64,000 nt of DNA from an uncultured virus (IMG/VR IMGVR_UViG_3300026479_000007) (taxonomy: Duplodnaviria > Heunggongvirae > Uroviricota > Caudoviricetes), in IMG/VR virus record IMGVR_UViG_3300026479_000007, positions 62,001 through 126,000 of that record; one strand, 5' to 3'. The notes beneath the pieces were generated by a model. It did no database searches. It worked only from the letters and a program-made list of their open reading frames with translations, and had not been told where the DNA came from. Both the position numbers and the translations under genes were made by a program. This document shows positions 1 through 64,000 of this stretch, in pieces (the first letter of the stretch is position 1; each line of letters begins with the position of its first letter).

Positions 1-1090
1 GAGTGTCTGCTTCTAATGATATATTCAATTTATCTCCAGAAGTAATTTCAAATTGCTTACTTTCAAACCCTATAGGAGATGGTAAATCATCATTTTTTAT
101 GATTAATTCAAAATTAGAATTAATATCTTTTTCTGAATATTTTAGATTTTTAATACCAAAAATAATTCTTTCATCTTCCTCCGTAAATAAATCATCTAAA
201 ACTTGTAGATTAACTTCTTTAAATTGTTCTCCTTTTTCCCATTTTAAAATTTGATTTTCAAAAACAAAATCTTCATTTGGGTCTTTTAAAGTCTCATCTC
301 TTTCTATATAAATTTCAGCCTCTTCAACCCCATATAAACTAGGCGTTTCTAATTTAGCATAAAACTTTACTTCACCCGTTCTTTCGTTTACAGTTAAATT
401 ATTTAAATTATCAAATTCAGATTTAACTAGGGATATTTTGAGGGGTTTAGATAGACTAAATTCTTGTTTTATCCAATGAGTTCCATAAAAAAAAGGAAAA
501 TCATTTTCTACAACTTGTTCATTACCGTCTATATCTATATCAACTGTTTCTGTACCAAAATCAATAAAATTACCTTCAGAATCGAAAAATAAAAATGGTA
601 TCTCAAAATTGGCAAAAATATTTTTTTCCTCATCAATAATTTTAACTTCTAAAACTTTAGTTTCTCCATAATTATTTATATCAGGGCTAATTTCAAACAA
701 AAAATTAAAACAACTTTTATTTTTTTTAAATATATTTTTAGATAAATTATTATTTTTTGATAAAGGTGCTGATAACACTTTATGTGTAACAGAAGATTTA
801 GCATTAGGTTCTATTCTTGGGCTAAACAACAAATCTTCATGATTAGTTTTTATTTCTATCGATAAATTGTTGGTATCAGAAAAGATTGAATTTAAGGTTC
901 CATATATACAAAATCTCAAAGATTCTCTTCTTTCTTTGTTAAATTGTTCTCTTACATTAAAGTCATTATTAACTAACTCTTTTTTAATTTCATTAGGTGA
1001 ATTATAAATTTCTAAATTTATATAAACATCTTTATTTACTTGAGGAAAAACATCTTTTTCACCTAATAATATTTTTATTTTATCTTTCAT
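1..1090 (-). CDS. Calx-beta domain-containing virion protein (partial, runs off left edge)
   Basis: Not in the ORF track because it has no stop in the window. ATG at 1090 opens MKDKIKILLGEKDVFPQVN...; contains LKWEKGEQFKEVNLQVLDDLFTEEDERIIFGIKNL...IKNDD, a Calx-beta-like motif. Confidence 0.75.
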   Translation of the reverse strand, partial: MKDKIKILLGEKDVFPQVNKDVYINLEIYNSPNEIKKELVNNDFNVREQFNKERRESLRFCIYGTLNSIFSDTNNLSIEIKTNHEDLLFSPRIEPNAKSSVTHKVLSAPLSKNNNLSKNIFKKNKSCFNFLFEISPDINNYGETKVLEVKIIDEEKNIFANFEIPFLFFDSEGNFIDFGTETVDIDIDGNEQVVENDFPFFYGTHWIKQEFSLSKPLKISLVKSEFDNLNNLTVNERTGEVKFYAKLETPSLYGVEEAEIYIERDETLKDPNEDFVFENQILKWEKGEQFKEVNLQVLDDLFTEEDERIIFGIKNLKYSEKDINSNFELIIKNDDLPSPIGFESKQFEITSGDKLNISLEADT

Positions 1091-1105
1091 TAGTTTTTTT
1101 TAAAA

Positions 1106-4069
1106 TTAAACTCTCAAAATTTTAATACCACCATCAGCACAATCATGACCTACTCGTGATGAAGTGAAGCTTAATGCTGATGAAGATTTAGTTTTTTCAA
1201 AAATCAAACCATTAATCTGATATGTGCCTGCTTGATTGAATGTTTTTTTACACTTCTTAACTCCTTTTTTCTTGATTTTTACATTACCTTCAGCACTATA
1301 TACTGTCGTAACTAAATATCTAGTTGGTATTTGAGTTTGTTCACCAGCTGTTAAGGTAAAGTTATAATAATCATAAATTATAGTGTCTACTTTCTTAATT
1401 TCACTATTTTTAAACTTAAATGTATAATTACAAGTATCATAAGAATTTTTTTGAATATCATAATCTAAATTTGAAGTAAATGTAATTTCAGTATAAGATG
1501 CAACATTAAAAGAGATAGATTTTTTTGGTTCAACTTGTCTCTTATCACCATTAACTGTTATTTCAGATTTTATGGCACCATTATTTGTTATTTCAATAAC
1601 AGAATTTTGTGAAATTCTCATTCTATAGTTTTTTTTATTACTTATTCGTAATTCAAGCCTAGAGATAGCCTTTTCTCTATTGGTGTAGATATTTTCAATT
1701 ACAACTTTGCCATACTTTTTAATTGGTGATGGTATTTTTTCTTCTAAAAATTGAGGAGAATCATCTACAATTCTATAAAAATCAATAGCACCTTGTCTTA
1801 ACCATGAAGGAGAAATTGAGCTATCCATTTTTAATAATAAATTTTCACTCTGTCTATAATTTGCACCTATATAAGATTGAGGTATAAGTTTATTGTCTGA
1901 AGATGAATAATTTGAATTAATATCTGAATTTAACATAATATCACCCCAACCTTGATTATTAATTCTACCCCAACCTTCTGGTTTTAACCAATAAGCAAAT
2001 CCACATTCTATTCTTTGATACTTTTCTCCACTTTTTACAGTAAAATGTTTACCTTGAAAAAGATTAGAGTGTTGTGATTTTCTAAATCCATTTGAATATT
2101 CTTCATGCCAAGAAACATCTGTTTCATATTTATATATTCTACTTTTAGTAATCGTCTGTGAAAATTTATTATATATAGCATCACCTCCTTCTAAGGGAGT
2201 CATAAGTCCATACCCTGTTGATTCTTCTTGACCATAATAAAACCCAGCTAAATCACCATCTAAATATCTAGGCTCAACTTGATTATTGAAGTCTTTTTCA
2301 TTATATTCTATAGGTAGTGAAGGTATTTTATAAGGTTCTGGGTAATTTATTGTCCAAGTTCTTTCATATGGAAAAGTGTTGATAGAAGTATTGTATCCGT
2401 TGCCAGTAGCAGAAGAAGGATTAGAGTCTACACCTCTATTAGCATCAAAATGACTTGAATGAACAGCATTTTCTTCTAATTTATCTCTTAAAAATCCAGT
2501 TGTTCGATAAACATCTGGATTTCCTTCGTAATACATTTTCATTTGATAAGAACATAACCAAACACCTTTTTTAGAATTTAATTTAGTTCTTCCACCATCT
2601 TTAGATGATATTCCATTTGGGTCATAAAGATTAGCAGGTAGTTTAAAAGTTTGAAAATTATTTTTACTAAAATTAATCTGTGACTTAGTAAATTTATTTT
2701 CATTAAACCACTCTAATCTTTGATTTTCAACTCTAGAAAAAATATCATCCACTTCTACTATTTCTGTAGTTAAAGGATATCCTTCTTTAGTCATATCTTT
2801 AGCTAAAATATTTAATCTACTAAAATTACCTAAAGCAAAAAGTTCTTCTAAATTATTATCTTCAACAGAAATGGGAGATACATAAAAAGTAGACCATTTT
2901 CTCATATCTAAATTAGAAGTTATATTCACTTCAGTAAATCCAGTTTGAAATTCGCCCCAAGAAGAAACTACAGAGATTGGAATTTGCCTATAATAAAAAT
3001 GAGGTACATTATCTATGTTAGGTAATTCTTCATTAGTGTATGGGAAGAAATTTAAGGCGACTTCACTTTTATTCATCCCTTGTTTTAATAAATCTACTTC
3101 AAATAATAAAACTTGATTTCCAGTAGGTACATCATGAATTACAAATTCTCCTTTTTCATTTGTAATAGTTGAATATTTATAATGTTCAGGTAAATTTAAA
3201 CTTTCAACAGATTTTAACAAAGGTTTCAATCCATCAAACTCCTCTCCAACATCATTACTCCCTAAAGCTTCTCTTGCCTTATCTACACCTACATCTAAAA
3301 CATAAGAGTTTAAATCTGAATAATCTTCTGGTTCTGAATTTTGTATGACATTCAAAGTTATTCTATTGCCATTTTCATCCTGAGAAGTATATGTAGGAAA
3401 TTCTTCTGAAGGATTAAAAATAACTATTGGAACATTTGCCAAAGGAATTAAAGCTCTTTCTCCATTTTCATCTAAAACTTTTTGTCTAGCTACTAAAGTT
3501 CCACATACAACACCAGTGTCTGACTCTTGAGTTGGTACTTCAGATAAAAGATTATTTTTGACATTTAAAGTATCGAGTGTATCTATACTCCTTTTTAAAG
3601 TTATGTCAGCATAGTAATCTGTTTTTTTTTGAATTGTATTAAAAACATTTGAATATGCTGAATTTCCAGAGTAAGCTATTGCTTGTTCTATAAATTCTTC
3701 AACAGTTTCATTCTTTAATGGTCTTACATAATCTTGTTTTGCATAAAAAACTTTACCTTTAACTACATTCTTTTCTTCATCTTCAGATAAAAATTTAAAT
3801 TCATTAGTTAAAGGTATTCTTTTACAATAAGAACCATCTACCATTTCTAACAATTCAACAACTTTATTATTTGCTCCTTTTATTGCATAAGCTTCTTTTC
3901 CTTGTTGTTGTATAGTATCCCAAATTCTAAGTTGTCTATTTATAGTTGGTAAACTGGAAATATTTTTGAGTTTTTCAAAAATTTCTTTTGAACTCGCATC
4001 AACTGTCGTAAAGTAAGTTATTACATTTACATCTTTATTGGTTTTTATTTTTTTTATAATATCTGCCAT
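1106..4069 (-). CDS. Large putative virion/baseplate structural protein with prealbumin-like (carboxypeptidase regulatory-like) segment
   Basis: 987 aa ORF; TITNEKGEFVIHDVPTGNQVL motif; lies in the baseplate region. Confidence 0.55.
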   Translation of the reverse strand: MADIIKKIKTNKDVNVITYFTTVDASSKEIFEKLKNISSLPTINRQLRIWDTIQQQGKEAYAIKGANNKVVELLEMVDGSYCKRIPLTNEFKFLSEDEEKNVVKGKVFYAKQDYVRPLKNETVEEFIEQAIAYSGNSAYSNVFNTIQKKTDYYADITLKRSIDTLDTLNVKNNLLSEVPTQESDTGVVCGTLVARQKVLDENGERALIPLANVPIVIFNPSEEFPTYTSQDENGNRITLNVIQNSEPEDYSDLNSYVLDVGVDKAREALGSNDVGEEFDGLKPLLKSVESLNLPEHYKYSTITNEKGEFVIHDVPTGNQVLLFEVDLLKQGMNKSEVALNFFPYTNEELPNIDNVPHFYYRQIPISVVSSWGEFQTGFTEVNITSNLDMRKWSTFYVSPISVEDNNLEELFALGNFSRLNILAKDMTKEGYPLTTEIVEVDDIFSRVENQRLEWFNENKFTKSQINFSKNNFQTFKLPANLYDPNGISSKDGGRTKLNSKKGVWLCSYQMKMYYEGNPDVYRTTGFLRDKLEENAVHSSHFDANRGVDSNPSSATGNGYNTSINTFPYERTWTINYPEPYKIPSLPIEYNEKDFNNQVEPRYLDGDLAGFYYGQEESTGYGLMTPLEGGDAIYNKFSQTITKSRIYKYETDVSWHEEYSNGFRKSQHSNLFQGKHFTVKSGEKYQRIECGFAYWLKPEGWGRINNQGWGDIMLNSDINSNYSSSDNKLIPQSYIGANYRQSENLLLKMDSSISPSWLRQGAIDFYRIVDDSPQFLEEKIPSPIKKYGKVVIENIYTNREKAISRLELRISNKKNYRMRISQNSVIEITNNGAIKSEITVNGDKRQVEPKKSISFNVASYTEITFTSNLDYDIQKNSYDTCNYTFKFKNSEIKKVDTIIYDYYNFTLTAGEQTQIPTRYLVTTVYSAEGNVKIKKKGVKKCKKTFNQAGTYQINGLIFEKTKSSSALSFTSSRVGHDCADGGIKILRV

Positions 4070-4123
4070 TTGGAATATTTATAATTGTTATTTTAAGGAA
4101 TTTAATAAAAAAGTCAATGAATT

Positions 4124-5530
4124 TTAATTTCTTTCATTGAAAATCTTAAAATAAACCGTTTCATCCAATACTCTTTTAGTTCCTAGTTCATTTACTCTTA
4201 ATTCAATCTTATAATTTTGATTAGATAAAAGCCAAGAAGTGTCTAAATCAATAAATTCTTTAGTGCAACCATCTATTACTATTGAATTGAAAGAAGACCA
4301 AGGTATAACTTCTGTAATTTCATTATGGATTAATCTATATTCTAAACCATAATATTCATTAGGAGTTTTTGTACTATATTCAACTCTAGTTTCTGCATAT
4401 ATTCTTATCAATTCTCCTTTTTTAAGAATTTGATTATTAGATATTCCATATAACTCAACTACATATTGATTAATTTCTTTTGGAAAATTAGTATAATAAT
4501 TACCTAAAATATGAAATTTTTGTTCAAAAGATTGTTTGTCAATGCCTGGGGAAAATGTTATATCATTCCACACATCTTTATAAATTTGATTTTTTGTTGC
4601 ACCTGTCATTAAAACATCTACATAATACACACCTTTTGTTAATTGGTTTGGCGTTAATCCAGTTATAACATCTTGATTAGCAGAGTTTTTTATAGAAACA
4701 GTTCCAGCAGAAAAATAATTAGCCGATGTATTTCCACTAAATAAATTTAAGAATAACCTAGAAGTTCTATTATTTGCTACTCTTAATCTATCATCTCTTA
4801 TTATTTGATTGTCATACACAATTTCCATATAAGGTTTAAAAGCTGTATTAGTGTGCTTAGTATAAAATCTAGACATATACCTAGTGTATCCTGAAATTAA
4901 TTCATAATCTCTTGTATAAGAAATTGCTAAACCATAATTTTCAGAACCTCCACTAAGCCAATCTTTTACGATATTAGTTATATCTAAATCTAAATCTTCG
5001 TCTCCAACATCAAAATGTTGAATAGAATAATTAGTTGTTGAAGCTGTAGGATTTATAAAAATTCCTGGCTCATCCCAAGAAGTAATAGATGTTGCTTGAT
5101 TCCAATTTGAATAGCCAGTTAAATTTGTATCGCCTTTTGTAGTTTTTATATATTCTTGACCCATTAAATCATAACCTCTACCAGCATCCCATTCTTTATT
5201 GACAGGAAAAGCGATTAAATCAAAAGAAGAAGCTATTTTTTTGTCCAATCTAGCAAATTCAAAATCACTTTCTAACAATTTTCCGTCTGGAACTACATTT
5301 GTCATCTTAAGTCTATAAGAAGAGATGTAATCAGAATTTATCTCCTTAGAATTTAATTTATTTTTTAATTCTTCTAAATCAAAGTGAATCAAAAATTTAG
5401 ATATACTATTTCTTAATCCAGACCCCCCATACCACAATATAGTACCTGGATTATAGGCAGAGTTAAAGTTTTCGAAATAACCAGAAGCTATTGTGTTATT
5501 TTTGTCAGGATAAATTCTAAGTCTTCCCAT
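4124..5530 (-). CDS. Virion structural protein with DNRLRE-like domain
   Basis: 468 aa; LDLDITNIVKDWLSGGSENYGLAI...F...PYMEIVY resembles DNRLRE-type domains. Confidence 0.55.
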   Translation of the reverse strand: MGRLRIYPDKNNTIASGYFENFNSAYNPGTILWYGGSGLRNSISKFLIHFDLEELKNKLNSKEINSDYISSYRLKMTNVVPDGKLLESDFEFARLDKKIASSFDLIAFPVNKEWDAGRGYDLMGQEYIKTTKGDTNLTGYSNWNQATSITSWDEPGIFINPTASTTNYSIQHFDVGDEDLDLDITNIVKDWLSGGSENYGLAISYTRDYELISGYTRYMSRFYTKHTNTAFKPYMEIVYDNQIIRDDRLRVANNRTSRLFLNLFSGNTSANYFSAGTVSIKNSANQDVITGLTPNQLTKGVYYVDVLMTGATKNQIYKDVWNDITFSPGIDKQSFEQKFHILGNYYTNFPKEINQYVVELYGISNNQILKKGELIRIYAETRVEYSTKTPNEYYGLEYRLIHNEITEVIPWSSFNSIVIDGCTKEFIDLDTSWLLSNQNYKIELRVNELGTKRVLDETVYFKIFNERN

Positions 5531-5633
5531 ATTTTATAGTTTATTTTTATTTTAAATTATATATATTAATTAGTATTTATTATATATAACATAAATAGTG
5601 CATTAAAAAAGTCTTTAATTTTTTTGACTTTAC

Positions 5634-5640
5634 TATTTAT
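5634..5640 (+). promoter_or_regulatory. Candidate late promoter TATTTAT
   Basis: Motif recurrent upstream of structural genes; 14 nt before the gp25-like ATG. Confidence 0.5.
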
Positions 5641-5654
5641 AATAAAAAAACATA

Positions 5655-6041
5655 ATGGCTAATAGTATAAATATTAAATTTCCTTTTAAAGAAACAACAA
5701 CAGGTGGTATATTTGATACTAACCAAACAACTGAACAAGCTTTAAAGGCTGATTTAATTTCTTTATTGACAACAAGAAGAGGGCAAAGACCTATGAGAAG
5801 TACTCTTTTTTCACCAATATACGACTATATTATGGAGCCATTGGATGATTTTACAAAATCTGAACTACAAAAAGATATTGAAGAAAAGGTTGCTGAATTT
5901 ATTCCTCAAATAACAATAGTAAAAATTTTTTTCACAGAACAAGAAGAAACTAATTTATTAACAATAGAAATAGTATTTAAAATAAACACTTTCTTTGGAG
6001 TTACAGATTCTGTAACACTAAATATACCAAGAGAATTTTAA
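5655..6041 (+). CDS. gp25: Baseplate wedge/sheath initiator protein, T4 gp25-like
   Basis: 128 aa; LISLLTTRRGQRPMRSTLFSPIYDYIMEP fits the GPW/gp25 family; directly upstream of a gp6-like gene. Confidence 0.85.
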   Translation: MANSINIKFPFKETTTGGIFDTNQTTEQALKADLISLLTTRRGQRPMRSTLFSPIYDYIMEPLDDFTKSELQKDIEEKVAEFIPQITIVKIFFTEQEETNLLTIEIVFKINTFFGVTDSVTLNIPREF

Positions 6042-6059
6042 TAATTAAACAAACACAAT

Positions 6060-7919
6060 ATGCCAGTATTAAAAAAGCAGGATTATCTTAAAAGAGATTT
6101 TAACACTATAAGAGAAGATATAGAAAAAGTTTTAAAAGTTTATTTTCCAAAACAATGGCAAGATTTCAATGTGACAAGTGCTGGTATGGCTTTAGTAGAC
6201 TTACTTGCTTATGTTTCTGATTTATTATCTTATTATACAGATAAAAGATTTAATGAATTATTTTTAGATGGAGTTAGTGAAATTTCTTCAGCTTATAGAT
6301 TAGCTAAAACTTTAGGATACAAAGTACCTGGAGTTAGAGGTAGCTCCACTCTTGTCGATATAACTATTAGAGTTCCAGCTATTTCTACAGGACCAGACGA
6401 ACAATATTTGCCTATTTATAGACCTGGAGTTAGATTTGATGGGAATGGCCAATCTTTTGAAACTGTTAATCAAGTTGATTTTTCAAGTGATTTTTCTGAA
6501 ACTGGTGTTACTAATAGAATTATAAATCCAATTTTTGATGCTTCACAAAATATATTAGGATATAATATCACAAAAAGAGAATTTGCAGTTGCTGGTATAA
6601 CTACAACTTTACAAAAAATTATCACAGATGAAGATTCTGAAACAGAATTTTTAGAGGTGTTTTTATCACAAACTAATATTTTAGAAATTTTAGATGTTAT
6701 AGTTCTTCCAGGAACTAACATAAACATTCCTCCAACATATACTGATTATAAAAATTTTGATTACAAATATTACGAAGTAGACCACTTAGCTGAAGATGAA
6801 ATCTTCTTAGAAGATACTGGGGTTTCTACTGGTTCTTTTTCTTATGGGAGATGGGTTGAAGTAAATAGAAGATTTACAAAAGAATTTTTATCAGATGGTT
6901 CTTGTAAATTAACTTTTGGAGGTGGTACACCAAATGTTAATGCATATGCTGAATACTTAAATAGTCTAGCATTAAATAGTGCTAATCAAGTTAGTTATGA
7001 AAGAATATTAAATAATACTTCTTTAGGTGAAAAATTACCTGCTGACTCTACTCTATTTATAAAATATAGAATAGGAGGCGGGGAAGAATCTAATGTTGGT
7101 ACAAACGTTTTAAATAAAATAGGAAACATAAATGCTGTAATACAAGGAGTTAATGCTACAGTTAACGATTCTGTCTTATCTTCAACAAAAGGGACTAATA
7201 TTATTCCAGCATTAGGAGGTCGAGGTTTGCCTAATGTTCAAGAAATTAGATATGCTGCATCTAGTAATTTTGCAGCTCAAGAAAGATGTATAACGCTTGA
7301 AGATTATATTGCAAGAGCAAAACAGATACCTGGCAAATTTGGTGCTCCTTTTAGAATTAATGGAAGAGTTAATGATAATAAAATTCAACTTTATGTTTTA
7401 TCTAAAGATTCTAATGGAAAACTTTCAGAAACTTCTTTAAGTTTACTAAAAAATAATCTTGTAAACTATCTTTCTAAATATAGAGCTATCAATGACTTTA
7501 TAGAAATAAATGATGCAAAAGTTGTTAATTTATCTTTTGAAATAGATTTACTTACAGATAAAAGTTTTAATAGTAATGAAGTTAAAGTAACTTGTTTGCA
7601 ACAATTAAAAGATTATTTTAATATTGACAATTGGGATATGGGACAACATGTTTATATTTCTCAATTAACAGATATCCTAAGAGAAGTTCCAGGTGTAATA
7701 AATGTTTCTGGAATAAGAGTTTACAATTTAGATGGAGGATTATATTCTTCTAATTTAATTTCTCAAGCTAGTGGACCTACAACTCTATTACCTTCTAGTG
7801 CTTCTAATAACATAAGAAAGACTTTAATAAATTTAATTGATAACACTATATATTCAACGCCTTTATCAATGTTTGAAGTTAGATATCCTGATGCAGATTT
7901 AAAAATAAGAACAACTTAA
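6060..7919 (+). CDS. gp6: Baseplate wedge subunit, T4 gp6-like
   Basis: 619 aa; DFNTIREDI...WQDFN...GMALVDLLAY, LAKTLGY, FGGG and AQERCITLEDY motifs. Confidence 0.85.
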   Translation: MPVLKKQDYLKRDFNTIREDIEKVLKVYFPKQWQDFNVTSAGMALVDLLAYVSDLLSYYTDKRFNELFLDGVSEISSAYRLAKTLGYKVPGVRGSSTLVDITIRVPAISTGPDEQYLPIYRPGVRFDGNGQSFETVNQVDFSSDFSETGVTNRIINPIFDASQNILGYNITKREFAVAGITTTLQKIITDEDSETEFLEVFLSQTNILEILDVIVLPGTNINIPPTYTDYKNFDYKYYEVDHLAEDEIFLEDTGVSTGSFSYGRWVEVNRRFTKEFLSDGSCKLTFGGGTPNVNAYAEYLNSLALNSANQVSYERILNNTSLGEKLPADSTLFIKYRIGGGEESNVGTNVLNKIGNINAVIQGVNATVNDSVLSSTKGTNIIPALGGRGLPNVQEIRYAASSNFAAQERCITLEDYIARAKQIPGKFGAPFRINGRVNDNKIQLYVLSKDSNGKLSETSLSLLKNNLVNYLSKYRAINDFIEINDAKVVNLSFEIDLLTDKSFNSNEVKVTCLQQLKDYFNIDNWDMGQHVYISQLTDILREVPGVINVSGIRVYNLDGGLYSSNLISQASGPTTLLPSSASNNIRKTLINLIDNTIYSTPLSMFEVRYPDADLKIRTT

Positions 7920-8941
7920 TTTGTTCTTACAGATTTTGAAAGAATTTCTTGTATTTTTTCATCAGATAAATATTCATTTAAAAGATTTATTTCTTCTACT
8001 GTAGCATAAGGTTTTTCTTGTGGTGTATGTTTATGATTTAAACAAAATCTAATTATAATCTTTAAAAGTTTCACCAATTCATCACCTAAAACTAAAGGAT
8101 GTAATTCTTTTGCTAAATCTCCATAAGTTTCTAAATCTGGATTCGTATTTATCTCAACATTAGATAAATCTTTTAGATTTCCATTTTCATCTAGTGCTCT
8201 ATTTTTTCTAGAAGACTTATTTGAGGATATTAAATTTATATTGGATGCTACAATGTTAGCTTGAGAAAAAGAGTCTCTAGTAATTATATTTTGATTTATA
8301 TCCAAAGAAGAACGAGCTATTTTTTCACGAGTTTGTTCTAAATTATCTTTTATTTGAATATAACATTCTGTTTTTTCATTTTTTTCAAAACTATTATCTT
8401 TTAAACCTCCAGCAGTAATTAAAACTTCTCTAGGCTTTAGAGCAATATTAGCATTATTTTTACCATCTAATCTAATATTATCTTTTATTATAAAATTTTG
8501 TACATCTACACTTTTATTTTCTCTAGAAAATGTATTTACAGTAAATAATTCATTAGAAGAAGAAGTACTTTCAAATTCTGTTTGAGCTTTTTTTACACTT
8601 CTAATTGGTCCTGCATAAAACCTTCTAGAACTTTGGTCTTTAGGGTTTTCCAAAAATACATAAACTAATTCATCAACTCTAGGTATTACATTTACAAATT
8701 GAGGTATTAATGGATAAGCCATTTTTGGAGTATTATCATTTTTATCTTTACCTGGTTGTTCTATACCAGTTTCAGAAGCAAAATCTATTATAGTAACTAA
8801 AAGCCTTCCCATATTAGAAGCATCTTCATTACTTATTACTTTACCCAAATATATTATCCTATTGCCTTGAGTTGCATCTCCAAACACAGAAGATTGACCT
8901 CCCATAATATTCAAATTTTCAGATAATCCATCTAAACTCAT
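7916..8941 (-). CDS. Baseplate central spike protein (gp5/gpV-like OB-fold)
   Basis: GKVISNED...GRLLV...IPRVDELVYVF N-terminal OB-fold; C-terminal HKH metal-binding spike motif. Confidence 0.7.
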   Translation of the reverse strand: MSLDGLSENLNIMGGQSSVFGDATQGNRIIYLGKVISNEDASNMGRLLVTIIDFASETGIEQPGKDKNDNTPKMAYPLIPQFVNVIPRVDELVYVFLENPKDQSSRRFYAGPIRSVKKAQTEFESTSSSNELFTVNTFSRENKSVDVQNFIIKDNIRLDGKNNANIALKPREVLITAGGLKDNSFEKNEKTECYIQIKDNLEQTREKIARSSLDINQNIITRDSFSQANIVASNINLISSNKSSRKNRALDENGNLKDLSNVEINTNPDLETYGDLAKELHPLVLGDELVKLLKIIIRFCLNHKHTPQEKPYATVEEINLLNEYLSDEKIQEILSKSVRTN

Positions 8942-8945
8942 TTTA

Positions 8946-9107
8946 TTATTTTTTTATTTCTTTTTGAAGTTCATAATATTTTAACTCTAAATTATCAATT
9001 TCTTCAAGTAAACTTTCAACTAATTGTTTTTTTTGTAAAAATTCATCTACAGTTTCTTGAATTTCTCTTAAAATTTGAGTTTTACTTCTTTTTGTTACCT
9101 CTTCCAT
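8946..9107 (-). CDS. Small coiled-coil hypothetical protein (53 aa)
   Basis: Below the ORF-track size cutoff; MEEVTKRSKTQILREIQETVDEFLQKKQLVESLLEEIDNLELKYYELQKEIKK* fills the gap between co-oriented genes. Confidence 0.7.
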   Translation of the reverse strand: MEEVTKRSKTQILREIQETVDEFLQKKQLVESLLEEIDNLELKYYELQKEIKK

Positions 9108-9112
9108 AATAT

Positions 9113-9529
9113 TTATGTAGCTAATCCACTTCCACTATGAGGTGCAACATTAGCACCAGTTGCAACAAGAGGACCCCCTCCATTCGCTCCACTAGATATA
9201 ACATTCATACCTGAATCTACCGCAATATCAACTCTCATATCATTTTGAATAGCATCAACTATTTCATTAGTTACAAGCTTAGTATATTCTTCCATTACAT
9301 TTGGAGTTCCATTCTCTAAAGGTCCAGTTGGAATTCCTATTTTTTCAAATTTTGATATAATTTCAGAACTTATAGAATCACTATCTAAGCCTGGTCTAAA
9401 TTTAGATAGTAATATTTGAAACAAACTAAACTTAGGTATTTTTACTCTATTCTCTTTAAACAAAAAAAGTAAAAACTTAGAAAGCTCTTCAGATTTTTGT
9501 AATTTATCATCAACTTTTATACAACCCAT
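9113..9529 (-). CDS. Hypothetical protein (possible spike-associated)
   Basis: 138 aa ORF with Gly-rich C-terminus, in the same operon as the spike gene. Confidence 0.6.
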   Translation of the reverse strand: MGCIKVDDKLQKSEELSKFLLFLFKENRVKIPKFSLFQILLSKFRPGLDSDSISSEIISKFEKIGIPTGPLENGTPNVMEEYTKLVTNEIVDAIQNDMRVDIAVDSGMNVISSGANGGGPLVATGANVAPHSGSGLAT

Positions 9530-9555
9530 ATTTATAAATATTAAATTTAAATAAA

Positions 9556-12147
9556 TTATTGATTATCTTCTTTTCTAAAATTAAAAACATCTTTTAATCC
9601 ACTAGAATTTAACCTTTCTTTATATTCTGTTGCTTTACTAACTTTTTCAGAAGCGTTTTGAATTTTCTTTAAAAAGTCAAATTGTTCTTTTTGTCTCTTT
9701 ATTAATTTTAAGATTTTCTCTTTTGCTTTTTCTTGTATTAATTTTGCTATTTTTGATTTAGCTTCAGAAACTAACCTTCTTATAAGCATAGATAAAACGA
9801 TAGAATATAAAGAATTTATTATACTCTTAGAAAATGCTGATTTTTGCTCAAAATCTTTTTCATTTCCACTTTTACAAGATTCACAAATTTCACAAGGACT
9901 TGATAAAATTTCTTTAGAGCTCAAAGGTTCTTGTCCAGTTTTTATTAACTCAGCATTTATAACACCAAATACTTGATTCATTTCAGGACTAACAGATAAA
10001 GAAACACTTATATATTGCATTATTTTTTCAATAACTATTTGAAAAAAACTTTGTTTTACTTGTGTAGAATCTTCTTCATTTCTTTGTCTTTGCATTTCTG
10101 ATTTTACATAATTATTTAATAATGTAAAAGATTCTGCTGGATTAGGTCTTTGGCTTTCAGATATTCCTAAGTCTTCAGAAGAAACTAAATCAAATTCATC
10201 TTCAAAATTTTCTGGTAAGCTTATTTCAACTTTTTGACAAGAAACTATTAATTCAATTTTTCCAGCCTCTAACTGTCTTTTTAGTTCAACTCTATTATAT
10301 TCTAATTCTTGTTCAGTTACTCCTGGATTATTAGAAATAGAATACATCTTTTCTCCACAAGCAGCAGCATTTAATAGTTTTTCTTGAACTTCTGAGTCTG
10401 GGTTTATTTTTTCTTTAGGTCCAAAAATCATTTTTATAATTTGAGCAACTAAAGCTCTTTTACCCATTGATAATGAAGGTCTTAAGTATTTTGTTAGATA
10501 TTGTTCATTTGTTAATCCTATATCATCTGGATTTACTCTAAATGAAAATGTGTTTATTATTTGATTCCTAAAATCCTCAGTTACAGAACTTAAGCTTGTT
10601 AATAATAAATTTTCATCAATTTGAATATCTGATTCTATAACTCCAACAGTTTGATTTGATGTGTTATTTGAATCAGTTGAGTCTTGATTTGGTATAAACG
10701 TAGAAGAACCAACATTTGATTGGGTAGGGACAAATTCAGCACCTTGAGGTGGATAAGTTGTTCCACTTATAACTCTTTCTTCATTTAAGCTATCATCAAA
10801 TCTTAGGAAGACTTCAATGTAGCTTTCTGATAAATCTGCATTATCAACATATTTATAACTTGGTAAACTAGCATTATTTGTAACTAAAAATACATAATTC
10901 GAATCAGTATTTCCAGGATATGTAACTCCATCTACAACTAATTCATTAGAGTCAGAAAAGTCACTTACCCAATCATAATATTTATCATCTAAAGATTGAT
11001 AATCAACAAATTCATCACCATCTATTGGTCCAATTGTTATAGATGCAGTTGGGAGACCTTTATTATTAGTAACAGTTAAAATTAAACTAGTAATATCTTC
11101 AACTCTTGTTGCATTTGCAGGTATTTTTTGTTTTTTAAATTCATAAGTTAAAGGTTCTGCAACTAAACTGTAACTATATACTAAATTTTCAGTATTTCCA
11201 CTTGAATTAGAATTAGTAACACCAGTACTATAAGATTGACTATTTCCAGAAAAACTACTATCAATTTCTAATTCAAAATTTAATATATTTTCTATATTTT
11301 TATTTTTATCAATTTCTATGTTATTTAAAGCTTCTTTATATCCATCTAAAGACGCTTTAAGAACATAGGTTCCTGATTTCAATTTCTTTATTAAATAATT
11401 ACCACTTTCATCAGAAAGTAATTCCAAAGGCGGATTAGCTCCAACAATTTCTATTTTTGCACCATTTAAGGATTTGTCTTCACTTAAAGATTTAATATTC
11501 CCAGACACATCTCCATACAGATAAGGAACTTCTGCTTTTAAAGTTCCAGTAGGTGGATAGTTAATGTCAAACTCTTCTGAATAGTAACCAACATTATTAA
11601 ATTCTGTTTTTACTTTTTTTATAAATTCATCAACTGTAATCTGAGTATCTGCTGAAAATTTTGTTACTTTTACAGTAGGAAGTCTATCTGGTATATTACT
11701 ATAAACATTTGCATACCTAGCTCCATTTACTTGAAATTCAGAAAATTCATACTCTACAACATTAGTCAATTCTTGTGTAGAAGAATTTGAATCAGATGAA
11801 TCTGAAACTGTAGTATCTTTTACTTGTGGAGCTAAATTAATTTGTCTTACATCTAAAGATTTAGCTAAACCTTTTATAATTATGTCTTCTAATAAAAATT
11901 CATTTTCACCATAAGTAGCAAAAACTTTCCTTAAAAACTGATTCATAACAGCATCAGTAGTACCTGGCCCAGATATTGCATCTAAAAATTTAGTTGATAA
12001 ATCAAAAGTGCTTATTTGTTGACTTTTCTTTAAATTTGGAAATTGAATTTTAGGTGCTGTAACATAAGTGTTAAGCGAATTTAATTTAGAAAGTGCTTTA
12101 TTTTGACTTTCTGTTAATAGTGAATTTAAAGGTTTTTTAAATGGCAT
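9556..12147 (-). CDS. Virion protein with carboxypeptidase regulatory-like (Ig-like) domain
   Basis: 863 aa; GNIKSLSEDKSLNGAKIEI...SDESGNYLIKKLKSGTYVLKASLDGY motif. Confidence 0.6.
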   Translation of the reverse strand: MPFKKPLNSLLTESQNKALSKLNSLNTYVTAPKIQFPNLKKSQQISTFDLSTKFLDAISGPGTTDAVMNQFLRKVFATYGENEFLLEDIIIKGLAKSLDVRQINLAPQVKDTTVSDSSDSNSSTQELTNVVEYEFSEFQVNGARYANVYSNIPDRLPTVKVTKFSADTQITVDEFIKKVKTEFNNVGYYSEEFDINYPPTGTLKAEVPYLYGDVSGNIKSLSEDKSLNGAKIEIVGANPPLELLSDESGNYLIKKLKSGTYVLKASLDGYKEALNNIEIDKNKNIENILNFELEIDSSFSGNSQSYSTGVTNSNSSGNTENLVYSYSLVAEPLTYEFKKQKIPANATRVEDITSLILTVTNNKGLPTASITIGPIDGDEFVDYQSLDDKYYDWVSDFSDSNELVVDGVTYPGNTDSNYVFLVTNNASLPSYKYVDNADLSESYIEVFLRFDDSLNEERVISGTTYPPQGAEFVPTQSNVGSSTFIPNQDSTDSNNTSNQTVGVIESDIQIDENLLLTSLSSVTEDFRNQIINTFSFRVNPDDIGLTNEQYLTKYLRPSLSMGKRALVAQIIKMIFGPKEKINPDSEVQEKLLNAAACGEKMYSISNNPGVTEQELEYNRVELKRQLEAGKIELIVSCQKVEISLPENFEDEFDLVSSEDLGISESQRPNPAESFTLLNNYVKSEMQRQRNEEDSTQVKQSFFQIVIEKIMQYISVSLSVSPEMNQVFGVINAELIKTGQEPLSSKEILSSPCEICESCKSGNEKDFEQKSAFSKSIINSLYSIVLSMLIRRLVSEAKSKIAKLIQEKAKEKILKLIKRQKEQFDFLKKIQNASEKVSKATEYKERLNSSGLKDVFNFRKEDNQ

Positions 12148-12155
12148 AATTTAAT

Positions 12156-12515
12156 TTATTCAGCACTTTTATTTTTATTACCGTTTATATATTTAAAAAT
12201 TTCTTTTTTCATATCATCATTAGGCATTCCGTTAGAAGATAATGAAGAATCTGGATTTGAACCATCTTTATAAATTATATCCTTTATCATTTTTGCTACA
12301 GAAAGCATCGAATTAGAACGTTCAGCAGCAACTTTTAAATAATCAACTGCAAATTTACCTTGCAAAACAAAATCTTCTGGACTAACTATAGTTTCATCTT
12401 GTCTTCTATATCTCTCTAAAGATAAATCTCTTTCTTCTTCCATATTTTTAAGAGATTTATCTAATAATTTTCGAAACATATCTTCTAAATTATTTGTATC
12501 ACCTTGATTTTCCAT
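12156..12515 (-). CDS. Hypothetical helical protein downstream of late sigma factor
   Basis: 119 aa ORF with TATTTAT motif upstream (12531-12537). Confidence 0.6.
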   Translation of the reverse strand: MENQGDTNNLEDMFRKLLDKSLKNMEEERDLSLERYRRQDETIVSPEDFVLQGKFAVDYLKVAAERSNSMLSVAKMIKDIIYKDGSNPDSSLSSNGMPNDDMKKEIFKYINGNKNKSAE

Positions 12516-12556
12516 ACTTTTAATTTATTAATAAATATATTTAACAAAAAAAATAA

Positions 12557-13441
12557 CTAATTTAATCCTCTTAAAAAATCTTCTTTAAAGTTTTTATACA
12601 TATTTCTTATTCTAGTTAAAGAATAAGTTATTTCTTTTGTTTGTAAATCTGTTCTTTCCTTAATTAAATGATACAATAAATTTTTATTGTAAATATTAAT
12701 TACTTCATGTCTATTAAATATAAAAATTATAGCCTCCATTACCTTTTTGTCATTTGGTAAAATTTTAGGATTTATTAATTCTTCTTCTAATTTTTTTATT
12801 GTCTCTCTAAAAACTACATTATTAATCTTTTCAGACTCTAAATCCATTTTCTTTTCTTCACTATCTTCTCCTAAATTTACTTCAGCTGATGAATTTTCTA
12901 TACTTATGTTACTTTGTGTATTTTTATAAGAGATTTTCTTTTCACCCATTAAATAATGCTTAGCAATAGTACCGAAAAAAGCAAAGGCTCTCGCACCTTT
13001 TGAGGGGTCATACCTATCCATTTTTGTTATTAAAAAAGACATACAATCCTCTTGTAACTCTCTTATTTCTATATCAGAACGAAAAAGTTTATAGGTAAAT
13101 ATAATGTTTTCAACTAATTTTTTTAAAGATTTATAAATATCTTCTCTAAAAATTTTTTCTTTTTTGATATTATCTTTCTCTTTTATAAAATTAGCTATAG
13201 CTCTTTCTTGTTCTACACTCCAATATACAGAGTTTTTTTCATACTTTTCTTCGACTTCTTCTTCATTGACAATTCTAGAATATTCTTCTCTAAGGAATTC
13301 AATTGTTAATTCTTTTTTATCGTCATTTTCTTGTTCAAATTCTGGATTGTATTTTGTAATATTTTTATGTAAATACAAAAATTCTTCTCCTATTGATTCA
13401 AACTTTAATTCACTTAAAGATTTTAAATTTTGCCCTGGCAT
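12557..13441 (-). CDS. gp55: Late transcription sigma factor, T4 gp55-like
   Basis: LKKLVENII...ELQEDCMSFLITKMDRYDPSKGARAFAFFGTIAKHYL matches sigma region 2 of gp55-type factors. Confidence 0.75.
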   Translation of the reverse strand: MPGQNLKSLSELKFESIGEEFLYLHKNITKYNPEFEQENDDKKELTIEFLREEYSRIVNEEEVEEKYEKNSVYWSVEQERAIANFIKEKDNIKKEKIFREDIYKSLKKLVENIIFTYKLFRSDIEIRELQEDCMSFLITKMDRYDPSKGARAFAFFGTIAKHYLMGEKKISYKNTQSNISIENSSAEVNLGEDSEEKKMDLESEKINNVVFRETIKKLEEELINPKILPNDKKVMEAIIFIFNRHEVINIYNKNLLYHLIKERTDLQTKEITYSLTRIRNMYKNFKEDFLRGLN

Positions 13442-13531
13442 TTTTCATTTTTTTTATTTTTTAGGACATTTACTTTTTTATACGTAAATGATTTGTACAA
13501 TTTTTACGTCTCATGTTTTGTTTGAAAATTT

Positions 13532-13560
13532 AAAGGCAACCTTTTTAAGAGGTTGCCTTT
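13532..13560 (-). terminator. Intrinsic terminator hairpin
   Basis: AAAGGCAACC-N9-GGTTGCCTTT immediately after the GT2-like gene stop. Confidence 0.65.
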
Positions 13561-13568
13561 TATTTTTA

Positions 13569-14519
13569 TTAGGCGGTTGTTTCTTCGTATTCTATTTCTC
13601 TATCTTCAGACATAAAGTATTCACTTTTAGCTTGTTCCATCCAAAAGCCAATCTCTTTAGCAGTCAAACCTCCATTTTCCTTAGATATTGTAGTTATATT
13701 TGAAGGGATTTTTGAAGAGAATCTATCAAAAGTTGAGCTATTAACATCCATTCTCATTTGATAACCATATCTTGGAATAGTATAAGTTTTTAAATCTTCA
13801 TAAATCATTCTTAAGAAAAATTCATATGAAGAAGCGATACTCATATTTTCCTTAAAAGGATAATATTTACCTTCTCTTTCTTCACTGTATTCTTTAATAT
13901 CTTCAACTTTCAACATACAACCTGTTGGTGATAAGCAATTCCAAGACATTAATAATTGTAAGTCAGCTTGCCCAGAAACTTCAACTTTACCTTCAAGCCA
14001 AGTAGCTTCATTTAAATGTCCAGTCATATTTCCAGCTGAAACTTGTCTTACAATTGGGAAAAATACAGATACGTCTTCTTTTTCAGTAGAGAATCTATCA
14101 AAATTATAGACCCAACTTTCTTCAACAACATCATCTTTATCAATTACAGAAAACCACTTATATCCATTTTCGTTAGCAATATTAAAAGCATCGTTAAAAA
14201 CAGAGTTAAAACTAGTTGATGTAGTTGTCTGAATAGCAAAGTTCAATGTTTTTTCTGAAGTTAAAGTTTTTGTTAAAGGATTTCCTTTATCATCTGTTTC
14301 AAAAGCTCTTTTATAAGGTTTGTTAGCTATTTCAGAAATTTTTTCTAAAGTATCTTTTTCTAAATTTTCAGAAACTAAAATCAAAACATCCGTAGGATTT
14401 GTTTGTTCTGCTAAATTATATAAAGATTCACTTAAAGTTTCTTCTTCAATTTTATTAATTGGTAATACAACTAATAAATTTTTATTATTTAAGGTTTCTA
14501 AATTCTTCAATTCTTTCAT
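13569..14519 (-). CDS. Glycosyltransferase family 2-like (GT-A fold)
   Basis: VVLPI...LAEQT, FSVIDKDDVV (DxDD), YEFFLRM. Confidence 0.65.
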   Translation of the reverse strand: MKELKNLETLNNKNLLVVLPINKIEEETLSESLYNLAEQTNPTDVLILVSENLEKDTLEKISEIANKPYKRAFETDDKGNPLTKTLTSEKTLNFAIQTTTSTSFNSVFNDAFNIANENGYKWFSVIDKDDVVEESWVYNFDRFSTEKEDVSVFFPIVRQVSAGNMTGHLNEATWLEGKVEVSGQADLQLLMSWNCLSPTGCMLKVEDIKEYSEEREGKYYPFKENMSIASSYEFFLRMIYEDLKTYTIPRYGYQMRMDVNSSTFDRFSSKIPSNITTISKENGGLTAKEIGFWMEQAKSEYFMSEDREIEYEETTA

Positions 14520-15693
14520 TTTTAATAGTGTTATAAATATTTAATACAGATTCTACTTCTTTTTCTCTTGTATACTCTGAAATTGTTCTTTCGTATTCTT
14601 TTTGAATTTCTTCTGAATCTAAAACTCCAGAAAAATATCTATCCAAAGCCATACCAATCAATTCAGCCAATTGGAAAACATCTCCGTTAACAGCCCAAAA
14701 TCCATTTTTTTCATTCACATATTCTTTACTTCCAAAAGGAGTCCAACCAACAACGTGAGTACCGCTAGCCATAGCTTCTAAAGGTAATGTACCAAATCCA
14801 GCAACTTCATCAGTATATAATGCGATAGCAGAATTTTTTAACTGTTGTGCAAATTGTTCTTTAGTTAAACCTTGAAGAGGAGCGAAACGAATCCATCTAT
14901 AATGTGGATAAAATTCATAAAATGTTCTAATAACAGTATTAGTTTTCATTTGAGACTCTGGCCCTCTACCAGGCATATAGGAAATCATTGGAGCTTTATC
15001 AGAAATTTTTTCTGGGACATTAAACAATTTTCTATCAATACCTTGTTTATAATTTTTAATATTTAAACCTGGCATAATAGTATTTAAATATTCTGTAATA
15101 CCATCTGAAACAGAAATTACATCTTTAATTCCAAAGTGTTGCCATTTTTGACCAACCTTCATACCAGATAAAACATAATACCAACTTTGAGCCATAACAA
15201 CTCTTCTACAAGGTAATTGAGAAGTGTTTTCCATAATATTAGGAAATCCTTCAGGTATAATTAAGATGTCTTCTGGATTCATTTTTAATGATTCTACTGT
15301 TTCAGTCGTTCCATCAGTATAAGTAAGAACTCCTTCAGCTAAACATCTAACATCAATTTCTTCTTTTAAATCACCTAACCAAGTTGGGTTAAATTTATCA
15401 AAAATAATTACTGGGTCTTTAGCACCTTTTAATCTAGCTTTTTGAGTAGCTTCTAATGATGCTTTATTATTTTGTTGTGGTTCATAAATGATTGCCACAC
15501 TTTTTCCAGCATCTTTTAATATTTTTGCGTGTTCGAATAAAACAGAGATACCTCCACTAGGAGTGTTCATAGCAGGACAGTATATATATACTGTATTTTC
15601 TTCTTTTTCTATTTTAGAAATAAGACTTGAAATTGCTTTTTCTCTTTGTTTTAACATTTCTTCTTCTGAAATTTGTTGAGAAACTGTTTCCAT
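14485..15693 (-). CDS. Glycosyltransferase family 4-like (GT-B fold)
   Basis: PSGG N-terminal motif, IIPE, AGFGTLPLEAMASGTHVV. Confidence 0.8.
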   Translation of the reverse strand: METVSQQISEEEMLKQREKAISSLISKIEKEENTVYIYCPAMNTPSGGISVLFEHAKILKDAGKSVAIIYEPQQNNKASLEATQKARLKGAKDPVIIFDKFNPTWLGDLKEEIDVRCLAEGVLTYTDGTTETVESLKMNPEDILIIPEGFPNIMENTSQLPCRRVVMAQSWYYVLSGMKVGQKWQHFGIKDVISVSDGITEYLNTIMPGLNIKNYKQGIDRKLFNVPEKISDKAPMISYMPGRGPESQMKTNTVIRTFYEFYPHYRWIRFAPLQGLTKEQFAQQLKNSAIALYTDEVAGFGTLPLEAMASGTHVVGWTPFGSKEYVNEKNGFWAVNGDVFQLAELIGMALDRYFSGVLDSEEIQKEYERTISEYTREKEVESVLNIYNTIKNERIEEFRNLK

Positions 15694-15760
15694 ATTATTA
15701 ATTAATTTTTTATTTATAAATGTAATATAGTACTTAAATCATAAAAGTAAACTTTAAACA

Positions 15761-15790
15761 AAAAAAAAGCCTCAAATAATTGAGACTTTT
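15761..15790 (-). terminator. Intrinsic terminator
   Basis: Minus strand AAAAGTCTCAATTATTTGAGGCTTTTTTTT, a hairpin plus U-tract. Confidence 0.65.
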
Positions 15791-15810
15791 CTTAAATTCA
15801 ATTTAAATAC

Positions 15811-16485
15811 TTATTCAAATAAATTTTTTATAAATTTTTCATTTTTTATATCATTTATAGAATCAAATGAATAATCTGATTGAGAATAAGAATTATACAT
15901 ATGATTGATTTTTATTGAAATCTTATCATTAGGTTTAGACTCAAAAACTTCAGGAGAATCACTAATAGCAACATCAGCAAATTCCCAAACATCTTTATAA
16001 TCTTCAATAAATTTTACATTTTTTACCTTACAAGCATTTTTAGCTAAGAAATGATAAGTCGAAATAATAGAAGCATCTTTACACTTTGCAAACAATACTA
16101 CATCAAACATTTTTGATACTTCTCCAAAAATTTGTAAAAAATTTACTGAATCCATAGATTTTGGAAAGCACTGAGAAGAGCCAAAAATTTGAAATGAAAA
16201 ATCATTATACATAAATTTCTCTAAATCCTCTCTATTTTCAAAAAAATAATGATTTAATAAATCAAAAGTATCTAATGGTAAATTTATTTTTTCATCAATC
16301 TGTCTTTGTATCTCTAAAATATCTTCTTCAGTTTCTTCTGGAGATTCTACATAATTAAAATTGTCATCCATCTGTACAAGAGAATCATTTTTTATAAAAG
16401 TTCTTCTGTACCAATTGTCAAATTGAGTGAAAACATCTCTTATTGTCCCATCTATTCCTATTGCTAATACTTTTTTATTTTTCAT
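15811..16485 (-). CDS. HAD-superfamily 5'(3')-nucleotidase-like protein, degenerate motif I
   Basis: IGIDGTIRD motif I; ISDSP motif IV; KINHMYN C-terminal motif. Confidence 0.6.
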   Translation of the reverse strand: MKNKKVLAIGIDGTIRDVFTQFDNWYRRTFIKNDSLVQMDDNFNYVESPEETEEDILEIQRQIDEKINLPLDTFDLLNHYFFENREDLEKFMYNDFSFQIFGSSQCFPKSMDSVNFLQIFGEVSKMFDVVLFAKCKDASIISTYHFLAKNACKVKNVKFIEDYKDVWEFADVAISDSPEVFESKPNDKISIKINHMYNSYSQSDYSFDSINDIKNEKFIKNLFE

Positions 16486-16490
16486 ATTTT

Positions 16491-16991
16491 TTATTTTGTT
16501 ATATTAATATTTTCTACTTCATCTTCATAATAAAAAGAAGATTCTTCTTTCATTATTAAATTAAAACCATATAGTTCATAATCACTTTGAACCTCTTGAT
16601 TTTTAACTGAACCTTTTCCTTTTGGAACTATAGCATACTTTTCTAAATCAATTTCTTCACTATAAATCTCTCCAGTCAAACCATTACAAAATCCAGGTTG
16701 CTTAAAAGAAACAAGTCCAACCAAATATCCTTTATCATCTATTCTTAAATTCCTAACAATACCACAACTTAAAGAATCTAAAATAAAATCATTGTAAATA
16801 TCTCTAAAAACTCCCTCTTCTTCATTGTCTATAGCATATTCCAATTCATAACCATCTATAACTCCATTCTCTTCACTTTGTTTTTGATTTTGAATCCAAT
16901 CTTCAACAACCTCTTTTGTGTAAGCTCTAAAGTTTTTATTTTTATTATCTACTTTTAATATCTTATATTCTTTTTCTATTACTTTTGACAT
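16491..16991 (-). CDS. Prohead protease paralogue lacking catalytic residues
   Basis: Colinear similarity to 34784..35428: NKNFRAY/NRNGRVY, YELEY/GELDH, IVPKGKGSVKN/ISSRGVGSVKN, VQSDYELYGFNLI/VQEDFELIGFDFV. Confidence 0.7.
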   Translation of the reverse strand: MSKVIEKEYKILKVDNKNKNFRAYTKEVVEDWIQNQKQSEENGVIDGYELEYAIDNEEEGVFRDIYNDFILDSLSCGIVRNLRIDDKGYLVGLVSFKQPGFCNGLTGEIYSEEIDLEKYAIVPKGKGSVKNQEVQSDYELYGFNLIMKEESSFYYEDEVENINITK

Positions 16992-17012
16992 ATTATATTT
17001 TTTTTATTTAAA

Positions 17013-17020
17013 CAAATATA
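17013..17020 (-). promoter_or_regulatory. Bacteroidota-type -7 promoter element TATATTTG
   Basis: Exact TAnnTTTG 21 nt upstream of the ATG at 16991. Confidence 0.5.
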
Positions 17021-17048
17021 TATTTTTTTTTATATAAATGCTAATAAA

Positions 17049-18197
17049 TTAAAACAATTCTCTATTGTTACTTAAATTTACAAATTCTTCTTCAATAATT
17101 TCTTCTTTTCCTTCAAAATTTACTAGAAAAACATCTTCCTCTTCACCAAATTCTACATCACCCCACTCTTCATTAATATCTTCACCAAAAGGTCTGATTG
17201 GTCTCAAAGCTGCTTGCATTTTTCTAGGTTCTTTATGAAAATCTACTATACATTTAAACCTTTCTAATATTGTTTGTTTTTTGTCAAATATTCTATAATA
17301 CATTTCATCATTTAAAATAAAAAAGTTTTCTTTAGATACTTCTAATTGCATAATTATATTTTCAAAACTTTTTATCATATTTTCTTTCATCTCTTTAAGA
17401 GTAGAAATTACCTCATCATAATTTAAGTTTTTATAGTCATTTTCGAAAAAGTTATTTTGATTGTAAGTCTTTAAAGGTATAGTATTAAATTCTTTATCAT
17501 CCAATTCTTCTCCAAAAAGTGAAACTTTTTTTTCAAAAGGTATTTTACTTGTAATTGAAAAATCAAAATCATATTGATTTATATCATATAATTTATTTAT
17601 TTTATTTTGTTTTAACTTTTCTTCAAAAACTTCACTTTTTTCAAAAAACTCATTTATATACTCTAAAGTTTTTAAAGTAATATTTGAATTTGCAAACTCA
17701 TAATGTTGTTCTAAATTTCCATTTTTACCTATTTGTAAATGACATATTGTTTTTGAGTTTTTATCTTTTAAAGATAATATTGCTATATCTTTTCTTCTAA
17801 CTTCAGAACTTAAATCATTTAAGCAGTTTCTCATAAACTTTGCCTCAAAATATAATTCTTTAGGAGTTAAGTTAATAATGTAACTTTTATCTGGGAAGGT
17901 GTATAAAATTCTCTTCTTTTCACTTTCATCACTCTCTATAAATTGAGAAGCGTGAAAAAAAGCTTGTTTTAAACTTTTTAAATCCTCTTTAAGTTTTATA
18001 TTTTTATTAAAAAGCTTAACAACTAAACGTATATTTTTCTTAACTTCTTCAGAATTAATAGAAAAATTTTCTTTTTCTATTTTATCTACAAACCAAACTA
18101 TGTGGTTTTGAGGAACTTTTAAACTCTTACAAAATTTTATAGTTTCTATATTTCTACCATTTGATAATAAAAACTTTTCTCTACTTGTTAATTTCAT
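17049..18197 (-). CDS. PcfJ-like domain protein
   Basis: ELYFEAKFMRNCL...ILSLKDK...LQI...Q...N motif. Confidence 0.55.
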   Translation of the reverse strand: MKLTSREKFLLSNGRNIETIKFCKSLKVPQNHIVWFVDKIEKENFSINSEEVKKNIRLVVKLFNKNIKLKEDLKSLKQAFFHASQFIESDESEKKRILYTFPDKSYIINLTPKELYFEAKFMRNCLNDLSSEVRRKDIAILSLKDKNSKTICHLQIGKNGNLEQHYEFANSNITLKTLEYINEFFEKSEVFEEKLKQNKINKLYDINQYDFDFSITSKIPFEKKVSLFGEELDDKEFNTIPLKTYNQNNFFENDYKNLNYDEVISTLKEMKENMIKSFENIIMQLEVSKENFFILNDEMYYRIFDKKQTILERFKCIVDFHKEPRKMQAALRPIRPFGEDINEEWGDVEFGEEEDVFLVNFEGKEEIIEEEFVNLSNNRELF

Positions 18198-18206
18198 TTT
18201 TATATA

Positions 18207-19820
18207 TTATTTAAATGTTGTATAATTTATATCTCCTTTTTTATTCTTAAAAAAATTAATATGTTGTGCTTTTCCGTTTTTATGAATTATAACATGAGAT
18301 TGTAACCAAGAACTTGGACCATTATTATAACCTACTCTTAATTTTGTTGAAGTACCAACTGCAAGAGCACCATCCTTTCTTTGTGGACTATGGTAATGAC
18401 CCACAACAATTTTTGTATTTAATTTTCTATATTGTAATAAACTACCTCTTGAACCATTCGAACCAACATCTCCATGTTGACCTAATTCCCAATCTAAAAC
18501 TTTATATGAATCTCTTCTTCCTAAAGTTTTGAAATTTGGAAATTTATTATTTATAATGGAAGGTATAATACCTTTTACATTTTCAGGGTGTTCTGCATAT
18601 TGTTTCAACAAAATAGAAGAGTATTCCATATATAAAGGGGAATTTTTGGGGGTTGGTTGACGTTTCCAATCTTCATTTTTAACCCATCTATCTAAAAAGT
18701 CATCGTGATTACTTCTTACAATAACTACATTTTCATACTTTTCAAAAGTTTCTAAACCTTCTAAAAGTTCATCAACTTCTTTTTTAAGATTATTCTTATC
18801 ATTTATCTCTTTTGAGTATTGAATAAATGGGTCTTTCATATCATGATGTGAAATTGAATATCCATCAAAAACATCATGCAAAACTACATGTTTAGGTTTG
18901 ATTTTATTTAACATCTTATGAGTAACATCTAACACTTCTTGTTCATGATGTCCCCAGTGTAAATCACCTAAAATACAAGCTTCTATATCTTTAATATCTT
19001 TAATGATTGTTTTTGAATTCTTAACATCATAAGTAACCTCTTTGTACAAATCTAAAAAATCACCATTATCTTCAGCGGAAACTTGTCTTATATAAAATGT
19101 TTCATCATCTTCAATTTCAACTACTACAAAACCTATTACGTGATGAAACTCACCTTTCTTTCCAGCTTTAGAATCAGTATAATTTTTTTCAGTACAAGCT
19201 CCAGTGGTAACCATCATTTTTGACTTTTCACCTTCTATTACTGGTATCATTTCCATTTGTAATTTAGGAGAGCCAAATATACAAGAGTTAACACCAGAAA
19301 TAGATTGCATACCAGTCATTGGATTAACTGCAGTAGGATGAATCTTAATGTCAGACATAATTGAAACATACTTATGTATATCGTGTCTATTGGCATCAAG
19401 ATATGGTTGAACCATTTCATCCCATCTTTCATCTTCTTCTTGTTCATCAGACCATACAGATGTTGGATTTTTATAACGTCCAGCAATAACGTGTATATCT
19501 GCGTCTATGTGTTTAGAATATTTAATTAAATTTTTGAAAAACCTTTCATTTACTGGAGTATTATTTTGTGCCCAAGTTACAATAAATTTCTTTTTCTTTT
19601 TATTGAAAATTCTTTTTTGAGCTTTAACATACTCTTCTGGGATACTTTCTTTTTTTTCGCTTAAGTTCAACTTTTCTGAAGCCCACTTTCTAACTGTTCT
19701 TTCACTTTTACCAGTTAGTTTCATAAGCTTTTCCATTCTTTTGTCCCAACTTAACTCTTTGTCTTTATAAATTTTAGTGAAGCGTTTTATGTCGCTTTTT
19801 GTCATATCTTTAAAATTCAT
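18207..19820 (-). CDS. Calcineurin-like metallophosphoesterase with N-terminal HTH
   Basis: GDLHWG, HDVFDG, SNHDD, HGD and GHYH motifs in order; N-terminal GKSERTVRKW helix-turn-helix. Confidence 0.75.
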   Translation of the reverse strand: MNFKDMTKSDIKRFTKIYKDKELSWDKRMEKLMKLTGKSERTVRKWASEKLNLSEKKESIPEEYVKAQKRIFNKKKKKFIVTWAQNNTPVNERFFKNLIKYSKHIDADIHVIAGRYKNPTSVWSDEQEEDERWDEMVQPYLDANRHDIHKYVSIMSDIKIHPTAVNPMTGMQSISGVNSCIFGSPKLQMEMIPVIEGEKSKMMVTTGACTEKNYTDSKAGKKGEFHHVIGFVVVEIEDDETFYIRQVSAEDNGDFLDLYKEVTYDVKNSKTIIKDIKDIEACILGDLHWGHHEQEVLDVTHKMLNKIKPKHVVLHDVFDGYSISHHDMKDPFIQYSKEINDKNNLKKEVDELLEGLETFEKYENVVIVRSNHDDFLDRWVKNEDWKRQPTPKNSPLYMEYSSILLKQYAEHPENVKGIIPSIINNKFPNFKTLGRRDSYKVLDWELGQHGDVGSNGSRGSLLQYRKLNTKIVVGHYHSPQRKDGALAVGTSTKLRVGYNNGPSSWLQSHVIIHKNGKAQHINFFKNKKGDINYTTFK

Positions 19821-19849
19821 TGAACTACTGTTATTAATTATTTGAGTAG

Positions 19850-19881
19850 CAAATTAAAGACTTTTTTTTATAAAAAACAAA
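19850..19881 (-). promoter_or_regulatory. Bacteroidota-type promoter (TTTG-N20-TTAATTTG)
   Basis: -33/-7-like elements upstream of ATG 19820; the -7 element is imperfect. Confidence 0.4.
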
Positions 19882-19884
19882 TTT

Positions 19885-20103
19885 TTATTTATTTCTTTTA
19901 ATTCCAAAGTTAGATTTATACCATAATCTCTCATGAATATAATAAAGAATCATTTTACTTATAACTTCAACACCTCCAATTGAAAAACCAATCATCCAAT
20001 TATTTGTCAAAAACCAACTAATTATTATAGTATCTATTGTTCCTAATAATCTCCAAGTTATAGTTTTGGCAATATGTCTTTTATGACTTATTTCTAGTTT
20101 CAT
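19885..20103 (-). CDS. DUF2061 membrane protein
   Basis: RHIAKTITWRLLGTIDT...KMILYYIHERLW; start more likely ATG 20103 than 20235 because of overlap with the upstream gene. Confidence 0.8.
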   Translation of the reverse strand: MKLEISHKRHIAKTITWRLLGTIDTIIISWFLTNNWMIGFSIGGVEVISKMILYYIHERLWYKSNFGIKRNK

Positions 20104-20548
20104 ATAAATAATTTTCAACATCTCCCTGGATTGATTCATCAACCATCTCTCTCCAAGAGTTATTACCTTCTTTAATTGATTCCCTAATCTTAGTGGCTGA
20201 AATAAACCCAATCTCTTCTGTTGGTCTGTATTCATTAATCTCGTATCCTACACCTCTACCATAATTAACCGATTCAATATCAGGTATAATCATTACCTTT
20301 ACATCATCACCTTTAGAATTATGATACTTTTCAATCATACTTACAGTTTGTTCTGTTGTAAAAGGATTCTTTTCATCTGGTTCAATATCTCTAACCATAA
20401 TAAGTACTGGAACACCCTCATCCAACTTTTGTTGAATTAAATTGATATGCCCATAATGGTATGGTTGATATCTACCAACGAATATCGCATATTTCTTATC
20501 TTTGTTTTTGGTGGGTTCACCTCCATGATTTTTCTTTTCCCAACTCAT
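20081..20548 (-). CDS. HIGH-family (cytidylyltransferase-like) nucleotidyltransferase; candidate minimal sulfate adenylyltransferase
   Basis: GRYQPYHYGH, NPFT and ISATKIR motifs; start overlaps the cysC stop. Confidence 0.7.
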   Translation of the reverse strand: MSWEKKNHGGEPTKNKDKKYAIFVGRYQPYHYGHINLIQQKLDEGVPVLIMVRDIEPDEKNPFTTEQTVSMIEKYHNSKGDDVKVMIIPDIESVNYGRGVGYEINEYRPTEEIGFISATKIRESIKEGNNSWREMVDESIQGDVENYLYETRNKS

Positions 20549-21120
20549 AAATTTTTATAAATAAATTCTACACTATCTTCTATACTCATCTTGTCTGTTC
20601 TAATAAACATATTAGGGTTTTTAGGTTCTTCATAAGGTGAATCTATACCTGTAAACATAGGTATTTCTCCAGCTCTAGCCTTTTTATACAACCCTTTTGG
20701 GTCACGCTCTTCACAAGTTTCTAATGGTGTTTTAATATAAATTTCAACAAAATTATCTTTGCCTATTATCTCTTTAGCCATTTGTCTTTCATTTTCAAAT
20801 GGCGAAATGAAAGCTGTGATAACTATAGCACCTAAATCAATCATTAAATTTGCAACTTCAGCTATTCTTCTAATATTTTCCTTTCTATCATCATCAGAAA
20901 AACTCAAATCTTTATTAAGACCCATTCTAACATTGTCACCATCTAAAATATAAGCTAATTTACCTTCATTATGCAATTTAGATGCTAACTCATTTGCTAT
21001 AGTTGATTTACCAGAACCAGATAATCCAGTTAACCAAATAACTTGAGGTTTTTGTTTTAATATTTCTATTCTTTCTTTTTGAGTTATTAAAAAATTTTGA
21101 GAAATTATATTTTTATTCAT
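20545..21120 (-). CDS. cysC: Adenylyl-sulfate (APS) kinase
   Basis: WLTGLSGSGKST, LDGDNVR, ENIRRIAEVA, RDPKGLYKKARAGEI..FTGIDSPYE. Confidence 0.97.
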   Translation of the reverse strand: MNKNIISQNFLITQKERIEILKQKPQVIWLTGLSGSGKSTIANELASKLHNEGKLAYILDGDNVRMGLNKDLSFSDDDRKENIRRIAEVANLMIDLGAIVITAFISPFENERQMAKEIIGKDNFVEIYIKTPLETCEERDPKGLYKKARAGEIPMFTGIDSPYEEPKNPNMFIRTDKMSIEDSVEFIYKNL

Positions 21121-21129
21121 TGTTTTATA

Positions 21130-21753
21130 TTATTTTTTTTCATATATATCATCAACATTTATTTTTTTTATCAACTGATATCCATTATTTGATAATATTT
21201 TTTGAATTAAAGTATTGTTATAATTATTTTCAACAATAATTAATTTTATTTTCACTTTGTCGAAATCTATACTTTTTATTATATCAATTTCACCACCTTC
21301 AGTATCTATAGTGCAAAAATCAATCTCATTAATATTATGCTTATTTAATAAATTATTTAACAATTCTGTTTTAACTTTTATAATTTCAATTCCTTTATTT
21401 TTAGGATTTTTTATTTCTTGCTCAATTCTTTTTTTATGTTTTTCATCATAAGAGTCAACTATTCCACTTAAACCTTTGCCCCACCCTGATATATCCATAA
21501 AATCAACTTCATCAACCTTATTAGATAGTGCGTAATTTTCACATATACATGTTCTATTATTCTCAAGTAATTTAAAGCGTTTAGGGCTGGGTTCTATACA
21601 CATCCCATACCATCCAATATCTTCAAAAAATTTTGTATTACTTTTATCTATTCCATCATCTGCACCTATCTCTAAGAATACACCATTTTTTTTATTTTTA
21701 AAATATTTTTCATATAACCATTTATCTTGACCATATTGACTATAAAACTTCAT
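21130..21753 (-). CDS. FkbM family methyltransferase
   Basis: YSQYGQD, FLEIGADDG, CIEP and IDTEGGE motifs. Confidence 0.9.
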   Translation of the reverse strand: MKFYSQYGQDKWLYEKYFKNKKNGVFLEIGADDGIDKSNTKFFEDIGWYGMCIEPSPKRFKLLENNRTCICENYALSNKVDEVDFMDISGWGKGLSGIVDSYDEKHKKRIEQEIKNPKNKGIEIIKVKTELLNNLLNKHNINEIDFCTIDTEGGEIDIIKSIDFDKVKIKLIIVENNYNNTLIQKILSNNGYQLIKKINVDDIYEKK

Positions 21754-21767
21754 ATTATTATTATTAT

Positions 21768-22616
21768 TTAAATTATTATTTTTTTATTTTCAATTTCTTT
21801 TATTTTTTTATATATTACTTCCCATATATTATATTCATTGAGTATTAACATCCTTGCTTCTTTTAGTGAATTTTTTTCAGTTTTTGTTAAAGGTTTTTTA
21901 ATAATTTCATTTATATCATCTAAAGGATTACTACTATTAATATCAATTAATCTATAACTATCTTTTGGAAAGTAATTTTCTATATTTGGACACCCCCAAT
22001 AAATTGGCATACACCAAGACAAATAAGCATCAGCTAACTTTTCAGTCCAATAATTTTTTTGTTGTGAATTTTCCATAACAATAGTATATTCATAATCAAT
22101 TAAACCTTCAAATTTACAATTTCCATCATAATTTAAAATGCCCTTATAATTATCGCCATAATATTTTTCATTGTGACCCTTTCCATATAATTCAATATTA
22201 TTTTTTGTTTTAAATAAATTTTTAATATATTCATTTCTGTGAGTATGTTTTGAAGAGGCAACACAACTAATCTTTTTACTTTTATTTGGATATTTTAATT
22301 CTGTTAATTGTTTATAAGATTTATTCAACCAATAAGTGACACCAGTATTTTTTAAATTATAATCTACTATATGTTTATATTTTAAATTTCTATAAGGTCT
22401 TATATAATTTGGTTCTCTTTTTATAAAAATTGTTTTTTCAATTGGAGTATTTGTTGCAAAAACTTCTAAGACAATAAAATAATCAGCTTCATTCATATTT
22501 ATTGTTCCAACCAAATCTTTCCAAACACCATCACTATTTGGAGTTTGTTTGGAATATCTTTCTAAAAGTTTTCGATTGTCTTCATTCCAATTGTTTATAA
22601 AAAATATTTTTTTCAT
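21768..22616 (-). CDS. Glycosyltransferase family 10-like (fucosyltransferase)
   Basis: YEYTIVMENS...YWTEKLADAY...PIYWG motif. Confidence 0.85.
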   Translation of the reverse strand: MKKIFFINNWNEDNRKLLERYSKQTPNSDGVWKDLVGTINMNEADYFIVLEVFATNTPIEKTIFIKREPNYIRPYRNLKYKHIVDYNLKNTGVTYWLNKSYKQLTELKYPNKSKKISCVASSKHTHRNEYIKNLFKTKNNIELYGKGHNEKYYGDNYKGILNYDGNCKFEGLIDYEYTIVMENSQQKNYWTEKLADAYLSWCMPIYWGCPNIENYFPKDSYRLIDINSSNPLDDINEIIKKPLTKTEKNSLKEARMLILNEYNIWEVIYKKIKEIENKKIII

Positions 22617-23215
22617 TAAAATTTAAATTTAAATAATTCTATATCTTTAGCATATATCTCAGAAACAATATCTTTAGTTTCATTATCATAATAATCTTTA
22701 TATTTTTTATAACTTTTTTTACTTACATTTTTAACACTTAAGTTAGGAATTATTTTTTTAAATTTTAAATCTAACTCAATATCTTCTAATTTAAAAACGT
22801 AATCCAATAACATCAAACCTTCATTATTATAAATATACTTATTTTGAGATTCCCAACCTTGATGTTTTAAAAAGTTATTATCTTCTTTAAAAGCTTGTAA
22901 AGTTTCTTTAAAGTTAAGTTTTATTAAATTTTTATAATCTGGGTGAGCTCCATATATAGAATTACCACTAACTGAATGCCAATGACTTTCAGGCATTCTA
23001 GCGTATTCATAATTAGACACTACTCTATCCCAAGGATTTCTAATAACACAAAACTTTATATAATTTTCCCATTGATTTGGAAAGTTACTTTTATAAAAAG
23101 AAGGCAAATGATGACCTTTAAAAGAAAAATTCATCCCTTCTGAGTCAGTTATTGATGTCCCAGCATTCTTTGGGATATGTATAAAAATTAATTTATTTTT
23201 ATGTGATATTGGCAT
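22616..23215 (-). CDS. Sulfotransferase family 2 protein
   Basis: FIHIPKNAGTS (5'-PSB loop), IRNPWDRVVS (3'-PB), C-terminal YAKDIELFKF. Confidence 0.9.
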   Translation of the reverse strand: MPISHKNKLIFIHIPKNAGTSITDSEGMNFSFKGHHLPSFYKSNFPNQWENYIKFCVIRNPWDRVVSNYEYARMPESHWHSVSGNSIYGAHPDYKNLIKLNFKETLQAFKEDNNFLKHQGWESQNKYIYNNEGLMLLDYVFKLEDIELDLKFKKIIPNLSVKNVSKKSYKKYKDYYDNETKDIVSEIYAKDIELFKFKF

Positions 23216-23217
23216 AA

Positions 23218-23808
23218 TTATCTTAAATGTTTATTATTAGTTATAATATTTTCTATATCTGAAAATCCTGGCTTTTGCCATGCTATTGTTGGATTGCATA
23301 TAAAAGAATTAATGTTAGGTAATAATTCAGATAATAACACATCAACTTTAAATTCTCTTTCTTTAAATTTGTTTAACATTTTTTCAACAATCTCTTTTCT
23401 AATAATAAAAGCGTGTGTACAATATACTTTTTTAGCTAAATATAAAAAATCATTATATTTAATTTTATCTCCAACATTCCAACCACCTAAAAATAATAAA
23501 TCCCAATTTTCTGGTAAAGTTTTAGTTATTTTTTCTAAATCATTAATAAAATTTTCACCAACTTCAACATCATCTTCAAAAATTATAAAAAAATCTTCAT
23601 CTAACTCTTTTACTTTTTCCAACAATCTTATATGCGAATCTCTACATCCTCTCCAACCTCTTTCAAACATTGGTTTATTTGAGAAACTTTCTTTGCCATC
23701 AGTTGCTGAAAACCTTTCCCATTTTAAAGGTAATTTTATTTCAGATATTCTATCTACTCTTCTATCTAAGTTTATAACAAAAGTTTTTGTTTTTTCTAAA
23801 TTTATCAT
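23218..23808 (-). CDS. Glycosyltransferase family 25
   Basis: VINLDRRVDR, FSATDG, GCRDSH, IFEDD, WDLLFLG, CTHAFII. Confidence 0.9.
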   Translation of the reverse strand: MINLEKTKTFVINLDRRVDRISEIKLPLKWERFSATDGKESFSNKPMFERGWRGCRDSHIRLLEKVKELDEDFFIIFEDDVEVGENFINDLEKITKTLPENWDLLFLGGWNVGDKIKYNDFLYLAKKVYCTHAFIIRKEIVEKMLNKFKEREFKVDVLLSELLPNINSFICNPTIAWQKPGFSDIENIITNNKHLR

Positions 23809-23809
23809 T

Positions 23810-24478
23810 TTATTTTTCCCATTTTTTAATTATTTCACAATGTATAGGTGTTTCTTTAGAGTGTAAATCATCATATATTGTATATTTATTTTTCATTTTT
23901 GGATTGTATATAAAAAACTCTTTAGCTTTTCTTGCAATACTTATCATTTTTACATTTTGTTTTTTGCAAATATCCGATAAATATATATCTGCTTTATTTG
24001 GTGTTTTAAAATCTTTTAATTTTAAATCTAAAACTTCTAAATCTATTCTACAACAACCAGTACCTATAACATCTACTTCAGTATCTTTGTCTAATGCAGA
24101 ATTTGAATGCAAAACTATTCTGTCTTTATAATAATTTTTACAAGGATATTTTATTATTGAAGCATGAATACCAATTACTGGGTTGTTGTTTTTTAATAAA
24201 TGCTCAATATAATTTTTTTTATATATCAAATCATCATCACACGCAAAATAAAAATGACCTTTATATTCATCTACTTTGTAAAATTTAGCAGCATCTCCTA
24301 AGGAGTTATCCAATAAATAACTTTCTATTTTTTCTTTTTTTAAGAAACTAGGCACTTCTTTATAATTGTTTAATCCTACTATAATTTTATCTACTTGATT
24401 ATATAGAGAATTTACAGTATCTCTAAGGCATTCTTCTCTTTCAGGCAAACTTGCAATTCCTACTACTTTTAATTTCAT
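23810..24478 (-). CDS. Glycosyltransferase family 2-like
   Basis: IASLPER, SLYNQVD, GDAAKF, CDDDLIY, GTG. Confidence 0.75.
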   Translation of the reverse strand: MKLKVVGIASLPEREECLRDTVNSLYNQVDKIIVGLNNYKEVPSFLKKEKIESYLLDNSLGDAAKFYKVDEYKGHFYFACDDDLIYKKNYIEHLLKNNNPVIGIHASIIKYPCKNYYKDRIVLHSNSALDKDTEVDVIGTGCCRIDLEVLDLKLKDFKTPNKADIYLSDICKKQNVKMISIARKAKEFFIYNPKMKNKYTIYDDLHSKETPIHCEIIKKWEK

Positions 24479-25188
24479 ATTATTTCAAAATTTTCATTCA
24501 TTTCTGGTTCAATATATTCAAAATCTTTAGCTAATTTTTTAGTGATACTTTTTCTATATTCACTACCATAACCAGTTTCTCTTTTTTGAGTTAAGGATTC
24601 AGAATGAATTCTTCTTAAATAAAGAGGTTTTCTGATTATATATCTCTTAAATTTTTTAGTTCTCATTTCAAAATCACTATCAGCACCCACTTTCCAAGCT
24701 TTATAACCACCTATTTCTTTCCATACGCTCCATTTGACAGCAGCTATACCTTCCATTTCTTTTGGACTTAAACTATTCTTACCATCTTCAGTAAAATTTT
24801 GACAATGATACAAAACTAAGTCATTTTCTTTTAAGTGAGGCTCTACAGTTTCTAACAAATTATTTATTTGAATATCATCAGCACCAACAGTTATAGTTTT
24901 GTCAAAATTTACATTATTAAGTAAAGAGTTTAAAGTTACAAAAGTACCTTTATTCTCTTTGAAATTTATAACTTTTAAGTTTTTGTATTTATTTTTTATT
25001 TTCTTTACTTCATTTAATGTATCTAAACAACCATCTATACCTAATAAAATTTCATAATTATCTTTTTTTTGAAATAATGTTTGATTTTGAATTGAATCTA
25101 AACAACTTTCAATATATTTTTGTGCCTGATAAGCTGGTACTATTACACTCCAACCTTCTTGAATATTTCTTTCTGAAAATTTTTTCAT
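24475..25188 (-). CDS. Glycosyltransferase family 2
   Basis: SVIVPAY, CLDSIQNQT, IDGC, GADD, IGGY..GADSDF..R. Confidence 0.9.
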   Translation of the reverse strand: MKKFSERNIQEGWSVIVPAYQAQKYIESCLDSIQNQTLFQKKDNYEILLGIDGCLDTLNEVKKIKNKYKNLKVINFKENKGTFVTLNSLLNNVNFDKTITVGADDIQINNLLETVEPHLKENDLVLYHCQNFTEDGKNSLSPKEMEGIAAVKWSVWKEIGGYKAWKVGADSDFEMRTKKFKRYIIRKPLYLRRIHSESLTQKRETGYGSEYRKSITKKLAKDFEYIEPEMNENFEII

Positions 25189-25478
25189 TTCTTTTCGATT
25201 AAAAGTTCATTTTTGTTTAAAAAAGGAAATTCTTTCAACATTTCCTCTACATTTTTTTTAAGATTTTCTATTTTTTTAATATATTTTTCTCTTTCTTCTT
25301 CTGGTAATACAATAGGATTTAAACAGTCAATATATGTTTCTTTGTTTCTAATAGGAATAAAAATACTATGATATTCTTCATTATATGTAAAAGTTTGTTT
25401 TATATTATTAATATATTCTGAAACTTCTACATTATCTAAATTTCCTATATTTATATAGTGAACTATTATTGGTTTCAT
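25185..25478 (-). CDS. Hypothetical protein
   Basis: 97 aa ORF translationally coupled in the operon. Confidence 0.65.
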   Translation of the reverse strand: MKPIIVHYINIGNLDNVEVSEYINNIKQTFTYNEEYHSIFIPIRNKETYIDCLNPIVLPEEEREKYIKKIENLKKNVEEMLKEFPFLNKNELLIEKK

Positions 25479-25482
25479 ATCA

Positions 25483-26265
25483 TTAAATTAATTCAAATTT
25501 GTTTAAAGGAAAATCTAACTCTTGATAACATCCTTCAATTTGATTAAAATCCATATTTTTATAGTCAACTTCTAAGTCATCCAATATAAAAGAAGTGTTT
25601 AATTTTTCAATACTTTCAGTTTCTTTTGCTAAACCACTAACTAAAACACTCTCTTTGAAAGAAGACATATTTTTTCTGGGGAAATTATCAAATATTTGTA
25701 ATCCGCTCTCATAATCTTCCAAAGAACTAAAAGAAACTTTTTTTGTCAACTTCTTTATTTCTTTTGTTCTAAAGATATGTCCATTTAAAGATAAAGGATA
25801 ACCAAAATCCAAATAATGAACTTGCCAATCCCACATAATGTACTTATCATCTTCATAGTTAGGTCTTATAATATTATCAGCATCCATCGTATGACACTTT
25901 ATAGTATTTTTACCTAACCTCATAGAGAAACAAAATGTATCTTTATCATCTCTCAATTGAGTAACCAAATCTTCTTCCTTAACTTTACTAAAAAGAATAT
26001 TGTCATCTGTAAAGAAACAAGTATAATCACTTTTTGACTTTTCTAATAAGTCTAAAATTTTTTCTTTAAAATCTTCTACCCCTTCTACCCAATTAATTTT
26101 AGGATATTTCTTGATTAACTTTTCATAACCTAAATTATAACTATAGTTTGTAGAAGTATATACAACACTCAAATCAAAAATATCATTTGAATTTACATCA
26201 ATAGATGATAATAAAAGGTTTAATTGTACTGGATTGTTTTGTGAAATTATTATACCATTAATCAT
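25483..26265 (-). CDS. GT-A fold-like protein (putative glycosyltransferase)
   Basis: QLNLLLSSI, FFTDDNIL, FSMRLG, YPLSLNGHIF; lies within the GT cluster. Confidence 0.5.
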   Translation of the reverse strand: MINGIIISQNNPVQLNLLLSSIDVNSNDIFDLSVVYTSTNYSYNLGYEKLIKKYPKINWVEGVEDFKEKILDLLEKSKSDYTCFFTDDNILFSKVKEEDLVTQLRDDKDTFCFSMRLGKNTIKCHTMDADNIIRPNYEDDKYIMWDWQVHYLDFGYPLSLNGHIFRTKEIKKLTKKVSFSSLEDYESGLQIFDNFPRKNMSSFKESVLVSGLAKETESIEKLNTSFILDDLEVDYKNMDFNQIEGCYQELDFPLNKFELI

Positions 26266-27127
26266 TTTCTTCTAATTTTTCTGTTTTATAACTTTCTAAT
26301 TTTTCGAAACTTTTCTTTCTATTAACATCAATATAGGTAGTTAACTGCAATTCTCTTTGTAGTCTATTATCGGATATTGGATTATCTACATTGTGTATAT
26401 ACATTTCTTCTTTATTAAAGAACACATGCTCCTTACCAGCCATTTCAAACATGGGTAAAAACATACAAACATCATATTTAACTTTATACCAATTGCCTGA
26501 TTTATCTTTCATACATTCAAAATTTTCATCTTGTTCTGCAATTTTACTATAAAGACCAGCTTTAAAAGTTCTTATGTGAGGTATTATAAAAGGTATTTTT
26601 CTTAAATCCTCAAATTCTTCTTTTGTATACTCTTTATGATTATATGTTTGACTATTGTTAGAACTTTTTGAATTCCCATACATTAACCAACACTCTTCAT
26701 TTTTGTTATAAAAATCATTAATTTGAGATAAAACTCTCTTATTAACAAGCCAATCATCTCCATTTACAATTACAACAATATCTTCTGAGTCTGTAGCAAA
26801 CCTCATTATTCCGTTATGCAAATTAGGAAGAGCAGTAATTCTTTCCCCAGACCTCCAAGCTAAAATATTGCTACAATTAGTTTTGTCTAATAAGTGATGT
26901 TTACTTTCAACTATAGGTTCTCCATTATCATCCATCAAAAGATTTCCTTCACTATCACCTTTATATTTTACAGCAGGTATTTTAGAAAAAGAATCATCTG
27001 TAGAACAATCATCTATAAAAAGAATTTCATAGTTATCATAATCTTGAGTTAGCAAAGAATTTATACACCTATCTAGAAACTTTCCTGGATTATAAAATGG
27101 GACTATGACTTTAATTTTATTTTTCAT
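26258..27127 (-). CDS. Glycosyltransferase family 2
   Basis: VIVPFYN, SLLTQDY, IDDCSTD, NGDDWL. Confidence 0.9.
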   Translation of the reverse strand: MKNKIKVIVPFYNPGKFLDRCINSLLTQDYDNYEILFIDDCSTDDSFSKIPAVKYKGDSEGNLLMDDNGEPIVESKHHLLDKTNCSNILAWRSGERITALPNLHNGIMRFATDSEDIVVIVNGDDWLVNKRVLSQINDFYNKNEECWLMYGNSKSSNNSQTYNHKEYTKEEFEDLRKIPFIIPHIRTFKAGLYSKIAEQDENFECMKDKSGNWYKVKYDVCMFLPMFEMAGKEHVFFNKEEMYIHNVDNPISDNRLQRELQLTTYIDVNRKKSFEKLESYKTEKLEEND

Positions 27128-27216
27128 ATTTATGAATTGTATTATTTCTTATATTAAGCAATATACATTTTTTTTATTAAAAATAAATGAAAAGTGTAAA
27201 AAACTTTTTTTTCAGC

Positions 27217-27223
27217 TATTTAT
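27217..27223 (+). promoter_or_regulatory. Candidate late promoter TATTTAT
   Basis: Recurrent motif upstream of the operon starting at 27260. Confidence 0.45.
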
Positions 27224-27259
27224 TTTTAAAAATTATAAAATTATTAAATATAATTTAAA

Positions 27260-27655
27260 ATGAACAGTAAAAAATTAAACAAATCAAATATTCTTAACCT
27301 TATAAAAGAGGAAGCAGAATTTATTCTTAAAAAAGAAGAGTACTATAAAAAAGTAACTCAAATCAATGAAGAAATTAAAAATCTTTATGAAAATAGAGAT
27401 TTTGTTGGAACTTTTGGATTTCAAGGAGACAATAAAGATAAAAGTGTGTCTGGATTTGTTGATACTCCAAACATTTCTTATATAGCTCAATTAGAAAAAG
27501 AATTTGCTAAACAAGATGAAATTGAAGAAGCTTCTACAATCAATGAAGATGAGTTAAATGAAATAGATGAGTTAAAAAAAGAAAATAAAAATTTAAAAAA
27601 GCAAATAGAAGAAATTACAGCATTTATATCAGAAATGAAAAAAGCTGACAAATAA
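27260..27655 (+). CDS. Acidic/coiled-coil putative internal head protein
   Basis: N-terminal KLNKSNILNLIKEE motif shared with neighbouring genes; several [IL]xE sites. Confidence 0.55.
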   Translation: MNSKKLNKSNILNLIKEEAEFILKKEEYYKKVTQINEEIKNLYENRDFVGTFGFQGDNKDKSVSGFVDTPNISYIAQLEKEFAKQDEIEEASTINEDELNEIDELKKENKNLKKQIEEITAFISEMKKADK

Positions 27656-27674
27656 TAATTAAAATAACAAAAAA

Positions 27675-28244
27675 ATGAAAATTACAAAATCAGAATTAAC
27701 ACAAATTATTAAAGAGGAAGCTTTAAAATTCAAAAAAAAGCTACAATTAGAATCTAAACTTGCTGAAATTGAAGCTCAACTTGCTGAAGTTGAAGCTGGT
27801 GATATGCATGAATTACCTGATGGGACAAAAAAGTATAAGCCAGAATTTGAAGAATTAAGCAAAGATGGAGGTTTCCCAGCTTTAAAAGAAGAAGAAGAAG
27901 AATTTGGAGAAGAAATTTCTGAAGAAGAAGATATGATGGAAATGATGTCAGAAAAAATGGAAGATGAAGAAGAGAAAACTTTAGAAGAAATGTTAGCTGA
28001 AATCATGTCTGAAGAAGATGAAGATTTAGAAGAATGTGGAACTATGGAAGAAGAAGAAGTAGTTTCTGAAAAGGAAGAAGTTTGCGAAGAAGAAGAAGAA
28101 GTTTCTGAAAAAGAAGAAGTTTCTGAAGAAGAAGAAATGTGTGAAGATGAAGAAGTAGTTTCTGAATCAAAAAACAATACAGAAAATATTCTTACTGAAG
28201 AACAGTCTAGAATGAAAAAATTAGCTGGTTTAATTAAGGAATAA
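27675..28244 (+). CDS. Glu-rich putative prohead core/internal head protein
   Basis: N-terminal KITKSELTQIIKEE; C-terminal RMKKLAGL similar to the scaffold C-terminus. Confidence 0.6.
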   Translation: MKITKSELTQIIKEEALKFKKKLQLESKLAEIEAQLAEVEAGDMHELPDGTKKYKPEFEELSKDGGFPALKEEEEEFGEEISEEEDMMEMMSEKMEDEEEKTLEEMLAEIMSEEDEDLEECGTMEEEEVVSEKEEVCEEEEEVSEKEEVSEEEEMCEDEEVVSESKNNTENILTEEQSRMKKLAGLIKE

Positions 28245-28263
28245 TATTTAATATCAATAATAC

Positions 28264-28296
28264 AAAAAAACCCTCAAGATAACTTGAGGGTTTTTT
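28264..28296. terminator. Bidirectional intrinsic terminator
   Basis: A7-CCCTCAAG-ATAA-CTTGAGGG-T6 between convergent genes. Confidence 0.85.
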
Positions 28297-28313
28297 ATTT
28301 TTTTAGAACTTTT

Positions 28314-28529
28314 TTATAAAATCATCCTACCAGAATTAATACCTTCTTTTATCTCAAAAGAATTGTGACAACAATTGCAAGTATATACTTTTACTTTTTG
28401 AACATTATTTACATTTCCCTTTTGTGAATCTAATAGAAGATTATTATTAGACGAATTAACAGATTTTACACTTTCTAAAAAAGTTGTGTTTTCGCAACCA
28501 TGAGGGCATTTCATCTTTTGTACAATCAT
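28314..28529 (-). CDS. Small zinc-ribbon protein
   Basis: CPHGC ... CNCCH; 71 aa. Confidence 0.6.
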   Translation of the reverse strand: MIVQKMKCPHGCENTTFLESVKSVNSSNNNLLLDSQKGNVNNVQKVKVYTCNCCHNSFEIKEGINSGRMIL

Positions 28530-28560
28530 AATTTCTGTTTTTATTTATAAATATAAAAAA

Positions 28561-29277
28561 TTATTCATTTTTATATGTATCTAATATTTTTTGAATTACT
28601 GGATTTCTTACAACATCAGTTTCTTCAAATGAAATAGTACCTATTTCAGATATATTTTTAAATCTATTCAAAGCATCATATAAACCAGTATCTAATGTGT
28701 TTTTATACCTATCTGATTGTTCTAAATCTCCAGAGATTATAAACTTACTTTTCCAACCTATCCTTGTTAATAAAGTTTTAGTCTGTCTTTTTGTGGAGTT
28801 TTGAAATTCTTCTGCTATTAATATTGAATTATCTATATTTATACCTCTCATATATGCTAAAGGCATAATCTGAATATGTTCAGAATCCATTAAGGCTTTA
28901 ACATTTTGTTTGCCAATAATTTTTTCTAATAGATAAATTGTTGAATAAGTATATGGAGACATTTTTTCTAATATATCACCTGGTAAAAAACCTAACTTTT
29001 CATCTGCTTCAACTGCAGGTGTAGTTATAACTATTTTGTAATATTCATTCTCTGAAGAAGCTAATAATTCTAAAGCCTTTAAAGCAGTCAAATAAGACTT
29101 TCCAACTCCTGCAGGACCTGTACATATTACAATTTCTTTATTATGCATTAAATCATAAAATTCTTGCTGTTTCTGATTTTTAGATTTAAAATGTATTTCT
29201 CCTATTATATTTTTTAAAAATTGTTTAGTATCATTTCCTCTACCTTTTGTTGATTTTGAATTTTTTTTAGTTGACAT
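28561..29277 (-). CDS. phoH: PhoH family ATPase
   Basis: GPAGVGKS, LGFLPGD, PLAYMRG, EEFQN, LTRIG, GDLEQSD, VVRNP. Confidence 0.95.
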   Translation of the reverse strand: MSTKKNSKSTKGRGNDTKQFLKNIIGEIHFKSKNQKQQEFYDLMHNKEIVICTGPAGVGKSYLTALKALELLASSENEYYKIVITTPAVEADEKLGFLPGDILEKMSPYTYSTIYLLEKIIGKQNVKALMDSEHIQIMPLAYMRGINIDNSILIAEEFQNSTKRQTKTLLTRIGWKSKFIISGDLEQSDRYKNTLDTGLYDALNRFKNISEIGTISFEETDVVRNPVIQKILDTYKNE

Positions 29278-29386
29278 ATAATTTATATTAGTTTATTATA
29301 TTATAAATATAAGTATTATTTTATTCTTTGTAACTAATAACTTAATTTTATTTAATATTTATTATTAAATGTTTTATAAAAGTATT

Positions 29387-30265
29387 ATGGAAAAAATAAC
29401 TGTTTCAGAATTAGAAGAGATGATTAGAAGTAAATTTTTAGAAAAAGGAGCTTCTACAGATGAAATAAAAGAAGAGGTAATAAAAAACATAACAGAAAAA
29501 ATTAAAAATAAATCTAAAGAAGGTAAAAAAATAGATAATGAAAACAATGAAGAAAAAGTTTTAAATATTGATATTTCTAAACCTAAAGATGAAGAAGGAA
29601 AAGTTCCAGAATCTATAACTTCTACCTTAGAAACCTCTAAGGAGATGGAAGATATTTTAAAAAGAGAAGAAGAACTAAAAAGAAAAGAAGAAGAATTATC
29701 AAAAAAAGAATTAGAACTTAATGATAAAGAAACTATTTTATTATCTAAAGAAGAAGAATTAAAACATCATCCAGAAATTCCAAAACAATTAAAAAAATTA
29801 GAAAGTGAAAAATTATTTATTTTTGATGAAAATGAAATTTCTGTAGGTTCTGAAAAACTTTCTAGTATAGACCTTAAAACACTTGAAAATCCTGAAGAAA
29901 AAACAAATATGAAAGATATTTGGTTAAACAAAGGAGTTAAAGAAGCAGAATTATATATTGTTAAATTTGAAAAAATAGGAAAATTAGAATTTGACCCATT
30001 CGAAGGTAATACTGAATTCATAGAAGATATATTAGAAAATAAAGAAGACGATTTAGAGTTAAGTGATATTGAGTTAGATAGTCAAAGTAATATGAAAGAT
30101 TCTATTGAACCTGTAAAAGATGTAACTCAACCTATGATAGATAATTCAAATGAAAATTTAAATTCAGAAGAAAATAGTTTACATAATGATGTAGAAGAAG
30201 AAAATCATTATGATATGATTTTAAGCAAAAGAATAGAGGAAATTGTCAAAAAATATATTCAATAA
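29387..30265 (+). CDS. Acidic coiled-coil putative head protein
   Basis: Start probably ATG 29387 (MEKITVSELEEMI), sharing the N-terminal motif of 27675; ORF track start is 29369. Confidence 0.6.
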   Translation: MEKITVSELEEMIRSKFLEKGASTDEIKEEVIKNITEKIKNKSKEGKKIDNENNEEKVLNIDISKPKDEEGKVPESITSTLETSKEMEDILKREEELKRKEEELSKKELELNDKETILLSKEEELKHHPEIPKQLKKLESEKLFIFDENEISVGSEKLSSIDLKTLENPEEKTNMKDIWLNKGVKEAELYIVKFEKIGKLEFDPFEGNTEFIEDILENKEDDLELSDIELDSQSNMKDSIEPVKDVTQPMIDNSNENLNSEENSLHNDVEEENHYDMILSKRIEEIVKKYIQ

Positions 30266-30266
30266 A

Positions 30267-30749
30267 ATGATTAGTGAATCTTACAAAAATAGAATCAAAT
30301 TTTTATCTGGAATATTAAAAGAAGATAATATTGAACTTAAGTCTGATACAGGTAGAAGCGATAAGGATACTTTAGGTTGGTTCTCAGAAGACTACCTGTT
30401 AAATTTAGGTTCTGACATATTAACTAGTATTGATGATGAAATTGAAAAAGATAAATCACTAAATCTAAAACTTTTAAAAAGCTCAACAAAAATAAATTCA
30501 AATTCTTTATTTATAAACATTAATATAAATGGTATTTTTGAAGAAAAACCAATAGATGAAAACTTTGATTTAGTTTTAACTGTACAATTTTCAAATGACT
30601 CAAATACAGTTGCTTCAATAAACTTTAAAGGAATTATAAGTAGGTTTAATTTAAATTCTAAACATTCTTCTAAAGATTTGGAGTTATTTAAAAATGAAAT
30701 CATAGATAACATTTTTAATTCTTTAAAAATTTCAAATAAAAATCAATAA
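30267..30749 (+). CDS. Hypothetical putative head protein
   Basis: ATG 30267 just after the upstream stop; N-terminal RIKFLSGILKE resembles the RMKxLAG[LI] motif. Confidence 0.6.
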   Translation: MISESYKNRIKFLSGILKEDNIELKSDTGRSDKDTLGWFSEDYLLNLGSDILTSIDDEIEKDKSLNLKLLKSSTKINSNSLFINININGIFEEKPIDENFDLVLTVQFSNDSNTVASINFKGIISRFNLNSKHSSKDLELFKNEIIDNIFNSLKISNKNQ

Positions 30750-30807
30750 TATTTATCATTTACTTTTAATAATTAATTACTATTTTGAACTAAAAATATA
30801 ATTAACT

Positions 30808-31152
30808 ATGAAAGTTTGGAAAATTACTAACAACTCAAAAGAACATGTAAAAGTTGCATGTAAAACTGCATCAATGCACTCAAAAGGAATTATTTTAAAT
30901 CCAGGTGAATTTTGCATTTCTGAAGCACAATTAACTGCCTCTTTAGATGCACAAGAAAGAAGAGGTTTTATTTCTGTAGATAGAGAATTCGATAATTCTA
31001 AATTAGAATTAGAATTTGTTAAAAATTATTCAGAAAAACACCTAGAAACTTTATTAAAAAAAATAAACTCTGAAGAAGAAAATAAAGAAAAATCTGATTT
31101 TGAAAAAGCTGCTGAAGCAGCAGATAAATATATAAATAACGAAAATTCATAA
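30808..31152 (+). CDS. Hypothetical protein
   Basis: 114 aa ORF coupled to the downstream GT. Confidence 0.65.
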   Translation: MKVWKITNNSKEHVKVACKTASMHSKGIILNPGEFCISEAQLTASLDAQERRGFISVDREFDNSKLELEFVKNYSEKHLETLLKKINSEEENKEKSDFEKAAEAADKYINNENS

Positions 31153-31155
31153 TAT

Positions 31156-32388
31156 ATGTCTGATAAAATAAAAATATTATTTCAACCTTCAGATTTGGCT
31201 GGAGTTGGGCACTTTAGGTCTATTTGGCCTGCACAAGAAATTCAAAGAAAATATAAAGACTCTTTTGAAGTTAAAATTGATTTAAGTCCTAATTTTAATG
31301 ATTTAGAATCTTTAAAAAAATATGATATCATACACTTTCATAGACACTTTGGACCAATAGAAAGAATTGATGAAATTTTTGATACCTTAAAATCTGCTGG
31401 TGTAACTATGATTATGGATATTGATGATTATTGGTCTCCTCCAACTACACATCCTATGTATCATGCTGCAAAAAGTGAAAATATAGAGGAAAAAATTATT
31501 AAAACTATCAAAAAATCTGATTATGTAACAACTACAACAGATATTTTTGCTAAAGAAATAGCTAAATATAACAAAAATGTGATTGTTATGCCTAATGCTA
31601 TTGATTCAGAACATAAAATGTGGAAACAAGATGAGACAGCCGAAAAATTTGATAAACTTAGAGTTTCTTGGATTGGTGGTTCATCTCATTTAGAAGATTT
31701 GAAGTTAATGGAAACTTCTATGGCAAAATTAAATTCAGACGATTCTTTAAAAGATAAATATCAAATTATTTTATGTGGTTTTGATACTAGAGGTCACATT
31801 ACAGAAATTAATCAACAAACTGGTCAAAAAAAGACAAGAAAAATAAAACCAGAAGAAAGTGTTTGGAATCGTTTTGAAAAAATTTTTACAAGTGATTACA
31901 AAATAGTTGATGAAGATTATAGAAAGTTTTTAAGTGAATTTAAAAATGAAAAATATCCAGAAGATTATTCTAAATTGAATTATGTTAGAAGATGGACTTT
32001 GCCATTAACTCAATATGGTAAACATTATAGTTTTTGTGATGTTTGTTTAGCTCCTTTAGTTCATAATAAATTTAATGAAGTCAAATCTGAACTTAAAATA
32101 ATTGAGGCTGGAATGACAAAAAAAGTTTTAATTGCTCAAGATTTTGGGGTTTACAAAGAATTAATTGAAGATGGTGAAAATGGTTTCTTAGTTAAAGATA
32201 ATAGAAATCATAAAGATTGGTATAAAAATATCAAAAAACTTATTAACAACCCAGAAGAAGTAAAAAGAATTTCAGAAAATCTACATAATTTCGTAAAAGA
32301 AAAATATGACTTGAAAAATGTAACGAAAAGTAGAGTTGAAAGCTATTTGAAATTACACAAAGAAAAAAGTGAAGTAGCTGTAAATTAA
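31156..32388 (+). CDS. Glycosyltransferase family 4-like (GT-B fold)
   Basis: GVGHFRSIWP, DIDDYW, WIGGSSH, LAPL..NKFNEVKSELKIIEAG. Confidence 0.85.
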   Translation: MSDKIKILFQPSDLAGVGHFRSIWPAQEIQRKYKDSFEVKIDLSPNFNDLESLKKYDIIHFHRHFGPIERIDEIFDTLKSAGVTMIMDIDDYWSPPTTHPMYHAAKSENIEEKIIKTIKKSDYVTTTTDIFAKEIAKYNKNVIVMPNAIDSEHKMWKQDETAEKFDKLRVSWIGGSSHLEDLKLMETSMAKLNSDDSLKDKYQIILCGFDTRGHITEINQQTGQKKTRKIKPEESVWNRFEKIFTSDYKIVDEDYRKFLSEFKNEKYPEDYSKLNYVRRWTLPLTQYGKHYSFCDVCLAPLVHNKFNEVKSELKIIEAGMTKKVLIAQDFGVYKELIEDGENGFLVKDNRNHKDWYKNIKKLINNPEEVKRISENLHNFVKEKYDLKNVTKSRVESYLKLHKEKSEVAVN

Positions 32389-32422
32389 AATTTCTTTCAT
32401 ATTTATTTAAAAAATATATAAA

Positions 32423-33235
32423 ATGGAAAAAATTAGCTTAAATTTTGGTGCTTTAAGAGATACTGTATACAAATTATCTTGTAGAGAGTTGGTAAATGAA
32501 TCGAATAAAGATTCTAATAATAAAAACTCTTTAAATAAATTTATTAAAAAATTAAAAGAAGAACCTATTTTAAGAGTTCAATATATGATTTTTGAAAATC
32601 TTACAAAAGGACACTTTGAAAATGAGAGATTAGCTGAGAGATATATAAATGAAAATCTTTCTCTATCTGAAAAGTTAGATTGGAATAAGTTATTAGAAGT
32701 AAACAAAAAATTAAGAAAAGAAATCTTAGATGAACACTTCGTATCTGCTTCTAATGGATATGATGAATTATATGAATCAATTCATACTTTAATTGAATCG
32801 AGAAGTAACTTATCTTTTTCAAACATAAATAAATCTCATGAATCTTATGAGCATATTTTATCTCATTTACAAAGAAATGTTTCTAATGAAAATAAATTAG
32901 AAGAAGATTTGAATGATATGCCTAAATTTTTATCTTGGAGATATGTAAATGAACATGCTGTAAGTAATTTTAATAAAAGGTATAGACATTTAAATGAATC
33001 TGACAAAAAATTATTTAAAGTATTAATTTCTTCTGATGATATAAAAATAAAATATGCTAATGATTTAAAAAGTGAAAGTCTTTCTTTAATTGATGGTATT
33101 ATTCTGGAAGAGGGTGAAAGTTTTTTAGAGAATTTTAAAAACAAATTAGAATCTATTGAAGAAATAAATTCTAAAAATGTTGATGAAATTATTATAAATT
33201 GTGCTGAAATAAATGATATATTAAACCAAATTTAA
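32423..33235 (+). CDS. Hypothetical head-region protein
   Basis: 270 aa helical ORF with TATTTAT upstream (32400-32406); repeated xES sites (LVNES, LIES, LNES). Confidence 0.6.
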   Translation: MEKISLNFGALRDTVYKLSCRELVNESNKDSNNKNSLNKFIKKLKEEPILRVQYMIFENLTKGHFENERLAERYINENLSLSEKLDWNKLLEVNKKLRKEILDEHFVSASNGYDELYESIHTLIESRSNLSFSNINKSHESYEHILSHLQRNVSNENKLEEDLNDMPKFLSWRYVNEHAVSNFNKRYRHLNESDKKLFKVLISSDDIKIKYANDLKSESLSLIDGIILEEGESFLENFKNKLESIEEINSKNVDEIIINCAEINDILNQI

Positions 33236-33240
33236 TAGTT

Positions 33241-33645
33241 ATGAAAATCAACAAAAACAGACTAAGAGAAATTATATTAGAGGAAATTAATGTTTTCAAA
33301 AATCTCAAAGAAAGTGAAAATATTTTAAAAACTATCGAACAAATGAATGGAATTAAATTAACTCCAGAAGAGATAGAAAATATTGAATCTGCAATAGAGA
33401 TGGATAAACAAAATAAAAATGAATCTTTCGAAAGTGATGTTGAAATAAAAAGTACAGGTGAATTTTCAGATATGACAATTTCAGAACTTAAAAAAGAAGT
33501 TGCAAAACTTAAAAAAGAAAATGATAAATTTCAAGAAGAAGATAAAAAAGTACCAGAAAAAAACAAAAAAAGAATGGGACAATTACTTTTCGCAATCAGA
33601 GCTAAACAAGGTTGGAAAAAAGGAGAAGGAAGTACTGGTTTATAA
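33241..33645 (+). CDS. Putative internal head protein
   Basis: N-terminal KINKNRLREIILEE motif; basic C-terminus. Confidence 0.55.
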   Translation: MKINKNRLREIILEEINVFKNLKESENILKTIEQMNGIKLTPEEIENIESAIEMDKQNKNESFESDVEIKSTGEFSDMTISELKKEVAKLKKENDKFQEEDKKVPEKNKKRMGQLLFAIRAKQGWKKGEGSTGL

Positions 33646-33707
33646 TTAATAATTTGTTTTATAAATTATTATTTATTATCTTTATATAAATTAAATGTAT
33701 TATAAAT

Positions 33708-34025
33708 ATGGCACTAGAATTAACAAAAGAAAATTTTGAAGAGTTAGTTTTAAAATCTAATAAACCTGTTTTAGTAGATTTTTGGGCGGAATGGTGTAAT
33801 CCTTGTAAAATGATAGGGCCAGTAATAGATGAGATTCATAATGAATTATCAGACAAAGCAATAATCAGTAAAGTAAATGTAGATTTATATTCTGATATAG
33901 CTAGAGATTATGGAGTTAGAAATATACCTACAATGCTTTTTTTTAAAGATGGAGAAGTCTATGATAAATTAGTAGGAATTAAAAGTAAAGAAGAAATAAA
34001 ATCCAAAATTGAACCTAAACTATAA
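33708..34025 (+). CDS. trxA: Thioredoxin
   Basis: VLVDFWAEWCNPCK, KVNVD, IPT motifs; 105 aa. Confidence 0.95.
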   Translation: MALELTKENFEELVLKSNKPVLVDFWAEWCNPCKMIGPVIDEIHNELSDKAIISKVNVDLYSDIARDYGVRNIPTMLFFKDGEVYDKLVGIKSKEEIKSKIEPKL

Positions 34026-34028
34026 CAT

Positions 34029-34058
34029 AAAAAAAGAGAGCAATGCTCTCTTTTCTTT
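34029..34058. terminator. Bidirectional intrinsic terminator
   Basis: AAAAGAGAGC-AAT-GCTCTCTTTT between convergent genes. Confidence 0.8.
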
Positions 34059-34060
34059 GT

Positions 34061-34636
34061 TTAATCCTTCTTAGATTTATGTACACTAAATTCAGTTTTA
34101 TCTTTTAATAAATCAGAATTAGATATAATTTCACAAACCTTTAAAGCTTCATTTAATAAAGTATTATCTCCTTTTTCAGATAAGGGGTAATTTTTATCAT
34201 TAAAACTTTCCATATTTAATGTATGTAAATTTAATTCTATAGAAACAAAACTTCTTTTGTTATTATAATTTACATTTTCAGGAAAATCATAAACATATAT
34301 ATTTTCTAAATATGCGGGAAATATTTTATTATTTGACAAAAAACTTTTTAAATCTTCTCTATATATACTTCTAATATAATTTTTCAATTTTTTAGAAATC
34401 TCATAATCATAATCTAAAAAAGAATATTTATCAGATTCATGTTGATAATATTTTTCTTTTATATCTATCCAAAAACCTAATTCTATATATATAGTTTCTG
34501 GGCTTTGTTTTTGAAAACAAGTTCCTATTTTAAATTTTATTTTATCATTCCCAAAAAGACTTCCATCTATTTTAATCTCTTTCCCAGTCCTTTTTGTTTG
34601 TTTGTCTTCTAAAGTTAATTCATTACATTCTCTCAT
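34061..34636 (-). CDS. Hypothetical protein
   Basis: 191 aa ORF divergent from the protease gene. Confidence 0.65.
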   Translation of the reverse strand: MRECNELTLEDKQTKRTGKEIKIDGSLFGNDKIKFKIGTCFQKQSPETIYIELGFWIDIKEKYYQHESDKYSFLDYDYEISKKLKNYIRSIYREDLKSFLSNNKIFPAYLENIYVYDFPENVNYNNKRSFVSIELNLHTLNMESFNDKNYPLSEKGDNTLLNEALKVCEIISNSDLLKDKTEFSVHKSKKD

Positions 34637-34743
34637 TTTTTAAGTTATACAATAATTTATTTCTGCTACACTTTACAATTTTAAATTTTTTTTTTAATTA
34701 AAACAAGTTTTTTAATTAAAAATTAATAAACTTTTTTTCATCA

Positions 34744-34750
34744 TATTTAT
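34744..34750 (+). promoter_or_regulatory. Candidate late promoter TATTTAT
   Basis: Upstream of the prohead protease gene. Confidence 0.5.
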
Positions 34751-34783
34751 ATATGTTAATTATTATATAATAAATAAAAAAAA

Positions 34784-35428
34784 ATGAGTTTAGATAAATA
34801 TGTAATATCAGAGTTTTATACTTTTGAAGTAGACTCTACCTTAATAAAGGAAGCTGAAGAAAAAAATCAACCAATCTTTATGACTGGTATTCTTCAAAAG
34901 GCTAATACTGAAAATAGAAATGGAAGAGTTTATCCATTAGATATTTTAAAAAGAGAAGCTAAAAAATATGAGGAAGCAGTAAAAGAAAATAGAGCTACTG
35001 GAGAATTAGACCATCCAGATAGTGCTGTAGTTAGTTTGTCTAATGTTTCTCATATGGTTACTGAAATGTGGTGGGAAGGTGAAACTTTAATGGGTAAAGT
35101 AAAATTACTTGATACTCCTTCTGGAAACATTTTAAAAGGATTGTTGAAAAGTGGAGTTATGCTAGGTATATCTTCAAGAGGTGTTGGTTCTGTAAAAAAT
35201 AAAAATGGACTCGATGTTGTTCAAGAAGATTTTGAACTTATAGGTTTCGACTTTGTTTCTTCTCCTTCTACTCCTGGTGCATACTTATTTAAAGAGTCAA
35301 AAAGCTGGGGGATGACTAAATTAGATGGTAATAGTTCAAAAATATTAAAACCAAATGAATTGAATACTTTTAATGATTCAATGAAAGAATTATTCAAAGT
35401 TTCTAAAAAAGATTTTTGGAAAAAATAA
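34784..35428 (+). CDS. gp21: Prohead core protease, T4 gp21-like
   Basis: NRNGRVY, GELDHP, GISSRGVGS, DFVSSPSTPGA. Confidence 0.95.
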   Translation: MSLDKYVISEFYTFEVDSTLIKEAEEKNQPIFMTGILQKANTENRNGRVYPLDILKREAKKYEEAVKENRATGELDHPDSAVVSLSNVSHMVTEMWWEGETLMGKVKLLDTPSGNILKGLLKSGVMLGISSRGVGSVKNKNGLDVVQEDFELIGFDFVSSPSTPGAYLFKESKSWGMTKLDGNSSKILKPNELNTFNDSMKELFKVSKKDFWKK

Positions 35429-35459
35429 CATTTTAAATGGAATTTAATTTTTTATAAAC

Positions 35460-35466
35460 TATTTAT
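35460..35466 (+). promoter_or_regulatory. Candidate late promoter TATTTAT
   Basis: Upstream of the scaffold-MCP operon. Confidence 0.5.
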
Positions 35467-35500
35467 CCGTAAACCTTTCATTTAAGTAAAAAAAAATAAA

Positions 35501-36937
35501 ATGTCAGAAAAAAGCAAAACATCTCTAGAAAAAGCTTTATTAGAAACTAGAGAAATAGAACAAGCAGCGATTAACAGTGCAAAAAAAGTAGTTGAAGAAT
35601 CTACTATTGCAAAAATGAACGAGGCTGTAAAAAAAGCTCTTGAGGAGTTAGAAAATAAAACTATCGAAGAAGGTGTTGAAATTGAAGTTGGAGATGCTGA
35701 TATTTCAGTTAGCGTTGAAGATGGAGTAACTTCTATTAAAGTAGATGCAGAGGAAGACGATTTAAACATTATACCTACTGACGAAGAAGAGGAAGGAATT
35801 GATTCTGAAGAAGAAATCGAATCTAAAGAAGAAGATGAAACAGAAAAAGAAGAATTTGAATCTGAAGAAGATGATGAAGATGAGGATGAAGAATTGTTTG
35901 AAGTAAATCTTTTTGAAGAAGAAATAGAAGAAGCACCAGTAGAAGAAGCACCAGTAGAAGAAGCTCCAGTAGAAGAAGCTCCAGTAGAAGAAGCTCCAGT
36001 AGAAGGAGATTTAGATACTGAAGAAGATTCTCAAACAGTAGAAGTTCCTACTAAATCTGCTATCGAACAATTAAGTTCAAAATTAGATGCAATTCTTTCT
36101 AAATTAGAACAACCACAAGAAAATATAGAAGCAGCTCAAGAAGAAGAAGAAGTGGCAAGTGAAAAATCAGAAGAAAATCCAGCAGCTGAAGGTGAAGTTG
36201 AAATAGAGATAACTGATGATGAAGCTACAGAAGCTCCTGAAACAGAAGAAGAAGTAGTTTCTGAAGAATACTTAGAAGAAATTGAAGTGGTAGATGAAGA
36301 TGAAGAAGTTTCTGAAAAAGAAATTGAAGACATTTTAGCAGGTATTTTACCAAAAGATAATGAAGAAGGTGATGAAGATATTTTAGATATCGAAACTGAA
36401 GAAGAATTAGAAGAAGTTATGGGAGTCGGACATGGAGTTCAAAGAGCTTTTGGGAACAAAACAAAAGCACAAGGACACCATTCACCAATAGCTCCTTTAC
36501 ACGAAAATAACGCTCATAATGAAGCTAAAATAGCTGAGCTCACAGAGGAAAACGAAAGTTTAAAAGAATCCCTAAAAGAGTACAAAGAATCTTTCAAAGT
36601 ACTTAGAAAACAAATTAACGAGGTTCAAACTTTTAATGCAAAGTTAGCATATGTTAACAAATTGTTCTCAAAGGGAGGTTTGACAAATGATGAAAAAGTT
36701 AAAATTGCTGAAAATTTTGATGAGACAAATACTGTCGAAGAAGCTAAAACGCTTTACAACAAAATTATTAGTGAAAGTACTAATTTATCAAATGAAAAAA
36801 CTGAACAATTAAAAAGCAAATTAAAGTCTACTAGCCCGTCTATTACTCCTGTTACTAAAACAGAAGCATTATACGAGAATAAAGAAGTTGCTAGAATGAA
36901 ACTTCTTGCTGGTATTAATAAAACCTTGAATTCTTAA
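35501..36937 (+). CDS. Prohead core scaffolding protein (T4 gp22-like)
   Basis: Very acidic, between protease and MCP; C-terminal coiled coil NAKLAYVNKLF and RMKLLAGI. Confidence 0.85.
   Translation: MSEKSKTSLEKALLETREIEQAAINSAKKVVEESTIAKMNEAVKKALEELENKTIEEGVEIEVGDADISVSVEDGVTSIKVDAEEDDLNIIPTDEEEEGIDSEEEIESKEEDETEKEEFESEEDDEDEDEELFEVNLFEEEIEEAPVEEAPVEEAPVEEAPVEEAPVEGDLDTEEDSQTVEVPTKSAIEQLSSKLDAILSKLEQPQENIEAAQEEEEVASEKSEENPAAEGEVEIEITDDEATEAPETEEEVVSEEYLEEIEVVDEDEEVSEKEIEDILAGILPKDNEEGDEDILDIETEEELEEVMGVGHGVQRAFGNKTKAQGHHSPIAPLHENNAHNEAKIAELTEENESLKESLKEYKESFKVLRKQINEVQTFNAKLAYVNKLFSKGGLTNDEKVKIAENFDETNTVEEAKTLYNKIISESTNLSNEKTEQLKSKLKSTSPSITPVTKTEALYENKEVARMKLLAGINKTLNS
35927..36001 (+). repeat. 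15-bp tandem repeat x5 (EEAPV)
   Basis: GAAGAAGC(A/T)CCAGTA five times, in frame in the scaffold gene. Confidence 0.95.
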
Positions 36938-36966
36938 CAAACTTAATTAAAAAAAAAAGAAAAAAA

Positions 36967-38526
36967 ATGAGTGAATTATTAAACAGCGGTAATGTTGGTT
37001 TAACAAACTTAAGAAGTCTTTCAGAACAAAGAAGAGAAATCGTTGGAAACTGGGACAAGTCAGGACTTTTAGAAGGTCTTAACGGTGCAAAAAAATCAAA
37101 CATTGCTCAATTATTAGAAAACCAAGCGTCTCACATGTTAAATGAGGTGACACTTGATTCATCTGCAGGTCGTTTTGACACTGTAGCATTCCCAATGGTT
37201 AGAAGAATTTTCTCTAGATTATTGGCAAACGAAATCGTATCTGTACAACCATTAGCACTTCCTTCAGGATTGTTATTCTATATGGATGCTAGAGTATCAA
37301 CTGATAAAGTTGCTCCTGCTAATACAGCAAACGGTCAAGCTGGTTCAACTTTTGATGGAAATTCTGCTTACGAAAGATTTTATGACAACAGAGGTCAAGC
37401 TGCTTCTTTTGGAACTGGTGCAACTGCAAATGGTACTCAACAAACTTTAGGTTCAGGTAATACTGTTGATGGTTTAGTTGAAGTTACTTTTGCTTTAGGT
37501 TCTCAATTTGATGTTAACAAACAACAATCAAGCTCAACTTTAAGATTCTCTGCTGTAACAGCTGTTGAATATGATGGAGCTGAAGTTTTCGCTGCTGGTG
37601 ATAGCGTTAAATATTACTCTCAATTACAAACTTGGGGTCAAGACCAATTTTCTGGTCAACAAGCTAAAGTTATTTTAGATGTAAGACCTGCTGGTGTTTA
37701 TGGTGCAGATTTTGATGCTTCATTATTAGCTGACTTTACTGTTATTCCTGCTTATGAAGTATTCAATGACTTAGAAGCTAAATCAGAAATGAGTGAGTTA
37801 ACAATTAGATTCTCTTCTGTAACAGTAAATACTATTACAAGAAAAATGAGAGCTCACTGGACTCCAGAATTAGCTCAAGATTTAGAAGCTTACCACAGTA
37901 TTGATGCTGAAGCTGAATTGACAGCTTTATTATCAGAAGAGGTAGCTGCTGAAATCGATAGAGAGATTATTAGAGACCTTATCAATGGGGCAATGTTCGA
38001 AGCTAGATGGGATTATGCTGGTTTAAGAAACAATGCAAACTTCTTTGGTACTCAAAAAGACTGGAACCAAACTTTAATCACTAAAGTAAACGAAATTTCA
38101 GCTCAAATCCACAAAGCTACTTTAAGAGGTGGTGCTAACTGGATTATCTGTTCTGCTGAAGCTGGTGCTATCTTTGATGATTTAGAATACTTCCACGTAG
38201 ATGGTTCTGCTCAGCCAGAAGCTGAAAAATATAACTTAGGTATCGAGAAAATCGGTAACTTAGGAAACAGATATGTTGTTTATAAAGACCCTTATATGCC
38301 TGCAAACATCGTTCTTTGTGGACATAAAGGAGATACTTTCTTAGAAGCTGGTTATGTTTATGCACCGTACATTCCGTTGCAATTAACACAAACTATCTAT
38401 GACCCTAACGATTTCACTCCTAGAAAAGGAATTATGACTCGTTACGCTAAGAAGATGGTTAACAACCGTTTCTACGGAGTTATTTCAATCGATAACATCA
38501 ACACTTACCAACAAGTTTATAACTAA
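36967..38526 (+). CDS. gp23: Major capsid protein, T4 gp23-like
   Basis: LLENQ, PMVRR, VSVQP, TRKMRAHWTPELAQDL, EIDREII, YAPYIPL, PRKGIMTRY. Confidence 0.97.
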   Translation: MSELLNSGNVGLTNLRSLSEQRREIVGNWDKSGLLEGLNGAKKSNIAQLLENQASHMLNEVTLDSSAGRFDTVAFPMVRRIFSRLLANEIVSVQPLALPSGLLFYMDARVSTDKVAPANTANGQAGSTFDGNSAYERFYDNRGQAASFGTGATANGTQQTLGSGNTVDGLVEVTFALGSQFDVNKQQSSSTLRFSAVTAVEYDGAEVFAAGDSVKYYSQLQTWGQDQFSGQQAKVILDVRPAGVYGADFDASLLADFTVIPAYEVFNDLEAKSEMSELTIRFSSVTVNTITRKMRAHWTPELAQDLEAYHSIDAEAELTALLSEEVAAEIDREIIRDLINGAMFEARWDYAGLRNNANFFGTQKDWNQTLITKVNEISAQIHKATLRGGANWIICSAEAGAIFDDLEYFHVDGSAQPEAEKYNLGIEKIGNLGNRYVVYKDPYMPANIVLCGHKGDTFLEAGYVYAPYIPLQLTQTIYDPNDFTPRKGIMTRYAKKMVNNRFYGVISIDNINTYQQVYN

Positions 38527-38566
38527 GATAATTAGTTAAAACTTTATAAGTAAGTTTGAAATAATT

Positions 38567-38597
38567 AAGAGGCTAACAATGTTAGCCTCTTTTTTTT
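38567..38597 (+). terminator. Intrinsic terminator after MCP
   Basis: AAGAGGCTAAC-AAT-GTTAGCCTCTT plus T-tract. Confidence 0.9.
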
Positions 38598-38655
38598 GTT
38601 ATAAATTTTATGCCTAATTTAGGTTTTATGACTTTTTTAAGTTATATTTACAAAT

Positions 38656-40131
38656 ATGAAAGTTTTAATTTGCAAAATAACACAAAAAGAATTTAATGAT
38701 ATAGAAAATAAAAGTGGTTGTATTACTAATCATTTAAAAACTCTATCTATCAAAGTTGAATCTTCTTATAAAAGAAGGAAATATTTAAAAGAAAAAGGAG
38801 AATATTGGCATTTTAAATATTTTGATTTAATAGAAAAGGAAGAAAAAAATAAATTCAAATGTAAATATTGTAATTGGAACACATTAGATATAGAAAATTC
38901 AAGTGGACAATATACTTTACATTTAAAGAAAGTGCACAACAAAAACATCGAAGAATATTTAAAAGATTTCCCAGAAGAATCTATAAAATTTAAAACTTTT
39001 ATAAAAAATAAAGAAAAAAATTTAGAAACTATAAAAGAAGGTAATTTTGTTACTTGTAAAATATGTAATAAAAAAGTAAGATATTTAACAAATACACATT
39101 TAAAAAAACACAATTTAAACCTTGAAACATATAAATTAAGATTTCCAAAAGAACAATATGCAAGTAGTTCTTTTAAAGATAAAGCAGGTGAAATTTTAAA
39201 AAAAGCTTCTCAAAAAATAGAAAAAACTTTTGTTTCAAAACCAGAATTAGAATTAAAATATTTTTTAGAAAATGACTTAAATTTAAAAATATTAAAAAAC
39301 AATAGAAAAATTTTTAATGGTATGGAAATAGATATAATAATACCAGACAAAAAAATTTGTATAGAATTCAATGGAAATCTTTATCATTCAGAAAATTATG
39401 GCAAAAAAAATAGAAATTTTCATTTAAGTAAATCTGAAATATGTTTTAAAAAAGGCTATAAATTAATTCATATTTTTGAAGATGAATGGTTTTTGAAAAA
39501 TAATATTGTAAAAGAGAAAATAAAAAATATCTTAAAAACTAAAAATAAGCCATCGATTTTTGCTAGAAAATGTATTATAAAAGAGATAACATCAAAAGAA
39601 AAAGGGATTTTTTTAGAAAAAAATCATATACAAGGCAATGATAAAAGTGAAATAAAACTAGGAGCTTTATATGAAGGTAAATTAGTTTCTGTTATTACTT
39701 TATCTAACAAAAGAAATATGGTTTCAAAAATAAAAGATGAAAATTATGAAATAAAAAGATTTGCTTCAGATATTAATTATAATGTAGTTGGAATATTTTC
39801 TAAATTTATTTATTTTATTTCAAATAATTATGAATTTAATAATCTTTTTACTTTTTTAGACTTAAGATGGAATTTTGATAAAGAAAATAATGTTTATGCT
39901 AAAAATGATTTCAAATTGAAAAAAGTAATAAATCCAGATTACACATATTATAATTCTAAAGTTTCAAAATATAATAGATTTCATAAATTTTTATTTGGAA
40001 AAAATAAAATATCAAAAAAATTCCCAGAAATATATGATAAAAATAAAACAGAATGGCAAATGATGCAAGAATTAGGTTATGATAGAATATGGGATTGTGG
40101 AAAAGCTAAATTTGAGTTTAAAAAATATTAA
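38656..40131 (+). CDS. Hef-like free-standing endonuclease (C2H2 zinc fingers, PD-(D/E)xK domain, C-terminal GNAT-like domain)
   Basis: CKYC..H..H and CKIC..HLKKH fingers; EIDIIIPDKKICIEFNGNLYHS; NHIQG...EIKRFAS...IWDCG. Confidence 0.75.
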   Translation: MKVLICKITQKEFNDIENKSGCITNHLKTLSIKVESSYKRRKYLKEKGEYWHFKYFDLIEKEEKNKFKCKYCNWNTLDIENSSGQYTLHLKKVHNKNIEEYLKDFPEESIKFKTFIKNKEKNLETIKEGNFVTCKICNKKVRYLTNTHLKKHNLNLETYKLRFPKEQYASSSFKDKAGEILKKASQKIEKTFVSKPELELKYFLENDLNLKILKNNRKIFNGMEIDIIIPDKKICIEFNGNLYHSENYGKKNRNFHLSKSEICFKKGYKLIHIFEDEWFLKNNIVKEKIKNILKTKNKPSIFARKCIIKEITSKEKGIFLEKNHIQGNDKSEIKLGALYEGKLVSVITLSNKRNMVSKIKDENYEIKRFASDINYNVVGIFSKFIYFISNNYEFNNLFTFLDLRWNFDKENNVYAKNDFKLKKVINPDYTYYNSKVSKYNRFHKFLFGKNKISKKFPEIYDKNKTEWQMMQELGYDRIWDCGKAKFEFKKY

Positions 40132-40174
40132 TTTTATTCTTTAATATTTATAATATATTTATAAAAAAGATGTT

Positions 40175-40531
40175 ATGGATTACATTAAGATAGGTATTGG
40201 GTCAGCATTTTTATTTGTTGCACAACTATTAGTTTGGTTTCAAATCTATGCGCCTGTTAAAGTAGAATGGTTTAAGAATAAGAGTTCATGGTTTCCATAT
40301 ATTATAGCTATCCCAATCTCCTTTATGTTTATTAAAGGTGTTGAGTATATTGTATTAGGTACTGGTGGTACTATGTGGCCATCACGTATTATAGGTTTCT
40401 GTTTGGGTATAATATCTTTTGCATTTTTAACATCACATTTCAACAATGAACCAATAAATTTAAAAACAGGTGTATGTATATTTCTTTGTGTTTGTATCTT
40501 AGCAATACAAATGTTATGGAAAACTAAATAA
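40175..40531 (+). CDS. Small membrane protein (4 TM, DMT/SMR-like)
   Basis: Four hydrophobic segments in 118 aa. Confidence 0.6.
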   Translation: MDYIKIGIGSAFLFVAQLLVWFQIYAPVKVEWFKNKSSWFPYIIAIPISFMFIKGVEYIVLGTGGTMWPSRIIGFCLGIISFAFLTSHFNNEPINLKTGVCIFLCVCILAIQMLWKTK

Positions 40532-40571
40532 CTTATTTTATTTTTATAATATTTATATAACAAAAGATATT

Positions 40572-41855
40572 ATGAAATTATTTCTTTCACAAATTCAAGA
40601 CATAGATAAAATGCCTTATTACCTTAATAGGTTAGGTGAATTAAATATTGAAGATAATAATGTAGTATTAAATTATCAACTAAGTGGAAATACATCTAAT
40701 AAAGGTATAGGTGCTGGTTTAACTATACAAGATGGTGATGCTTTAGGTAATGATGTTACATTTAGAATAGCTTCATTAAATGTATTAACTAACAATCAGT
40801 TAAACATAAGTGAATATAATTCTAGTAGTGGATATACAAATTTAGGTTTTGCAACAGAATTGAATGATATTGTTTTGTGTAATAGTTCAAACTCTTCTTT
40901 GGATGGAGTTAGAGTAATTAAAGAAACAGATGTTGTTAATGGTGGTACTATAAGTGGTGAAACTTCTTATAGTGGAAGTAATAGATTTTTTAAATTTTTA
41001 GTTAAATCTTCAGAACAAAGCGGTTTAACACCTTCAGTAAGCGACTTACTACCTGGTGAGTTAATGTTAAATATTGCAGATGGGAAACTTTTTACTTTAA
41101 AAGGTGTCGATGGCAATTATGAAGTTGTAGAGATAGGTTCTTCTTCAATTTCAATTTTAAGTTCTAATAGTGGAATTACTTATTCTGGAGAAACTTCTGG
41201 AAGTACATCGGGAGATACATCAGGAAGTACATCAGGAAGTACATCGGGAAGTACATCAGGAAGTACATCGGGAAGTACATCGGGAGGTACAAATTCACCA
41301 GTAATACAAAATTTAATTTGGACATCATCAGTTGGGACAAGTAATGAAGAAAGATATCCTGCATATGGATATTATGATTATTCACACTCTATGTTTATAA
41401 TTAGAGCTTCAGAAATAGGCTCTGGAAGTAAAATATTACATGGTTTAGAAATAGAAGTTGGTGGATATACACCAGGTTACACTTTTAATAATCAAACTAT
41501 AAAATTAGCTCATATTAGCGATTTAGAATTTGGAAGTAATGTTAAAGTGGATTTAACAAATATTAATGACGTTTCTAACTTAACAACTGTTAAATCAAAT
41601 TTTAACTGGACTATAAACAATTCTGGTTATCAATCTATAGATTTCGATAATAACTTTGAATATAACGGAAATGATAGTTTATTGATAATTTGGGAAAATA
41701 GAGATGCTAATTGGGGGTCTGGTTTTGGATGGGCTGAATGTCATTTTGATAACACTTATTATGATTCATGGTATAGTTATCAAGATAATTCATATCCATC
41801 TGGATATGGAACAAGAGACCAATCATATAGACCTAACTTTAAAATAAAATACTAA
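40572..41855 (+). CDS. Fibre/decoration protein with Mtd_N-like motif, Ser/Gly/Thr linker and C-terminal beta domain
   Basis: TPSVSDLLPGELMLNIADGKLF; (SGST)n linker; aromatic-rich C-terminal domain. Confidence 0.6.
   Translation: MKLFLSQIQDIDKMPYYLNRLGELNIEDNNVVLNYQLSGNTSNKGIGAGLTIQDGDALGNDVTFRIASLNVLTNNQLNISEYNSSSGYTNLGFATELNDIVLCNSSNSSLDGVRVIKETDVVNGGTISGETSYSGSNRFFKFLVKSSEQSGLTPSVSDLLPGELMLNIADGKLFTLKGVDGNYEVVEIGSSSISILSSNSGITYSGETSGSTSGDTSGSTSGSTSGSTSGSTSGSTSGGTNSPVIQNLIWTSSVGTSNEERYPAYGYYDYSHSMFIIRASEIGSGSKILHGLEIEVGGYTPGYTFNNQTIKLAHISDLEFGSNVKVDLTNINDVSNLTTVKSNFNWTINNSGYQSIDFDNNFEYNGNDSLLIIWENRDANWGSGFGWAECHFDNTYYDSWYSYQDNSYPSGYGTRDQSYRPNFKIKY
41199..41291 (+). repeat. 12-bp tandem repeat x7 plus partial (GSTS)
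   Basis: GGAAGTACATC(A/G) units, one variant GGAGATACATCA. Confidence 0.95.
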
Positions 41856-41857
41856 TT

Positions 41858-42085
41858 ATGGCAATAGATAATCAAGCTTTAGAAAATGATTTAAATAATT
41901 ATGGAAACGTTATTGTTTGTAGAGAAAATAACATAAAATCATATATTATTGTAATGGAAAATGTTATTACAGATGTTACAACTCTTAAAAGTTTAATAGA
42001 TAACTATTTAATTTTAGAATATCCAACAATAAAAGATATAACATTAATAGATAGCACTTTTAAGTGTTTATATGTAAACTACTAA
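41858..42085 (+). CDS. Small hypothetical protein (possible fibre chaperone)
   Basis: 75 aa, 2 nt after the fibre gene stop. Confidence 0.6.
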   Translation: MAIDNQALENDLNNYGNVIVCRENNIKSYIIVMENVITDVTTLKSLIDNYLILEYPTIKDITLIDSTFKCLYVNY

Positions 42086-42086
42086 C

Positions 42087-42113
42087 AAAAAAGCCCTAAT
42101 TAGGGCTTTTTTT
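42087..42113. terminator. Bidirectional intrinsic terminator
   Basis: A6-GCCCTA-AT-TAGGGC-T7 between convergent genes. Confidence 0.85.
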
Positions 42114-42630
42114 ATTCATTTCTCAAAATTGAACTCATATCATTAAAAGATATTTTATTTTTATCTAATATAATTTTTGCTTTTTCAGTTTTTTGGTTGT
42201 AATTAACTAAAACCTTCTTATTTGTAAATTCTCTATAAAATTCTTTGAAATTATAAATACATTCATAAGTGCTGTCATTCAATTTATTCCATTTAACCAT
42301 TTTAAAAGTTTTATCTCTACCTTCTCCTATTCTTGGAAAATTTTTAATACTTTTACAATAATTTTTGATATCATAAAATTCTTTTCCATTTTCAATTAAG
42401 CACATATTAACCATTTGTTCATATTGAGAATATTTTTTATAACTTAAAAATATAGTTAATATATCTGAACCATTAATTAAAGAAGGATTAAATTCTTTTT
42501 TTGTTTCTTTTTTTAATAATTTCACATTTTTTAAATTATCTTGTTTTATCTCTACAGATTCATTAACATCTTTATGTGTACAAGATACTGTTAATAAAAT
42601 TAAAATAATTAAACTAAATATTTTTTTCAT
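42112..42630 (-). CDS. Putative lipoprotein
   Basis: MKKIFSLIILILLTVSC signal peptide with lipobox Cys. Confidence 0.7.
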   Translation of the reverse strand: MKKIFSLIILILLTVSCTHKDVNESVEIKQDNLKNVKLLKKETKKEFNPSLINGSDILTIFLSYKKYSQYEQMVNMCLIENGKEFYDIKNYCKSIKNFPRIGEGRDKTFKMVKWNKLNDSTYECIYNFKEFYREFTNKKVLVNYNQKTEKAKIILDKNKISFNDMSSILRNE

Positions 42631-42660
42631 TTTTTTTATTTTTAATGGTTTATATTTTTA

Positions 42661-42687
42661 TAACGTATTTTTTTTTAAAATATTACA
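42661..42687 (-). promoter_or_regulatory. ECF-sigma-like promoter TGTAAT-N16-CGTTA
   Basis: Same motif and spacing as 43173-43199; 30 nt upstream of ATG 42630. Confidence 0.55.
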
Positions 42688-43147
42688 ATGAAGATTCAAC
42701 TTTATTCATTTCATCTCTTATTTGAGCTGCTAATTCATAATTTTCTGTCGAAATAGCCATTTCTAATTTTTCTTCATTTGTCAACTCAACTTCTTCCTCT
42801 TCTTTTAAACCAATTTCATTTGATTCTAAAAATTTATTCATAATTGACATAAATTTTTTTGATTCTGAATGTTCGTTTGTTATGTAACCCCTAAAATCAA
42901 AAACATTCAAATTATCAGTTATATCAATAATTGTATAAGCAGAATGAAGAGGTAAGTCATGAAATATTTCATCTATTTTTTCAATTCCTTCAGAAAAAAC
43001 AAAATAAATAGTACTTCCAGCACGAACATAATTTATTTCATTAGAATCAAAAAAGTTTTCAATTAAATTTTCTAAATCAAAAATAATTTCAGTAGGTTCA
43101 GAACCAAAAATTGTTGCAATATAAAATCTTTCTTCTTGACAATTCAT
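42683..43147 (-). CDS. UVR (UvrB/UvrC motif) domain protein
   Basis: C-terminal EKLEMAISTENYELAAQIRDEM. Confidence 0.8.
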   Translation of the reverse strand: MNCQEERFYIATIFGSEPTEIIFDLENLIENFFDSNEINYVRAGSTIYFVFSEGIEKIDEIFHDLPLHSAYTIIDITDNLNVFDFRGYITNEHSESKKFMSIMNKFLESNEIGLKEEEEVELTNEEKLEMAISTENYELAAQIRDEMNKVESSL

Positions 43148-43172
43148 AATATTAATTTTTATTTATTTATAA

Positions 43173-43199
43173 TAACGTTTTTTTTACAAAAATATTACA
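43173..43199 (-). promoter_or_regulatory. ECF-sigma-like promoter TGTAAT-N16-CGTTA
   Basis: Same motif and spacing as 42661-42687; 25 nt upstream of ATG 43147. Confidence 0.55.
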
Positions 43200-43204
43200 T
43201 TTTT

Positions 43205-44809
43205 TTAAATTTTAAATGAATCTTTAAGTGGTGTAATCCTATTCCAGATATCTAAATTTTCTCTAACATAATATCCATTTCTTTCAAATTGAATACCAAC
43301 CCCTTCATTTTCATCATTTCCATCTATTTCCATAAAAGCATCTGTTTCAACTTTAGATTTTTCATTTAATTCATCTAAAAAGTTTTCACCAGGCTCTTCA
43401 ACATTAAAAAGTCTATCATATAAATTAACTTTAATTGGTATATTTTTATCTGCATTAACCCAATGTATAGTACCTTTCACTTTTCTTCCATCATCTGACC
43501 AACCTCCTTTAGTGTTTGGGTCATAAGTGCAAAGAAGTTCTACAATTTTACCTTCACTATCTTTAATAATATCATTACAAGTAACATAATAACCATATTT
43601 AAACCTAACTTCTCTACCTTGAGTCAATCTAAAGAATTTTTTTGGAGCATTTTCCATAAAATCTTCTCTTTCAATATATAAGTTTTTACCAAAATTTACA
43701 TATCTATATTTTTCTTCTTCAGATTCAGGATTTAATTTAGCTGGTAACATTTCATCTTCTTTATCCCAATTTGTTATTGTTACCTTTATTGGGTCAAAAA
43801 CAACCATTCTTCTATTAGCTTCTTTATTTAATACTTCTTTGATACAAGAATCAAATAAAGAATAATCGACTAAACTCTCTCTTCTAGAAATTCCTATCTT
43901 ATCACAAAAGATTTTAATTGCTTTTGCTGGTACACCTTTTCTTCTTAAACTTGATAAAGTAGGAAGTCTAGGGTCATCCCAACCATCTACAACATTTTCT
44001 TCTACTAGTTTTTTAATTTTCCTTTTACTCATAACAGTATGAGATAAATTAAGTCTAGAAAATTCTATTTGTTTTGGTTTAATTTCTCTTTCAATTAACT
44101 CATTTAAAATCCAATTATAAAGAGGTCTATGCGGTTCAAATTCTAAAGTACAAATAGAATGAGTAATACATTCAATAGCATCGGACAAACAATGAGCAAA
44201 ATCATACATAGGATATATACACCATTTATCTCCAGTTTTTTGATGGTTTTCCATTTTAATTCTGTATATAATCGGGTCTCTCATATGTACATTTGGAGAA
44301 GACATATCTATTTTAGCTCTTAAAGTCATTGCTCCATCATTAATTTGACCTTTTTTCATAGAATCAAATAAAAGCAAATTTTCTTCTACAGTTAAATTTC
44401 TATTTGGACTAGGTTTTCCTGGCTTGTCAGTTGTACCCATGTATTCTTTTATCTCTTTTGAATCTAAAGAACATACATAAGCTTTACCTTTTTTTATTAA
44501 TTCTATAGCAAAATTATAAATTTCTTCAAAATAATCTGAAGCATAAGTAATCTTGTTTGGATTTAAACCTAACCATTTAATGTTTTCAATTATAGATTTT
44601 GTATAAATGTCAGATTCATTAGAAGGATTTGTATCATCAATTCTTAAATTACATTTTCCCTTATACTTTTCTGCTAACCCAAAATTTAAAAATATAGATT
44701 TAGCATGTCCCAAATGAAGGTAACCAGAATTTTCTGGGGGGAATCTAGTTACTATTTCTTTTAAATTATCATTTTCAATTATACTTTCTATAAAATTTTT
44801 ATTTTCCAT
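43205..44809 (-). CDS. glnS: Glutaminyl-tRNA synthetase
   Basis: TRFPPE..GYLHLGHAKS, DDTNP, IYPMYDFAH, HSICTLEF, VMSKR, GWDDPRLPT, KVKGTIHWV, QFERNGY. Confidence 0.97.
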   Translation of the reverse strand: MENKNFIESIIENDNLKEIVTRFPPENSGYLHLGHAKSIFLNFGLAEKYKGKCNLRIDDTNPSNESDIYTKSIIENIKWLGLNPNKITYASDYFEEIYNFAIELIKKGKAYVCSLDSKEIKEYMGTTDKPGKPSPNRNLTVEENLLLFDSMKKGQINDGAMTLRAKIDMSSPNVHMRDPIIYRIKMENHQKTGDKWCIYPMYDFAHCLSDAIECITHSICTLEFEPHRPLYNWILNELIEREIKPKQIEFSRLNLSHTVMSKRKIKKLVEENVVDGWDDPRLPTLSSLRRKGVPAKAIKIFCDKIGISRRESLVDYSLFDSCIKEVLNKEANRRMVVFDPIKVTITNWDKEDEMLPAKLNPESEEEKYRYVNFGKNLYIEREDFMENAPKKFFRLTQGREVRFKYGYYVTCNDIIKDSEGKIVELLCTYDPNTKGGWSDDGRKVKGTIHWVNADKNIPIKVNLYDRLFNVEEPGENFLDELNEKSKVETDAFMEIDGNDENEGVGIQFERNGYYVRENLDIWNRITPLKDSFKI

Positions 44810-44820
44810 TTATTTTTTTT

Positions 44821-45207
44821 TTAATCTATGTCAAATTTATAAAAAATTTTCTTACCAAAAAAGTTTTTTATCTCTGGCATTTTAGTATCACCTATAGTTT
44901 CATCATTTATTTCAGATATATGAAGTTCGTCACATAAATGAATTGTTGATTCATAAATTTTTTTTCCACCTATAATCCAATCTGGTTTTTGTTCAAGTGC
45001 TTCCTCTAAAGTATTATAACCTTTCCCTACAACAATTAATTCCCTTCCTTTTAGGGGGGGTAAAGTTTCATAAGTTTTTCTACCTACAAGTAACTTGCAA
45101 CCCATAGTCATTTTTTTAAAATGATTTAAATCATCTTTACATTTCCAAGGTAAACTCTCTTCTTTACCTATATACCCCAATTTGTTTACTGCAATTATAG
45201 CTTTCAT
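44821..45207 (-). CDS. folA: Dihydrofolate reductase (short)
   Basis: IGKEESLPW..DLNHFKKMT, GRKTYETL, IIGGKKIY, GDT. Confidence 0.9.
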   Translation of the reverse strand: MKAIIAVNKLGYIGKEESLPWKCKDDLNHFKKMTMGCKLLVGRKTYETLPPLKGRELIVVGKGYNTLEEALEQKPDWIIGGKKIYESTIHLCDELHISEINDETIGDTKMPEIKNFFGKKIFYKFDID

Positions 45208-45222
45208 ATATTTTTAAATTAT

Positions 45223-45258
45223 AAAAAAAAACACAACCATTAATGATTGTGTTTTTTT
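45223..45258 (-). terminator. Intrinsic terminator after tRNA cluster
   Basis: A-tract/CACAACCAT...ATGATTGTG/T-tract hairpin. Confidence 0.7.
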
Positions 45259-45259
45259 G

Positions 45260-45332
45260 TTGACCTACTAGGTTTCGAACCTAGACTCTTCTGAACCAAA
45301 ATCAGATGTGTTACCAGTTACACCATAGGTCA
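45260..45332 (-). tRNA. tRNA-Gln(UUG)
   Basis: TGACCTATGGTGTAACTGGTAACACATCTGA-TTTTGGT-TCAGAAGAGTCTAGGTTCGAAACCTAGTAGGTCAA cloverleaf; CCA not encoded. Confidence 0.95.
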
Positions 45333-45337
45333 TTTTG

Positions 45338-45411
45338 CGGTCTGGATGAGATTCGAACTCACGACCCTCTGCGTGACAGGCAGATATTCTAACCATCTGA
45401 ACTACCAGACC
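45338..45411 (-). tRNA. tRNA-Asp(GUC)
   Basis: GGTCTGGTAGTTCAGATGGTTAGAATATCTGC-CTGTCAC-GCAGAGGGTCGTGAGTTCGAATCTCATCCAGACCG. Confidence 0.95.
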
Positions 45412-45486
45412 TGGTAGCCCATAGGAGAATCGAACTCCTGTTTCCAGGATGAAAACCTGGCGTCCTAACCACTAGACGAATGGGCC
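45412..45486 (-). tRNA. tRNA-Glu(UUC)
   Basis: GGCCCATTCGTCTAGTGGTTAGGACGCCAGG-TTTTCAT-CCTGGAAACAGGAGTTCGATTCTCCTATGGGCTACCA; encoded CCA abuts tRNA-Asp. Confidence 0.95.
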
Positions 45487-45507
45487 TTTAGATTATATAA
45501 ATATAAA

Positions 45508-46179
45508 TTAAATTCTTAAATCGTAATTATTTTTATCAAATTTTAAATTTAATTTATTGCAATAATCAATTACCATCTCTCTACTTTCTTTTGAAGCTGA
45601 AAAATTAGAATGAGCTTTTAGTTGATTAAAAATTAATTCATTATTTTTTATATTAAAACCTAAAGTCAGTCTTTCCCAAGATTTTTTGTTATAAAATTTA
45701 AAGGCTACATAATCACCATCTGTTATTTTATATCTATATGTAGAAATACAATGATTCATATATCTCCCCTCCCAGTCAAGTTCTTTCAATTTTTTTATAG
45801 GACTAACAATATAATCATCTGTATCAATAGAAAGATTAATAAAATCTTCTAATTGTTTCTCATACTGTTTAGTTAAATATAAATCTGAGTTAACTTTAAA
45901 TTTTTTTGTTAAATTATGATGAAAACCTAATAAATCTTCTTTTTCAATCTCTAATAATTCATCAACATTTCTATCTTCCATAATAGAAAGAGTCGTATAT
46001 GTATCTAAATAATATTCAAACAACAATTCATTATACATTTTTTTAGAAATAATATTTTCTAAATGATTATCAGGAATTGGAAATTCTTCACCATAATTTT
46101 CTTCAATATAATTAAAAAAAGATTTTAAAGCTTCTTTATCTTTTTTATTATCAACATTAATTATATAATCTTTATTCAT
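45508..46179 (-). CDS. PcfJ domain protein
   Basis: PIKKLKELDWEGRYMNHCISTY...RLTLG...NQLKAHSN. Confidence 0.75.
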   Translation of the reverse strand: MNKDYIINVDNKKDKEALKSFFNYIEENYGEEFPIPDNHLENIISKKMYNELLFEYYLDTYTTLSIMEDRNVDELLEIEKEDLLGFHHNLTKKFKVNSDLYLTKQYEKQLEDFINLSIDTDDYIVSPIKKLKELDWEGRYMNHCISTYRYKITDGDYVAFKFYNKKSWERLTLGFNIKNNELIFNQLKAHSNFSASKESREMVIDYCNKLNLKFDKNNYDLRI

Positions 46180-46211
46180 TCCCCTAAAATATTACTCCTT
46201 AAAAATAAACA

Positions 46212-46242
46212 CAAATATAACCAAATAGATTGTTTTTTCCAA
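46212..46242 (-). promoter_or_regulatory. Bacteroidota-type promoter (TTG-N20-TATATTTG)
   Basis: Exact TAnnTTTG upstream of ATG 46179; back-to-back with TATTTAT at 46244 on the + strand. Confidence 0.55.
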
Positions 46243-46267
46243 CTATTTATATATAAAAAATAAAATT

Positions 46268-46525
46268 ATGAATATAAAAGCGAACTATAAAGTTATTCCT
46301 TTAGTGGGTACTATGGATTTAAATGATTTAGGAGATGGTATTACAGGTTCTAGTGTTCATCAAGTTTATTGTCTTTCAGATGGTTCAATTGATATAACAG
46401 CTTTAGGTGGTGGAACTTTTACTTGGAGTGGTACAACAAATAGTTCTATAGATGTTGTAGTTAAATCAATTAATGTTAATAGTGGAACTTTTATAGGTTT
46501 TAAATCAAAAAGTAACATTTATTAA
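46268..46525 (+). CDS. Small beta-rich virion protein
   Basis: 85 aa; first gene of the neck operon, TATTTAT at 46244-46250. Confidence 0.6.
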   Translation: MNIKANYKVIPLVGTMDLNDLGDGITGSSVHQVYCLSDGSIDITALGGGTFTWSGTTNSSIDVVVKSINVNSGTFIGFKSKSNIY

Positions 46526-46555
46526 TTTTATTTATTGAATTAAAAAAAAGATAAT

Positions 46556-47785
46556 ATGAGTCAAGGTTTTGGGTATTGTGAAATTATTTCTGAAGGTTGT
46601 TTAGAAGGAATGACTGACCAACAAATTTCTAGAATTTATAGAAGAATTAGAAGAAAGTTGGGTGAGCCTGTTATGGGTGTTGAATTAGAAGATGAACAAT
46701 TAGAAGAATGTTTATGTGAAGCTATTGAAGAATATTCTTCTTATATACATCAATGGGCTTTAGAAAATAGACTTTCACAAATGTTAGGTTTGCCTAGTGA
46801 TATAGATTTTACTTTAAAATTTGTTTCACAAAATTTTGGTTTTGAAAAAACATTCTCAACTGCTTATGCTGAACAAGTAAGTGGTCTTGGGGGTATGAAC
46901 AGTAATAGGGAGTTGAAGTTAGGAAATATTCCCCTAACAGCTGGTACACAAGATTACATAATTCCTGCAGGTCAAGAAATAAATGAAGTTCTTTGGTTTA
47001 CTCCTAACTTTATAAATTTATTTGGTTTAGACCCTTTTGCAAATTCAAATATAGCTTTTTCTGAATTTGGAGCTTCTTTTGCTGGTCACACATTATACCA
47101 TGTGATGCCAGTATATGACACTATTTTAACAGCTCAAGCTGCTGAATTAAGAAATAAAGTTAGAGGTTCTGAATATTCATACAGGGTTAGAGGAGGTGCA
47201 AATGGGACTAAAGTAATTTCTTTATATCCTATACCTAGAATAAACACTACTACAGGTCTTGGTGCTTCCAATATGGGTATTGGTGGAGGTGCTGGTACTC
47301 CAGGAACTATGTTTTATTATTATTATGATAAAATAGGAATTGGTGGTAATGATGCTTTTAGTGGAAATACTGCAAATCCAGGATTTACAGGTAGTACAAA
47401 TTCAGTAGACGGTTTACAAAATCAAGGTAATGGTTTAGTTTCTGGCCCTTCTGATGCTGTTTTATATAATTTAAGATTTAATGAATTAAATGACCCAGCA
47501 AAAACATGGGTTAAAAAATATGCACAAGCTAATGCGAAAGAATTGTTAGGAATTGGTGTTAGAGGTAAATTTTCAGGTGAATTACCAATACCAGATGCTT
47601 CTCTAACAATGAATCATGCAGATTTAATATCTAATGGTAAAGAAGATATGAAAACTTTAAAAGAGGAGTTAAGAGATTTATTAGATAGATTAAATTATAA
47701 ATCTTTATTAGAAAACAATGCATTAATGCAAGAGTATGTAAACAAAACTTTAGGTTATGGTCCACTTCCTATTTATTTAGGTTAA
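46556..47785 (+). CDS. Neck protein, T4 gp13-like
   Basis: RRKLGEPVMGVELEDEQL..C..EA N-terminus; WVKKYAQANAKELLG..RGKF C-terminus. Confidence 0.8.
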   Translation: MSQGFGYCEIISEGCLEGMTDQQISRIYRRIRRKLGEPVMGVELEDEQLEECLCEAIEEYSSYIHQWALENRLSQMLGLPSDIDFTLKFVSQNFGFEKTFSTAYAEQVSGLGGMNSNRELKLGNIPLTAGTQDYIIPAGQEINEVLWFTPNFINLFGLDPFANSNIAFSEFGASFAGHTLYHVMPVYDTILTAQAAELRNKVRGSEYSYRVRGGANGTKVISLYPIPRINTTTGLGASNMGIGGGAGTPGTMFYYYYDKIGIGGNDAFSGNTANPGFTGSTNSVDGLQNQGNGLVSGPSDAVLYNLRFNELNDPAKTWVKKYAQANAKELLGIGVRGKFSGELPIPDASLTMNHADLISNGKEDMKTLKEELRDLLDRLNYKSLLENNALMQEYVNKTLGYGPLPIYLG

Positions 47786-47799
47786 TTAAATGATATTTT

Positions 47800-48363
47800 A
47801 TGTCTAGAAATAAAGGAAATAATAATAGAGACAGGTTATTAAATAGAAATCAAAAAAAACCTGCTGAAGCAAGAGAGATGGATAATTCCCAAAAGGGGAT
47901 TAAAAAATTTTTTGGCGAAAAAGAAAGAAGATTTTTTGAAAGTTCAGGAAGAGAAATAACTGAAGAGATATTACAAGAATCTTTCATTTTATATAGAATA
48001 GATTATCAAAAGACAAGAACTCACGATTTGTATGGCGAATCTAAAAAGAAAGTTCATTTAACTCCTGTTGAAGTTTTCGGAAGAATTAACGTAGAATCTC
48101 AGTCTCCAAATTATATTGCACCAGGTGGATTAATAAGAAGGGGATATGGTAAATTAACTGCTAGCATATATCTTACACATTTAGATGAATTAGATGCTGA
48201 AATAAGAGTAGGTGACTTTGTTTATCATAAAGGTAACTATTATGAAGTAACAGATGATGGTAGTTCAAATATAGATAATAAACATTCTTGGGGTGGTGAT
48301 AAATTATTCTCAATTACAATCATAGCTGTTGAGGTAAACAGTGATGTTTTTAATGCAAGATAA
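47800..48363 (+). CDS. Neck/head closure protein, T4 gp14-like
   Basis: DLYGES, IRVGDFVYH..YYEV; follows the gp13-like gene. Confidence 0.7.
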   Translation: MSRNKGNNNRDRLLNRNQKKPAEAREMDNSQKGIKKFFGEKERRFFESSGREITEEILQESFILYRIDYQKTRTHDLYGESKKKVHLTPVEVFGRINVESQSPNYIAPGGLIRRGYGKLTASIYLTHLDELDAEIRVGDFVYHKGNYYEVTDDGSSNIDNKHSWGGDKLFSITIIAVEVNSDVFNAR

Positions 48364-48461
48364 TTTTCAAAAAAATATTAACAAAAATAAAACATATAGT
48401 TTACTGTATAAGATATTAACTCGCCGTATGTTAGTAAAATAAAATGCACACACAAAAAAAA

Positions 48462-49241
48462 TTATAATACTTCAACTGAAAAACCAACATTTTTCAAAAT
48501 AGAAGATTCTTTTACACTATAAAAATGTTTACCTTTTATTAAATTGCCATTTTTGCATAAATGTTCAAAGTCTTCTTTTTTACAATTTTCTAAAACTTTC
48601 ATTTGTTTCTTTTTTATATTTAACAAGCCCATCCTAACCATTTTTTTTAGTTGGTTATAACCTGTCATTTTAGTTTTATCTAACATATCACCAATTGTAT
48701 CACAGCATATAAAAGTATCAAACATTATCCTTTCACTCGCAATTGACCTTTGTAAAAAATCTGGATTAACTCCACTTTTATTTAACTTGTTTAATTGGTC
48801 TCTTTTCCGCATAAGCGAGTTGGACTTTCCTTTGATAGTATATCTCTGTTTATTGAGATTGTTAATTAAAACTTTAGAATAAAATCTAGTTTTAATATCT
48901 TGTACATTTTCAGAATCACGAAATATTATAGAACCACATTTACTATTATGGTTTACTCCGTATTTTTTTGAAATTTTTTCTATTGAAGAAAAGGTGATAT
49001 TTGTACCCCCTTTTTTATTTTTTACAATTTTTATAATTTCCATTTCTTCCATTTTTTTTAAATGGAATTTTATAGAATTAGGAGAAACGCCTATAAGTCT
49101 AGCAGCTTTTCTTAATGAAAAATTATAAATAGTAGAATTTGAGTATAAGTATTTTAATTTAACAAAATAAGAAAAAGTTAAAATCTCTTCAGATTTTATC
49201 AATTTATTTATTAAGTTATGTGTAATTCTTACTCTCTTCAA
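48462..49241 (-). CDS. Basic DNA-binding protein with two winged HTH-like motifs
   Basis: SLRKAARLIGVSPNSIKFHLKKMEEMEII and CDTIGDMLDKTKMTGYNQLKKMVRMGLL; TTG start uncertain. Confidence 0.6.
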   Translation of the reverse strand: MKRVRITHNLINKLIKSEEILTFSYFVKLKYLYSNSTIYNFSLRKAARLIGVSPNSIKFHLKKMEEMEIIKIVKNKKGGTNITFSSIEKISKKYGVNHNSKCGSIIFRDSENVQDIKTRFYSKVLINNLNKQRYTIKGKSNSLMRKRDQLNKLNKSGVNPDFLQRSIASERIMFDTFICCDTIGDMLDKTKMTGYNQLKKMVRMGLLNIKKKQMKVLENCKKEDFEHLCKNGNLIKGKHFYSVKESSILKNVGFSVEVL

Positions 49242-49256
49242 TTTAAAAACTTTTTG

Positions 49257-49288
49257 CGAATATATACATAATTTATTTTAAAATCAAA
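49257..49288 (-). promoter_or_regulatory. Bacteroidota-type promoter (TTTG-N20-TATATTCG)
   Basis: Upstream of the wHTH gene; one mismatch in the -7 element. Confidence 0.45.
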
Positions 49289-49341
49289 TGTTTAATTAAA
49301 ATTATATAATATTTATTATAAAAAAGATAAAATAAAAATAA

Positions 49342-50058
49342 ATGTCTATACAAAAAAATATTAATGATAATCTTGATGATAGTTTTAAAAATAATAATTA
49401 TTTACCTCAAAAACTTTTATTAGAAGATGTTGATAGGGGTATGAGAGATTTCATTTATGATTTAAATATTACTGTTGAAGATGCAGAAGGTAAAGACATA
49501 AGAGTTCCAGTTATATTTTTAACACAAGAAAGGTGGGCTGAATTTAAAATGAACTGGAAATATCTTAAAGATGAAAGTGGAGAGGAGATAAGAATGCCTT
49601 TTATGACTATGAGGAGAAAGTCAGTAAAAAAAGGTACAGCTCCATTAAGGAGAACTGTACCAAAAAAATTAAAATTTAATTATGTTAAAGTTCCTAGTAC
49701 AGATGGAGTGCTGGGGGGTTATGAAATTTTTAAAATTCCACAACCTACTTGGGTGGATGTAGAATATGAATTAAGATTTTTAACTCATTATATGCAAGAT
49801 GTAAATATTTCATATGAAAAAATGTTAGAAGAAGGTTTTTCTGACGGACAAGGTTATATGAAAATTAATGGTTATAATGTACCAGCTATTTTAGGAGACC
49901 CTAGTGAAGATAACACTGTAGATAGTATAGATTCAGATAGATTTTTTCAATTAGTATATCCTTTAACGGTACATTCTAGAATCGTAGACCCAAAGAAATT
50001 CGAGAGAGTTCAGACAATTACAAAAATTTCTATACAAATTCGTGAGGACGAATGTTAG
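49342..50058 (+). CDS. Tail terminator/sheath stabiliser, T4 gp15-like
   Basis: RVPVIF..ERW, IRMPFM, P.WVDVEYEL; immediately before the sheath gene. Confidence 0.7.
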   Translation: MSIQKNINDNLDDSFKNNNYLPQKLLLEDVDRGMRDFIYDLNITVEDAEGKDIRVPVIFLTQERWAEFKMNWKYLKDESGEEIRMPFMTMRRKSVKKGTAPLRRTVPKKLKFNYVKVPSTDGVLGGYEIFKIPQPTWVDVEYELRFLTHYMQDVNISYEKMLEEGFSDGQGYMKINGYNVPAILGDPSEDNTVDSIDSDRFFQLVYPLTVHSRIVDPKKFERVQTITKISIQIREDEC

Positions 50059-50076
50059 TTTTGAATTTTTTTATCC

Positions 50077-50083
50077 TATTTAT
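50077..50083 (+). promoter_or_regulatory. Candidate late promoter TATTTAT
   Basis: Upstream of the tail sheath gene. Confidence 0.5.
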
Positions 50084-50124
50084 TGTAAAACTGTATAAAT
50101 TTAAAATTAAAAAATAATAATCAG

Positions 50125-52458
50125 ATGGCAACTATATTCGTATCGCCCGGCGTTTACACAAAAGAGCAAGATTTTTCGGTATTCGCATCAAGAGTTGGTT
50201 TAACTAAGTTAGGCCTTGTTGGATTAACACAAAAAGGACCAGCATTTGAACCAATTAGTATTAGAAGTACTGATGAGTTTTTGTTTAGATTTGGAGGAAC
50301 AAATTCAAGTTTACAATTACCTTATGTAGCAAACGCTTTTTTAACACAATCTAATGAATTAACTGTAACTAGAGTTTTAGGAAAAGAAGGTTTTACCGAT
50401 TCTAATGCATGGATTATCACAGCAACATCTCCTACTGGAGGAACAATAGATGATGGAGCTATTATTGCTGTAATAAAAAGTAAATCAGATGATGAAGGAA
50501 ATACTTTTTTACACAATATTGCAACTGACTTAGAAAAGGGAGTATCTTCATCTCCTTTAGGAAGTTTTGTATTAAGTGCTTCAACAGGGCCTTTTTCTGC
50601 AAATACTTTAACAGTTTCTTTAGATGAAAGTAGAGAAGATTATATTGTTAATGTTATAGGTAAAAATCCTAAAAAATTATCAGGAGATTATGGCATTTAT
50701 GTAGAATCTATTTATCCTCATTTTTTAAGACAAGCAGTAGCTGAAGGTTCAATAACAGGAATTTCAGATTCTATAACTTTTTCAACTGATTCAACTTATA
50801 CAGATTTTGCTGGACCTTACACTAATCCAGAGACACCTTATATTGTTTCTAATTTAGTTGGTGGTCAAGTTAGAAAATTATTTAAATTTCAATCTATTTC
50901 TGATGGAGATTCTGCGAATAGAGAAATTAAGATATCTATATCAAATATAGATACAATCACAAAAACTTTTGATGTAATAATTAGAGATTTTAACGATAAT
51001 GATTCAGCAGCTTTTCAAACAGCTTTAGAGAGATTTAGAGGTGTTACTATGGACCCTACTCAAAGAAATTATATTGCTAGAGTAATTGGTACTACTGATG
51101 AAGAATATCCTAGACAATCTGTATTTGTAACGTTAGATATGCAAGAAGGACATCCTTCAAATGTTGTTCCAGCAGGTTTTGAAGGATATAGTCAAGTAGA
51201 GGTAGAAACTGGAACTACTGCAACACCTTTATATTATAAAACATCTTATTTATCAGGAGATTCTGTAAATAAAACTTTCTTAGGTATTTCAGAATTAGCT
51301 TACACTGAATTTACTGCAGATAAAGTTACTTTTTCTAATGTTATTAATACTGTTGAAGCAGATATGTTTAAGTATGTAGGAACTGGAAGTGCTGGAAAAG
51401 TTGTAGTACCTGGTTTTCACTTAGAATCTGGAGCACCTTCAACGTTTGTTTCTGGAAGTTTAACTTTAAGTGGTTACACTAAAGCAGAAAGAAAGTTCAC
51501 ACTTGCTCCTGCTGGAGGTTTTGATGGTTGGAATAAATTTAGAACTCCTACATTTACAACAAATATTTCAGACACTTCTAATAGAACGGCTTTTAAAGAA
51601 GCGATAGATATCTTCACTAACCCAGAAGAAGTTGATGTTAACTTATTTGCTACTCCAGGTATTGATTACGGAAATAACCAAGAATTAGTTAAGTATGCTT
51701 TAGGAAAGATAGAAGATAGAGCTGATACTTTATATATAATTGATGCTCCTAGGTTAACTACAGATACAGCAAAAGGTACTCCAGAAGAAGCCGTTTTAGC
51801 AATGCAAGACACAGGTATTGATTCAAATTATGCAGCAACTTATTGGCCTTGGGTACAAATTGAAGACCAATCAACTGGACAATTTTTATATTTACCTCCT
51901 ACAGCTGAAGTTGTTAAATCAATCGCTTTAACAGATAATGTATCATTCCCTTGGTTTGCACCTGCTGGTATAAATAGAGGTACTGTTGGAGATTCTGTAA
52001 GAAAAGCAGATATTAAATTGAGTCAAACTGATAGAGATTCATTATATGAAGGAAGAATTAATCCAATCGCCACATTTGTTCAAAATGGAGTGGTAATTTA
52101 TGGACAAAAAACACTTCAAATTAGACAGTCTGCTCTTGATAGAATTAGTGTAAGAAGATTATTGTTACAAATTAGAAGAGTAGTAGCTGCAACATCTCAA
52201 ACTTTATTGTTTGAGCAAAATGACCAAACTTTAAGAGACCAATTCTTATCTAAAGTAGAACCTTTATTATTACAAATTCAAAATCAAAGAGGTTTAACTG
52301 GATTTAGAGTTATAATGGATGAAACAAATAATCCACCAGAGGTTGTAGATAGAAATACTTTAGTTGGTAAAATTCAATTGAAACCTACAAGAACTGCTGA
52401 GTTTATAGATTTAACTTTTCAAGTTTTACCTACTGGAGCTAGATTCGAAGATTTTTAA
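50125..52458 (+). CDS. gp18: Tail sheath protein
   Basis: SPGVYTKEQD, KGPAFEP, YWPW, WFAPAGINRG, INPI, GQKTLQ, DRISVRRLL, PTRTAEFI. Confidence 0.95.
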   Translation: MATIFVSPGVYTKEQDFSVFASRVGLTKLGLVGLTQKGPAFEPISIRSTDEFLFRFGGTNSSLQLPYVANAFLTQSNELTVTRVLGKEGFTDSNAWIITATSPTGGTIDDGAIIAVIKSKSDDEGNTFLHNIATDLEKGVSSSPLGSFVLSASTGPFSANTLTVSLDESREDYIVNVIGKNPKKLSGDYGIYVESIYPHFLRQAVAEGSITGISDSITFSTDSTYTDFAGPYTNPETPYIVSNLVGGQVRKLFKFQSISDGDSANREIKISISNIDTITKTFDVIIRDFNDNDSAAFQTALERFRGVTMDPTQRNYIARVIGTTDEEYPRQSVFVTLDMQEGHPSNVVPAGFEGYSQVEVETGTTATPLYYKTSYLSGDSVNKTFLGISELAYTEFTADKVTFSNVINTVEADMFKYVGTGSAGKVVVPGFHLESGAPSTFVSGSLTLSGYTKAERKFTLAPAGGFDGWNKFRTPTFTTNISDTSNRTAFKEAIDIFTNPEEVDVNLFATPGIDYGNNQELVKYALGKIEDRADTLYIIDAPRLTTDTAKGTPEEAVLAMQDTGIDSNYAATYWPWVQIEDQSTGQFLYLPPTAEVVKSIALTDNVSFPWFAPAGINRGTVGDSVRKADIKLSQTDRDSLYEGRINPIATFVQNGVVIYGQKTLQIRQSALDRISVRRLLLQIRRVVAATSQTLLFEQNDQTLRDQFLSKVEPLLLQIQNQRGLTGFRVIMDETNNPPEVVDRNTLVGKIQLKPTRTAEFIDLTFQVLPTGARFEDF

Positions 52459-52495
52459 CTTTTTAAATATTAAGAATTTACAAATTTATAAAAAT

Positions 52496-52523
52496 AAAGG
52501 GAGCTATTTAGTTCCCTTTTTTT
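52496..52523 (+). terminator. Intrinsic terminator after sheath
   Basis: AAAGGGAGCTA-TT-TAGTTCCCTTT plus T-tract. Confidence 0.8.
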
Positions 52524-52598
52524 ATTGGTGAATTTTAAATTTTATAGAAATAAATTAAAAAAAAAATTAAATATAATCAAATAATTTTTTTTGTTTAA

Positions 52599-52605
52599 TA
52601 TTTAT
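52599..52605 (+). promoter_or_regulatory. Candidate late promoter TATTTAT
   Basis: Between the sheath terminator and the tube ATG. Confidence 0.5.
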
Positions 52606-52636
52606 AAGTAATTAAAATAATAAAAACAAGTTTAAG

Positions 52637-53125
52637 ATGGCTACAATGTTTAGACCAGTTCCTGTAGACCAGGAACCTAAAAGAAAAAATAGATTCGTAT
52701 TGGAATTTCCTTCTGAATTAGGTATTGAATCATTTAATGTTCAAACTTCTGGAAAACCTACGATAGAAATTAATAGTACTGAAATTCAATATATGAACAC
52801 TAGTACATACGTTGCTGGTAGATACAAATGGTCAGCAATTGATATTGAATTTATTGATGTTATCGGACCATCAACAACTCAAAAAGTGATGGAATGGGTA
52901 AGATTACATGCTGAATCTGCAACTGGTAGAATGGGTTATGCAGTAGGATACAAAAAGAATTTAGTTTTAAAAGCTCTTGACCCTGTTGGTGTTGAAGTTG
53001 AAAAGTGGACTTTAATAGGTTGTTTTATTACAAATGCTTCTTTTGATAGTTATGATTATGGTTCAGATGATATTTCAAAAGTTAAAATCAATGTTCAACC
53101 AGACAGATGTCTTCTTAGTGCTTAA
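52637..53125 (+). CDS. gp19: Tail tube protein (T4 gp19-like)
   Basis: EPKRKNRF, AGRYKW, EWVRL..ESATG, LDPVG..VEKWTL.G; follows the sheath gene. Confidence 0.9.
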   Translation: MATMFRPVPVDQEPKRKNRFVLEFPSELGIESFNVQTSGKPTIEINSTEIQYMNTSTYVAGRYKWSAIDIEFIDVIGPSTTQKVMEWVRLHAESATGRMGYAVGYKKNLVLKALDPVGVEVEKWTLIGCFITNASFDSYDYGSDDISKVKINVQPDRCLLSA

Positions 53126-53147
53126 AACATATATAAATAAATTTTTT

Positions 53148-53182
53148 AAAAAGGAGATTGTTTTAATACAGTCTCCTTTTTT
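53148..53182 (+). terminator. Intrinsic terminator after tube
   Basis: AAAAAGGAGATTG-loop-CAGTCTCCTTTTTT. Confidence 0.8.
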
Positions 53183-53220
53183 GTTACTATTTATTTGTGA
53201 GGAAATATCTTTTTTTGATT

Positions 53221-53583
53221 ATGGCTTATTTAAGACTTTATAGAGATTTTTATTGTATCAATATAACCACTTTAAGTGGAGAAACATATGATTTAATAAA
53301 TGTAGAAGAAATATCTGGTTATGTAACAATAGAAGGAGATTCTATTGTTATAGAGAGTCCTGAAGTTATAAATGATTCTTTAGGAAGGTATTATGTAAAT
53401 TTATCCCCAGGTTTATACAATATTGATGATATATATGAAATGAATTGGGTTTTAAAATATACAGTAGATAGTCCAGAAAAGAGACTTATAACAAGATTTA
53501 AATTAAGCCCTGTTGTAGTTGGTCAAAATATTGACATAAGACTTGAAAATCAAGAAGTAAGATTAGAAATAGTTAATAATTAA
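53221..53583 (+). CDS. Virion structural protein (Ig-like)
   Basis: ATG 53221 preferred over GTG 53197; SLGRYYVNL motif similar to TKGVYYVDV in the 4124 protein. Confidence 0.6.
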   Translation: MAYLRLYRDFYCINITTLSGETYDLINVEEISGYVTIEGDSIVIESPEVINDSLGRYYVNLSPGLYNIDDIYEMNWVLKYTVDSPEKRLITRFKLSPVVVGQNIDIRLENQEVRLEIVNN

Positions 53584-53587
53584 AAGT

Positions 53588-53947
53588 ATGGCAAGAGGAG
53601 AAAAACCATTTATTATAAAAAGAAATGATACAGCACCAGCTTTGATAGCTACCGTTTATGATAAAGGTTGTTTAGGAGGTTGGAATAGATTGAATTTAAG
53701 TGCTGTAACTAAAGTTGAATTTTCTATGGTAGATGATTGTGGAGCTTTAGTTATATCTTCTAAAGTAGCTCAAGTAATTTCTAATGACTCTGGTATAATA
53801 CAATATCAATGGGTAGAAGGAGATACTGCTATTTCTGGAAATTTTATTGGTGAATTTGAATTGTTTTTTGCAAATGGAACAAAGATGTCTTTACCTAGAG
53901 AAGGAGGTATAAGTATTAAAATTGAAGAAGATATAAATAATATATAA
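53588..53947 (+). CDS. BppU N-terminal-like baseplate/fibre adaptor
   Basis: FIIKRNDTAPAL...GIIQYQW..GDT..SG.F.GEFEL.F..G...LP. Confidence 0.7.
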   Translation: MARGEKPFIIKRNDTAPALIATVYDKGCLGGWNRLNLSAVTKVEFSMVDDCGALVISSKVAQVISNDSGIIQYQWVEGDTAISGNFIGEFELFFANGTKMSLPREGGISIKIEEDINNI

Positions 53948-53948
53948 A

Positions 53949-55937
53949 GTGGCTGGACAATATTTTTTTAAAATAGATGATAAATTTTTACCATTAAGTG
54001 GTGGTACTGTAAGTGGAAATACTTATATTCAAGCTAACTTATCTGCTAATACATTAAATATTGTAGATGTTCCAAGTAATGATAATTCTTTATTTCAAAT
54101 ATTAGCAAGAAATTCATCAAATGGGAATATAGATTATGTTGATGTTCAACATATAATTAGTGCAGCAACATCTCAAGATAAATATGTAACTGGAGCTACT
54201 TATAATCAAGAGTTAGATTTATTAACAATTTCTAGAAATGATTTTGTTACAATAGATGTTACAGGTATAACAGATACTTTTATTACAGGAAGCACTTATA
54301 GTAAAGAGAATGGTGTATTAACATTATTAGATAATGCTAATAATAGTATAAACATTGATGGTTTCTTTACAGGTGTAACTATTTCAAATACACTTTTTGT
54401 TGATGAGAATGGTGATGACTCAACTGGTGAAAAAGGTAGATTAGATAAACCATTTAAAACACTTTATGGTGCTAAAACAGCTTCAACATATGGTGATTTA
54501 ATATATGTGTTACCACAAACAATTGTTTTTGATAATAGTGATTCTACTGGTAATCAATATGATGGTGTTTGGCAGACTGAATTAAATTTATGGAAAGATG
54601 GTATAACGTATTATTTTTGTGCTGGTGTTAAAATTAATATGATTAATGAGGCACCAACTGGTCAAAGTGTTGGTCTATTCTCACCAAACGGAACAACTGG
54701 TGAAACATGTACAGTGTTGGGTTATTTAGAATTTGAAGCTACTGGTTTAGGACCAGATACAAGTAACGGTTTATCGATGTATTTCACATGTAATGGTGGT
54801 AATAATTTTAACTTCTTTTCAGAAACTAAAAGTTTAAGGTCTAATAGTTGTCAATTAATTGAAATCAGAAATACCGTTAATGACTGTAAATTCACATTAA
54901 TATCTGATGAGGAACACAAATACTTCTTATCTGGTAATGCTGGATATGGTAGTGTCTATACTATTATGGATTCCGAGTTTTTGGATTTTTCATCTTACGT
55001 AAAACGTAGATACTATTATGATTGCGCTTATTCTTTTTATATTAGAAACAATTGCACTTCATCTAATATTGATATAAATGGCGAATATATGTTGTCGTTA
55101 GCTCAAGTTTTTAATATGAGACAATTAACTTGTGGTAATATAAATGTCAACATAAAGGATATTTATTATCAAAATGCATATACAACATTCGCATATTACG
55201 GTGCAATTGTATCAACATTTATTAGTGGTGGTTGGGTTTTAAATATGAATTCAAATTTATATGATTATTCTGATAACAGTTTAACTACTGGTTTATTCTG
55301 GTTAAATCATTCTAATAATATTATAAATTATAAAGGTACTATAACAACAAAAACTAGTAGTGGTGTAGGTAGGTTTATTGTTAGTTCATCTAGTGGTAAT
55401 ATAATTAATTTTGATGGAGATATCAAGTTGTTAGGTACTGGGACAACTAGTAATGTTATTATGCAATCTTTTGGAACTTCAAAAGTTAATTTTAGAGGTA
55501 ATATAGAGGGTAATTTTAATTATACATTTCATCCTAGATTTGGAGGTGAGATAAATGTGAATAATAGTAAAATTATATCAACTGCTGATAGGTTTATATT
55601 ATATGACCATACAGATACTACAACATCAACATTTAGATTGAACAACTCTTATGTGAATGGTTATAATGATTTAGATTCTTATGGTGATGGACAATATTTA
55701 AACGTGTTAATTAATAATTCAAATATAGTTAATACAGGTAGTGGAGACACTTTAACTAATATAACTAATTTTGGTAGATTACAAGTAGTTAATAGTAGTA
55801 TCTATTCAAATAGTGGTTTATCGATTAATTATCCAACCACTTCTGAAGTAATCACATCGAATTTAACTGTAAATACTGATTATAGTGCGACAACACATAG
55901 TGGTGAAATAACGAAATTAACTGATTTAATTTATTAG
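53949..55937 (+). CDS. Tail fibre/tailspike with beta-helix-like C-terminal region
   Basis: FLPLSGGTVSG, YVTGATY repeats, LFVDENGDD..G.G..DKPFKTL..A followed by Asn-rich beta repeats. Confidence 0.7.
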   Translation: MAGQYFFKIDDKFLPLSGGTVSGNTYIQANLSANTLNIVDVPSNDNSLFQILARNSSNGNIDYVDVQHIISAATSQDKYVTGATYNQELDLLTISRNDFVTIDVTGITDTFITGSTYSKENGVLTLLDNANNSINIDGFFTGVTISNTLFVDENGDDSTGEKGRLDKPFKTLYGAKTASTYGDLIYVLPQTIVFDNSDSTGNQYDGVWQTELNLWKDGITYYFCAGVKINMINEAPTGQSVGLFSPNGTTGETCTVLGYLEFEATGLGPDTSNGLSMYFTCNGGNNFNFFSETKSLRSNSCQLIEIRNTVNDCKFTLISDEEHKYFLSGNAGYGSVYTIMDSEFLDFSSYVKRRYYYDCAYSFYIRNNCTSSNIDINGEYMLSLAQVFNMRQLTCGNINVNIKDIYYQNAYTTFAYYGAIVSTFISGGWVLNMNSNLYDYSDNSLTTGLFWLNHSNNIINYKGTITTKTSSGVGRFIVSSSSGNIINFDGDIKLLGTGTTSNVIMQSFGTSKVNFRGNIEGNFNYTFHPRFGGEINVNNSKIISTADRFILYDHTDTTTSTFRLNNSYVNGYNDLDSYGDGQYLNVLINNSNIVNTGSGDTLTNITNFGRLQVVNSSIYSNSGLSINYPTTSEVITSNLTVNTDYSATTHSGEITKLTDLIY

Positions 55938-55973
55938 AATAAAAAAAGAATATATAAAATATATTAAATAAAA

Positions 55974-57983
55974 ATGAGTTTAGAAAAAAGAATAAAAGGG
56001 CTAGTTGACTTAGATTATTTAAAAATTAATAGTCTTTATTCTGGTAGTTCTGTAAATAATTTAGGTATTGATATAAATGGTAATGTTGTTGTTGGTGTTA
56101 CTGGAGATACTAATTTTAATTATTATGTAACTGGGGGGACTTATGATTCTAATACTGATATTATAACATTAAATAGAAATGATAATGTAAATTTAGAGAT
56201 TTCTGGAATAACAGACACTTTTACTACTGGAGGTACTTATGATAACAATAGTGGATTAATTACTTTTGATAAAAATGATGGAACTAATTTTTTAGTAGAT
56301 TTATCTAGTTTAGATTTAAATGATACATATATTACAGGTCAAACATTTGATAATAATACTTATATATTATCTACTAAAAGAAATGATGGTGTTACTATAA
56401 ATTCAGATTTATCAATTTTAGCTTCAGATGTTTATGTTGTTAGTGGTGTTTATGATGTATTAACAGGTGTTGTTACTTATACTAATTCTAGTGGTGGAAC
56501 TTTTCAAGTTAGTGGTTTTACTACTGGAATGACAGATAGTTATACAAGTGCAGCTAATCTTAACGGTGAAGTAATTGAATTTGATAATAATATACAAGGA
56601 ACTAATTTATATAATGTAAATCTTTCCCCAGTATTAAGTGGAAAAACTAATAATACAGATTTTCATTCATATACAGCAGATACTAAAGTAGAAATAGATT
56701 CAAAATTAAATATAAATACATTTAATGTTTATAGTGGTGATGTACAAACACAATTAGACTCTAAGATTGAGAATGGCATTAATAGTGGTGGTGGAAATGA
56801 AGTTTTTAGTGGTAAGTCTGGAACTGATTTATATTTTAGAACACTTAGTGGAGGTAGTAACACAACAATAACTACAATAGATGATGTTATTAGAGTTGAT
56901 GTGAATGTACCTATCGATACAAATACATTTATTACAGGTGGTACATATGATGACTCTACTGATGTAATTACATTAACGAGAAATGATTCTGTTACAATAG
57001 ATATTACTGGTGTTACTGATACTTTTACAACAGGTGGAACTTATGATGATAATACATCTATTATTACATTTGAAAAAAATGATAGCACAACATATGATGT
57101 TGATTTAACATCCTTACCAGCGACAGATGAAGTCACAATAGAAGTTAATAATTTAAATGAAATTCAATTAAAAGAAATTGTTGAAGCACCAACTGGTGGT
57201 ACAAGGACATTTGATAGTTTTATTACAATAACAAGTGGTTTAACATTAAACAATTTATTCACAGGTACTTCAGTAAACAATTTAGGTGTAGATATCAATG
57301 GAAATCTTGTTATTGGAACAACTGGAGATACAGATACAAATACTTATGTAACTGGTTTTACATATGATGATATAAATACATTCACTATATCAAGAAATGA
57401 TAGTTTATCAGACTTAACAACAACTATATCAGTTTTATCTGGAGTTACTTATTATGGTGATGGAAGTAATTTAAGTGGTATATCAACAGATAATTTTTAT
57501 GTTACTGGAGGTAGTTTTTCGTTAGAAACTTTAACACTTGACAGAAATGATGGAAATAGTGTTATTGTTACTGGATTTACTTCACAACCAGATTTAAATT
57601 ATGGTGAAATTTTTGTTGGAGATTCTGGTAATACAGCACAATCAGTTCAGATGACTGGTGATGTAAATATAAATAACTTAGGAGTCACAACAATACAGCC
57701 AAATTCTGTTACTTACAATAAAATGCAAGATGTAACTCAAAAAGCTGTATTAGGTTCAGATGTTGTTAGTGGAGGTACTGTAACAGAAATACCAATTGTT
57801 GACCAATTTTTATCTTCAGGATTAGCAACAACTCTTTTGAGTAATGTTAGTAATTGGGATATAAATGGAATATATACAGGAAGTACTATATCAAATACTT
57901 ATCAAGGACAAATGTATTTCGATGGAAATTATTTTTTCATTGCTATTAATGATAATGATTGGGTTAGATTAATAAGAGGATAA
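55974..57983 (+). CDS. Tail fibre protein with TGGTY..RND repeats
   Basis: Many (Y/F)(V/T/I)TGGT(Y/F)...L.RND repeats; shares modules with the 60377 gene. Confidence 0.75.
   Translation: MSLEKRIKGLVDLDYLKINSLYSGSSVNNLGIDINGNVVVGVTGDTNFNYYVTGGTYDSNTDIITLNRNDNVNLEISGITDTFTTGGTYDNNSGLITFDKNDGTNFLVDLSSLDLNDTYITGQTFDNNTYILSTKRNDGVTINSDLSILASDVYVVSGVYDVLTGVVTYTNSSGGTFQVSGFTTGMTDSYTSAANLNGEVIEFDNNIQGTNLYNVNLSPVLSGKTNNTDFHSYTADTKVEIDSKLNINTFNVYSGDVQTQLDSKIENGINSGGGNEVFSGKSGTDLYFRTLSGGSNTTITTIDDVIRVDVNVPIDTNTFITGGTYDDSTDVITLTRNDSVTIDITGVTDTFTTGGTYDDNTSIITFEKNDSTTYDVDLTSLPATDEVTIEVNNLNEIQLKEIVEAPTGGTRTFDSFITITSGLTLNNLFTGTSVNNLGVDINGNLVIGTTGDTDTNTYVTGFTYDDINTFTISRNDSLSDLTTTISVLSGVTYYGDGSNLSGISTDNFYVTGGSFSLETLTLDRNDGNSVIVTGFTSQPDLNYGEIFVGDSGNTAQSVQMTGDVNINNLGVTTIQPNSVTYNKMQDVTQKAVLGSDVVSGGTVTEIPIVDQFLSSGLATTLLSNVSNWDINGIYTGSTISNTYQGQMYFDGNYFFIAINDNDWVRLIRG
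57452..57502 (+). repeat. 51-bp exact direct repeat (copy 1; copy 2 at 60637-60687)
   Basis: TTATGGTGATGGAAGTAATTTAAGTGGTATATCAACAGATAATTTTTATGT. Confidence 0.9.
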
Positions 57984-57984
57984 A

Positions 57985-60153
57985 ATGTCAGTTATATTAG
58001 TAAATAATAATAGATTAACGGTAAATAGTGGTAATCCACCTGATGACCCAACACCGTACAAAACATATACTAGACCTAGTGAATGGATTGATTTACCTTC
58101 AGTAACTAGTGGTGAAGATATAATACATTTATTGGTTGCGGTATTTGAAGATGGTGATAATTATTTAGGTTTTAGATGTGCTGGTGATTTTGAAGTTGAT
58201 TGGGGTGATGGTTTTAGTACTGGATATACTGCTAACCACCCAACAACTGGTGGTGATGTAACAACATATAATATACAATATAGTGGCGTTTCGTCAGCAA
58301 CAACAACAAGTTATGGTTATAGACAGGCAGTGGTAACCATTACACCACAAAGTGGACAGACATTAACGAATTTTGATATTGATGAAGTTCCTTTTGCTGG
58401 AACAGGTGGATATGGAAATACTTATAATGGTGTTTTAGAGATTAGATTATCTGTACCTAATTTAACATCGGGTGATTTAGGTAGTAGTTATAGTAATATG
58501 TTAGAACATATAGATTGGATTGGTTCTCATTCAATTACAAATGCTACTAATTTGTTTGGATATTCTCAAATATATAAGTTGAGTAATTTTGATATGTATG
58601 GAATTACTGATGCATCTAGTATGTTTATTGGTTGTAGTAATTTAATTGAAATACCAGATTTAGATACATCTAACGTGTTACAAATGGATAGTATGTTTTA
58701 TAATTGTAGTAATTTAGAAAGAGTCCCAATATTTGATTGTTCTTCAGTTACAACACTTTATAGAATGTTTTATAGTTGTAGGAGTTTAAGAGAAGTTGAA
58801 CTTAATAATACCACATCTTGTACTAACTTTAGAGAAACATTCACAACCTGTGTTGTATTAAGAAAGGTTCTTGGTATCAACACAGTTAATTCAACCAACT
58901 GTCAAGGGTTATTCCAAAATTGTTATGAATTATGGAGTTTACCACCATTAGATTTGAGTAATTGTACCACAACTAGTTTAATGTTTCAAGTGACTAGGTG
59001 GTTAACTAAAAATTTATCTATTAGTAACACTGGTAACGTAACTAATATGTCTAGTATGTTTAATGGTACTGGGTTATATAAAATACCGATGATGGATACG
59101 AGTAGTGTGGTTACTATGTCTAGTATGTTTTACAACACAAAAAACATTAAAACAATACCGTTGTTCGATACATCTAACGTGACTAATATGGTACAAATGT
59201 TCTATTCATCGGATATAGAGACACTACCACCACTAGATATGTCTAGTGTCACAGATGCTAATAACATGTTTAGACAAGCTACAGAATTAAGAGAGTTCCC
59301 AAATGTGGATACATCTAACATCCAAAATTTTTATAGAATGTTTTATGGTTGTACTCGTTTACAATCTGTTGGGGTTGATTTTTCAACGAGTAGTGGTACA
59401 AACTTTAGGGAAACATTTAGTGGTTGTTATGAGTTGAAATGGTTACCAACAATAGATTTCAGTAATAGTGTTACGAATGAATTATATACGTTCAAGGATT
59501 GTCGTAGTTTATCATCAATAACGTGTGTTGGTATGTCAGCTGTGACATATTGTTCGTTATGGTTCCAAAATTGTTATGAGTTGGAAAGTGTTAGTTTAGA
59601 TGATACATCAAATGTAACTACAATGCAAAGCATGTTTCAAAATTGTTATAAATTAGAAGAAGGTCCTGATATGGATTTGTCAAGTTGTACAAGTATGCAA
59701 CAAATGTTTTATGATTGTAATCGTCTGAAAAGTATACCACAATACAACACATCTAATGTTACCAGTTTGTATCAAACGTTTTATTCTTGTGGTATGTTAT
59801 TTGAGTTACCAACACTTGACACATCTAACGTCACAAACACATATAGGTGTTTTTATTCAACAACAAACCAATTAAGGAAAATAGGTTCTTGGGATTTGTC
59901 TTCCGTGACTGATGGTAGAGATATGTTTAATGGTTCCACATACAATCTATCTATTTGTAATATATATGGAGCTGTACAGAATTTAGAATTCCAAAATAAC
60001 AATTTAGATAGGGATAACATAGTGAATATATTCAACAATTTAGGTATAGCATCAGCTAAAGTTATAAATGTTAGTGGTAATCCAGGTACAGCAAATTTAT
60101 CTGCTACTGATATTTTAATAGCAACTAACAAAGGATGGACAGTAACAATATAA
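57985..60153 (+). CDS. BspA/DUF285-type leucine-rich repeat protein, putative receptor-binding protein
   Basis: Many DTSNVT.M..MF..C..L..P repeats; N-terminal VDWGDG (PKD-like); C-terminal IATNKGWTV. Confidence 0.85.
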   Translation: MSVILVNNNRLTVNSGNPPDDPTPYKTYTRPSEWIDLPSVTSGEDIIHLLVAVFEDGDNYLGFRCAGDFEVDWGDGFSTGYTANHPTTGGDVTTYNIQYSGVSSATTTSYGYRQAVVTITPQSGQTLTNFDIDEVPFAGTGGYGNTYNGVLEIRLSVPNLTSGDLGSSYSNMLEHIDWIGSHSITNATNLFGYSQIYKLSNFDMYGITDASSMFIGCSNLIEIPDLDTSNVLQMDSMFYNCSNLERVPIFDCSSVTTLYRMFYSCRSLREVELNNTTSCTNFRETFTTCVVLRKVLGINTVNSTNCQGLFQNCYELWSLPPLDLSNCTTTSLMFQVTRWLTKNLSISNTGNVTNMSSMFNGTGLYKIPMMDTSSVVTMSSMFYNTKNIKTIPLFDTSNVTNMVQMFYSSDIETLPPLDMSSVTDANNMFRQATELREFPNVDTSNIQNFYRMFYGCTRLQSVGVDFSTSSGTNFRETFSGCYELKWLPTIDFSNSVTNELYTFKDCRSLSSITCVGMSAVTYCSLWFQNCYELESVSLDDTSNVTTMQSMFQNCYKLEEGPDMDLSSCTSMQQMFYDCNRLKSIPQYNTSNVTSLYQTFYSCGMLFELPTLDTSNVTNTYRCFYSTTNQLRKIGSWDLSSVTDGRDMFNGSTYNLSICNIYGAVQNLEFQNNNLDRDNIVNIFNNLGIASAKVINVSGNPGTANLSATDILIATNKGWTVTI

Positions 60154-60157
60154 TAAA

Positions 60158-60355
60158 ATGGAAAAATTAGATACAAGTGGATTTTATAAGTTTGATGGTG
60201 AAAAATGGTTTTATGCACCTAATGCTGTTTATAATTTAAATTATACACTTTTAAAAGAAAATAAAGATACATATGAATATCCGATTGATGATTGGTTTTG
60301 GAGTCAAGAGTCTCCAGAAGAATATTTAATTTGGATAGAAAGTAATAAAGAATAA
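60158..60355 (+). CDS. Small fibre-associated protein (possible chaperone)
   Basis: 65 aa aromatic-rich ORF 4 nt after the LRR gene. Confidence 0.6.
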   Translation: MEKLDTSGFYKFDGEKWFYAPNAVYNLNYTLLKENKDTYEYPIDDWFWSQESPEEYLIWIESNKE

Positions 60356-60376
60356 AAATGATAATATTTATTAAAG

Positions 60377-63300
60377 ATGAGTGCAACTAAAAATATAAAT
60401 GCTGAAAAAATACAAGGAAATTTATCTCTCGATAGTGTTTCTGGAGTTACAATAAGTGGTGGAACTATTTATTCTGGTTCTACTGATTTATCTGATTTAT
60501 TTGTTACTTCTAATGTAAATGTTCAGCCAGGTATTAACATAAATACAGGAGGTACAGCAAGTAATCCTATTATAAATTTAGATGATGATATTTCTTTAAA
60601 TTCAATATCAACTAATATTATAAGTGGAGGTACTTTTTATGGTGATGGAAGTAATTTAAGTGGTATATCAACAGATAATTTTTATGTAACTGGCGGTACT
60701 TTTTCATCTCAAATTTTAACATTAGAAAGAAATGATGGCAATAATGTTTTAGTTAGTGGTTTTACAGATTTTTATACCACTGGAGGTACTTACGATAATA
60801 ATACTTCATTAATTACTTTTGAAAGAAATGATGGTAATTCTTTTGATGTTGATTTATCGTCAATAGATGTTAATGATACATTTGTAACTGGTCAAACTTT
60901 TAATAGTTTAACTTATAATTTATCAACAAGTAGAAATGATGGTATTACTATTAATACTGATTTATCATCTTTAGCATCTGATGTTTATGTTGTTAGTGGT
61001 ATTTATGATATATTGACAGGCATTGTCACTTATACAAATTCTACTGGAGGGACTTTTCAGGTTAGTGGTTTTACCACTGGAATGACAGATAGTTATACAA
61101 CAGCCGCTAATCTTAATGGTGAAACGATTGAGTTTGACAATAATATACAAGGAGGTAATTTGTATAGTGTAAACCTTTCCCCAGTCTTAAGTGGAAAAAC
61201 TGATTTAACATTATTTGATACACATACTGGCGATACAAATAACCCACATCAAACATCATTTAATAATTTAATATCTACAGCACATACTCATACAATATCT
61301 GATGTTACCAATTTACAGACCGAATTAGATTCTAAAATTCAAAACGGAATTAATAGTGGTGGTGCTAATGAAGTGTTTAGTGGCAAGTCTGGAACAGATT
61401 TATATTTTAGGACAATTAGTGGTGGTAGTAATACTACAATCACAACAATAGATGATATTATTAAAGTTGATGTTTCTATACCTATTGATACAAATACATT
61501 TGTTACTGGTGGTACATTCTCATCGGAAACATTAACATTAGATAGAAATGATGGTGGTAGTGTTGTTGTAACAGGATTTACAACAGGTGGTGGTGATAAC
61601 TTCTATGTTACTGGATTTACATATGATGATGCTAACACATTTACAATTAGTAGAAATGGTGGTTTAAGCGATTTATCAGCAACTATTAACACTCTTACAG
61701 GGTTAACAATAGATGGGGTGTTATCAGCATCTACATACACAGGTATAACACTTAACGATTTAGATGATGTAACAACAAATATACCAGCAACACCAGATAA
61801 TACATATCAAGGTAGATTACTTTATTTTGATGCACCTACTAATCAATGGTTAACAGGTGAAGAATATGTTTCTGCTGGTAATGTAACTATATGGAGTAAA
61901 AAAGGTTCTGCTGGAACAATAGATAAGGGTTGTCCAGTTTATATTACAGGGTTTGATAATGATATACATGAAGTTGAATTGGCTAATGCATCAACTGGTA
62001 GTACAATGCCAGTAATTGGGTTTACTGCTGAAGATTTTGATAATGCTGGTGTTTATCCACTTATCACTTTCGGTAAATTAAGCGGTATTGATACGACAAG
62101 TGGTTCAACAACTCTTAACCCATTTGGTGAAACATGGGAAGTTAATGATGTTCTTTATATGTCAAAAACTGATGGTGGGTTAACTAAATTCAGACCAACT
62201 GGTACAAATACACAAATACAAAGAATTGCTAAAGTATTAAATGTTGGTACTACAAACGGACAAATATTTATATTTAACACTGCTAGAACTGCTGGTTTAC
62301 CAAACTTAACAACAGGTTATTTATGGGTTGGTAATGGGGACAATTTACCACAAGAAGTTATTAGAACTGATGTGGGTATAACTACTACAGGATTTACATA
62401 TAATGATAATAACACATTTACGATAACCGATGATAATGGTGGTTCACTTACTTCAACATTTAATCAAGTTAGTGGTTTAACAATAAATGGTGATTTAGAT
62501 GTTACAGGTGATACAACACTTAATACACTAACAGCTAGTAGTATTACATCAAACTCGGCAATAGATGTATTTAACGGACATATTAATTTAAGAGATAATT
62601 CTTATTTCTTACAAGGTAGAACAATTGCTGATGTTAATGTATCTCTAATTGGTGTTGATAATCAAGATAGAGTATTTGTTGGTAATGCTGGATATGATAC
62701 ATACATAGATAGTGATACTATTGTAGATGGCAGTTTAACTGCTACAACATATTATGGTGATGGTTCTAATTTAAGCGGAACTACTCCATGGAGTCAATCA
62801 GGCACAAGTATATATTATAATGATGGAAATGTTGGTATTGGTGTTAGTGACCCAACATTTAATTTAGATATTGTTAGTAGTGGTGGCACATCTAGTTTTG
62901 AAGATATTGCTAGATTTAGAACTATAGATAGTACAGATTATTTAGCTATAACTAATGCTGTATCTACAGATGGTTCATTCAACCCAGTTTTTAGGTCTTT
63001 TAATAATACTAATACATCAACAAACTTATATATACAATCAGTTATAGACCCTTCTGTAGATACTGGTGTCAACCCATTGATAATGTTACAAGGTAGAGTT
63101 ACCACAAACCCTGGGGTTGACCCTTGGAGTGGTGTTACTACTAGACCCATTGTTAGAGTTAGAAACAATAGTGCTAACTTATTAGATGTAACAGCGGATG
63201 GTAAAGTTGGTATTGGTACAATTACACCAAGTGATATATTAGAAGTGACAGATGGTACAACAACATTTGCGACTAATTTAGATAATGGTAGTGGACCACT

Positions 63301-64000
63301 TATAAGTGTTGTAACAAGTGATACAGATAGTTTAATTAGATTTGGAGCAACAGATGGTACTAGTTCAATAAATGTCGGTACTGTCGGAACTACTTATTCT
63401 GGAATACAATCTTTTGGTGTACCTAGTGATAGTTATATTTATTCTAATTCTGCTGCAAATGGTTTAAATTTGATTAACGGACCTGGTACTGGAACAGAAG
63501 ATTACATTAGATTTTATGCTGGAGGTAATGCGTTATCAACTTCGCATTTACATATCCAAGGTTCTGGTAGTACAAAAGGATATATTGGTATTGGTACTGA
63601 AACTCCAACACAAAAATTACATATTTATGATTCAGTTGCAAATAGTTTAGCTAATTTTGAGAGTGGAGATGAAAGAGTAAATATTAGATTTAATGATTCA
63701 TTAACGACAAATACACCAGTCATTGGAGCAAGTGGAAACACTATTACATTTGGGCATATTTCAGGAGGAGATAAGTTAGTTATTGACAATGATGGTTATG
63801 TTGGTGTTGGTGTAGAAACTCCATCTGATAGATTGTCGGTATCTGGTTCAACAGGTCAGTTTCGTGCAAGAGTTGATAGAACGTTGCCATATACAGCTGA
63901 ATTTTATGGAAAGACAACAAATTCTTCTGGTTCAACAGTAATGCAATTAATTAACGATAATGTAAGTTCTATTGTTATGGGTGTATTAGGTTCAAATCGA
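60377..64000 (+). CDS. Long tail fibre protein (partial, runs off right edge)
   Basis: Not in the ORF track; ATG 60377 (MSATKNINAEKIQG...) is still in frame at spot checks up to the window end; TGGT/RND repeats then GNVGIG-type repeats; TATTTAT at 60365-60371. Confidence 0.85.
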   Translation, partial: MSATKNINAEKIQGNLSLDSVSGVTISGGTIYSGSTDLSDLFVTSNVNVQPGININTGGTASNPIINLDDDISLNSISTNIISGGTFYGDGSNLSGISTDNFYVTGGTFSSQILTLERNDGNNVLVSGFTDFYTTGGTYDNNTSLITFERNDGNSFDVDLSSIDVNDTFVTGQTFNSLTYNLSTSRNDGITINTDLSSLASDVYVVSGIYDILTGIVTYTNSTGGTFQVSGFTTGMTDSYTTAANLNGETIEFDNNIQGGNLYSVNLSPVLSGKTDLTLFDTHTGDTNNPHQTSFNNLISTAHTHTISDVTNLQTELDSKIQNGINSGGANEVFSGKSGTDLYFRTISGGSNTTITTIDDIIKVDVSIPIDTNTFVTGGTFSSETLTLDRNDGGSVVVTGFTTGGGDNFYVTGFTYDDANTFTISRNGGLSDLSATINTLTGLTIDGVLSASTYTGITLNDLDDVTTNIPATPDNTYQGRLLYFDAPTNQWLTGEEYVSAGNVTIWSKKGSAGTIDKGCPVYITGFDNDIHEVELANASTGSTMPVIGFTAEDFDNAGVYPLITFGKLSGIDTTSGSTTLNPFGETWEVNDVLYMSKTDGGLTKFRPTGTNTQIQRIAKVLNVGTTNGQIFIFNTARTAGLPNLTTGYLWVGNGDNLPQEVIRTDVGITTTGFTYNDNNTFTITDDNGGSLTSTFNQVSGLTINGDLDVTGDTTLNTLTASSITSNSAIDVFNGHINLRDNSYFLQGRTIADVNVSLIGVDNQDRVFVGNAGYDTYIDSDTIVDGSLTATTYYGDGSNLSGTTPWSQSGTSIYYNDGNVGIGVSDPTFNLDIVSSGGTSSFEDIARFRTIDSTDYLAITNAVSTDGSFNPVFRSFNNTNTSTNLYIQSVIDPSVDTGVNPLIMLQGRVTTNPGVDPWSGVTTRPIVRVRNNSANLLDVTADGKVGIGTITPSDILEVTDGTTTFATNLDNGSGPLISVVTSDTDSLIRFGATDGTSSINVGTVGTTYSGIQSFGVPSDSYIYSNSAANGLNLINGPGTGTEDYIRFYAGGNALSTSHLHIQGSGSTKGYIGIGTETPTQKLHIYDSVANSLANFESGDERVNIRFNDSLTTNTPVIGASGNTITFGHISGGDKLVIDNDGYVGVGVETPSDRLSVSGSTGQFRARVDRTLPYTAEFYGKTTNSSGSTVMQLINDNVSSIVMGVLGSNR
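60637..60687 (+). repeat. 51-bp exact direct repeat (copy 2)
   Basis: Identical to 57452-57502. Confidence 0.9.

Follow-up and report, generated by a model that had tools for sequence, protein, structure and literature searches.

Background

The prohead protease of bacteriophage T4, gp21, has a catalytic triad composed of His, Ser and Asp (PMC5694885). Head-maturation proteases are dangerous products for the phage that encodes them, and a 2026 preprint reports that CBASS senses the protease activity of T4 gp21 (PMC12991175). Truncated paralogues of such proteases have been known in giant phages since 2017, when Ali et al. described gp117 of SPN3US and its homologues, gp206 of 201phi2-1 and gp143 of PhiPA3, as a 'cryptic protease' of 136-145 aa (PMC5694885). 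These proteins were presented as paralogues of the phiKZ-type prohead proteases that had diverged extremely and lost C-terminal sequence, an arrangement termed 'unprecedented' at the time and a possible remnant, and in gp117 the aligned Ser and Asp were reported as retained, S126 and D144 (PMC5694885). Terms for gp117 and cryptic paralogues returned nothing from PMC7411985. Searches of the literature on phage prohead-protease paralogues and pseudoproteases, with the papers listed judged by title or abstract, gave no description of the protein family considered here.

The window analysed, a stretch of 64,000 nucleotides with a G+C content of 27%, belongs to a large uncultured phage, identical copies of which occur on a 232.5 kb contig (88% complete, CheckV) and a 240.9 kb contig. 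T4-like structural genes for the major head protein, sheath, tube and baseplate wedge are encoded in this phage. Its canonical S77 prohead protease, the active paralogue of 214 aa encoded at 34784..35428 (+), contains the residues His77, Ser130 and Asp156 and is matched by PF03420 (Peptidase_S77, E 1.8e-33), phrog_207 (E 1.4e-57) and the T4 gp21 structure 5JBL (E 1.3e-19), the crystal construct of which carries Ala at both the Ser and the His positions relative to native T4 gp21. An acidic 478-aa ORF, a scaffold candidate without a family match, follows 3' of the protease gene, and is followed in turn by the major capsid gene; an HNH/homing-endonuclease-like gene (38656-40131 (+); phrog_3339, E 6.6e-77) lies directly 3' of the latter. 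On the other strand, an intact ORF at 16491..16991 (-) codes for a protein of 166 aa, here labelled PP166, with a pI of 4.5, no histidine residues and a non-catalytic version of the S77 fold, as set out below.

Relationship of PP166 to the prohead protease

No family was assigned to PP166 in Pfam, PHROGs or NCBIfam. There was no PF03420 match at E <= 1, the Pfam gathering cut-off of 27 bits was not reached, and tblastn against 50,697 phage records returned no match. BLASTP against the phage's own protease aligned just the C-terminal 40 residues (38% identity, E 5e-5). Alignments were constructed for 32 members of the PP166 family (A1), 28 proteases (A2) and 48 short relatives (A4). The A1 profile gave a chance match only in the PDB, where gp21 was not found, and scored 2.6% against the single T4 gp21 sequence. 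Compared with the protease alignment by hhalign, A1 reached 93.9% (E 1.5e-7, 115 columns) and A4 99.3% (E 2.8e-20, 137 columns), which bears out the colinear similarity between PP166 and the protease described in the initial annotation. T4 gp21 (5JBL) was the sole significant match of the A4 profile in the PDB (E 1.9e-5), and the comparison of A4 with the single T4 gp21 sequence by hhalign gave 87.5%.

A profile search of 1.84 billion representative proteins recovered 49 matches at E <= 1e-3, nearly all of them 117-190 aa in length. Among the remote short relatives, 38 were scanned against Pfam; PF03420 was matched at E <= 0.1 by 13 and at more than 27 bits by three. By tblastn, two of the short relatives matched annotated prohead proteases, P0191 in 499 phage records and P0204 in 11. 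When run over the phage's own record, the PP166 profile identified PP166 and the protease (E 5e-5), with no third place.

The fold predicted for PP166 by AlphaFold2 (pLDDT 82, pTM 0.78) points in the same direction. In VIA-align the best solved match is T4 gp21 (5jbl_B; 124 residues, Z 10.8, rmsd 2.6 A), and herpesvirus proteases come next with Z of about 8. The best PDB match by Foldseek was 5jbl_C (E 3e-3, TM 0.53), with none at E <= 1e-3, while 70 matches at E <= 1e-3 were obtained in the BFVD library of viral models. The named entries among these are mostly prohead proteases or scaffold-proteases, and short uncharacterised proteins of giant phages are also present; at the top stands a protein of 142 aa listed as 'prohead core scaffold protein'. 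Taken together, the profile-profile matches, the predicted fold and the residue evidence presented below support the proposal that PP166 is a true homologue and paralogue of the phage's own S77 (T4 gp21-type) prohead protease, with a predicted gp21/herpesvirus-protease fold.

Loss of the catalytic triad and architecture of PP166

The position of the catalytic Ser130 of the protease is occupied in PP166 by Val122 (codon at 16626..16628 (-)), AIVPKGKGS pairing with GISSRGVGS in both the MAFFT and hhalign alignments, and that of the catalytic Asp156 by Asn144 (codon at 16560..16562 (-)), YGFNLI pairing with IGFDFV. These two pairings agree in every alignment and, when their conservation was checked, Val122 and Asn144 were each present in all 32 family members. 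The position of the catalytic His differs by alignment, falling on Tyr52 in the initial annotation, Ile54 in the comparison of A4 with A2, Asn56 with MAFFT and Glu59 in the comparison of A1 with A2. None of the four places a His there, nor does any column of the PP166 family near this region hold one, and since PP166 has no histidine anywhere the loss of the catalytic His stands despite the uncertain alignment. The claim that all three catalytic residues had been replaced is thus upheld for Ser to Val, for Asp to Asn and for the missing His, while the specific pairing of the His with Tyr52, found in one of the four alignments, is insecure. In a joint alignment of the 48 short relatives with seven proteases, the Ser is kept in 1/48, the Asp in 4/48 and the His in 3/48 of the relatives and the full triad in none, whereas all seven proteases keep all three residues. 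The absence of the triad is confirmed at the level of the aligned residues, and PP166 would be CATALYTICALLY dead.

Other parts of the protease are well represented among the short relatives. The equivalent of Arg48 in the motif N-x-N-x-R-x-Y is conserved in 46 of the 48, and the glycines of the G-x-G motif in 43 (Gly133) and 39 (Gly135). The motif N-x-N-x-R-x-Y and the stretch G-x-G-S-V-K ... VQ-D-[YF]-EL-x-GF around the lost serine are colinear in PP166 and the protease. In the comparison of A4 with A2 the aligned core spans residues 2-157 of PP166 and residues 28-171 of the protease, beyond which PP166 ends nine residues later and the protease runs for 43 more. PP166 is hence without the N-terminal segment of the protease, comprising approximately its first 27 residues, and without its basic C-terminal tail of 43 residues. 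The region of the lost His appears to have been rebuilt around an acidic insertion (residues ~56-72), where the confidence of the AlphaFold2 model is low (block means 51-72).

Conservation and selection

Forty-two intact homologues of PP166 were identified (147-179 aa, 44-94% identity) and the family alignment contains 29 invariant columns. The reading frame is intact in all nine viral loci compared, which represent six distinct PP166 sequences. The dN/dS ratio was 0.12-0.50 in the 14 computable pairs out of 15, values that are rough because dS is saturated (1.0-2.8). A metagenome scan for close relatives of PP166 returned an identical copy only (L014), so that no close pairs were available for an unsaturated estimate. 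PP166 evolves faster than most of its neighbours, with 63-64% identity compared to 80-84% for the A1-like, HAD-like and glycosyltransferase genes, and more slowly than the upstream 382-aa gene (47-48%).

A decaying duplicate of the protease gene, the reading proposed for SPN3US gp117 (PMC5694885), can be set aside almost entirely for PP166. The number of intact homologues, the invariant columns, the intact frames, the dN/dS ratios well below 1 and the conserved promoter box described below all speak against it, and the sequence comparisons indicate that the gene is under purifying selection and is not decaying.

Genomic context of PP166

The start of the PP166 gene is located 17.8 kb from the protease gene in the window, which bears out the earlier remark that it lies far from the head genes. 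In three of five related records PP166 occurs together with a single canonical protease, at distances of 18, 30 and 89 kb; the remaining two records, in which they do not co-occur, are fragments of 12% and 27%. PP166 is not found in the head module beside the scaffold and major capsid genes and instead has a fixed place in a non-structural gene block. The gene order PP166, 224-aa gene, two glycosyltransferase genes, 294-aa, 119-aa and 863-aa genes is kept in all nine loci, among them one from a phage of 518.8 kb whose genome is complete and terminally repeated. Eight loci contain the upstream 382-aa gene, the ninth being cut, and an A1-like metallophosphoesterase (phrog_1745, E 6.9e-155) is encoded in seven of the nine.

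The 224-aa gene (15811..16485 (-)) is situated 5 nt after the PP166 stop codon and is adjacent to PP166 in 9/9 loci. Its product has a predicted HAD/5'(3')-deoxyribonucleotidase-like fold (AlphaFold2 pLDDT 90.5), with 3bwv_B as the top Foldseek match (E 6.4e-7), 76 PDB matches at E <= 1e-3 and NT5C as the Atlas lead. At the expected nucleophile position, mapped from the DxDx[TV] motif and the predicted strand, no family member has an Asp (0/30), the residues found there being Ser, Gly, Asn, Thr and Glu. The second Asp is kept in 28/30. The 224-aa protein may accordingly represent a second dead enzyme in the two-gene unit that contains PP166.

Several further genes in the window are of note. 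The 382-aa neighbour of PP166 (17049-18197 (-)) is PcfJ-like solely by an Atlas lead (0.95), and a second PcfJ-like protein of 223 aa is encoded at 45508-46179 (-) (PF14284, E 4.5e-12). The 294-aa protein (12557-13441 (-)), conserved in 9/9 loci, has weak matches to sigma-70 region 2/ECF proteins (E 9e-4; TIGR02937, E 1.5e-3, below the cut-off) and may be a phage sigma factor. A long sugar-modifying block at 13569-27127 (-) includes genes for a GT1, several GT2 and one GT10 fucosyltransferase-like glycosyltransferase, a sulfotransferase, a methyltransferase, a cytidylyltransferase and a kinase.

Promoter motifs and transcription units

A TAnnTTTG box (TATATTTG), a candidate host sigma-A -7 element, is located at 17013..17020 (-), 29 nt before the PP166 ATG. 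TAnnTTTG is the flavobacterial sigma-A -7 consensus (PMC9723704). It occurs 29-53 nt upstream of the PP166 start codon in all six distinct loci, in intergenic DNA that has otherwise diverged; at the background rate (0.00096 per nt per strand), 60 nt would be expected to contain about 0.056 such boxes. Over the whole window TATATTTG is not enriched (13 found, 10.2 expected), and a generic sigma-70 scan of the window was at chance level (51 found, 47.3 expected). The conserved box suggests that PP166 has its own candidate promoter of the host sigma-A type. TAnnTTTG also occurs 30 nt upstream of a class I Glu/Gln-type aminoacyl-tRNA synthetase gene in the window (43205-44809 (-); PF00749, E 8.5e-103).

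A different motif, [ACT]TATTTAT, is present no more than 80 nt upstream of 23 of the 62 ORFs, including the protease (for example at 34744-34751), the scaffold candidate and most of the head and tail genes, among them those for sheath, tube and baseplate. TATAAATA/TATTTATA occurs in the window more often than expected, 44 times against 22.9, with none of 100 shuffles reaching 44, and we infer that this is the late motif meant in the initial annotation. The TATTTAT motif reads as the reverse complement of the T4 late box, and [ACT]TATTTAT is a candidate late promoter of the phage. It is absent upstream of PP166 in 6/6 loci, a one-mismatch CATTTAT lying further upstream in the window. That PP166 carries a host-type element in place of the late motif is hence borne out in the six loci. 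The further proposal that it is expressed earlier in infection is consistent with the conserved sigma-A-type -7 box and the missing TATTTAT motif, which point to it indirectly.

A terminator-like hairpin of 14 pairs followed by a T run is located at 15762..15793 (-), between the two-gene unit and the glycosyltransferase genes. Inspection by eye of two of the other loci, L006 and L010, showed a terminator-like hairpin and T run directly 3' of PP166, separating it from the 224-aa gene. These hairpins (~10487-10530 in L006 and ~10463-10510 in L010) are GC-rich, and the PP166 homologue looks monocistronic there. In seawater RNA libraries the whole of PP166 is covered by contigs that extend into the 224-aa gene (X1, 15853-16994; X3, 16235-16994), and the glycosyltransferase pair occurs on separate RNA-library contigs (13180-15700). 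As contigs with uncontrolled DNA carry-over, these data demonstrate that the sequences are present and agree with the predicted units, and do not speak to timing. In three RNA runs a contig follows the window up to ~15861, beyond which its next 255 letters differ; this may reflect a related strain or an assembly join. Coverage of the upstream 382-aa gene (17049-18197) is thin and patchy in four runs, the contigs stopping at 16994 or 16987. Contig ends near 16994 are a weak hint of a transcript start, since the reads were cut at a low-complexity run (16998-17041) and no DNA run or silent stretch served as a control. The suggestion that PP166 recruits the neighbouring glycosyltransferases to proheads is disfavoured because the hairpin at 15793-15762 and the separate RNA contigs place them in separate transcription units.

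Possible functions of PP166

As the residues for cutting have been lost while the gene is conserved with its own host-type promoter, PP166 probably works by binding rather than cutting, as judged from its sequence. The roles raised in the initial annotation, all of them hypothetical, are regulation of head maturation, interference with competing phages or satellites, a decoy for defences and recruitment of the glycosyltransferases. The stretches shared best with the protease lie at N-x-N-x-R-x-Y and along the strand that surrounds the lost serine, and for this reason PP166 may have retained the ability to bind what the protease binds, be it a protease subunit or cleavage-site peptides, without cutting it. 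Synthesis of PP166 would begin with infection and would not depend on the head genes, and through competition the protein could restrain or buffer the protease outside the prohead, in a role comparable to that of T4 Inh, to which it is unrelated. The reading put forward here, tentatively and with somewhat less than even confidence, is that PP166 binds without cutting and competes for the protease or for what the protease targets. Prediction of the complex between PP166 and the protease from A1 and A2 gave no answer (score 0.12, mark 0.32) and counts neither for nor against binding. An early promoter is a poor fit for the regulation of a late enzyme, unless PP166 persists through infection. Also counting against a restrainer are the acidic character of PP166 and the missing basic tail, its neighbours, which are not head genes (the A1-like phosphoesterase, the PcfJ-like lead and the HAD-like gene), the rebuilding of the lost-His region with an acidic insertion, and an evolution faster than that of most neighbours.

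Reuse of the protease barrel for binding unrelated to the head, together with the HAD/nucleotidase-like neighbour and for example in nucleotide or host-takeover biology, is unlikely. The constant adjacency of the 224-aa gene in 9/9 loci, the RNA-library contig bridging both genes and the neighbourhood of the A1-like phosphoesterase (phrog_1745) and the deoxyribonucleotidase-like fold would fit such a role, which is countered by the terminator-like hairpin between the two genes in L006 and L010 and by the fact that the best-conserved residues of PP166 are those it has in common with the protease. A structural role, in which PP166 is a non-catalytic accessory of the prohead core or scaffold that co-assembles by means of the protease fold, must be rated as distinctly unlikely. 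T4 gp21 itself is described as a core component before its activation, with pentamers near the vertices (PMC9958956), and both the gp21 fold and the 'prohead core scaffold protein' at the top of the BFVD matches are compatible with this role; PP166, however, is without the C-terminal tail, which in the discussion of SPN3US is presumed to direct such proteases into the prohead (PMC5694885), has a host-type promoter without TATTTAT, resides in a non-structural gene block and is not similar to T4 gp68. The low odds also given to a decoy, which would occupy host sensors of the prohead protease or its activity, such as the protease-sensitive activation loops of CBASS CD-NTases, and shield them from cleavage, make it improbable, although the triggering of CBASS by T4 gp21 activity (PMC12991175) renders the idea more plausible than before. 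A host-type and probably early promoter would be typical of counter-defence genes, the dead site keeps the substrate-side motifs and PP166 evolves faster than its neighbours; on the other side, no link from PP166 to any defence system was found, and since CBASS responded to protease activity and not to protease binding (PMC12991175), a decoy would work only by masking the bait itself.

It is more doubtful still that PP166 and the HAD-like gene form an early anti-defence cassette of two dead enzymes, in which the pseudo-protease would mask host baits (the CBASS CD-NTase loops) and the nucleophile-less nucleotidase-fold protein would bind nucleotide signals without hydrolysing them; were this the case, the same idea would extend to dead paralogues of the protease elsewhere among giant phages. 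The prospect that PP166 is a cryptic enzyme using other residues, such as the conserved cysteines Cys76 (30/32 members) and Cys102 (nearly invariant), is very remote, there being no His to pair with a Cys. Furthermore, the Cys76 column is not kept in A4, which has no invariant columns and four nearly invariant ones (M1, N18, R22 and F143).

The conserved triad-less copy with a host-type promoter suggests that the protease fold is retained in giant phages for a task other than cutting, and a separate origin from the phiKZ-type 'cryptic proteases', which appears to be the case, would mean repeated invention. With PP166 there is a defined protein for testing how the protease is regulated or how immunity senses it.

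Comparison with known systems

Two small T4 proteins that modulate or accompany the protease, the gp21 inhibitor Inh and the prohead core protein gp68, are possible functional analogues of PP166. Neither is a relative: hhalign gave 0.8% and 0.1% for Inh and 0.3% and 0.4% for gp68, and gp68 is without a PF03420 match.

With T4 gp21 and the phage's own protease PP166 shares the predicted fold (Z 10.8) and the colinear motifs, and it differs from both in having no triad, N-terminal segment or basic tail and in the acidic insertion at 56-72. It further differs from its own protease in its location 17.8 kb from the head genes, in its promoter motif and in going undetected by PF03420. SPN3US gp117 resembles PP166 in being a short, C-terminally truncated and diverged giant-phage protein encoded apart from the phage's own prohead protease, as far as it is described in PMC5694885, and the presence of PP166 (166 aa) and the protease (214 aa) in the same phage record matches this truncated-paralogue arrangement. 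In contrast, gp117 is reported to keep the Ser and Asp where PP166 keeps none of the triad, and has been read as a possible remnant, whereas PP166 is clearly under selection and has a conserved host-type promoter (PMC5694885 for gp117). In hhalign comparisons with the single gp117 sequence A1 scored 0.3% and A4 0.6%, single-sequence comparisons of this kind being insensitive. As A4 finds T4 gp21 (87.5%) but not gp117, the profiles suggest that PP166 represents a lineage separate from gp117 and derived from T4-type S77 proteases.

Among pseudoenzymes, dead paralogues that keep their fold and binding motifs can regulate their active paralogues. By analogy, PP166 would correspond to a regulatory pseudoenzyme, being a dead paralogue that keeps the predicted fold and motifs of the prohead protease and coexists with the live enzyme in the same phage.
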